A stretch of 64,000 bases of DNA, taken from Haliotis cracherodii. Taxonomy: Eukaryota. The notes under the pieces are model-generated. The model was not told the DNA's origin and did no database searches. It was given only the letters and a program-made list of their open reading frames with translations. A program made the translations under genes and the position numbers. Shown in pieces: positions 1 through 64,000 of the stretch (the first letter of the stretch is position 1; every line of letters starts with the position of its first letter). Location of the stretch: the NCBI RefSeq assembly GCF_022045235.1, contig NW_027266268.1, forward strand, positions 6,138,001 to 6,202,000, in the 5' to 3' direction.

Positions 1-9900: not shown

Positions 9901-12269
9901 TGGGTTTAACGCCGCTTTTAACAGTATTCCCGTTATATCACGGCGTGTCAGCTTAATGTAGGAGGAAAGCTCGAAGTGATGCAGGTCTCTGACGTTTACC
10001 ACTTCGGTGAAACCCACGAGCACGAGTATGGTGCTGACAAACCTAGAAACATAATTGTGGCGAACCGGGATTCGAACCAACAATCATAGGTTTCTGACGT
10101 GCCCAGCGGACGCAACTCTGCACAGCGAATCGCTGGAATACTGCTAAATGCGGCGTTAAGCCCAACTCACTCACTCACTCACTCACTCACTCACTCACTC
10201 ACTACATGTGCACATAGAACTCCGATGACTTCCCGAGTCAAGGGATACGAGAGTTGGAATCTGATTGGTCAGTCGGATGGATGTAAAAGGGACATGACTC
10301 GTAATAGGCGTTTGTGGGCACGAAATTCCAGCCTCTTTCGACAAGGGTAGAAACTTGACTTTTAAAGTTAGTTAAATCCTCTGCCCCGGGAAGATGCACA
10401 AGTATAAATAGCAGAGGGTGTTCACAACTTTTCGAGTCTGGTACAAAACAATTATTTGACTTGAAAACGCCGGGGGGGGGGGGGGGGGGGGGGGAGGGGG
10501 GGGGGGGGGGGGTGTGTGTGTGTGTAAAAGTGGGATTATACGTCGCGTCAAGATTATTTGACTTAGAGACCCACACTCGTGTGTGTGTCTTTCTACCTGT
10601 ACCATATCTGAGCTCACGCAATGCAATAGGTTTGTGTGTAAAAGAAGTTATCATAAGAATTGCAGTTCATTTTGTAACAAACCAAAACAAAACCTAAAAC
10701 TCTATTCAGGTGTTCGACGGGACGTCATGACTAGATTATAGCTAAACGCGTCGTAAAACAATAATCACTCACTCACTCATAATCAAGAGTACACGTCTGT
10801 CAAGCATCTCCTCACTTGATGATGACTCAGCATATTCTGCGACCTACATAACTATCTACTGATAATGCAGTACAGTAAATGCAGTACTAACAAGACCGGT
10901 GGTCCCGCTGACTTGGTTGATGATTCTTACAGTTTCGTATATCGATGCTCATTGTGCTTGATTATTTACAGACCGCCGTCACATTGCCGGAATATTACTG
11001 ATTGCGGCGTTAAACATCAAACAAAACATACCATATATTTCATATATATTTTCAAGATTTCTGTCTCCAGGTATGGCAGTACTTCAAGATGTACGCAGAT
11101 GCCTTCAGTCTGAGCAAACACATCCAATACAACAAAGAGATCCTGTCTGTGAAGAAATCACGTGACTACGAGCAGACCGGAAGATGGGATCTGCAGGTCA
11201 GAGATCACAAGACCGGAAGTGAGGAGACGCAGGTGTTTGATGCGGTGATGGTGTGCACCGGTCATCACGCCAGCAAGAACATGCCGGACTTTACAGGTCA
11301 AGATGACTTCCAGGGGAAGATCCTTCACTCTCAGGACTACAAGGACTGGACCGGGTACACTGGGAAGAGGGTGGTGGTTGTCGGGGTCGGCAACTCAGGC
11401 GGGGACGCAGCTGTGGAGCTGAGCAGGGTGGGGCAGGTGAGAGATGACCTGAAAGGCCTAGCCTCTATTTGGCATTATTTTGTAAGATGGGACTTTGTTC
11501 ATTGCGTGTTATTGTTATCACTGGATTTTTTGGTCCAGATATTTATTCAATATAGTGTTGTCTCCATAATATCAGAAGGTATTGTTAATAAATATTGGAT
11601 CATACAAATGAGTTTCTACAATGCATGAAGACTAGATTCTTGTTTCTCCAGGTGTTTCTTAGCACGAGGCGAGGTACCTGGGTGATCAACAGAATTGCTG
11701 ACAATGGTATCCCTGCCGATTTTCAACTAACAACACGTTTTACCAATAAGATTCGACACTCCTTGTCCCAAAAAACACTGAGTGGTATACTTCAGAAACA
11801 GCTCAATAAACGTTTCGATCACGAGCTGTACTCCTTGAAGCCGAAACACTCGGTGTTCGCCCAACATCCTACAGTAAACGATGACATGCCCAATAGAATC
11901 GCGACTGGCCTTTTGAAGATTAAGGCTGACATTAAGAGGTTTACCAAGACTGGCGTGGAGTTTGTTGACGGGACGGTGGAAGATAACATAGACGTTGTCA
12001 TACTGGCTACAGGTTATGTATTCGGCTTCCCGTTTATTGACAAGTCTGTGATCGATGTTCAGAAGAATAAGGTCAAGATGTTCAAGTATATGTTTCCACC
12101 TGATTTGCCGAAACAGACATTGGTGGTGATTGGTTGTTTTCAACCTCTCGGCGCCATTATGCCTATTGCGGAATTACAGTGTCGCCTAGCAACCAGAGTA
12201 TTCAATGTAAGCAATTTTCTTTTCTTGGTTATTTGTTGGGAACATTAGAGAGAGACACTCACACACAGA

Positions 12270-12350
<81 letters not shown>

Positions 12351-13732
12351 CCTTTTACCTCAAAATGGGAACAGAACTTTGAACATCCGTTGTGTGTGTG
12401 TATTCCATGGTATTCCATATGTCTTGCTCTCTGTCCTCCAGGGCACCTGCAGTCTCCCGTCAAAGTACGAGATGTGGGCAGACATTGGGAAGAAGGAGGC
12501 AGCCATGGCGGCGAGATATGTCGAATCCCAGCGACACACGATCCAGGTTGACTATGTCGACTTCATGGACGAACTGGCGGAACTTGTAGGATGCCGACCA
12601 GCTACAGGTGAAGACTAGGTTATCTCCCCTTAAAACGTTAGAATTTATAACACCCAGTTTTGTTTCTTCGCTGATGAACTCCGAGATCAGCAATATTCAA
12701 GGGCTTTGAGAGCAACTATAAGTGAGGACTTGGTTATACACCCTTTGAACAACACCTTCCTCAATTGTTATATGTAACTGATTGAGTTAGTAAATGAGTA
12801 TGTTTTTTGCGCCGCCTGTTGCAATATTCAAGCAATATAAGGGCAGGGGACACCAGAAATCACTTCACATTTTGTACCCATGTGGATAATCGAACCCATG
12901 CCTTTGGCGTGCCAAGCGGACGCTTTAACCATGACAATACCCCATCGCCCCTAAAATGTAGGTAATATATTGGGGAGTACTGTTATTTCCCCTTAGTACC
13001 ATACCTTGCCTTGGTTGTTGTGGAAAGCTAGTTTGGGACCATCTTCCATTGTGCTGTTCCTGACCTTACCTGACCTCACCTGACCTCACCTGACCTTACC
13101 TGTCCATTTCGCGCTAATCGCCCATCGTTGATTTACGCGGAGATCAGCAATACCCATGCCTTTAAATTATTGAATCTGATCTGCAAACCGGTGATTGACA
13201 TCATGAGCATCAATCCACGCAATTGGGAAACGATGACCTCCAGTCATCCAAGTCACCGAGCCTTCCCATCGGGTACATTTAGTCGCCTTATGAAACATAT
13301 ATTGGAAGTTACAGCTGAATTTGCCTAGTAAGAGAGAATACAATTTTAATGATCCATTCCATAACCCTGTGTAGAGACACAAAACGTAAGTTCCTGGTCC
13401 GCTTTTTAATCTGACCACTATGAAATAATGTTGCCTCTCTTAATTCTGTTCAAGGTCATCTTCTGTTGACCGATCCGAAACTTGGACTCAAGTGCTACTT
13501 CGGACCAACCACCCCCTACCAATACCGCCTGAGGGGGCCGGGCACGTGGTCGGGGGCCCGGGAGGCTATCATGACCCAGACAGATAGAATGGAGTACCCC
13601 TTTAATACCAGACCCCTCCCTGAAGGTACAGAGACACAGTCGTCCCACAGACTCCTCACACTGGTGTTGCTGGTGCTGGTCATTGCCGTCCTTTACAAAC
13701 TGTTTTTTAAAAGCGATGTGACGAGTTTGTAG
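6961..13732 (+). CDS. FMO5: Flavin-containing monooxygenase (FMO5-like), copy A; join(6961..7218,11071..11436,11652..12206,12442..12607,13455..13732), 540 aa
   Basis: FAD GAGCSG; FMO fingerprint [11 protein letters not shown]; NADPH GVGNSG; ATGY motif; C-terminal TM helix. All four introns GT-AG and the joined frame is open. The symbol denotes family-level similarity, not proven orthology. Confidence 0.95.
7346..7506 (+). mobile_element. tRNA-derived SINE family 1 (~165 bp, (ACTC)n tail)
   Basis: A box TAGCCTTGTGAT, B box GGTTCGATTCC; 12-bp TSD TCAATCTATGGA at 7334 and 7507. Confidence 0.85.
8044..8322 (+). mobile_element. tRNA-derived SINE family 2 (~280 bp, widely spaced A/B boxes)
   Basis: CCCAGTCGTCTAAGGCG head, GGTTCGAATCC B box, (ACTC)n tail. 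Confidence 0.8.
8758..9588. repeat. GC-rich ~19-23-bp tandem repeat (CCCTGGCGGAGGGACTGAC variants) in FMO-A intron 1
   Basis: Direct inspection. Confidence 0.9.
10822..10836 (+). promoter_or_regulatory. Candidate antioxidant response element (ATGACTCAGCATATT)
   Basis: Matches RTGACnnnGCA with an AT-rich flank; homologues at 8350 (A) and 17662 (B). Confidence 0.45.
12276..12347. repeat. (GA)n microsatellite
   Basis: Direct inspection. Confidence 0.95.
13061..13100. repeat. (TGACCTYACC)x4 array = AGGTCA DR4 half-sites on the minus strand
   Basis: TGACCT at 13061, 13071, 13081 and 13091. Confidence 0.85.
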
Positions 13733-14904
13733 AGTGCTGTTTACTCGCTGTTGTATCATCTTTTATTCAAATATTTACACTTATGAAATTCAGGATCAGG
13801 GAAATCAATACTACCGTTGCCTTTACCCTTGACATGGCCAGTGTCAAATCTTATTTCACCAGGGAAAAGGTCAGAGAAAGGGATCCCTGAACCAACTGGA
13901 ATTACAGCTGAAATCTTAATCGGTTATAACATGTCTACGCCTCGACTGTGTTTTGTAATTAAAAAATGATGCCGAAATATGTTTTCATATGCGGAATAAT
14001 ATTCATGAACTGCTTCCGGAATCAACCACTTCGAGCGACTACTCAGACTAAAACCTTGTTATGGTTGATACATAATTATACTATGATTTTGCATAATGAC
14101 CTACAATTGCGTCAGTTTTACTTGTTAAAATGCACGTTCACAATAGCCAGTCAATTCCTGGCTCAGGGTCAATAGCAACAACATGGCGTTATCATTATGT
14201 TTAATCAGTAACTCTAGTATAAAGTTGTTTTGTGTTGGGAGGTAATAGAAGGTATGTGCTGTATGTACTGTGATTAAAATGTCTATGTTACGTTGGGACA
14301 ATACCACAATTTTTATGTCTTAACAGTTGCTTGCAGATATTTCATGTTATATTTTATACGAAAATCTAAAATGGAAATGTACACCAAACAAAACTTTGAT
14401 ATATGTTTCAATTTGTATTTGCTCAGATTTAACCACTTCAATATCAACACGTTCTAGGCATCAGCTAGACACAAGCGTGAGTGAGTGTGTGGGTTTAAAC
14501 CCGCTATGAACTGTATTATATCACGGAATGTCAACATCAAGTCCAAGTCATGTAGGTCATACGTGTACCACTTTGGTGAAACCAAAGAGCACGGGTATGG
14601 TGCTGACATGCTAGAAACATAGGTCTAATTCTGGGATTCGAACCCAAGATCATGTCTTTAAGGCACAGCTTTGCACAACAAATCGCGTCGGTCAGACAAC
14701 TGGGCCTCGCGTGCGCCTGGTTACATAACAGTGCGTGGTTACATAACTGGTGGTGTGATCCAATGTCTGTCAATATGTTTAGACTGTCGTTTAGAACTGA
14801 TTTGCAATACCCTCTTTCTATTAAGATGGGGTCAACTGTGTAGTAGGACTGACAAGTTACTATCAGTGTTGTTTATTCCCCTGTTAGACGTACTCACGCT
14901 GTTT

Positions 14905-15065
14905 GGGCGGTGGTGTAGCCTTGCGGTAAAAGCGTTCGCGCGTCATGCCTAAGACCCGGGTTCGATACCCCACATGGGAACAATGTGTGAAGCCCATTTA
15001 TTGCGTCCCCCGCCGTCATATTGCTGGTATATTGTTAAAAGCGTCGTAAAACCATACTTACTCAC
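14905..15065 (+). mobile_element. SINE family 1
   Basis: A/B boxes; TSD TACTCACGCTGT at 14891 and 15066. Confidence 0.85.
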
Positions 15066-15284
15066 TACTCACGCTGTGTGAGTCTGTTTATTGCGTATTT
15101 AAATCCTTAATTCTTTAGCTTGGTTGCTTTTGCATGAAGTAAATGTTCAGTAGGTTGATCTTTGTGAATGCGCCTTAATGCAATCGCTTTGTCTATTTAT
15201 CTTAGTTTATTAGTTAAAACATTTTGACAATTACGAGTCGGTACGATAAATACAGTATTTCATCACTGAAGTACATGACAAAAG

Positions 15285-15545
15285 ACCGGTGAAGATCCGG
15301 GATAGAATAGGTCTTCATCAACCCATGCTGGTCGTAAGACGCGACTTTGCTTGTGGTAAGAGGCAACTAACGGGATAGGGTGGTCAGGCTCGCTGACTTT
15401 GTTGGTGCATTTCACCGTATACCATTTGCATGGATCGATGCGCATGCTATCAATCACTGCATCGACTGATCCAGACTCGATTATTTACAGACCGCTGTCA
15501 TATAGCTGGAGTCCTGCGTTAAACAACAAACAAACAAAACGCAAA
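15285..15545 (+). mobile_element. SINE-like family 3
   Basis: Sequence match to the family. Confidence 0.8.
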
Positions 15546-15905
15546 CAAAACATAAAATGTCACCCTAAGACGCAGAAGAAATATTCAAAGTTCGCGCTGT
15601 CCAGTGGTCATAGTTAGAACGAGGTTTATATTAACTACGTATCCGCAATGTCCTCAATACGTTAAATACAAGACGCAATATGTATCAACACACAGACAGC
15701 TTCAGTGATGAAAATCGGACGTGCACTCTACCGCCAAACTAAGTTGTCATCTCAACAAAGCCCTCAGAGTTATCTGTCCTTGTGTGCTAGATCGCACAGA
15801 GGAAACAGGTCATCGATGTCGGTTAAGCTCAACCACTGTTGACAGTGGGTCAGGTGGAATTCCAAGCTGCTTGTCGCACCAGCCATACCCTTTGAACGAT
15901 TCAAA

Positions 15906-18442
15906 ATGGCGAAGCGGGTGGCGATCATCGGGGCTGGGTGTAGCGGTCTCACTGCCATCAAATGTTGTGTTGACGAAAAGCTGGAGCCGTTTTGTTTTGA
16001 GCGAACTGACGAGCTCGGGGGATTATGGAACTTTACGGAAAAAGTCCGCGAGGATCAGGGGTGCGTGATGAAGTCGACTGTCATCAACACCAGCAAGGAG
16101 ATGATGTGTTACAGCGACTTTCCTATACCTAAAGAGTTCCCCAATTTCATGCACAACACGCAGGTAACCGTAGTTCATGTGGTCAATTAAGTGTTTGTTC
16201 ACATCGATTGGGGCCCTATAAGGGTTGCATATTTTATTTAAAATGTATTCATGGTAAAATCATCTCTACGACAGGTGACACTGATATTAATGTGAGGAAA
16301 ACAAAATTAATAAGATAACGAAAGCGCCAATCATCTGTTGGCTTCCTTTGTTAGCTTGTACCCTTTGTTATTTTCCACCTTTTATTATCTTATTAATTTT
16401 GTTGTCTTTACATGTACATATATAGACTCTTTGCCTCATGTCATTCATTCATCTGATGAAGGAGTAAGCATATACTCCGAAAACGTTGTGTTCCTCATAA
16501 TAAAGAAGTGAAGTTGACATCCATATATTCTCTTCCTTGTGTGCTTTACTGTTACCTTTTTATACAAACATGGCTTAGAAGTCAACAAAACAAAATGATG
16601 ATAATCATTGCGGTATCTGTAGGAATTTTGTTAGAAATAAAAATTTAAAACATTTTTTTTGTGTGTATGGGGTTTTTTTGCAGTGTGGATTGGGGCATAT
16701 TTTCTATAACAATTTTGATATGTATTAAAAGCAATACAGGCCACCCGAGGTATAGCAAAGGATGGTTCCATATGTATATGTTCACTGCAGCATCAACCAA
16801 CATTTTTGATTCCCTGTCAGAGCTCCTTTCCCTAAAAGCATACCAGAAACGTATGGTCGAGGGTTCGAGCCTGGTTCATATTGTTTGAGCACAATGCCCG
16901 TCCTTTCACCAAAACGGTGAACAGTTAAGACTTGCATCGCTTTCGGCTTTCCTCCCACACCAACCTGACACACCCTGATATCTCTAAAATACTGTTTAAT
17001 CGGAGATAATCACGATTCGCTCACTAACTCGCTACACTTTTCCTCTGTCACGTCTAGGGGCACGGGTGGCCCAGTCGTCTAAGGCGCCGCGATTAGCTTG
17101 GTTCGATGATTGTGGGTTCGAATCCCGGTTCGCCCGAATTATGTTTCTAGGTTTGTCAGCACCATACCCGTGCTCGTGGGTTTCCCCAAAGTAGTAAACG
17201 TCTGAGACCTGTATCACTTCGGGCTTTCTTCCCACGTTAAGCTGATACGCCGCGATATAACGGGAATACTGTTAAAACCCAACTCACTCACTCGCTGCCA
17301 CGTCTTCTGATTAGGCGGGAAATGGGATCAGTAAGGATTAGGATAAGGGCGGAGAGGGAGATTCGGGGGCGCATGATATGTTGTAGTTCTCTTCTGTTCA
17401 TACTTACAGTAAAAGATATTTACATACATTAAGCAGATGTATGATGTAATCTCTCAGCAGTATGTGAGACACACAAATTCACTAAAACGTTATACTGCAT
17501 GTAAATGACCATACTGCACCTACCGTAGCTCTCTCTTTTCCAAACTTCTATATGCTATCTAGTGACCATCATGATCAAGATGGTGTATCCCGCCGTGATA
17601 TTGTTGGCATATTGCTGAACGTAAAACAATGCCTCACTCACTATAAGCATTATCTAACTTTATGACACAGCATTTTTTGCGACCCCAATAACGAGCTACT
17701 GATAACGCACTTTAGGACATGCGAACGAGTACGAGGCGACTAACGGGATCGAGTGGTAAGGCTCGCTGTCTTGGTTGATGCATGTCATTGTATCCCAGTT
17801 GCGAAGATCGATGCTCATGATGTCAATCACTAACATTGTTTGCTCTGATATATATGACACCAGTCCATTTGAATAAATTTTATAGAATAAAATGGGTTTT
17901 TCTCTACCAACCTTCCCAGTATTTCTAAGTGTTGAAGGTCGGGGTTCGATCCCCGGCCTCGTTATACCGAAACACGTTAAAAGATGGCACTTGTTGCTGC
18001 CCATCGCTCGTAGATAAAACAAGGACTGGTGGGCTCAGAGTCAGATTAACTGCCTGAGATGGGTATCATGTTAATGTGCGGCATGGTATCTCAGTGGACA
18101 CGCACTATAAAACCAACGTTTTTACATGTCCGGACCAGTACAAGCAGCCACACACATGTGTGTCTCTCTATTAGAGAAATAATCTTGAACGCGACGAAAT
18201 CCCTCTGTCAAGAAACGTCTTTTTCAAATCAATTGTTTTGTGCCAGAATCCACCATTTGTGCACATTCCCTGCCATTCATACTTGTATGTCATATACAGG
18301 TGAGGTGAAATGGGGTTTAACGTCGCGTCCAAGATTATTGCACGTGTGTGTGTGGCTGCTTGTACTAGTCCGGACTGATGCCTATTTATAGTGCTAGCTC
18401 ACTGAGATAGCATGCCGCAGTTTAACATGAATACCCTACTCA

Positions 18443-18483
<41 letters not shown>

Positions 18484-21400
18484 GCACGCACGCACGCACG
18501 CACGCGCGTGCGCACGACTCTACATATGCGCAATTTTTTTGAACGCTACGTTAAGCCCCACTTGAATCAAGTGGCAAAGTCAGATATAATACAGTGTAAT
18601 AGGTTTGTGTATAAGAGAAAAGTTATCTGGGAATTGTAGTTCAGTTTGCTACAAACTAAAACAAAACCTACAAAAAAAACGATTCAGGTGACCTCATGAC
18701 TCTATTGTAAACTTTTCTGACTCCAGGTTTGGCAGTACTTCAAGATGTACGCAGATGCCTTCAACCTGATCAAACACATCCAATACAACAAAGAGATCCT
18801 GTCCGTGAAGAAGTCACGTGACTACGAGCAGACCGGAAGATGGGATCTGCAGGTCAGAGATCACAAGACCGGAAGTGAGGAGACGCAGGTGTTTGATGCG
18901 GTGATGGTGTGCACCGGTCATCACGCCAGTAAGAACATGCCGGACTTTACAGGTCAAGATGACTTCCAGGGGAAGATCCTTCACTCTCAGGACTACAAGG
19001 ACTGGACCGGGTACACTGGGAAGAGGGTGATGGTTGTCGGGGTCGGCAACTCAGGCGGGGACGCAGCTGTGGAGCTGAGCAGGGTGGGGCAGGTGAGAGA
19101 TGACTTGAAAGGTCTAGCCTCTATTTGGCATTATTTTGTAAGATGGGACTTTGTTCATTGCGTGTCATTGTTATCACTGGATTTTTTGGTCCAGATATTT
19201 ATTCAATATAGTGTTGTCTCCAAAATATCAGAAGGTATTGTTAATAAATATTGAATCATACAAATGAGTTTCTACAATGCATGAAGACCAGATTCTTGTT
19301 TCCCCAGGTTTTTCTTAGCACGAGGCGCGGTACCTGGGTGTTCAACAGAATTGCTGACAATGGTATCCCTGCCGATTTCCAAATAGCATCACGTTTTTTA
19401 AGAAAGATTCTACACACCTTGCCCCAAGAAACACTGAGTGGTATACTTCAAAAACAACTAAATAAACGTTTCGACCACGAGCTGTACTCCTTGAAGCCGA
19501 AACACTCGGTGTTCGCCCAACATCCTACAGTAAACGATGACATGCCCAATAGAATCGCGACTGGCCTTTTGAAGATTAAGGCTGACATTAAGAGGTTTAC
19601 CAAGACTGGCGTGGAGTTTGTTGACGGGACGGTGGAAGATAATATAGACGTTGTCATACTGGCCACAGGGTATGTATTCGGCTTCCCGTTTATTGACAAG
19701 TCTGTGATCGATGTTCAGAAGAATAAGGTCAAGATGTTCAAGTATATGTTTCCACCTGATTTGCCGAAACAGACCTTGGTGGTGATTGGTTGTTTTCAAC
19801 CCATCGGCGCCATTATGCCTATTGTGGAATTGCAGTGTCGCCTAGCAACCAGAGTATTCAAAGTAAGAAAAAAATGTATTATTGGAAAAATGTTTATATG
19901 GGAAAATGCGTCACTCATAAATTATCTGGACAAACCTGATTTTTGTTCCGCATTGTAGTGTTTCATTGTTTAGAAAACTAAGACATTTGTAACATATGTT
20001 TGTACCTCAAAATGTATATCCGGGTTTCTTTATGATTGCGTATTCCATGATTGCGTATTCCATGGTATTCCATATGTCCTGTTCTCTGTCCACCAGGGCA
20101 CGTGCAGTCTCCCGTCAAAGTACGAGATGTGGGCGGACATTGGGAAGAAGGAGGCAGCCATGGCGGCGAAATATGTCGAGTCCCAGCGACACACAATCCA
20201 GGTGGACTACATCGACTTCATGGACGAACTGGCGGAACTTGTAGGATGTCGACCAGCTATAGGTGAGGACTGGGTTATCTCCCTTTAGAACCACAATTCA
20301 GTTGTTATATATGTAGCTGAGTAAGTATGGTATTTTTACGCCGCATTTAGCAATACTCCAGCAATATCTCGGCAGGGGGCACAAGAAAATTTGCTTCATA
20401 CATTGTACCTTTGTAAGGAATCAAACCCAAGTCGCCCCCCTCCATTATCTTATAAATAGGTTAGTGATGTTGTTTCTTCTTAGTACCACACCTTACCTGG
20501 GATGTAGGGTGAAGTAAGTAGGCGAGTTCAGGAGTAAAGCGCTCGGATCAAAATTAAAATAAAGAGGTATCTACTCTACAGTGGGACTACATACAATTTC
20601 AAAACACAGTAGGTTTATCTCCTAATTCTACGGTGAAATTGTTGAATGCTTGATTCTGATTGGTCAAAAAGAGGTTTCCTTTTTGCTACGGACACCGCCT
20701 TTAAATATATTAAGCCTTTTTACAAAAGACGTGCGTATGAATACATAGATAGCCTACATATCGATTCATAAAAAAACACCCCAATATGAACTGTAAAACT
20801 ATCTATATTTCCTCTAATACACGCTGGGTCTCTAATACCAGACAGGTATCTAATACACGCTGAGTCAAGGGCTCTCGCGAAATTAATAGACGGCATAGCG
20901 TCAAATAGAGGAAATACGGTGCTCGTGGTTTAATATCGGATGTTTTGGGCGCTCTATCCCGCAACCCTGAGTGTTTCGATGATGACGTTAAAATATTTAC
21001 GAAGGCATGTCTTTTGCATACAAAAGAAATGTTTATGAAACTATTAGGAAAATGTTCTATGGTGACCAGAATCGGAGCAATTTAAGCAATTTCCTCATTG
21101 AAACAACAATTAAATTAAAATAGAACATTATAAAAAATTGTTTGAAAAAACGTTATTCATAGCAACATGTTGTTCACAAACCTTCATGGGATTGAGTGAG
21201 TGAGTGAGTATGGTTTTACGCCGCTTTTAGCAATATTCCAGCAATATCACGGCGGGGGACACCAGAAATGGGCTTCACACATTGTACCCATGTCGGGAAT
21301 CGAACCCGGGTCTTCGGCGTGACAATCGAACGCTTTAACCACTAGGCTACCCGACCGCCCCTCATGGGATTGATATTCGTTGCCACCTCCGTCATGTTCT

Positions 21401-23370
21401 GGCAGAAGAAGATTTGAAAGTCCATCAGTCTGTCAGAAAACACTCGTCCATTCGAAAAGCCACGAAACCAATGTCCCGACATCATTGAAGTCAAACTTGA
21501 TAAAATCAATTTCAGAACACGCACAATTCAGAAAACCATACACGAACCACTATTTCTGGGCCACGAATGTCTCATTTTATTTACATTCTGGCTTGGAATC
21601 CATGAAATCTTGAAATTGACAGGTCACACCATGCAAATAGGCCCTACCTCGTGTCAAAATGTCCGGCTCGTCTGAAGGCTAAAATGCGTTAATGCTGAAC
21701 CACATCATAGATCGGGGTTGTCATCTTGCTTCATTTAACTAGTTACAGAGAATATAAACAAGATTGTCAGCCATTGACAGCTGCGAGGTGTGAGGAACCA
21801 TGATGTAGGTCAAGTTCTGCCACATCCCAGTTCGGGGTGGAGACATGTATTTTGATGTTATTATTGTTTACTGGGGGTAATTGCTAACTAACTAATAACA
21901 CTTACTCATGTTAAATGTATAATATAATGTTAATTCATTAAGTTTGTTGTAGAAATATATACGTTTAGCATTTTAAGACCCTTTTGTTCAACCTGTCACC
22001 CCTACGATGGAAATGGCATGTTCGATTTCCAAGAAATGACCTCTCTCCCATAAAAGACATCGCCAGTGCAGAACGGGGTGGTAGAAATTAACACATTTGT
22101 CTTTGGACATAGTTTTGAGTGTGTGTTTTTTTTTGTCAACTTCTTTTTTTTTTAAACTATGAGTTTTAAACACTTATTTTGAACTACTTAAGACTATGCT
22201 GTTTTTAAGCTTGAACTTGAGTAATAATTCTTACATATATAACTACCTGTGACCACTTCTCGGAATATTCTAAGATTGCGGACCTGCGTTACTGTGTTGT
22301 AACACGTTGCAAGAGAGCACCGTTTTCAAACCGTTGGTGCCGTCATGGTAGAATGGAGATAAACCTATCTACATGTACTCTACAGTGGGACAATATCAAA
22401 TTTTAAAACGCATAAGGTTTATCTCTTAATTGTGCCCGTGCCGTGTCGTGTCGTGCCGTGCCGTGCCTGACCTGACCTGACCTTAACAATTCATCTCGCG
22501 CTAATCGACCATCGCTGGAAGAAATCCACATTTGACACACATTCCTAGGATTCAAATGCCATGAATACGAAGATAAGGAATTATACCAACTAAAACAACT
22601 GACAGATTTGATTGTTTTGGATTTTGTTATTGTCGCATCATCATTATTCCTTCTATTTCACAGCAACCTTGAAATAACCGAGTCTGGACCAGACAAACCA
22701 TAAGGATCGATCCAGACCCGTGAAGATCCATGGTAGAATACGTCTTCAGCAACCCATGCTTGCCGTAAAAGGCGACCATGTTGTGGTAAGAGGCGACTAA
22801 CGGGATCGGGTGGTCAGGGTCGCTGATTTGATTGATGCATGTCATCGATCTCGCGTCGATCGATGCTCATGATATCAATCACTGGATTGTCTGATGCAGA
22901 TTTGATTATTTACAAACCGCCGTCATATAGCTGGAATATTGCTGAGTGTGGCGTTAAACAACAAACAATCCGACCACAATGAAATAATGTTTAAATTTAC
23001 TTTAATGACCTTGAATATGACCTTGTTAGTTGATGAGAGTTTCATTAGAAAGAACACTATCTCGGATTTCCATACATCCATCAATTCTATTCTAGGTCAT
23101 CTTCTATTGACCGACCCGAAGCTTGGACTCAAGTGCTACTTCGGTCCCGCAACCCCCTACCAATACCGCTTGAGGGGGCCGGGCACGTGGTCGGGGGCCC
23201 GGGAGGCCATCATGACCCAGACAGATAGAATGGAGTACCCCTTTAAGACCAGACCTCTCCCTGAAAGTACACAGAAACAGTCGTCCCACAGACTCCTCAC
23301 ACTGGTGTTGCTGGTGCTGGTCATTGCCGTCCTTTACCAACTTTTTAAAAGCGATGTGACGAGTTTGTAG
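15906..23370 (+). CDS. FMO5: FMO5-like copy B; join(15906..16163,18727..19092,19308..19862,20097..20262,23096..23370), 539 aa
   Basis: Same motifs and exon phases as copy A; GT-AG introns; open frame. Confidence 0.95.
16290..16545 (+). mobile_element. Penelope-like element terminal remnant with a hammerhead-like motif
   Basis: CTGATGA-A-GGAGTA...TACTCC-GAAAACGTT at 16453-16487, followed by AATAAA; short inverted repeat 16298-16318/16385-16403; absent from the other paralogues' intron 1. Confidence 0.5.
20572..22430. mobile_element. Non-autonomous element with a 13-bp TIR (TAGGTTTATCTCC) and a ~55-bp terminal direct repeat
   Basis: TIR 20610-20622/22355-22367; direct repeat 20572-20626/22376-22430; unique to FMO-B intron 4. 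Confidence 0.5.
21196..21361 (-). mobile_element. SINE family 1
   Basis: Near-consensus copy; TSD TCATGGGATTGA at 21184 and 21362. Confidence 0.9.
22716..22968 (+). mobile_element. SINE-like family 3
   Basis: Sequence match to the family. Confidence 0.8.
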
Positions 23371-25414
23371 AGTGCTGTTTACTCGCTGTTGTGTAGTCTT
23401 ACATTCAAATATTTACACTTGGGAAATCAAGATCAGGGAAATATCATTACTACCATTTGTTCGGCCTTTTATACACGAACATCCTGCTGAATTTACCAGT
23501 AACTTTTACATTATATTTACACACTTTTGTATGTCGTGTGTGCATTTATTTGCATGTATGTCTTTGTAGCTTGCCCGTCTTTTGGGTAGCTACAAGTTCG
23601 GGAATCGGGAATCGTGAGGGTAAAAGCAGTCGTTGGAGAAGAAATCAGTGCCAAAATAAAACTATGAAACTTGTCAAACATTCGATGGGACAGTAAGTAA
23701 ATGGAGTTCAACCACTGGGGTACCTCATTCTGAATGAGATATCACTCGAATATGTTGACTCCGAAGTGAGTGAGTTTGGTTTAACGCTTCTTTGAACAGT
23801 ATTCTAGTTATATGACGACGTGTCAGCTTAATGCTGAAGGAAAGTCCCAAGTGATGCAGGTCTCAGACATTTACCACAGTGTTGAAACCCACGACCACGG
23901 GTGTCGTGCTGACTGAACGAGAAAATTTTGGGGCGAAACGGGATTCGAACCCACGATCATAGGTTGCTGCCGTGTTCAAGGGACTTAACTCTGCACAGCG
24001 CAATCAACAACTTCGAGTGATTTCTCAGACTTGTTGACTTCCCAGATGGTTGATACATTTATTTATTTTTGCATAATGGCCTATAGTTGGGTCAGTTGTA
24101 CTTGTTAAAATGCACGTTCACAACGGCCAGTGAATTCCTGGCTCAGAATCAATAGCAACAACATGGCGTTATCATTATCTTTACTCAGTAAGACAAAGTT
24201 GTTGTGTGTTTCAAGTCAATAGAGGACTAGTGTTGTATGAACTGTGATTCAAATGTCTATGTCACGTTGGGAACAACAACACAATTTTCATATTTTATCC
24301 AAGCTGCTTCAGATTTCCATTGTGATATGTTAAAGGGAAATCTGAAAAGGAAATGTACGCCAAACAAAATTTTGATGCATGTTTTAATTCGGGTTTTCTC
24401 AAATCGAACAACTACCGATGGGAGTTCAAAGATGGGAGAGGCTGTCAATACAGAAGCTGGTCACACAACAGGTGGCTTGATCCGGTGTCTGTTAATCTGT
24501 TTAAAATGTCGCCACAGAAACCTATACCTGTGTAGAATCGAAAAACGCTCTGTACGTGTATTTGGATCGCGTCAGCTGTGTATTAAAACTGACAAATTAC
24601 TGTCAGTGTTGTTGATTTATGTATATTCGCCTGTTAGTGGAACTCACGCTGTGTGAGTCTGTTTATTGCGTATTTACATCCTTAATTCTTTAGCTTTGTT
24701 ATTATTGCCTAGTGTTAATAAATCTTTCAGCTACCAGTTGGTTTATCTTTGTCAATGCGCCTTTATGCAATCGGTTGGTCTGTTTATTTAATTTATTTAT
24801 TTTTCGATTTCATATGAGAGTATTCAATCCCGCACTTGACAATTACGCGACGACTCCTCTGCTGTACAGTTGGGATTGACGTCATAATTAATTAACCTGG
24901 GCATTTGTTATAAAAAAAACAAGTCATTCTTCGTGGTTTTGTAATCAAAACCCAAGAAAAATCAAGCTTGGGGAAGTCAGTTTTTGAGGGTCTCCAAGAA
25001 GGGCCCTAAGCCTTGTTTTCAGGAAACTACACAAAACAAGTTGTGGGTGAGGCGTTTCTGAGTGAAGCAGTGCCAGCATTAAGTGTTATTTTTCTCGAGT
25101 GAGATAACGAGTTTATATTGTCAGATAAATACAGTATTTCATAACTTAAAAACACCATAATGTCACCCGAGCATGTGCAAAAAATATTGACCGCGTTGTG
25201 CCTTGGTTCGTGGTTAGCACGAGGCTGCACATATTAACTACGGATCTGCAGTGCCCTCAATATGTTATATACAAGATGCACTATGCACCAACACACAGAG
25301 ATTATGCAGACTGCTTTAGTAATTAAAGTCGGACATGCACAGTCGGATCGCAAGCAGACTCTGTTGAGTGTGGTCCAAGTACAAGCCATACCCATGCCCT
25401 TGGTAAAATTTAAA

Positions 25415-25675
25415 ATGACCAAGCCGGTGGCGATCATCGGAGCCGGGTTTGTGGTTTCGTTGCCGTCAAATGTTTTGTAGGGAAACGTTCTAGACATTTT
25501 ATTTTGAGCGAAATGACGATATGGGGTCGGGGGATTATGTAATTTTACAGAACAAATCCGCCAGGATAAGGGGTGCGTGATGAGGTCGACTGTCATCATC
25601 ATCAGGAAGGAGATGATGTGTTACAGCGACTTTCCTATACCCAAAGAGTTCCCCAATTCCATGCATCATACGCAG
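25415..25675 (+). pseudogene. Orphan, frameshifted FMO exon 1 (exons 2-5 absent before copy C)
   Basis: MTKPVAIIGAG then frameshift and stop; downstream remnants [23 protein letters not shown] and donor CAG|GTTAAT. Intron-1 homology continues to about 26740. Confidence 0.9.
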
Positions 25676-26744
25676 GTTAATATTGCTTTTTGTCCCGTGG
25701 CTGGGTGTTAGTTTACATGAAATGGGGCACTGTATGGGTTGCATATTTTATTGAAAATGTATTCATGGTCATCTCTACGAGAGGTGACACTGATATTGTT
25801 ATTATTTATATTCGCCGCCTTGGGTAGCATAGCGTTTAAAGCGGTTGCTCGTCATGCCGAAGACCCGGGTTCAAAGTGTGAAGCCCGTTTCTGGTGTCCA
25901 ATTTATGGTGTTGCTGGAATATTGCCAAAAGCAGTGTAAAACCCACCTAACTCACCCACTCAGTAAGTCATGTGAGCCTGAATATTGTGCAGCTTGTTAG
26001 TGGTTTGTATATCCAAGTTTGTTTGCCAACACTGAATAACATGTTGCCTTATATTTACAATTAGCATAAGGAAGTTAAGTGTTCGAAATTGATTTCTCAA
26101 CAGCAGTTGCAGTATCTGCACACTGTTAACTATTTTACCAACATGGCTTGGAAGTCAACAAAAAACAATGTTCTGATGTGCGTGTAGCGGGGAGTTGTAG
26201 AACAAATTATTTAGATATCATAGTTAATTAAATCAATACGGGCCACCTCAAGTGTATTAAATGAATGTTCACATGTTTGTCTGGTCCAATCTGCATTAGT
26301 TTCAGATTAGCTGCATCATCATCCAACATGCACTCACTTGTGACTCCCTGTCAGAGTTACTTCACTTAAAAGGATGCCAAAAACGTTTGGCCGAAGGTTC
26401 GAACCCCAGCTTTTATGGCCTGAGCACCATACCGTACACGTGGGTTTCACCAAAATGTTGAACCGCTACGACCTGCATCACTTGGGGATTTCCTCCCACG
26501 TCAAACTGACAGCCCTGATATGAGTGAAATACAGTCTAATCGGTTTTAACACAACTCCCAAAGTCACTGAATTATTCCCCTGTCACATCAATTGATTAGC
26601 AGGAGTGGGGATCAGTAAGGATAAGGATTAGGGGGGAGAGGAGGATTCGGGGGAGCATGATGTGTGGCTGTTCGTTTATAAAAAAACGTCTCTTCTATAC
26701 ATTACTATACATTACAGTAAAATATATTTACAAACACAACATAT

Positions 26745-29701
26745 ATATCTGTTCCAAGAGCTTCTCCAAATGACTTTATATACTTTTTTATCCACTCTTT
26801 TGCGCCATCCCAACCACAAGGCAGTGTTGGGGCTGAACTACCACCACCGGTTAAAGCAGGAACCAAAGTTGATAAAATAAATCCCAAAGCAGTTAAAATA
26901 CTGGTAATGGTAATTCCCTGTTCTCTGAACAATATTTTAATTCTTTCAGCCAGGGCAGTATCACTATTGAGAACTTGACCAATAGTTACCGGAATTCGAC
27001 TGATTTGTGATCGAAGTGCTTTTCTATTAGTGGAAGCTGCTTTCAAGTGGGCTTATCTTTCGTCTTCCAAGCTATGCAATCTTTGTGCAATATGACTACT
27101 AAATTCATCTTCTGCCTATGTAAGTTATATTTTCTCAGAAGCTATATCCTTGTCGAGTTCATCTAGCTTAGCTTTATTATTGAGGAGTGATCCCCGCATT
27201 GTTTGCATTGCCTTCTCTAATACTGTACTCCAAAGATGTCTGTGATGCAGAATCATCATAGGTAGCCAAGAGGTCTTCAAGCCCATCTGAAGCCTCTTCA
27301 GCATGTTGTGGTATGTCTTTCAAATTATCTTTATCTATGGCAGATGCTATTGCACCAATTCAGTGTTCACTGTGTGAAGAACCAAAGTGGTCTTTGCAGA
27401 AAGTTTTTCTTATAAGCTGTCATAGTCTACAAAATCATTCAATTCAAACTTTTAATGATGTTGAAACTGACATACATGATACAATCTAATTTACGGAAAG
27501 CCACAGGATCCAGTGGGCCCCAAGCCAATGCTCTCTCCGTTTTATGCACTGTCAGAGGGAAAGAAAGTCGCGAGATAACATTCATTGTACTAGGCTAGAC
27601 AGCAACTGCTCTACTCGGCTATGAGATCTCAACAGGTATTGAGATAAATGTTCACATAGTGTACAACAATGAAAATTTGGAGAAAAAAACATGCAAGTCT
27701 GTGCTGATGGGAAAACCTGTGGCTTGCGGTAAGAGTTGTATCGGTGAATATTGTGGTATACATGACATGGCAATACGAAAAGGACATGTAAACCAGACAT
27801 GATCTGTATGCGGAATTGGAGTCAAAGGTAGGTATTGTTTATGTAAAGCTGATGGAGATGATAAAATACGAAATCAGATTGTTTATGCAAGGAAAAGGTA
27901 GTACCTCCAGGAGCGAAATTTATTGGGTAGAATTAATATTTAGACGAGTAAAGTGTTTTGACTAGTTGTGTATTATCATACCCTAAGAAAAAACATTTTG
28001 AGATTGACTTTGCATTTAATTATAATGTACAATGACAACTGTCAGAGAACTGAAAGCTTTGGCAAAACATGATGGCCTAAGAGGATATTATAAGAAAAAG
28101 CAAGCCATAATTAACGTTAAACATAATGATGATAACTTTTTAAAATGGGCATGAAGGTCTGCCTTATTTCAAGTAGATTCAAAAAACGTCCAGATAGACT
28201 TTTGCCCTATCCCGGAAATGGTGGACTCAACTTTGAAGGTATAGATCCACCTACAACTATGTCACAAATTAATAATGAAGAAAAGCAAAATAATTTAAGT
28301 ATAAATGTTTTCGGACATTCTAAAAGAGCTGTTGTACACCACATACGCTCTGCCCCAGAAAGTATTCCCAGAATCAATTTATTTCTGGTTGAAAAGATGG
28401 TAATTATCATCATTCATGGATAAAGAGTTCAAGCAGACTATTATGTAACCAAACAACTCATAAGGAAAAGAAATATTTCTGTGAAAGATGTCTGCATGGG
28501 TACTGTTGACAAGACTGTAGAGATTTTAGGCAGACTATTATAAGCATTGATATGCTGAAAGAGGATAAAAATATCTTAAAATTTGATCTGATTCGTAATC
28601 AAATGCCAGTACCATACATTATTTACACTGACTTTGAAGCTCTTAAAATGCAGATTGAAAATCCTGGACACAGTACTGAATGCAGATATAAAACTCAACA
28701 ACTCAAGGTTTGTGGATTTGGATATGCAGTTATTAGGTATGATGGAAAAACCTATGCTTACAGAAAATCTCCCAGAATATCTACAAAATGAAGAGAGAAT
28801 ATTCAGGGGAAATGTATCATGAACGAAATCCATGTGTATGACAAAGGATGATTGGAGAGCCTATAAGAAGGCAACAAGTTGTCATGTTTGTAATAACTAT
28901 ACACTCTATAGAGACAAGGAAGAGAAAGTGAGAAAAAAACAAAGTAATGTACTTAGATTCATATATAGCGTACAGTTTCTGTAATCTTCTCTGGACAGTT
29001 CAGCTGATGCAACAATCCTGATGACTTTGTTATAACAAATCAATATACCAATCAGTTAACTCGACATTTGTTGCTGAGAAAGGGTATCTATACCTACGAA
29101 CATATACGAGTCCACATTTATTTATGCGAGCCAGTGCATTAGCTACTTCAGTTGAAACTTTTGAGGTTACAACGGTTCAGCCTCTTTATATGGACCAGTT
29201 ACATCTACTACAGTTAAAGCATATTTATATGTTTTACGTCTTACCTTATCATGTGGAAGAAATAACTGATCAGCCTAATGAAATTCATTAGTTATGGAAA
29301 TATTAAACCGTTTCCTACTGTAACTATCGCCAAGGCTCGCTAAATACAATGTTTATTCCTAATACAGGATATTTACCATCCCCATACACACAAGCGTGAT
29401 AACCTCTATAACAATAAACAATTACAAGCCAACAAAAGAAGAAAAAGCTGCCAAGGAATTTATGCACCGAGTCAAAATTATCAAATGGCGAGAAATACCA
29501 CAAAGCAAATATCTTATCATGGATGTCAAGCCATCCAAATATGGTTATCAATTGTTTCTTTACATTTGTGAAAAAGGAAAAGGGTATTCGATCTGGTCAC
29601 CTGGAAAAATAAACGAAGAACTTAGAAAAAAAATTGGACATAAATATGTCCAAAATAATGGTATGCACGTGAGAAACAACAATAGAGACTATTTTATTTA
29701 A
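26745..29701. mobile_element. Decayed Polinton/Maverick (adintovirus-like) relic: protein-primed DNA polymerase B fragments (+, ~28030-29105) and a hydrophobic ORF fragment (-, ~26745-27050)
   Basis: AIINVKHNDDNF, LNFEGIDPPT...EKQNNLSINVFG, FCERCLHGY, QMPVPYIIYTDFEAL (ExoI-like) and LLRKGIYTYE; LFREQGITITSILTALG fragment; many stops and frameshifts. Confidence 0.75.
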
Positions 29702-29802
29702 AAAATTGCTTTAAAGATTATTTTATAAAATAGCAACAAAGTTATGATGGCATGTGGTACCATATAATGTTTGTAAAGGATATTGTGTTGGCGCATAATA
29801 AT

Positions 29803-30053
29803 GACCCGTGAAGATCCGGGGTAGAATAGGTCTTCAGCAACCCATGCTTCTCATAAAAGGCGACTAACGGGATCGGGTGGTCAGGCTCGCTGACTTGATT
29901 GATGCATGTCATCATATCCCAATGGCGTGAATCGATGCTCATGGCGTCAAGCACTGGATTGTCTGGTCCAGGCTCAATTATTTACAGACCGCCGTCATAT
30001 AGCTGGAATATTGCTGAGTGCGGCGTTAAACAACAATCAAACAAACAAACAAA
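29803..30053 (+). mobile_element. SINE-like family 3
   Basis: Sequence match; imperfect TSD CGCATAA(T/C)AAT. Confidence 0.8.
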
Positions 30054-32262
30054 CGCATAACAATATAAATTTATGTGGATTGGCATCATAGACCCATCGT
30101 TTAAAAAATGTTCACAGAACAGGGGAGAAAACAAGCACGCCAAGCATGTCTAGTGCTGGTAAGAATTTAAGAATAAATTGTATGCTCAATATAGGATGGT
30201 ATCTTGATAAATATTGATGCCATGCATGACAATCTAATGATTGACATAACACATAATTGATAAAATTTAATCTATTATCTGCTATTAATAGCTATATTGT
30301 CAAACTATCTTAGTTCACTTACATTTCTTTATTGAAAAAAAGAAGTTGATTGAATACACTGGTACTAATCTCTATATTGTAGCACTGGTACTAATCTCTA
30401 TATTGTAGCACTATCTTAAGTTTTCCCTACGCAAAGACTCTATTGCCCATTAATAATCTCTTCCAAACAGATTATACGGGTCAGTGATTACACTTAGCCA
30501 TTGAGACACCACTCATGCATGGTTTGACAACACAGGTTTAATTGTTAATCATGTACTTAAATCCTTAATGCTTTATGTTTGTTGTTATTGCCTCGTGCTA
30601 ATAAATCCTTAAAATGCAAGTCTCATGGGTATATACAACTTTGCCGAACTGGATAGATCGTAACCTCGCTAATGCAAATATCCTATTCGAAACGACCTAA
30701 ATAAGGTCTATTTGCACGTTTTACCTGTTTATCAATATCAAAGGCTGAAATGAAAATGCAATGGAGGCAAAGCTTTTATATACAGAGACTCCTTATTATG
30801 GTCATCTTGCAGGAAATTATCTCCAAAATTACACGCTTCATTGCACAAGCTACCTCAAGAATTACACACTTGATCGCACTACAAGCCGCCCCTCTGATCG
30901 CACTCTTGAAGGCAAGCCTCCGTTCATGGTCGGCTGCACACGGTCTCGGCAAAGATAACTTATTCTCTACCCTTTATAACCCTTAGACGTTCTCCTTTTC
31001 ACAAATAGCAATGGCCATTTGTACACTGCACTTTCACTCTTATGAGTGGGATTAAAGGATTAAAACATATCATTTATATCACAAAATTTAGGTCAATATT
31101 CAGTGAGAAAACTATGCGCAAAACATGCTATTTCTTTAATTGCGTTTATTGTTCACGTTACAGTTCTCATGTCATTTATTTTGTTGTAAGATTTTTTTTG
31201 TTTAAACTATTGGCTGATCTGTATATAAAATGATGAATCATAGTACTAACTTCGTTCCTTCTTGGAATATTGTGAGCTCAAATCAACATCCCGATATAAC
31301 TAACCCTGACAGTGACACTAGTTTACAAGTTATCATGGAATGTAATTGTTTCTTGGAAGTGATTTGGTGATTTGGTGATATCCTACTTGTACCGTGTGTG
31401 TGTAAGAAGAGGGCTCGTCTCAAATATAATGTTACATGGGACAAGTGATTGCAAAACACAGCTGTAGGTTGGTTCGTTTGTTTAGTTTATTTCCTCCAAA
31501 CCACAATATATCCTGTTGCAGTCTTGAAATAACACTATAAAGATGAAGTGACATGTATAGACCTGTGTCACTTGCTAAGGTGTTACATTACACTATACAC
31601 CTGCACATGGCTGATTGTTTTAGGGTACCTAGATTGACCTCTGCCATACATTATGCATTAATCTACTGTACTTGCATGTTGTTCTGTATTGCGTGAATGT
31701 AGGTGAGACAAATACTGTTCTAAACAATAAGTAGAACTGGCTTGTCAAAACATATGAGATTTACCTGTTGTGGTAATATCTCAGTCCTATTGGACTTAAT
31801 CCTTTTTATATTTAAGATGAAGTAATAAATTCCTCTTAAGCTAACCTTAATAAGTGATCTACTCAGATACAAGAGGATCATACACCTGATTATTTATACC
31901 TGTATAGATTTATCTAATGAACCATTTTAACATGAAAACAATTTATGTAATTCTACACAGTTCTCACTTCAGCTTCTCACGAAAATGAGAGATTTCTCAA
32001 TTTAAATCTTTTCACTAAATGGTGCATATTTTTGCCGTGATATGTGAAATTGTCACAAACATGGCAGTTTTGCAGAAAGTTGACATGGCAGAGAGGTACG
32101 CTCCAAGTACTCATTCGACATCACCTCAAGAACAAGATTAGGAATTTATGATAATTATGATATGATGATGGAGGGGAGGTGGCCAGAACCCGGGGGGTGG
32201 GGTGGGGGGGGGGGGGGAGTCTGATGGATGTGATGAAATAAGGATGGGGGTCTTTGTGACTG

Positions 32263-33020
32263 ATGCACAACTGCGAGCTCTACAGTCATGATCGACTTTA
32301 TATCATTCATGCCAGAGTAGGATCATCATGTTATCCTCTTGTGTATGCCCTGATGCCCAGCCGTAACACTGTTGCCTGTCGTCGTCTCCTGAGTAACCAC
32401 AAGATGCATGTTCAGCGTATTATAGGTCAACCTTTCTCACCAGATAGATTTTGAAATGTCTGCCACAATGATATGTGCAAGCTGTGTGGAGAAAGGTCCA
32501 GACCCTCGTACTAGTCGGAGATTACTGGGATGATCCCGAGGTTGAGAAGAGGGTTTGTCGTGCCTCGGCCTTGTCCCTTCTTCCCATCCCTCAAGTTCAA
32601 GATGGTTGGATCGAGGCTATGGAAAGCACCCCAGATTTGTCTGCTGTGCGCTTCAATGACTGCATTGTCCAAACATGGGTTGACGATGAGTAACTCTTCG
32701 CTATTCCATTCTGGAACCACCATGAGACATTCGGTCCTACAACCAACAACAGCCTTGGAGGCTTCAACAGTTGAAATCCAAACATTTTCCATCGAGATCA
32801 TGACGAAAATAAAAAATGCAAACAAAATGAAACTGTTCAGTTGGACTTTGGTGTTGCTCCTCCACCTCGCAGACATGTTTCCTGAGAGATGGACAACAGT
32901 CTTGGCAGACGTATGGACCAGTTGACTCATGGGGTCAAGACCAGTTGACTCATGAGGTCAAGACCAGTTGACACCAATGCAGTATTTGGATGCTGTGAGC
33001 AGACTGGTGAAATTGGGTTG
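32263..33020 (+). mobile_element. Mutator-like (MULE) transposase remnant
   Basis: LYIIHA...YPLVYALMP, QAVWRKVQ and WNHHETFGPTTNN motifs with stops and frameshifts. Confidence 0.75.
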
Positions 33021-33473
33021 ACTCTTGTTACATTATTTGAATGATTTGTGTGACTATTAAAGCCTATAAAACACAATGAAAGTCCGAAATTGGGTTGACG
33101 CTAGTAAATTGTTCGAATTGTGTGACTATTAAAGCCTGTGGCTATTTCTTTTATATGTCTTCTATTTTCGTGAGGTGTCTAACAAATGGGGTATGATCGG
33201 GACTAATCCATTTTACCACTTGGGTAATGGGCATTGTGTATTTGACATTGCGAGAACTCAACCTATTTCAAGGTATCTGACAAATAAGGAGAGACAGACT
33301 GATGTTGGCAGACAACTTCAGTAATTAAAGTCGGACATGCACTCTACCGCCAAACAAAGCCCCCAGAGTAACTGCCCTTTGTGCGCCAGTCAGCACGTAG
33401 ACACTGTTCAAAGTGCATGTTTCCAAAGTCAAAGTGACTTTCAACACAAGCCACACCCTTGGTAAGATTCAAA

Positions 33474-36400
33474 ATGGCTAGGCGTGTAGCGATCATTGGA
33501 GCCGGGTGTAGCGGTCTCACTGCCATCAAATGTTGTATAGACGAAAAGCTGGAGCCGTTTTGTTTTGAGCGAACTGACGAGCTCGGGGGATTATGGAATT
33601 TCACGGAAAAAGTCCGCGAGGATCAGGGATGCGTGATGAAGTCGACTGTCATCAACACCAGCAAAGAGATGATGTGTTACAGCGACTTTCCTATACCCAA
33701 AGAGTTCCCCAATTTCATGCATAACACGCAGGTAAACGCAATACCTATATCGCATGTGCAGATGTTTGCTTGCATTAAATGGGGCACTATATGGGTTGCA
33801 AATTTTATTGAAATTGTATTAATGGTAAAATCATCTGTACGACAGGTGACACTGACCTTGTTATTATTTCCGATTGGCTGAATGTTATGCAACTTGTTGG
33901 TGATTTGTTTATCCCAATTTGTGCGCCAGCACTGATTAACATTTTTCTCATATTAACAATCAGTATAAGGCACTATCAGCATTCTTTGCTCATTTTGCCT
34001 GTGTATAAATTATGCAAATAAGCCCGTTTTACGCCAAAGATATTTTCCCTGTCAAGCGGGGCAAACCACGATCGAGAGGGTTTCTCATGCGCTTTGTCTT
34101 TAGTTTCCCGGAGCTGCACATACACAGCAGCAATGCCTAATGTTCTCGACATGAAGGGAAAGTTGACTATTGGTATGTTGAAGTCATCCCTCTTGTCATT
34201 CATTCTTGTGGAGAGCGTTTTGTCACTCTGAATCTGGGGGCACGGGTGGCCCTGTCGTCTAAGGCGCCGCGATTCGCTGTGCAGAGTTGCGTCCCTTGGG
34301 CACGCCAGAAACCTGATTGTTGGTTCGAATCCCGGCTCACCCCGATTATGTTTCTAGGTTTGTCAGCACCATACCTGTGCTCGTGGGTTTCACCGAAGTG
34401 GTTAAACGTCAGAGACCTGCATCACTTCGGGCTTTCCTCCCACATTAAGCTGACACGCTGTGATATAACTGTATTACTGTTAAAAGCGGCTTTAAACCCA
34501 ACTCACTCACTCACTCAGAATCTTTATACATAGATCTAAAAATGAAATAGAAGAGGTGGTCTGACTAGTCTCCTTTATTTCTAGTTTCACATATTGTTTT
34601 CTCAGTAAACTTCAGATGGCATTCACTTTCATTTTAAACAAATTATCCTGAACCTCTGAATATAGATACGTCACGGTATCTGTGGTCACCACGTTTTGTA
34701 ACAAAGCCCAATGAATCAAGGAAAGAAGTTTTCTTTTTCCTTACATTTGTCCTGTGGGTAGTGGTGTACAAAGTGGAACAATCAGATGTTTTGACAGAAT
34801 GGAACTTGGTTCTTTTCTGAGAATGCAAGACGTGAAGACAATCCTTTGAGTTTTTATACTTCATGTAAATGGTAATACGGTACCTTCTCTTTTCCAATGA
34901 CGATCATACTCTAGATAGAGCCACCCGCCGTGATATTGCTGGGATATTGCTAAACGTAGCGTAAAAAAACACTCACTCACTCACTGACTCATAATCAAAA
35001 GCACGTGTTCGCCAAGCGTTATCTCACTTAAATGATGACTCGACTTATTTTGTGACCCACATAACGATCTACTGATAACTGACCTACTTCAGGACACGCA
35101 AACGGGTACGAGACGGCTGACGGGATCGGGTGTTCAAGGCTCGCTGACATGGTTGTTGCATGTCATCATGCATAATCGTGATACAAAAAAATATTATTAA
35201 AAATTATTATTCTCACCATCCGCCCAATGCTAAAATNNNNNNNNNNNNNNNNNNNNNNNNNNNNNNNNNNNNNNNNNNNNNNNNNNNNNNNNNNNNNNNN
35301 NNNNNNNNNNNNNNNNNNNNNNNNNNNNNNNNNNNNNNNNNNNNNNNNNNNNNNNNNNNNNNNNNNNNNNNNNNNNNNNNNNNNNNNNNNNNNNNNNNNN
35401 NNNNNNNNNNNNNNNNNNNNNNNNNNNNNNNNNNNNNNNNNNNNNNNNNNNNNNNNNNNNNNNNNNNNNNNNNNNNNNNNNNNNNNNNTAACAACGGCAG
35501 TACACAATTGAGTGGGAGTACAATATTCAATGGCAGTATAAGATGTGAGAGCAGTGGAAATGAGAATGACAAGAATGATACTGACCTCGCCGCAACAGTG
35601 GTCAAGCTTCCGAGATAGGCCTAGGCTGAACAACAATGGTGAAAAGTGATCTTCACGCGAAGGCTGGTCTTGATGTAATGTCAGATGAAATGTGAGATGA
35701 GACAGGGGCGCGCCCATTCCACTAATATGGTCTAACCATCTTCAAGCACTTTCTACACAGTGCCAGACCAGTCCAGTGTCACTTGAACATCACAGAATAT
35801 CCACATGTTTCTAAATCGCTTGACATTCATCCATGCTCTTCCGGACGTTTGCAGATAATTCGAGCATCTAAATATAATGACCCCCTCACCACTGCTTACA
35901 TTAAATACTGTTACACTCTTGACAACTAATCATTGGTCAATAAACTTCCACTGAATGTCAACAGATTCAATGTAATACAGTTACAATCATTGTTTAACAT
36001 TAAAACAGTCATATAACAGTGTCAATCAGTGGATTGTCTGGTTCAGACTCGATTATTTCAGACCGCCGTCATATAACATGAATATTGCTGAGTGTGGTGT
36101 AAAACAACAAACAAACCAAACATGCGAACGATTAACGAATACCTGTCAATATGTATGTAAATAATCGAATCTGGACCAGACAAGCCACTACTGACTGACA
36201 CCATGAGCATCGATCTACGCAATTGTGATACTATGCACTGGACTCTGTGTTCTCAAATGAATCTTCCCGAGGCAGGGGATAAGAGAGGTGTCTGATGGGA
36301 GGGACAAAGAAGGAATATATAACTCGTAATAGACCTTCACACAAGTAGTGACATCACCAGATACTCGACCTATTATTATAATTTTTGTTATTATAATTTG

Positions 36401-36955
36401 TCAAATTATAAAATGTATATCACGGTTCATGCACTGTAATAGGTTTGTGTGTAAGAGAACTTATCATAAGAATTGCGGTTCATTTTGCTACAAACCAAAC
36501 CAAAAGCTAGAGAAAAACTATTCAGGTGACCTCATGACTCTATTGACAAGTTTTCTGACTCCAGGTATGGCAGTATTTCAAGATGTACGCAGATGCCTTC
36601 AACCTGAGCAAACACATCCAATACAACAAAGAGATCCTGTCTGTGAAGAAGTCGATTGACTACGAGCAGACCGGAAGATGGGATCTGCAGGTCAGAGATC
36701 ACAGGACTGGAAGTGAGGAGACGCAGGTGTTTGACGCGGTGATGGTGTGCACCGGTCATCACGCCAGCAAGAACATGCCGGACTTTACAGGCCAAGATGA
36801 CTTCCAGGGGAAGATCCTTCACTCTCACGACTACAAGGACTGGACCGGGTACACTGGGAAGAGGGTGGTGGTTGTCGGGGTCGGCAACTCAGGCGGGGAC
36901 GCAGCTGTGGAGCTGAGCAGAGTGGGGCAGGTGCGAGAGGACATTAAATGACACA

Positions 36956-37007
<52 letters not shown>

Positions 37008-38073
37008 CTGGCTGTGGGCGGATTGATATTCATTCACTCTGTTGTCTCCTAAATATTTAAAGGCACGGTTAAAAAAGAATTGGATCCCATATATGAGTTT
37101 CTACAATGCATGAAGACCTGATTGTTGTTTCCACAGGTGTTTCTTAGCACGAGGCGCGGTACCTGGGTGATCAACAGAATTGCTGACAATGGTATCCCTG
37201 CCGATTTGAAACTATCAACACGTTTTACCAATCAGATTCGACACGCCTTGTCCCTGGAAACAGTAAACGGTATACTTCAGAAACGCCTGAATAAACGTTT
37301 CGACCACGAGCTATACTCCTTGAAACCTAAACACTCGGTGCTTGCCCAACACCCTACAGTAAACGATGACATGCCCAATAGAATCGCGACTGGCCTTTTG
37401 AAGATTAAGACTGACATCAAGAGGTTTACCAAGACTGGCGTGGAGTTTGTTGACGGGACGGTGGAAGATAACATAGACGTTATCATACTGGCTACAGGGT
37501 ATATATTCGGCTTCCCGTTTATTGACAAGTCTGTGATCGATGTTCAGAAGAATAAGGTTAAGATGTTCAAGTATATGTTTCCACCTGACCTGCCGAAACA
37601 GACCTTGGTGGTGATTGGTTGTTTTCAACCTCTCGGCGCCATTATGCCCCTTGCGGAATTACAGTGTCGCCTAGCAACCAGAGTATTCAAAGTAAGCTAT
37701 TTTCTTTTTTTCTGGTTAGTTGCTGAGAAAATGTCTTTACGGGAAAATATCTGTCACTCATATATTGTTTGGAATGTTAAACCAAACCGTATTGAAACGG
37801 AAGTTTGTACATCCGTCTCGTGTGTGTATTCCATGGTATTCCATATGTCTTGTTCTCTGTCAACCAGGGCACCTGCACTCTCCCGTCAAAGTACGAGATG
37901 TGGGCGGACATTGGGAAGAAGGAGGCGGCCATGGCTGCGAGATATGTCGAGTCCCAGCGACACACAATCCAGGTTGACTACGTCGACTTCATGGACGAAC
38001 TAGCGGAACTTGTAGGATGTCGACCAGCTATAGGTGAGGACTGGGTTATCGCCCCTACGACATAAACCTTCTT

Positions 38074-38160
<87 letters not shown>

Positions 38161-41100
38161 CAGTTTTATACAACATTTCTAAATGACATGGCATGATAAA
38201 TATACATGGACAAATTTCGTATAACATCAGTGTTACTTACGATATTAGAGTGACAAATTTTTGAATACTTGGATTAACATAAGTATTTTAAGTATATACT
38301 CTCAGATTACCATATGTATTACATATTAACAGGAAGTGATATTCATCTTCACTAAGATCTACATTACACTGATTACAAATTCTTAATTGTCTACATATAT
38401 GTATATGTTTTCCCAATTCAATCATTAGTTTGTGGGAACTACATCCATATTGTGTTAAGGAAATTCTATATTTTCTAATATTGACATAAAAAGATAGGTT
38501 TCTGTGTATATAAGAGATTAGATGAAAGTAAAAACATTCAGAGTAGGCACCATTGTTTTTAACACATGATTTTACATCTTTATAAAAAAACACAACAGTT
38601 TTCCCATCTTATTACTTGTATCATGGGAACGAAACATTAACTACATTTGGTTTCTACAAATAGAATCGAATGCTTTTGAAAAATTCTATGAATATTACAT
38701 ACAGCTTGCCTCCTTTTGTTCTGATATATCGGTTTTTAATAGTCTGTGGTATAAACACATTATCAATGTACCCACTTCTAAATCCAGCTCCTCAACAATT
38801 TTATCTAAAGATTCGGACCAAAATGTCAAATGTTTATTAATAATTGAAATAAAATATTTGCTAAATATATTTGAAAGTGTAATACCTCTGTAATTATTTA
38901 AGATCCTTTCTTATGAAGAGGAACAATAGCACCGAATGCCAAATGTTTGGGAAAGGAGGAAATTTCCAAAATAGTGTTGACTGATAATTAAAGATATGGT
39001 AATATTGCCTCAAAAGAATATTTTTAAAATTCCGATGTTAACCCATGCATATCAGGACTTGTTTTTAAAATTTTGAACAGTTGCTATAATTTCGTCACTA
39101 GTTATTGATAGATCCAAAATATCAGTGGCCAAACTACATTCACTATCAAATCCTATATCCAGTGCATATCATCTGAAGCATCTGTAGAATCTGTACCCCT
39201 GAAAATACCCTTGTATCATTCATATAAAGCGGCCAAACCCTTTCCATATGCAATAGAAATATCTGCATAAAGCAGAGTCGATTGTGCAATTCCGAATATA
39301 TCATGAACATGTGTTACTGAATCACTATCAAATAGTAATGATACCAGGTGTTCGCAAAAAGGTGAGCGTATCCTGGCCCACCGGTGGCACCCGTCACAAA
39401 CACATGCAAAGGCAAGTCAGTTGTTCACCTGAAAAGAAATGGAAACTTGTGGCACAAGTCAAAATAGGGAATTTCATCGGACATCACTTTGGTCACTGAT
39501 ACGTCAAATTTGGAATGTCCTCCACATGTCTACCATAAAACTTTTTGAAAGGTTTAATGAGCCTGCAATGTTGTAACCTTGATCAAACAACTTCTCAACC
39601 AATGGTCTATTTCTATACTATTGTTTCCTACGTTTTTAAAGTTAACTTTTCGTAATATTGCCCAGAATTCTTTTTTACGAGGAAATCTTTCTTTTGGCAT
39701 CTCTCTGTTTTGATAAAAAAAATAATTGCTTCTTCAGTCTGCATGTAGTCGTATATTCATTTCGAACAGAGAGTGCGTCCCTTTCCTTCTTTTTCTGAAA
39801 TTGTTTCAGTTAATACAACTTTCCTTTTTATGTAATAAACACTCCCAGTCAAACCAATGAATTCCATAAATAATAATGTTATTTCTCCTACCAGTTCTCG
39901 CGAGGTCCTCTGTTCGTGATTCCAACCCATTCAAATAGTAAAATACATCATGAACCTGATTGTTTACAGCACAAATGTCAAGTCGAAAACATTTTGTTCT
40001 TCTTTTGTTTTGTTTTGTTTTTAATTTCTGTTACAGATCCGTGACGTCACCCGTGAAGATCCGTGTTAGAATAGGTCTTCAGCAACCCATACTTGCTTTA
40101 AAAGGCGATAATGCTTGTAGTAAGAGGCGACTAACGGGATCGGGTGGTCAGGCTTGCTGACTTGGTTGATGCATGTCATCGTATCCAAATTGCGTAGATC
40201 GATGCTCATGATGTCAATCACTCAATCACTGGATTGTCTTGTCCAGACTCGATTATTTACAGACCGTCGCCATATAGCTAGAATACTGCTGAGTGCGACG
40301 CTAAAAAACAAACAAACAAATAAACGTCACCACGAATCATATTCATTACCTTTCTCATTGAGATTATTTCATTTTTTATTTTTGCATTCTTTTATTTGAT
40401 CAATGATCGCAGCTTTCATATCTTCTAGCATTTTGCATAAACGTTCTTGGATTCATTTCTGTATCACCTGACAGGTACAGAAGTAGAGGTGAATAGGGGG
40501 GCTACACAACATGCTATGCGAGAAGAGGTCCACTTTTCGATATAACAACAAAGGTGATCAATTGTATTCAAAAAGGCAAAGGTCCACACATGGCGATTTT
40601 GATTGATATGGTTGGCTTTTGTCATACCTGCAGTGTAGGCTGAGAGCTACAACTGTGTACACAGAAGTAGTCGGTACCCTATGTCCTAAGATGTTATAAT
40701 TATGTTCTATCGCTGGAAGGACACCCTGTTTTGTTTTTCGGTGATGAACGCCAAGATCAGCAATATTCTAGTTATTTGAGAGCATCTATAGGTGAGGACT
40801 TGGTCATATGTACCATTGAACGACACCTTCCTAAGTTTGTATCTGTTGCTGAATTAGTAAGCAATGCCACGACAGGGTACACCAGAAATGGGCTTCACAC
40901 ATTGTACCCATGTGGAGAATCGAACCCGGGCCTTAACAGAATTGCATAGAAACAACGTCATAGGCCGCTTGCAGGCAGGGGAATCCCGATCAGCTGTAGC
41001 CAGGGTTTCAATGTAGCGCCCAGCACCATTATCAGGCTATGGGATCGATTTCAACAGCAGCAACACGTGATCGGCGAAGGTCGGGCGACCAAGAAACGTT

Positions 41101-43928
41101 TAAGAGCACGAAACCGTTTAAGAGCAACAGGTCTACGAGCAAGACGTCCTGTTCGAAGCGTCATATTGAGTCGACAACATCGTCAACATCGAATGCATCG
41201 GTGCGATGGAGAGGTGTCTGGTTTAGCCACGAATCAAGATTTCTCCTCCGTCGAGGGGATGGATGAGCACGGGTCTACAGACGTCGGGGAGAACGTTACG
41301 CCGGAAACTGCTTACAGGAAGTGGACAGGTTTGGTGGGGGCAGCGTTATGATGTGGGGGGATATTTGATTTGAACCCGATAGAGCACCTTTGGGATGAAT
41401 TGGATAGACGTCTTCGTCGACGTCAACCACAACCCCAGACGTTACAGCAGTTGGTTTTTGCAGGGCAAGTGGGCTACCATTCCCACTGAGATGACTACAA
41501 TCACCAAGTGTTCTCTCCAAAACATTTTGGCTCAGTACCTTGTACGGTTCCTCGTACAAATGTATACTGAACCGCAAAAAAACGTCACCCCAAGCAACAT
41601 TGCATGAAAAGTTAAATATCTGGGTACTTTTGGTCAAAGTTTCTAAATTTTAACATTTCCTTGACCGGAAAAATGAAATTTGAAAAAAATGAAAAACAAA
41701 GCAGATGACAATAAAACCGATCGCCCAAACGTATCACGGCAACGGCCATGGTAACCCGATACACGTGAGTTCCGTGCAAATTGAACATGCGCATGCGTTC
41801 CCCGAATTATTGCCCTATAAAAATCCACCTAAATCGGATAACATTCATTCGTTATTGAATTGCTACCACATGCCAAGATTGACAAGAAATCAGCGTCACC
41901 AAGCCCTTGGACGATTGCAAACTGGACAAACCACCCGGCAAGTAGCCAGTGCATTTCAAGTCCATGTAAGGACCATATACAGGCTCCAGCGACGGTACCA
42001 GACCACCAACACTACAGATGACCGACCAGTAGTGGAAGACCAAGGGTAACTACCCGACGTCAGGATCGTCAGATTGTGCGACAGCATCTTCAAGATCGAT
42101 TTGTTACTACTGCAGAAACTGCTCGACAGACCATGGGGACACACCAACGACACATTAGTGCGGACACTGTGCGTCGACGTTTGACGAGCAGACACCTCCA
42201 CTGTCACAGACCACACAGTGGACCCATTCTGACACCACGTCATCGCCGGGACCGTCTTCAGTGGGAAACACAGCACCAACATCTGTGCCACCAGCAGTGG
42301 AGAAGAGTCCTCTTCTCAGACGAGAGCCGTTACTGTATCTCAACAGCAGATGGCAGAGGGAGATTCTGACGACGCCGTGGGGAATGTTATTTGGATGTTT
42401 GTGTTGTTGAGAGAGAATCGTGGGGTGGTCCGAGCATCATGGTCTGGGGTGGAATCGGTCTTGCACAGAGGGTCGGCCCTGTGGTATGCCAGAGAGGCAA
42501 TAGTGTCACAGCAGCTCGGTACATTAATAAAGTCTTGAGTCCACACGTAATACCTCATTTGGCACGTCGCCGCAACCACGAGTTTCAGCATGTTAACACC
42601 CGTGCCCACACTGCGAGAGGAACAAGAGCCTTCCTCCAGCCGAATGGCATCAGAACCATGCAGTGGCCTGTCCTCAGTTTAAATCCCATTGAGCACCTGT
42701 GGGACGAGATTCAAAGACGGCTGAATGACGTCTGACCCAGGCCGACAACTGCAGCTGAATTGCGTCAGGCGTTCCTCAGAATGTGGGCTCAAGTGCCTAT
42801 GACCTTCATCAACCGCCTCATCCATTCCATGTCTCGACGTTGCACGGCAGTCATCAATGCACATGGCGGACACACGAGATACTGACTTTCTCAGAGATAA
42901 GTTTTGTGTTTCACTTTAACAACATTTGACACTTTAATTTCAACATTGATAATCAGTTTTGCCAAGTTTCATCTTTTTAATATGTCTCAAAGTATGTTTA
43001 CAGTGTTTAAGGTTTCTCATATATCTATCCATGGTGATGTTTGTTTTGCGGCTCAGTATATTTCCTACCTCAGATAAATCTGGCTTTGCGTTGTTTTTAT
43101 ATATAAGAGTATATATCGGGGAGTACTGTTCTTCGCCTTACTACCATACCTTGTTGTGTAAAGCTAGCTTTGGGACTATCTCCCATTGTGCCGTTCCTTA
43201 CCTGACCTTACCTGACCTCACCTGACCTCACTTAAACTCACGTGACCTTAACTGACCTCACCTGACCTCATGTGACCTTACCTGACCTTAACTGACCTCA
43301 CCTGACCTCACCTGACCTAACCTGACCTTACCTGACTACCTGTCCGTCGCCCATATGATACACTTTCTTGCTTATTCGTTGATTAACACCCAGATCCTTT
43401 AAATGATCCAGTGTGACCAGGCAATCCAGTGATCATGAGAATCGATCCATGCAGTTGGGAAACGATGGCATACAATCATGACACATACTCGTATATTGGA
43501 ATTTACGTCTATACCTGAATGTGACTTTTAAGAAATGTTACTTTCGTTCTGAAACAATCTTAATGAGCTCTTCTATTGCTTGAACTGTTAGAGACACAGA
43601 ACGTACGTTCCTGGTCCGCTTTTTAATCTGACCACAATGAAATATTGTTGCTACTCCTAATTCTGTTCAAGGTCATCTACTGTTGATCGATCCGAAACTT
43701 GGACTCAAGTGCTACTTCGGCCCAACCACCCCCTACCAATACCGCCTGAGGGGGCCGGGAACGTGGTCAGGGGCCCGGGAGGCCATAATGACCCAGACAG
43801 ATAGAGTGGAGTACGCCTTTAAGACCAGACCTCTCCCTGAAGGTACAGAGACACAGTCGTCCTACAGACTCCTCACACTGGTGTTGGTGGTGCTGGTCAT
43901 TGCCGTCCTTTACCAACTGTTCTTTTAA
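33474..43928 (+). CDS. FMO5: FMO5-like copy C; join(33474..33731,36565..36930,37137..37691,37868..38033,43672..43928), 533 aa
   Basis: Same motifs (fingerprint [11 protein letters not shown]); GT-AG introns; open frame. An N gap lies inside intron 1. Confidence 0.93.
34140..34203 (-). mobile_element. Short Penelope-type reverse transcriptase fragment
   Basis: [17 protein letters not shown] motif. Confidence 0.5.
34236..34510 (+). mobile_element. SINE family 2
   Basis: Full length; TSD TCACTC(T/A)GAATCT at 34223 and 34511. Confidence 0.85.
35237..35488. other. Assembly gap (N run) in FMO-C intron 1
   Basis: Run of n. Confidence 1.
36955..37007. repeat. (GCAC)n microsatellite
   Basis: Direct inspection. 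Confidence 0.95.
38074..38160. repeat. (TAGA)n microsatellite
   Basis: Direct inspection. Confidence 0.95.
38280..39900 (-). mobile_element. Decayed non-LTR retrotransposon (LINE) fragments
   Basis: [16 protein letters not shown] motif (~38900-38860) and C-terminal [10 protein letters not shown]...RICNQC...[10 protein letters not shown] zinc-knuckle-like region. Confidence 0.7.
40050..40322 (+). mobile_element. SINE-like family 3
   Basis: Sequence match; short TSD ACGTCACC. Confidence 0.8.
40945..41460 (+). mobile_element. Highly decayed Tc1-like transposase fragment
   Basis: [24 protein letters not shown] and [11 protein letters not shown] remnants. Confidence 0.7.
41565..43058 (+). mobile_element. 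Near-full-length Tc1/mariner transposon with an inactivated transposase (41870..42885)
   Basis: ~26-bp imperfect TIRs (TACTGA(A/G)CCGCAAAA...TCACC); TA TSD; TATA at ~41816; FSDES, QHVN (catalytic D lost) and LNPIEHLW; one frameshift and two stops. Confidence 0.9.
43201..43336. repeat. Expanded 10-bp (CCTGACCTYA)n array with 12 perfect TGACCT half-sites in DR4 phase
   Basis: Counted directly. Confidence 0.9.
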
Positions 43929-44934
43929 AAGCGATGTGACGAGTTTGTAGAGTTGTGTTTGCTCGCTGTTGTATTATCTTATATTCAGATATTTACATAA
44001 TTTACACTTTGGAAATTCAAGATCAGGGAAATCAATACTATCGTCGCTTTTACCTTTGACATGGCCACTGACAATTATTACTTCGTCGGGGAAAGGTCAG
44101 AAAACGGAATCCCCAAATCAACGTAAATACTGCTGAAATCTTAATCGGCTATACCACGTCTACGCCTCGAATGTGATTATGCTGCTGAATTAAATTTTCA
44201 CACGCGGAATAATAACATGCGTCCGAGACCTACTTAATATATTTAACTTAGTTATGATGATACGGGGGCACGGGTGGCCCAGTCGTCTAAGGCGCCGCGG
44301 TTCGCTGGGCACGCCAGAAACCCCGCATTTTTTTTTTATAGGAAACATTTTTATTTGAATCGGTGCTTGTCTGGTACACCGTACCATACCATTGGAAAAC
44401 TTAAACAACTATGGGACTGGTCAGCTTAGATTTTACGTCGTTGCTTTGACACTGACAACTTGACATTCTTTGAGGGTGGGGAGGGGGTCGGTGTGCCGAA
44501 ATGCTTTTTGCGCCAAAGAATAATGACGTATTGCCTCATGTTTAACCAGAAACAAGATGTTCTATAGCCCTGTCGCATGTGGCTACTGGATGACCTACTC
44601 TGGGTTGTTTTGCCTTTTATTTAAAACATGCTGCTGAATCAACCAGTAACATGATGTTTACACAGTTTTGTAATGTTTTGTAATGTGTGCATGTTTTTCC
44701 TTTAGCTCGCTTGTATTATATTTAATATTAATATACATAAACTAATTAATGTACTGTATTAATATGTACATTTCTTAAATGTCTTACATTTTGGAAACTA
44801 CAAGATCTGTATACTGTATTAATATGAATAAACTACTTATTGAACTGTATTGATATGTATAAACTGCTCAAATGTCTTACATTTTGGAAGCTACAAGATC
44901 TGTATACTGTATACTGAATTGGTTTGTGTAAGCA

Positions 44935-46455
44935 ACTATATATGAACCCTTTATGTACTGTATTCATATATATGAACCCCTTAATGTACTGTATTCATAT
45001 ATATGAACACCTTAATGTACTGTATTCATATATATGAACCCCTAATGTACTGTATTCATATATATGAACTCCTTTATGTACTGTATTCATATATATGAAC
45101 TCCTTTATGTACTGTATTCATATATATGAACACCTATTTGTACTGTATTCATATATATGAACCCCTTAATGTACTGTATTCATATATATGAACTCCTTTA
45201 TGTACTGTATTCATATATATGAACACCTTAATGTACTGTATTCATATAAATGAACTACTTAATGTACTGTATTCATATATATGAACCCTTTATGTACTGT
45301 ATTCATACATATGAACCCCTAAATGTACTGTATTCATACATATGAACCCTTTAATGTACTGTATTCATATATATGAATTCCTTAATGTACTGTATTCATA
45401 TATATGAACTCCTTTATGTACTGTATTCATATATATGAACACCTTAATGTACTGTATTCATATATATGAACTACTTAATGTACTGTATTCATATATATGA
45501 ACCCTTTATGTACTGTATTCATATATATGAACCCCTTAATGTACTGTATTCATATATATGAACTCCTTTATGTACTGTATTCATACATATAAACACCTTA
45601 ATGTACTGTATTCATATATATGAACCCCTAATGTACTGTATTCATATATATGAACTCCTTTATGTACTGTATTCAGATATATGAACTCCTTTGTGTACTG
45701 TATTCATATATATGAACTCCTTTATGTAGTGTATTCATATATATGAACACCTTAATGTACTGTATTCATATATATGAACTACTTAATGTACTGTATTCAT
45801 ATATATGAACCCTTTATGTACTGTATTCATACATATGAACCCCTAAATGTACTGTATTCATACATATGAACCCTTTAATGTACTGTATTCATATATATGA
45901 ATTCCTTAATGTACTGTATTCATATATATGAACTCCTTTATGTACTTTATTCATATATATGAACACCTTAATGTACTGTATTCATATATATGAACTACTT
46001 AATGTACTGTATTCATATATATGAACCCTTTATGTACTGTATTCATATATATGAACCCCTTAATGTACTGTATTCATATATATGAACCCCTAATGTACTG
46101 TATTCATATATATGAACTCCTTTATGTACTGTATTCAGATATATGAACTCCTTTGTGTACTGTATTCATATATATGAACTCCTTTATGTAGTGTATTCAT
46201 ATATATGAACACCTTAATGTACTGTATTCATATATATGAACCCTTTATGTACTGTATTCATATATATGAACCCCTTAATGTACTGTATTCATACATATGA
46301 ACCCTTTAATGTACTGTATTCATATATATGAATTCCTTAATGTACTGTATTCATATATATGAACTCCTTTATGTACTGTATTCATATATATGAACTACTT
46401 AATGTACTGTATTCATATATATGAACTACTTAATGTACTGTATTCATATATATGT
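44935..46455. repeat. ~31-bp AT-rich minisatellite with internal palindrome TTCATATATATGAA
   Basis: Direct inspection; roughly 49 units. Confidence 0.95.
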
Positions 46456-47729
46456 TAATATAGAAGCGGTGCTTGTCTACTATAATGCTACATGAGATAG
46501 GAAACCCAAACAACTGTCGGACAAGGACTTTTTCAGCAAAGATGTTACCGAGATGCTTTGCCACCGACATTTGACATTCCTAGTGGGTTGAGAAGTTTGT
46601 GCTGGAAACTACAAAATAATTATAAGGAATATTTGCCTGCAGTTATACCAGAAACAAGATGTTCGGAGTCGATGTTGCATGTGGCTATTGGAAGGTCTGC
46701 TCCTTGTTTGTTCTGCCTTTTATATACGACATGCTGCTGAATCGGCCAGTAACATTATATTTACACAGTTTGTTTTGTGATGTCTGTATTTTATATGAAT
46801 GTATGTCCTTGTAGTTTGCTTGTCTTACATTTTGGGTAGCTATTAGATCAGGAATCGTTACAGTGAAAACAATCGTTAGAGAAGAAATCGGTGCCTGAAT
46901 AGAATTACTTGTAAAACGTCGAATGTTGCAAGGAACAGTAAGTCACTGTGAGTGTTTACATTGTGGGGAAACACGTGGCCGGAGTGGGCGTGTCCTATCC
47001 CTTATCACGTGTGGTCAGTGGAAGCACCAGATGCACCAGGAAGTGGCCGACCTGGTGATGTTACGTCATCATGCAAGTGTTTAGGTTTGTTTGTGCTACA
47101 AATTGTGAGAATGCTTACACGACGGTTTTAGGATCCGAACATTTCAGATACATCACGGCGGGGTACATGAGTACTAGCAGGAATCGACCCCGAGAAAACC
47201 ACTTGGGTACCTCATTCTTTAAAGGAGAAATTACTTGAATATGTTGACTCCGGAGTGAGTGACTTTGGTTTAACGCCGCTTTGAACAGTATTCCTGTTAT
47301 ATGACGGCGTCTCAGCTTAATATTGGAGAAAACCCCAAAAGTTATTTAGGTCTCACACGATTACCACTTCGGTGAAACCCACGAGAACGGATATTGTGCT
47401 AACCGAATTAGAAACATAATCGGAGTGAACAGGGATTCTAACCAACGATCATAGGTTGCTGACGTGTCCAAGGGAAGTAACTCTGCACGGCGAATTGCGT
47501 CGCCATCGACAACTGGGCCACCCGCGCTCACAGTTGTTTCCATAAGGAGATTCGACTTCTGGTATCAAGAGCTTCGAGTGATTTCTCAGACTAAAACCTT
47601 GTTATGGTTGATACATCTCTTTATGATTTTGCACAATGGTCAGTGAATTCCTGGCTCAGAAACAACAGCACCCAGATGACGTTATCATAATGTTTAATCA
47701 GTAGGACAAAGTTGTTTCGAGTTAATAGA

Positions 47730-47890
47730 GTGAGTGAATATGTTTTTACGCCGCTTTTAGGAATATTCCAGCAATATCACGGCGGGGGACACCAGAAATG
47801 GGCTTCACACATTGTACCCATGTCGGGAATCGAACCCGGGTCTTCGGCGTAACGGATGAACGCTTAACCACTGGGCTATCCGACCGCCCC
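47730..47890 (-). mobile_element. SINE family 1
   Basis: Near-identical to the 21196 copy; imperfect ~14-bp TSD. Confidence 0.85.
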
Positions 47891-48269
47891 TCGAGTCAAT
47901 TGAGGACATGTGCTGTATGTTATGTGATTCAAATGTCTGTTACTTTGGGAACAATACAACAATTTTCTTATTTTATCCAAGTTGCTCTCAGTTATTTCAT
48001 TGTTATATTTATGTTATAACTATCAGTGATGTTAACATATATATTCGCCTTTATGCGTACACACGCTGTGTGAACCCAACTGTTATTTGCAAACTTAAAT
48101 CCTTATTGTTTTAGCTTGTTTGTTATTGCTTCGTTTTAATAAATCCTCAAACTACCAGTTGGTTTATCTTTGTCAATGCGACTTATTGCAATCGGTTTGT
48201 CTATTTATTCAATTGATATATTTTTTGCGTTCTCGTGTGTGTATTCAATCCCGCTCTTAAATCATTTTT

Positions 48270-48556
48270 GGGGACACGGGAGGCCCAGAAGTCTAAGGCG
48301 CCGCAATTCGCTGTGCAGACTTGCGTCCCTTGGGCAGGCCAGAAATTTACCTATGATTGTGGGTTCGAATCCCGGTTCGCCCCGATTATGTATCTAGGTT
48401 TGTCAGCACCATACCCGTGCTCGTGTGTTTCACCGAAATGATAAACGTCTGAGACCTGCATAACTTCGGGCTTTCCTCCCACATTAAGCTGACACGCCGT
48501 GATATTACTGGAATACTGTTAAAAGCTGCGTTAAACCCAACTCACTCAGTCACTCA
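48270..48556 (+). mobile_element. SINE family 2
   Basis: Full length; TSD CTTAAATCATTTT at 48256 and 48557. Other copies at about 9882-10130(-), 14478-14706(-), 17057-17294, 23764-24000(-), 44263-44323 and 47253-47525(-). Confidence 0.85.
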
Positions 48557-49063
48557 CTTAAATCATTTTGAGAATTACGAGTCGGCTCCTCTGTGTGTGA
48601 GACGTTACTGGGTGAAGCGGTCTAAGCATTAAGAGTGTTATTTCTCTCGAGTGACCTATCGATTTTATATTGTCAGATAAATACCGTATTTCATCACTGA
48701 AGTATATCTTAAAAAGTCATGTTACCATGTGGAAACAAATATTTAAATCAAGTTTTAAAGTTCGCGTTGTCCAGTTGGTCATTGTTAACACGAGTTTTAT
48801 ATTAACTACGTTTCCGCCGTGTCCTCAATACGTTAAATACAATATGCATTATGCACCAAGACACACAGACCGCGTGGGGCAGACAGTTTCAGTACTGAAG
48901 TCGGACATGCACTCTACCGCCTAACTGAGTTGCCTTTCAACGAAGCCCCCAGAGTAACAGTCCTTTGTGTGCTAGATCGCACGTATCTGGAGTACACTGT
49001 TGACATTGCGTTTGGTCGAAGTCCAATCGGTGTATCTTTACGATATCGTTGGTAAGATTCAAA

Positions 49064-52000
49064 ATGGCGAAACGGGTGGCGATCATTGGAGCCGGGTGTA
49101 GCGGTCTCACTGCCATCAAATGTTGTGTTGACGAAAAGCTGGAGCCGTTTTGTTTTGAGCGAACTGACGAGCTCGGGGGATTATGGAACTTTACGGAAAA
49201 AGTCCGCGAGGATCAGGGATGCGTGATGAAGTCGACTGTCATCAACACCAGCAAAGAGATGATGTGTTTCAGCGACTTTCCTATACCCAAAGAGTACCCC
49301 AATTTCATGCACAACACACAGGTAAACGCATTGCTTGGATCAAAATGACCGTTCGTGTTTGTTCACATCGAATGGGGCCTAGTATGGGTTTCATTTTGTA
49401 TTGAATTTATATTCAAGGTAAAATGATCCCTTCCACAGATAACACTTTTAATGTGATTATTTATGATCAGCTGAATATTATGCAGCTTGTCATATAAGTT
49501 TGTCTATCCCAATTTGAGTCAAAACGGATTAACATATTGCCTGAGTGCGGGCTAGTGAGTGAGTAAGTATGGTTTTACGCCGCTTTTAGCAATATTCCAG
49601 CAATATCACGGCGGGGGACAGCAGAAATGGGCTTCACACATTGTAACCATGTCGGGAATCGAACCCCGGTGTTCGGCGTGACGAGCGAACGTTTTAACCA
49701 CTTGGCTACCCGACCGCCCCTCTAACAATCAGTACGAGGGAGCTTTGTATTTTATATTGATTTCTCAGTGGCATCTCTTGGTCCAGCCTCTGTTGCCATT
49801 TTTTACCAGCATGGCATGCAAGTCAACAAAAACGATAACACCGTTATGGTATCGCTCTAAAATTTGGGGGTATTTTCAAGTACAAACATATATTTATCAT
49901 CTAAATAGTATATTTATTAAGGAAAATGCAGGCCACCCCAAGAGTATCAAATGGATGGTCCCATGTTTGTCTTGTCTGGTCCAATCTGGATTAATTTCAG
50001 ATCAGTGTGGTACAGCTTGGATGCTGTTCTATGCGGCATCTACCAACATTCACTCACTTTTGTGAATGGGATTCCCTGTCGGGGTTACTTCCCTTATGCG
50101 TGACATATATGTATGTGTGCGGGTTCGAATTCCAGGTTCTAGGTTTGGAACACCATACCAGTGCTCGCGGGAATCACCCAAATGGTAAACGTCTGAGACC
50201 TGAAGTACGTCATTCTGCTATATGGTATTGCATACGGATGAACGTCATTCAGCTATATGGTACTGCATACGGATGAACGTCACATTTGTACACTTTGTTA
50301 TCTCATGAGTCCAGGTCAAACGAAAAATTACACTGCTTTATCAAGACAGAAACAGGCGGCGACATCAACAGTACAGAACTCGACCTATTTTCATTTAATT
50401 TGTCATATGTTGGGCGATGGGGTAGCCTTGTGGTTAAAGCGTTTGCTCATCACGCCGGCGAGTGATGGGGAAAATGTGTGAAGTCCCATTTCGGCCGTGA
50501 TATTGCTGAAATGTGCTTAAAGCGGCCTAATTGGCGAACTCACTCACTCACTCACTCATTTGTCAAATTTTGGAGTATCTATCATAGTTCAAACAATCAG
50601 TAGGTTTGTGTGTGTAGGAGGAGTTATCTCAAGAATTTTGTTACAAAACTGCCAAAAACAATTTTTATAAACTATACAGGTCATCAGCAGGACCTCATAA
50701 ACGTAAAAGAGAAGTTATCGTAAGAATTGCAGTTCAATATGTTACAAACCAAACCAAAAGCTAAAGAAAAACTATTCAGGTGACCTCATGACTCTATTGT
50801 AAAGTTTTCTGACTCAAGGTATGGCAGTACTTCAAGATGTACGCAGATGCCTTCAACCTGAGCAAACACATCCAATACAACAAAGAGATCCTGTCTGTGA
50901 AGAAATCACGTGACTACGAGCAGACCGGAAGGTGGGATCTGCAGGTCAGAGATCACAGGACCGGAAGTGAGGAGACGCAGGTGTTTGACGCGGTGATGGT
51001 GTGCACCGGCCATCACGCCAGCAAGAACGTGCCGGACTTTACAGGCCAAGATGACTTCCAGGGGGAGATCCTTCACTCTCACGACTACAAGGACTGGACC
51101 GGGTACACTGGGAAGAGGGTGGTGGTTGTCGGGGTCGGCAATTCAGGCGGGGACGCAGCTGTGGAGCTGAGCAGGGTGGGGCAGGTGAGAGATGATGACC
51201 TTTTATTTGGCTTTATTTAGTCCTGGATTCACGTTTTATGTCAACATGGCGGATAGGGGTGGCACACAGGAACTCGATATTGCTCTATGTAAAAATATAC
51301 GCCCCCTATACTCCATAAAAGACTTTAGGGGGGCGTTTATTTTTACAAAGAGCAATATCGAGTTCCTGTGATCTTTTGAGTGGTACATCCTGTGTTTACT
51401 TTGGAAACGATTTCAATTCAAGCTGATTCGGGATATTTAGATGAGTGGATCACGTCCCCAGTGTACCATGCTTGTACCATTATTGCCAGTCTCAGACGCC
51501 ATTGTCTTCATGCTGCGGTGACATGGCTGGAATATTGCTAACTGAGCGCAAAGACCATTCACTTGTCATCATTCTATGGGCGACCCCTTGGGGATTCGGG
51601 GTTAGAAGTGGTCCCCAGAAATATATGCTGGTAGTAGGGGCGACTTATTGGTCTGTCTGGGTGACACGGAGCTTGCGTGTCATAATACCCAGACGGCGTG
51701 GATCGTTGCTCACAATATTAATCACTGGATTGCCTGGTCCAGACTCGATTATTTACTGGCCGCCGTCATATAGCTGGGATATTGCTGAGGGCGGCGTTAA
51801 AAAACAAACAGACACATACACATACAAACACTTGGTTGTATAACGTTCTGTAAAAGGCCACATGACCAGGAATAAATAGGCCAATCTGTACGGGTCCCTA
51901 GCCATGGGCCGCTCTTTGGGATTGCGTTTTCACTTCCATAAATGAGTTTCTACGACACATGAAGACCAGATTCTTGTGTCCACAGGTGTTTCTGAGCACG

Positions 52001-54167
52001 AGGCGCGGTACCTGGGTGCTCAACAGAATTTCGGACAATGGCATCCCCGTAGACTTTCTACGATCAACACGTTTCATCAATAAGATTCGACACACTTTGT
52101 CCCGGGATACTCTCAGCAGCATCGCTCAGAAACAGCTCAACAAACGTTTCGACCACGCGTTATACTCTTTGAAGCCTAAACACTCGGTGCTTGCCCAACA
52201 TCCAACTGTAAACGATGACCTGCCCAATCGAATCGCGACTGGCCGATTGAAGGTAAAAGCGGACATCAAGAGGTTTACCAAGACTGGCGTGGAGTTTGTT
52301 GACGGGACGGTGGAAGATAACATTGACGTTGTCATACTGGCTACAGGGTATATATTCGGCTTCCCGTTTATTGACAAGTCTGTGATCGATGTTCAGAAGA
52401 ATAAGGTCAAGATGTTCAAGTATATGTTTCCACCTGACTTGCCGAAACAGACATTGGTGGTGATTGGTTGTTTTCAACCTCTCGGCGCCATTATGCCCAT
52501 TACGGAATTGCAGTGTCGCCTAGCAACCAGAGTATTCAAAGTAAGAAGTTTTCTTTTTTCTGGTTAATTTTTGGGAAAATGTTTATATCGGAAAATATGA
52601 GACACTTAAATTATCTGCACAATCCGATTCTCGGAATATTAAACGTCTGTTTAAACAGTGTCCCAATATTTTAGTGTTTTGTGTTAGCAAGAACATTTGC
52701 TCTATGTTCCTTGTACCTCATGTGTATTCCATGGTATTCCATATGTCTTGTTCTCTGTCCACCAGGGCACCTGCAGTCTCCCGTCAAAGTACGAGATGTG
52801 GGCGGACATTGGGAAGAAGGAGGCGGCCATGGCGGCGAGATATGTCGAGTCCCAGCGACACACAATCCAGGTCGACTACGTCGACTTCATGGACGAACTT
52901 GCGGAACTTGTAGGATGTCGACCAGCTATAGGTGAGGACTGGGTTATCTGGGTTAGAACCACACCAACCGAAATTGTTATATATAGTTGTGTGAGTGAGT
53001 GGGTATTTTTTTAACACCGCTTTCAGCAATATCATAGCCACGAAATGGCTATTTCCAATCCTTTGTGTGTAGCTAATATGTAGACGAGTGTTATTTGCCC
53101 TCAGGTTGGGTGTTGGGTAAACTGGTAAGTAGGGGAGTTGAGGATTATCCCTCATAATCCCGTGCCTTTCCTTTCCTGACCTTACCGACCGCCTCCGTGG
53201 TCTAGTGGTAGAGCGTCCGCCCGGAGAGCGGAAGGTTCAGGATTCGATCCCCGGCCGCGTCATACCAAAAGACGTTAAAAGAGGGTACTTGTTATTACCC
53301 TATCTGGCGCTCGGCATTAAGGGGCTAAAACAAGGACTGGTCGGCTCGGAAACAGTATACTGTGTCTGAGTGGGGTATTCATGTTAAACTGTGGCATTGT
53401 ATCTCAGTGAGCTAGCACTATAAATCGGCATCAGTCCGGACTAGTACAAGCAGCCACACAAACACACACGTACATGCACGTCGCTATATAAGTGCAATAA
53501 TCTTGGACGCGACGTTAAACCCCCCTTTCACCTCACCTCGCCTTACCCTACCTCCCTGTCCACTTCGTCCCAATCGATCATCGTAGGAAGGCATCCATAT
53601 GCCACACATTCGTAGATTAACGCCGCAATCAGAAATACTCGAGCTGTTTGATAGTAGCCTATACATAATCGAGTCTGACAGACAAACCAGTGATTGGTAT
53701 CATGAGCATCGACCCGTACAGTTGAGAAACGATGACACGCAATCATCAAAGTCAGCTGAATTTGACTGGTAAGAAATTATACTTTGGTCCTAAAACAATT
53801 TTACTGATCGGTTCCATTACCCCGGATAGAGACACAGAACGTAGGTTCCTGGTCCGCATTTTTAATCTGACCACAGTGAAATATTGTTGCTACTCTTCTT
53901 TCTGTTCAAGGTCATCTTCTATTGACCGATCTGAAACTTGGACTCCAGTGCTACTTCGGCCCAACCACCCCCTACCAATACCGCCTGAGGGGGCCGGGCA
54001 CGTGGTCGGGGGCCCGGGAGGCTATCATGACCCAGACAGATAGAATGGAGTACCCCTTTAAGACCAGACCCCTCCCTGAAGGTGCACAGACACAGTCGTC
54101 CCACAGACTCCTCAAACAGGTGTTACTGGTGCTGGTCATTGCCGTCCTTTACCAACTGTTCTTTTAA
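49064..54167 (+). CDS. FMO5: FMO5-like copy D; join(49064..49321,50819..51184,51986..52540,52766..52931,53911..54167), 533 aa
   Basis: Same motifs; GT-AG introns (exon-2 acceptor is AAG); open frame. Confidence 0.93.
49555..49720 (-). mobile_element. SINE family 1
   Basis: Sequence match to the family. Confidence 0.85.
51265..51370. mobile_element. 106-bp foldback (MITE-like) in FMO-D intron 2
   Basis: ~43-bp near-perfect inverted arms CACAGGAACTCGATATTGCTC.../...GAGCAATATCGAGTTCCTGTG. Confidence 0.7.
51582..51810 (+). mobile_element. Diverged SINE-like family 3 copy
   Basis: Conserved 3' half; head carries compensatory stem changes. Confidence 0.7.
53187..53539 (+). mobile_element. tRNA-derived SINE family 4 (central domain resembles MetaSINE; (TCACC)n tail)
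   Basis: A box TGGTCTAGTGG, B-box-like GATTCGATCCC, body GTCATACCAAAAGACGTTAAAA...CTGGCGCTCGGCATTAAGGG. The superfamily resemblance is from memory and unverified. Partial copies at about 17930-18210(+), 18298-18410(-) and 55524-55614. Confidence 0.75.
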
Positions 54168-55916
54168 AAGCGATGTCAGGAGTTTGTAGATTGATGTTTA
54201 CTCATGGATGTTTTGTCTTATATTCAGGGATTTACATATTTGACTCAGATGACCATACGCTTCCCATGGTGGAATTCCAGATCAAGAAACTGTCAGGGGA
54301 TTTTCCGATTGACAGTCAAAAACTTTCTGTTAATGTTTAACAATGGGGGCTGTTATCCTACATCTGACTAGGGACAATAATACTAACTTAGGGAAAAGTC
54401 AGAGACCGAAACCACTGAATCAACTATATTACTGCTGAATTAAATTTTCACACACTGAATAATAACATGTATTCATGAACTACTTATTATGATAATATAC
54501 TGTTTTGATAATAATACCACTCAAAAGAAGTAAAGAAAAGTCCAACAGTTAATTTGTCATGGTTGGTGGTATTGCAACACACAGCCTTCCAGTTGTGGGT
54601 TTTCTTTGACTTGTTTTGAGCAGTATATATTGATAAGGAACGGCGCTTGTCTGTTCTACGGTACCATGAGGTTGGGAAACTCACCACCTATCAGACAAGG
54701 AACTTTGAGGAAAAATGCCTTAGTGCTTTGACACAGACAATTTGACATTCTTTGTGGGAAGGGGTTTGGTGTAAATTGCTGCAAAAAATAAATAATTCTG
54801 CCCCAGGTTATGTAGGTCACGGGTAGTCTGTCCTTTGTTTGTTTGTCCTTTTACATCTGCAGAATCGGCGGCCAGTAACATTAGATTGACACGACTGTAT
54901 ATGTATCGAGTATTGTATATGCCTGTATGTCCTTTGTCACTTGGCTATCCATGTTGGTAGCCACATGATCGGACCTCGTCAGGTGAAAACATTCTGACGA
55001 CTAGAACCATTTCATAGTAGATTCTCTATGATTTTGCATAATGAGATAGTTGCTTCAGTTTTACTTGTTAGAATGCGCGTTCAGAATGGCCAATGACTTC
55101 ATGGCTCTGAATCAGCTACAACCATAGAGCCATCGCAATGGTTTAATCAGCAAGACAAAGTTGTATGTTTCGCGTCAATAGACGGCATGTGCTGCATATA
55201 CTGTGATTCAAATGTCTGTGTTACGTTGGGAACAATACCACAGTCATCATATATACACTAAGTTGCTCATGGAGATTTTATTGTTGTATTTTATACGGAA
55301 ATCTAAAATGTACAATTTTTAAATATATTTTTGTTTTTCCTCAAAATAAACCACTACAATTTTAACGCGTTATTCTTTATCAGCTGGAGACAAGAGTGAG
55401 TGAGTTAGTTGGGTTTAACGCTGCTATGAACTGTATTTCAGTTACATCAGCGGAGCGTGAAGATCCGGGTTAGAATAGAATAGCAACCCATGCTTGCCGT
55501 AACAGGCGACTATGCTTGCCGTAGACGACCTCCGTGGTCTAGTGGTAGAGCGTGCATGCACGTCGCTATATAAGTGCAATAATCTTGGACGCGACGCGAC
55601 GCATTTCACCTCACCTATGCTTGCCGTAAGTGGTCCAACTCACTAACTTGTCATCGTAACACAATTCCGTATATCGATGTTCATGATTACAATTTACCCG
55701 ACTCGATTATTTACAGGCCGCTGTCATATAGCTAGAATGTTGTTGAGTGCGGCGTTAAACAACAAAGAAACAAACATCACGGCGTGCCAGCATGAAGTCT
55801 GAATTCATGTGGGTCACAGCGACGACTGTTGTAGACGTTTTCGATACTGAACAATAAATGTTGGTGATCTTGAATGTTATTATAAATTTGTGCGCTCAGA
55901 CTTTACTTAAGTCTAC

Positions 55917-56184
55917 GGCCCGTGAAGATCTGGGGTAGAGTAGGTCTTCTGCAACCCATGCTTGCCGTAAAGGGCGACTATGCTTGTCGTAAGAGGCGAC
56001 TAACGGGATCGGGTGGTCAGGCTCGCTGACTTGGTTGATGCATGTCATCGTATGCCAATTGCGTAGATCGATGCTCGTGATGTCAATCACTGGGTTGTCT
56101 GGTCCAGACTCGATTATTTACAGACCGCCGTCATATAGCTGGAATATTGCTGAGTGCGGCATCAAACAACAAACAAACTTACAA
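55917..56184 (+). mobile_element. SINE-like family 3 with a non-tRNA structured head and (AAAC)n tail
   Basis: TSD ACTTAAGTCTAC at 55905 and 56185; shares the GCTGGAATATTGCT...GCGGCGTTAAAC 3' end with families 1 and 2. Confidence 0.85.
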
Positions 56185-57232
56185 ACTTAAGTCTACAAAA
56201 ATATCCCTAAAGATATTAATGGTCTCTACCTTGTTTTGTTCAGTATACTTTCACAGAATGGTCCTGACACACCAAGAAGTAGATATAGCCTCTGCGCGGA
56301 GAACGAAAGGTCGTAGGTTACAACACCGGCCGCGTTAAAAGGACGTTAAAAGATGGTATTTTAAAGTAGCCAGCAGTCTGTGTACCATGGTTCGAATTCA
56401 AGACTCTGTTCATTTTGGGCTTGTCAGCACGATAACCGCACTCATGGGTTTCCCAAAAGTAGTGCTCGTCTACGAATGCTCACCACGTTAACATTCATAA
56501 CCACTCGTGTTATTCCGGACATGGCTACGGACATCTGCGAGTAATAACGAATGCTTATGGTCCATTCGTCACCACTCGCCCCTTTCCGTAACCTGCAAGA
56601 AGATTCGGCTTGTCCCGGAATAACACGAGTTGGTCACGAATAGCTTATGGTCCAAACAAAGGTTGCAGAAGCTTCGTACAATCACTCTATACTCATACGC
56701 TCATTCCACTGGAAATGGTTTTTATTTCATATGAACACCAGTGATTATCTTCGAAAAGAGTGAGTTGGGTTTAAGGCCGCTTGGAACAGTATATAGAACA
56801 GTGTAAAAGAACGGCGTGTCAGCTTAATGTGGGAGAAAAGCCCGAAGTGATCGCCATTTGGATATACAGTTATAAAAAGTATGTCGATTATATCCACCGC
56901 CAGTGCTTTACTAGCTATTCTCTCATTTGAAGGATAAAATATATCTGAAGGGTATGAAATCCGTATATTTTGACTCAGCTGATTTTAATTGTGAGGCAAG
57001 ATTTTAAAATTATGCCAAAGTTTGTTTGTTTTTCGGATATCGAGGGTCAACGGATGGATGGACAATGACACTGCCAAAACACGTGTTAATTTCTAAGCGG
57101 GAATTGTGATCTCTCTTTCATCCCTTTCTTCACACAACAGTATACACGATGAATGGGAATGTTTCAACCTCACATAAAAAACATATTTTGCCATCATAAA
57201 AGTAATGCAAAAACATTCACGTCCACTCCTAC

Positions 57233-57470
57233 CGGGGCCGGTGGGTTAGCCCAGTGGCTTAAACATTCACTTGTCACATCGAAAGCCGGGTTTCGATTCC
57301 CCATATGGGTGCAATGTGTGAAGCCCATTTCTGTGTCCCCCGCCCTGATATTGCTGGAACATTGCTAAAGGCGGCGTAAAACCTCACTCACTCACCCACC
57401 CACCCACCCACCCACCCACTCACTCACTCACTCACTCACTCACTCACTCACACACTCACTCACTCACTCA
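57233..57470 (+). mobile_element. SINE family 1 with an expanded (ACCC)/(ACTC) tail
   Basis: Sequence match to the family. Confidence 0.8.
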
Positions 57471-57526
57471 CTTCCATTGTGGAGTACCCACCACAACACA
57501 TGTACAGATACACCATGGTGTTATAT

Positions 57527-57642
57527 GTAGAGGGGAATGTCCGAGTAACTCTCCATTCCTTACAAATAATGGAGCAGAGGCCACGCAGGGGCCGAGGCCC
57601 ATTATTTTTAAGGAATGAAAAGTTACGAGGATATTCCCCTAC
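57527..57642. mobile_element. Imperfect palindromic element end
   Basis: Arms GGGGAATGTCCGAGTAACTCTCCATTCCTTACAAATAATGG / CCATTATTTTTAAGGAATGAAAAGTTACGAGGATATTCCCC; part repeated at ~57743. Confidence 0.55.
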
Positions 57643-59176
57643 TTAAAACTCATCCCTACTTTTACACTTTTACAAAATATTCTGTAGTTGAAAATATTTG
57701 AAAAATTCAAATGCTGCTTCAAGATAATGAGAGTTGACAAGCAACTCTCCATTCCTGAAACATAATGGAGCGTTCAAATAATAGAATGACGTCACAGATG
57801 TGTTTTAAATCCACGTCTTCGGCGTTCATACGGTCACACTTTCTGAAGTTTAATTGCCATGGCGTATACGTATTTAATCATTCATATGTTCTGGTGAAAT
57901 ATTGATCGAGTTGTTTATCTATCGTGTAAAACTGATAGTAAATTAACAAATACGATGATTGTTTTTAATTGAAGATGTTTCTCATCGTAGAATCAATATT
58001 AGGTTTTGTTCTTATATATCAAAGACGTCTTGTCATATGACAACCATACCATCACAGGCAACAGACATCGGAGAGTGCTGGTAGAGATTTACTAGAGCAT
58101 TAAAACGTGATAAAGTGTCACGGGGGATGGTAATAGAGAGATACGTGAATTCTAACATTTCAGTCAGTCTGATAAAGGAGTTTAGAGTGAGCGTGCGAGT
58201 ATGCAATCTCCCGACAATATCAATACAATATATCGTAATACAGGCAACTGTTTTTATTCTCTTCGGTTGGGAATTTTATATCCCAAAGGTCACGAAGCTA
58301 CTTACTTACATAAGGCTCCGCAAATCGCTGAGCAGAGTTGCGTCCCTTAGGTAGTGCTTGTTTATAGCGTTTTATGTTCCATATTCGCCCCGATTGTGAT
58401 CCTCGGTCTGTCAATACCATACACGTCCTTGTTAGTGTCACAAAAAATGTTTTGTTTGTTGTTTAACGCCGCACTGAACACTTTTCCATCTTTATTACAA
58501 TCCAGTGATTGTCAACATGAGCATCGACAACTAGGACACACAAACATGCATCAACCAAATCAGCGAGCCTGACCACCTGCTCCCGTTAGTGGCCTCTTAC
58601 GACAAGCAGAGTCGCATTTACTGCAAACATGGGTTGGTGTAGACCTATTCTACCCGGATCTTCAAAAAGCAGTAAAAGTCTAATTCATCCGCTTCGGGCT
58701 TAACGGCAACTGTATACAGCGGTGTTAATCCTCAACTCACTAACCACAAGGGTGGAGCAGTCTGGAGGCTAAAGTGTTCACTCGTCACACTGAAGGCCGG
58801 GTTTAGATTCGCCACATGGGTACAATGTGTGAAGCCCATTTCTGGTGTCCTCCGCCGTGATTTTGCTGGGATATTGCTAAGAGTGGCGTTAAACTATACT
58901 CACTAACGCAGGCGTGGACAAGACACACCACTGCGAGCATGGAACCACCTCTTCGGAGTAAACGTACATGCTAAGTCAGCCAGGTATCTCACCATTCTCT
59001 ATAAGAAAATACAGCAGCCGTTGCCATTCGATGCGTTTTATAATCCCCTATTACAACAACTCTAGGTAGCATGCACCATGGCCTCAGAGTGAGTGAGTGA
59101 ATGTTGTTTTCGTCGGAGTCAGCAATGTTCAGGATGTCACGCTGACCTCTAAATGTCTGTATACTTTCATGAAAAT

Positions 59177-59348
59177 GGGGCGGTCGGGTAGCCTAGTGGG
59201 TAAAGCGTTGGCTCGTCACGCCGAAGACCCGGGTTCGATTCCCGACATGGGGACATTGTGTGAAGCCTATTTCTGGTGTCCCCAGCCGTGATATTGCTGG
59301 AATATAGCTAAAAGCGGCGTAAAACCAAACTCACTCACTCACTCACTA
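59177..59348 (+). mobile_element. SINE family 1
   Basis: A/B boxes; TSD ACTTTCATGAAAA at 59163 and 59349. Further degraded copies at about 12790-12951(-), 20318-20440(-), 25815-25960, 50411-50558 and 58750-58905. Confidence 0.9.
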
Positions 59349-60619
59349 ACTTTCATGAAAACTTAACTAAATTATTCAGAAAAACAACAGAACTGTTCAA
59401 GACACGCATACTTGACCTACTTTATAATAAGTGTGTGAAATCAGCAATATTCTACCCATACCACGGCGACCTGTGAAACTTGGCCCCGGTAGACAATAGT
59501 TAAATGGTCGACCAACCATCCAGGGGCAGAATGACAAACAATCATCCAGGTCACGCATTGTAAGCACCCTCATTAATCGACACTTGACGACGACGGGATA
59601 CTTGGTACCTATTCTGTCTCAGAACCCCCACGGTACTGGGACCTGGGAAGTCAGCAGCATCAGCGACTGAGGTGGATGCTACGCTGTTTCTAAGGAATTG
59701 ATCAGTTATCAGTTGTGTTGTCAGGTGTCGCGCTAACACAGGTGGCATTGCTTACCTAGAGACGAGGGCCGCTGTACTCACTCACAGCAGAAGAAGGAAC
59801 ACACAGGTAAGTGTATACAAATACACATATGCTGTTTGGTTTATAGAATTTACATGAAGTTAAAATATGTATTTTTTACAATATAAACATATATCCTGAG
59901 TGTATTATTTAATGAAAGATACGTTACAGTTTACTTTCATATTGTGAGGAGAATGTTTTTATTTTCTCTTCTCAAACGTTTGGGTAAAGTTATTTTATGT
60001 GTTGCGTGATCTTTTCTTCATCACTGTTTTTCAGTGATCCAATCATAGAGTTATGACAGCTATTTTGACTTTTACGCCGAATGAAATCTGTTTTCAGATA
60101 ATCGGGACTGGTGATTGTTTGCTTTGACGTTTTAAATTTATTTGATTAACTAAAAGAAATAAGGATTCATATTGCTATTTCCTTGAGGATAACGAAAACA
60201 TTACTTTCTCAAGTTGAGTTGAAATGGTTTGTGTAGTAGTTTGAAAATGATCTGAAGAACGAAACAGACGGAGAGGTGGACATTAACTTGCGATGGCATA
60301 GGGTGACTTAACGTTAAAGAATTGACAACACCGTATAACTAAATATACTGAAGGAAATAAATAAGGGAACACTTAGTTTTAGACACAGTAAACTGATATG
60401 CTATCATGGGTTCCCAGCCTCGTCTACAAAAACAATGCACACAAACACATCTCAACATTTGATTCTGACGTGTTGAATTTGTATGCGCGCTGTTTCAAAT
60501 GTACTGACAGCAAAGCTTATTTCCCTATATTTTTCACTGTTCCCTTTTTCGTTTCCATAAGAATATGATCACAGAAACTAGATATTACCGTGTGAACTAA
60601 ATGTCATCATTTTAACTAC

Positions 60620-61100
60620 ATCACATACAATACATATCACATAAACAAGATATCATAATATAAAATTATAGATATTAACACATAAACAATATATCATCTT
60701 ATAATTTAGATATCATATGAACGAGATATCATCATATAAAGCAGGTATCACGTAAAATAGATATATGAACTAGATATCATCGTATAAACTAGATATGACA
60801 TAACTAGTTATTATTTAAACTAGATATCAGCGTATAAACAAGATATCACATGTCAGAATATAACCTAGATATCAGAATATAAACTAGATATCAGAATATA
60901 AACAAGATATCATCACATGAACAAGATATAATAACATAATATATATCACACAAGCAATATATTATCTTATAACCTAGATGACATATAAACTAGCTATCAC
61001 ATAAACTAGATATCATCACATAACCCAGGTAACACATAAAGTAGATATATAAACTATATATCATCAAATAAGCTAGATATCACATAAACTAGATATCAGT
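60620..61100. repeat. Degenerate ~17-19-bp repeat (ATAAACTAGATATCAC)
   Basis: Direct inspection. Confidence 0.8.
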
Positions 61101-61279
61101 ATGGCTACTAAGTACATAAGTAAATACATCAAATCGTCTTGAAGACGAACTATTATCACGAGACCAGACGCCATGACGGATACTAGAAAATTTATGTTTC
61201 TTATAAGCCACACATGGGACACAAATCCAACTGATATAATGTGTATTATCTGTTAGCTAAATGCAGTAGCGATGTAATG

Positions 61280-62045
61280 CAGACAATATGGACAAGGTAT
61301 GACAATGTAAACAATATATGGACAATGTATGACAATGTAGATAATATGGACAACGTATGACAATGTAGACAATATGGACAATGTATGACAATGTAGACAA
61401 TATGGACAACATATGACAATGTAAACAATATATGGACAATGTATGACAATGTAGATAATATGGACAACGTATGACCATGTAGACAATATGGACAATGTAT
61501 GACAATGTAGATAATATGGGCAACATATGACAATGTAGATAAGATGGACAATGTATGACAATGTGGATAATATGGACAACGTATGACCATGTAGACAATA
61601 TGGACAATGTATGACAATGTAGATAATATGGACAACGTATGACAATGTAGATAATATGGACAACGTATGACAATGTAGATAATATGGACAACGTATGACA
61701 ATGTAGACAATATATGGACAATGTATGACAATGTAGATAATAGGGACAACGTATGACAATGTAGACAATATGGACAATGTATGACAATGTAGACAATATG
61801 GACAACATATGACAATGTAGACAATATATGGACAATGTATGACAATGTAGATAATATGGACAACGTATGACCATGTAGACAATATGGACAATGTATGACA
61901 ATGTAGATAATATGGACAATGTATGACAATGTAGACAATATTGACAATGTAGACAATATGGACAGTGTAGACAATATATGGGCAACGTATGACAATGTAG
62001 ACAATATGGATAGCGTATGACAATGGAGATAATATGGACAAGATA
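61280..62045. repeat. ~31-33-bp satellite built from GACAAT sub-repeats
   Basis: Direct inspection. Confidence 0.95.
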
Positions 62046-62569
62046 TGAAAATATAGAGAGTTTGAGATTCCTATACTCTGCTGTATAACCTCTCCCAAGA
62101 GAGCAGCATAAAGCAGACCTTTTTGTACCAACCACCAGCTCGTGTGCAGCGCTGTCGTCGTCGTCATCGACAGCGTCATGCTTGCTTCAATGCATCACAG
62201 TCAGCACTTTTATCTGTCAGCTTCCAGAAGCAGAAACCCCTGTTTAAAAAGATAAACATATTCATGTATGAAATTAAGTCTTTGTTACGCTGTAATGGAG
62301 ACCATGCACAAGTGTCTCCACAATGCATCATATGAAGTATAACTACGGTTGCCGGTAAAAATCGTTACTTTGAACAAATGCAATTATGGTCATTGTTTTC
62401 GAAAAAAAGAAACTGCATCAATATTCTGACAGACGTCGAACGAAACACTTATATATCGAGCAACAAAGTCGATGTCATTAATCGATCAATTAAGTGACAA
62501 CACTGTCTGGATCCGATGGAGTATGAAAACGCTCTATGCAACGCGTTTCATTTCATGCCAAGTTCAAGA

Positions 62570-64000
62570 TAAACCTATGCTAGTCTCAATAGGTCTCCAG
62601 CAACCTATTCATGTCTTTGTAGATCTCCAGCAGCCTAGGTTCGTCTTAAAGGTCCTCAGTATCCTAGGCTTGTCATATAAGGTCTCCAGAAACCTATGGA
62701 TGTCTTAATAGTTCTCCAGAACCCTTTGCATGTCTCAATAGGTCAGCAGCCTAGGTTCGTCTTAAAGGTCCCCAGTATCCTAGGCTTGTCATATTAGGTC
62801 TCCAGAAAGCTACGGATGTCTTAATAGGCCACCAGAAACCTATGAATGTCTTTGTAGGCCTCCAGAAACTTATGAATGTCTTAATTGGCCTCCAGCAACC
62901 TATGCATGTTTTATAGGTCTCCAGAAACCTATGCATGTCTTAATAGGTCTCCAGAAACCTATGCATGTCTTAATAGGCCACCAGAAACCTATGAATGTCT
63001 TTGTAGGTCTCCAGAAACTTGTGAATGTCTTAATTGGCCTCCAGCAACCTATGCATGTTTTATAGGTCTCCAGAAACCTATGCATGTCTTAATAGGTCTC
63101 CAGAAACCTATGCATGTCTTAATAGGTCTCTAGAAACCTATGCCTGTCTTAATAGGTCTCCAGAAACCTATGCATGTTTTAATAGGTCTCCAGAAACCTA
63201 TGCTTGTCTTAATAGGTCTCCGGAAACCTCTGCATGTTTTAATAGGTCTCCAGAAACCTATGCAGGTCTTAATAGGTCTCCAGAAACCTATGCATGTTTA
63301 CATAGGTCTCCAGAAACCTCTGCATATTTTAATAGGTCTCCAGAAACCTCTGCATGTCTTAATAGGTCTGCAGAAACCTATGCATGTCTTAATAGGTCTC
63401 TAGAAACCTATGCATGTCTTAATAGGTCTCCAGAAACCTATGCATGTTTTAATAGGTCTCCAGAAACCTATGCTTGTCATGATATGTCTCCGGAAACCTC
63501 TGCATGTTTTAATAGGTCTCCAGAAACCTATGCATGTCTTAATAGGTCTCCAGAAACCCATGCATGTCTTAATAGGTCTCCAGAAACCTATGCATGTCTT
63601 AATAGGTCTCTAGAAACCTATGCATGTCTTAATAGGTCTCCAGAAACCTATGCATGTTTTAATAGGTCTCCAGAAACCTATGCTTGTCATGATATGTCTC
63701 CGGAAACCTATGCATGTTTTAATAGGTCTCCAGAAACCTATGCATGTCTTAATAGGTCTCCAGAAACCTATGCATGTCTTAATAGGTCTCCAGAAACCTA
63801 TGCATGTCTTGATAGGTCTCCAGAAACCTATACATGTTTTAATAGGTCTCCAGAAACCTATGCATGTTTTAATAGGTCTCCAGAAACCTATGCATGTTTT
63901 AATAGGTCTCCAAAAACCTATGCATGTTTTTTAGAAACCTATGCATGTTTTAATAGGTCTCCAGAAACCTATGCTTGTCATAATAGGTCTCCAGCAACGT
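62570..64000. repeat. 30-bp satellite (AATAGGTCTCCAGAAACCTATGCATGTCTT), running off the window end
   Basis: Direct inspection. Confidence 0.95.

Follow-up and report, generated by a model that had tools for sequence, protein, structure and literature searches.

Why should 18 codons of an enzyme gene differ more between two tandem copies than the intron next to them? The question is raised by an array of genes for flavin-containing monooxygenase (FMO), a detoxifying enzyme, in an abalone, for which the original prediction was positive selection on substrate access. Comparison of the genes in the window, that is, the whole 64-kb stretch of DNA that was analyzed, with each other and with related copies outside it suggests another answer. 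The segment is probably the core of an island of approximately 225 nt that lies outside the interlocus gene conversion homogenizing six tandem FMO5-like genes. Patterns of this kind are already known, and the FMO array is a fresh instance that involves no new mechanism.

Organization of the FMO gene array

The window contains four intact FMO genes of five exons each, A to D, arranged in tandem on the same strand. The coding exons of gene A (6961..13729, forward strand) are located at 6961-7218, 11071-11436, 11652-12206, 12442-12607, and 13455-13729, the last two being joined through a split codon. In gene B (15906..23367, forward strand) they are at 15906-16163, 18727-19092, 19308-19862, 20097-20262, and 23096-23367; in gene C (33474..43925, forward strand) at 33474-33731, 36565-36930, 37137-37691, 37868-38033, and 43672-43925; and in gene D (49064..54164, forward strand) at 49064-49321, 50819-51184, 51986-52540, 52766-52931, and 53911-54164. 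Exons were mapped by tblastn with a full-length FMO5-like protein (P0156) and by inspection of the junctions. Two close copies, E and F, are found 60-105 kb upstream of the window on the same contig, and a more distant copy, G, with 60% identity, is located 14 Mb away. All seven genes have open reading frames, five exons, and GT..AG introns.

By their translations, the array genes are assigned to the animal clade I flavin-containing monooxygenases (PF00743). The product of exon 3 matches positions 210-392 of this FMO-like profile with an E-value of 4.3e-67 (227 bits at a cut-off of 22), and that of exon 2 matches positions 86-205 (E-value 4.5e-40, 138 bits). The FAD and NADPH motifs of the GxGxxG type can be read in the translations, IIGAGCSG in exon 1 and VVGVGNSG in exon 2. 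The FMO fingerprint, which has a variant ending in Tyr, is present in exon 2 as an 11-residue stretch of the form FxGxxxHxxx(Y/W), and a hydrophobic run of 15 residues in exon 5 corresponds to the hydrophobic C-terminal helix of the family. In a passage of PMC10682829 the fingerprint is printed with the ending W(P/D).

The best named relatives in the protein databases are molluscan proteins with up to 71% identity, namely those of Mizuhopecten, Candidula, Elysia, and Aplysia: the scallop and land snail proteins reach 71%, and two sea slugs are also among the best named matches. Matches in a library of 50% clusters have 50-66% identity. With the best outside match at 76%, the protein databases yielded no further paralogue or orthologue close enough for dN/dS analysis. 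These searches and the fold prediction used exon 3 only, with exon 2 added for Pfam; statistics for whole genes combine the per-codon counts or alignment columns of the individual exons.

A divergent segment between genes A and B

The segment occupies positions 11721..11774 of the forward strand in gene A and encodes residues 232-249 of the protein, which are codons 24-41 of exon 3; this numbering, given in the original prediction, follows correctly from the 86 codons of exon 1 and the 122 codons of exon 2. The corresponding segments are at 19377..19430 in gene B, 37206..37259 in gene C, and 52055..52108 in gene D, all on the forward strand, and the four peptides reported for these positions agree exactly with the translations. 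Gene B has the version with the greatest divergence and hydrophobicity.

Genes A and B share a gapless identity block at 11047..12214 of the forward strand (18703-19870 in gene B), which extends from 24 nt 5' of exon 2 to 8 nt 3' of exon 3 and is 95.7% identical, with 50 differences. Thirteen of these fall within the 54 nt of the segment (12 in replacement codons and one in a purely synonymous codon) and cause nine amino acid changes, and only seven fall within the 215 nt of intron 2 (11437..11651, forward strand; 19093-19307 in gene B), which is 96.7% identical. Earlier hand counts had given exactly these numbers of differences for the segment and the intron, and the segment is indeed more diverged than the intron: when 50 differences were scattered randomly over the 1168 sites, at least 13 of them fell into a 54-nt window in 6 of 200,000 trials (p ~ 3e-5).

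The differences are unevenly placed in and around the segment. Five of six adjacent bases differ between B and A at the place matching 11742-11747 of gene A, where ACC AAT is replaced by TTA AGA, and at codon 39 of exon 3 gene B shares a Pro with genes E, F, and G. On the 5' side, the nearest difference is at 11685. On the 3' side, four synonymous differences are bunched just beyond the segment (11795-11819), and the next 167 nt, from 11820 to 11986, contain none; hence the unconverted A-B patch is approximately 100 nt long. We read the surrounding block, from its sequence, as one or several recent conversion tracts that would have spared the segment.

The use of intron 2 as a yardstick for the segment, on which the original prediction relied, proved to be misleading. 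The other introns of A and B barely align: in intron 3 (235 nt) the alignment is limited to the final 45 nt, and the alignable piece of intron 1 and the 3' flank are approximately 79% identical. In other pairs intron 2 itself is far more divergent, being alignable over half its length only, at 78%, between A and C and over 41 nt between A and D, with no alignment between A and E. Since the A-B identity block spans exon 2 to exon 3, intron 2 appears to have been overwritten together with the adjacent exons, and is a poor clock for this pair. The divergence of unconverted A-B noncoding DNA, approximately 20-21%, is near the 24% observed in the segment.

Concerted evolution and the divergence island

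In exon-by-exon alignments, the proteins A-F are nearly identical except for codons 9-75 (approximately) of exon 3, with a peak of divergence at codons 22-50. We therefore distinguish a divergence island with raised synonymous divergence, comprising codons 1-75 of exon 3 (11652..11876 of the forward strand in gene A; 19308-19532, 37137-37361, and 51986-52210 of the same strand in genes B, C, and D, respectively), and its protein-variable core at codons 22-50 (11715-11801 in gene A, forward strand). The proportion of synonymous differences (pS, calculated by the method of Nei and Gojobori) outside the island is 0.11-0.17 in all 14 pairs other than the near-identical pair E-F, including A-E, and within exon 2 it is 0.07-0.12 in every pair shown. 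In codons 1-75 of exon 3, pS depends on the pair, being 0.12-0.18 for A-B, 0.17-0.42 for A-C, about 0.5 for A-D, and from 0.64 to saturation for A-E.

A scan of synonymous sites only (528 codons, 300 permutations, lowest attainable p of 0.003) placed the best interval at the beginning of exon 3, with a start at codon 1, 2, or 16 and an end at codons 65-94, in 11 of the 15 pairs; inside this interval pS is 0.45-0.84 (permutation p <= 0.007). These 11 pairs trace back to no more than about two independent old splits, that of ABC from D and that of ABCD from EF, and thus the coincidence of location is weaker than their number implies. The scan was not significant for A-B (codons 48-57, p = 0.32), A-C (codons 40-72, p = 0.13), B-C (p = 0.17), and E-F; therefore, for the three youngest pairs among A, B, and C an old island is not demonstrated by synonymous sites alone. 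The original prediction had named, as an observation that would speak against it, a conversion tract from a distant paralogue accompanied by proportional synonymous change, and a proportional synonymous rise in the island is what the 11 pairs display.

The two parts of the genes also differ in the consistency of their site patterns. Outside the island, 610 of 2415 pairs of informative sites (25%) are incompatible and 17 different splits are represented, whereas inside it only 85 of 1953 pairs (4.4%) are incompatible, and the prevailing splits are EF versus ABCD (46 sites) and ABC versus DEF (9 sites). Low pS that does not depend on the pair, taken together with conflicting site patterns, points to interlocus gene conversion: most of each gene is under concerted evolution, from which one island escapes. 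The combination of low pair-independent pS and site conflict outside with a raised synonymous peak inside is that of a divergence peak under conversion. Relaxed constraint without conversion was rejected as an explanation, as synonymous sites and intron 2 of A and B are homogenized too.

In the explanation that we favor, conversion would repeatedly overwrite the first, second, fourth, and fifth exons as well as the 3' two thirds of the third exon, and for A and B also intron 2. These parts would look young because they have been overwritten, and the island at the start of exon 3 would retain old, tree-like divergence.

Structural position and constraint of the island

Residues 1-184 of exon 3 align with residues 211-393 of AncFMO5 (6sek; E-value 1.2e-65), and an AlphaFold model of exon 3 alone (65-row alignment, mean pLDDT 84.7) superposes on 6sek_A with TMq 0.78. 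The model contains predicted helices at exon 3 residues 22-26, 29-37, and 40-54 (pLDDT 84-92), and the segment covers the end of the first, the whole of the second, and the start of the third. This predicted three-helix element may well be the alpha-helical triad that has been described for the 80-residue insertion in the NADPH domain. In a passage of PMC7948450, the insertion and the alpha-helical triads are described as forming a hydrophobic membrane ridge, with the tunnel running through the triad, and Thr249 of AncFMO1 as anchoring the loop beneath it; this Thr249 aligns with codon 40 of exon 3, within the segment. Passages of two other papers call the insertion fundamental for tunnel formation (PMC9950137) and count it among the most variable regions of these proteins, with the access tunnel mainly dictating substrate scope (PMC10682829). 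In the animal clade I enzymes of known structure (AncFMO5 6SEK, AncFMO2 6SEM, AncFMO3-6 6SE3, and AncFMO1 7AL4), as far as the published descriptions go, the triads occupy the same sequence position as the three helices predicted here.

Thus, the placement of the segment in an approximately 80-residue insertion facing the membrane and the substrate entrance, as originally proposed, is upheld by the alignment and by the model, and the equation with the triad itself is the more tentative step. The center of the island would encode helices that, in the solved animal enzymes, sit on the membrane and line the substrate tunnel. Mammalian FMO paralogues are old and have diverged along their whole length; unlike them, the genes of the abalone array are nearly identical except in the putative triad.

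Among 60 diverse FMOs, the exon 3 region shows its lowest conservation in this stretch (the segment window has rank 9 of 168), and identity to the nearest outside relatives is 7-29% at residues 22-50 versus 68-82% at residues 51-185. Some positions of the island are strongly constrained, for example, R29, F30, I34, H36, and L38. In helix 2, the invariant F30, I34, and L38 are on one face, which is bordered by the variable positions 31 and 35, and the variable residues 32, 33, and 37 are on other faces. Two substitutions of gene B, T31L and R35L, are on one face of the helix and widen its hydrophobic stripe; the mean Kyte-Doolittle hydropathy of the segment is -0.11 in B, the highest value, and -0.92 in A.

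The distribution of constraint was estimated with our own implementation of the Goldman-Yang codon model (F3x4 frequencies, pruning, L-BFGS optimization) rather than with PAML or HyPhy. For the 75 codons of the island in genes A-F, model M0 gives an omega of 0.23, and model M1a assigns 68% of codons to a class with omega 0.04 and 32% to a class with omega 1. Model M2a has the same log-likelihood as M1a (LRT 0.0), that is, no class of codons with omega > 1 was detected in the island of A-F. On these estimates, approximately two thirds of the island codons are strongly constrained and one third evolve at a nearly neutral rate; the latter are found chiefly at helix ends and on those faces of helix 2 that lack the invariant residues.

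Maintenance of the island

The island might persist through selection against copies with overwritten entrance helices, or its own divergence might block heteroduplex formation. We regard the odds between these two as about even, with a slight lean to selection against overwritten copies. The differing helices would alter substrate access, and the triad would be the one part in which divergence among six otherwise near-identical enzymes is tolerated, or required. If so, the array amounts to a set of natural exchanges of entrance helices on an otherwise unchanging FMO core, and genes A-F may serve as a ready natural set with which to test whether substrate range depends on the triad.

An account without functional meaning is a doubtful but serious contender: nearly unconstrained exposed faces of the triad drifted early, and the resulting mismatches now block conversion. 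Its probability overlaps that of the favored explanation, and the two should not be added. The omega of about 1 for one third of the island codons agrees with this account, as do the low conservation of the stretch in the 60 FMOs and the nearest outside relatives and the extension of synonymous divergence to flanking island codons where the protein is conserved. Escape from conversion was reportedly treated by Walsh in 1987. On the other side, the homogenization of A and B reaches within tens of bases of the segment from both directions and never crosses it. Moreover, orthologues of the B segment have changed at one of 54 positions in each of two organisms, which does not exceed the change in the flanks, although a comparison of this size has no power.

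A close parallel, and a further argument against a purely neutral island, comes from Drosophila. Local peaks of divergence between converting duplicates are the subject of the model of Teshima and Innan, and a block named Pre28 was described by Osada and Innan in 2008; in the passages of that paper that bear on it, the signature of the peak is read as selection against homogenization (PMC2588116). Judging from the same passages, the FMO array resembles Pre28 in the low overall divergence of paralogues with a sharp local peak, in the different trees inside and outside the peak, and in a peak that is rich in amino acid differences and, for gene B, apparently already present in related taxa. It differs in that six genes are involved and that its peak coincides with a defined structural element in an enzyme. 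The control against relaxed constraint, namely flat orthologous divergence across the peak, also differs, as here it was viewed for gene B only and has no power.

Tests for positive selection in the segment

Positive selection on substrate access acting after the homogenization of A and B, chiefly in gene B, would require omega > 1, and we consider it rather unlikely. What had suggested it is the A-B comparison, where pN in the segment is 0.272, compared with a pS of 0.108 for the remainder of the exon and a divergence of 0.033 for intron 2. When branch lengths are taken from the island, omega of the segment is 0.74 for A-F (p = 0.29 versus 1) and 0.95 for A-D (p = 0.86). When the whole exon, including its converted part, serves as the clock, the values rise to 1.92 (A-F, p = 0.005) and 1.74 (A-D, p = 0.052). 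Conversion shortens the synonymous clock, and thus the apparent omega > 1 of the segment is spurious. With omega at 1.7-1.9 or 0.74-0.95 according to the clock, the same 18 codons illustrate clearly how conversion between tandem copies may pass for positive selection, a warning for dN/dS analyses of such genes. Misleading selection signals caused by conversion among paralogues were reportedly described by Casola and Hahn in 2009, and a model for RHCE/RHD is said to have been given by Innan in 2003; the shift of omega with the choice of the clock resembles such signals.

The original prediction was to be abandoned if dN/dS did not exceed 1 once more paralogues were included; with six paralogues, omega of the segment does not differ from 1, and the comparison of M1a and M2a described above gives no improvement. 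The segment is also no outlier relative to unconverted A-B noncoding DNA, which is approximately 21% diverged versus 24%. Positive selection on the segment is not supported by solid evidence.

The signal that comes closest is confined to one branch. In a post hoc test with the island clock, the segment has omega 3.9 on the B branch (LRT p = 0.017 versus 1 and p = 0.001 versus the other branches), as expected of a recent adaptive burst, and 2.9 on the A branch (p = 0.36), 1.05 on the C branch (p = 0.94), and 0.11 on the D branch (p = 0.055). That T31L and R35L share a helix face, and that the B segment is the most hydrophobic, is in line with such a burst. However, both the segment and the B branch were chosen after the data had been seen, and correction for the four terminal branches tested brings the p-value for B to 0.07. 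The signal is also lost when the codon pair with the ACC AAT to TTA AGA replacement is removed (omega 2.3, p = 0.21), and this multinucleotide cluster is possibly a single mutational event. The lengths of the A and B branches are based for the most part on sequence exchanged between the two genes, and the genealogy of the segment itself includes eight topologies within one log-likelihood unit of one another.

A bolder form of the favored explanation, in which six genes have a common catalytic core owing to constant conversion, the triad is a selectively protected specificity cassette whose overwritten copies are purged, and helix 2 of gene B has in addition undergone an adaptive hydrophobic shift (T31L and R35L) altering the access of membrane-borne substrates to the flavin, is conceivable and is offered tentatively.

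Origin of the B segment

It is highly improbable that a short conversion tract brought the B segment in from some distant paralogue. The five differences among the six adjacent bases at 11742-11747 do resemble one event, and the Pro at codon 39 common to B, E, F, and G would be in line with it. However, a six-frame search of the whole 1.18-Gb assembly found no donor: it gave 23 matches, of which A-F and G are the only close ones. The B segment differs from those of E and F at about 30 of 54 bases, and synonymous change between the A and B segments (1.7 of 12.3 sites) is not raised.

The B-type segment in other sequencing runs

Orthologous sequences were sought among short Logan contigs for gene B only, and some of the contigs represent paralogues that align to B (record 1 of run X1 is of A-type). 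The B-type segment is covered without differences in run X1 (organism label A), with one difference in run X9 (organism label B; 19383 A>C, Ile to Leu), and with one difference in run X14 (organism label D; 19425 C>A, Gln to Lys); contigs of run X13 do not cover it. The contig pieces near the segment differ by approximately 2-2.7%, compared with one of 54 positions in the segment in X9 and in X14, though two differences in one gene give this comparison no power. Intron 2 of gene B appears to be structurally different in X9, with a joint of 19101 to 19264.

Since the B-type segment is common to three organism labels, the B-type patch probably predates their split. The flanks of A and B differ by 3.3% in intron 2 and seem to be of roughly the same age as this split, which speaks against recent positive selection in B. 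An old patch with later homogenized flanks fits the read data better than a recent burst. An artefact of assembly or collapse might be suspected in a multi-copy region where the paralogues have 95-97% identity near the segment and contigs from one copy align to another. It can practically be dismissed in view of a B-type segment with zero or one difference in three runs from three studies, one contig of which is spliced, and of seven genes with open frames and GT..AG introns.

The splicing is seen in the putative RNA run X14. A contig of 1,049 nt joins B-type exon 2 to exon 3 with a skip of 215 nt, which is placed 3 nt off the modeled boundaries, where the sequence is ambiguous; upstream, the same contig holds letters of the end of exon 1, that is, a junction of exons 1 and 2. 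A second contig skips exactly 19863-20096 (GT..AG), the modeled intron 3. As these contigs skip modeled introns, a B-type gene is expressed and spliced as modeled. A third contig continues from exon 4 into exon-5-like sequence.

Conversion footprints and differences among the FMO copies

The amino-acid states of several short segments in the FMO array, which comprises genes A-D of the window and the close copies E and F located 60-105 kb upstream, are distributed in a way that cuts across the tree. In particular, genes B, E, and F share NLIKH in exon 2 (18727-19092 in gene B), genes C, E, and F share SSYRLL in exon 5, and KTDIK in the same exon is common to C and F. In these tree-conflicting states of exons 2 and 5, short conversion tracts exchanged between distant array members have left visible footprints.

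Overwriting between genes A and B could also be considered in the related organism labelled B (a label of the organism, not of the gene), where a contig of the sequencing run X9 carrying the B-type exon 3 start joins position 19101 to position 19264, with unknown letters in between. Because of this joint, intron 2 of gene B in this organism seems to differ from its A-like counterpart in the reference. If so, the A-B overwriting would be later than the split.

Comparison of the 3' ends (13690-13740 in A and 23330-23378 in B versus 43890-43940 in C and 54129-54179 in D) revealed that the T run directly upstream of the C/D stop codon is shorter in A and B, which shifts the frame beyond this stop and adds the C-terminal tail KSDVTSL common to these two genes, whereas the C-F proteins terminate in ...QLFF.

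Repeats and an FMO fragment

Intron 2 of C and intron 3 of A cannot be aligned to the other copies because of a (CACG)n run (36950-37010), which takes the place of the middle of the former, and a (GA)n run (12250-12340), which occupies a large part of the latter. Intron 1 of A contains a minisatellite (8761-9587) in which a 19-nt unit is repeated 43.7 times with 80% matches. Intron 2 of D (51185-51985) is 801 nt long, compared with the usual ~215 nt, and includes an inverted repeat with 42-nt arms (51265-51306 and 51329-51370; 95% complementary, 22-nt spacer), which resembles a MITE-type insertion.

Finally, a degenerate exon-1-like FMO fragment (25350-25726) stands alone between genes B and C. 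At the DNA level it is ~78% similar to the 5' part of gene A, and its tblastn match (25526-25678; 43%) covers probe residues 38-88. This fragment looks like a remnant of a partial duplication.
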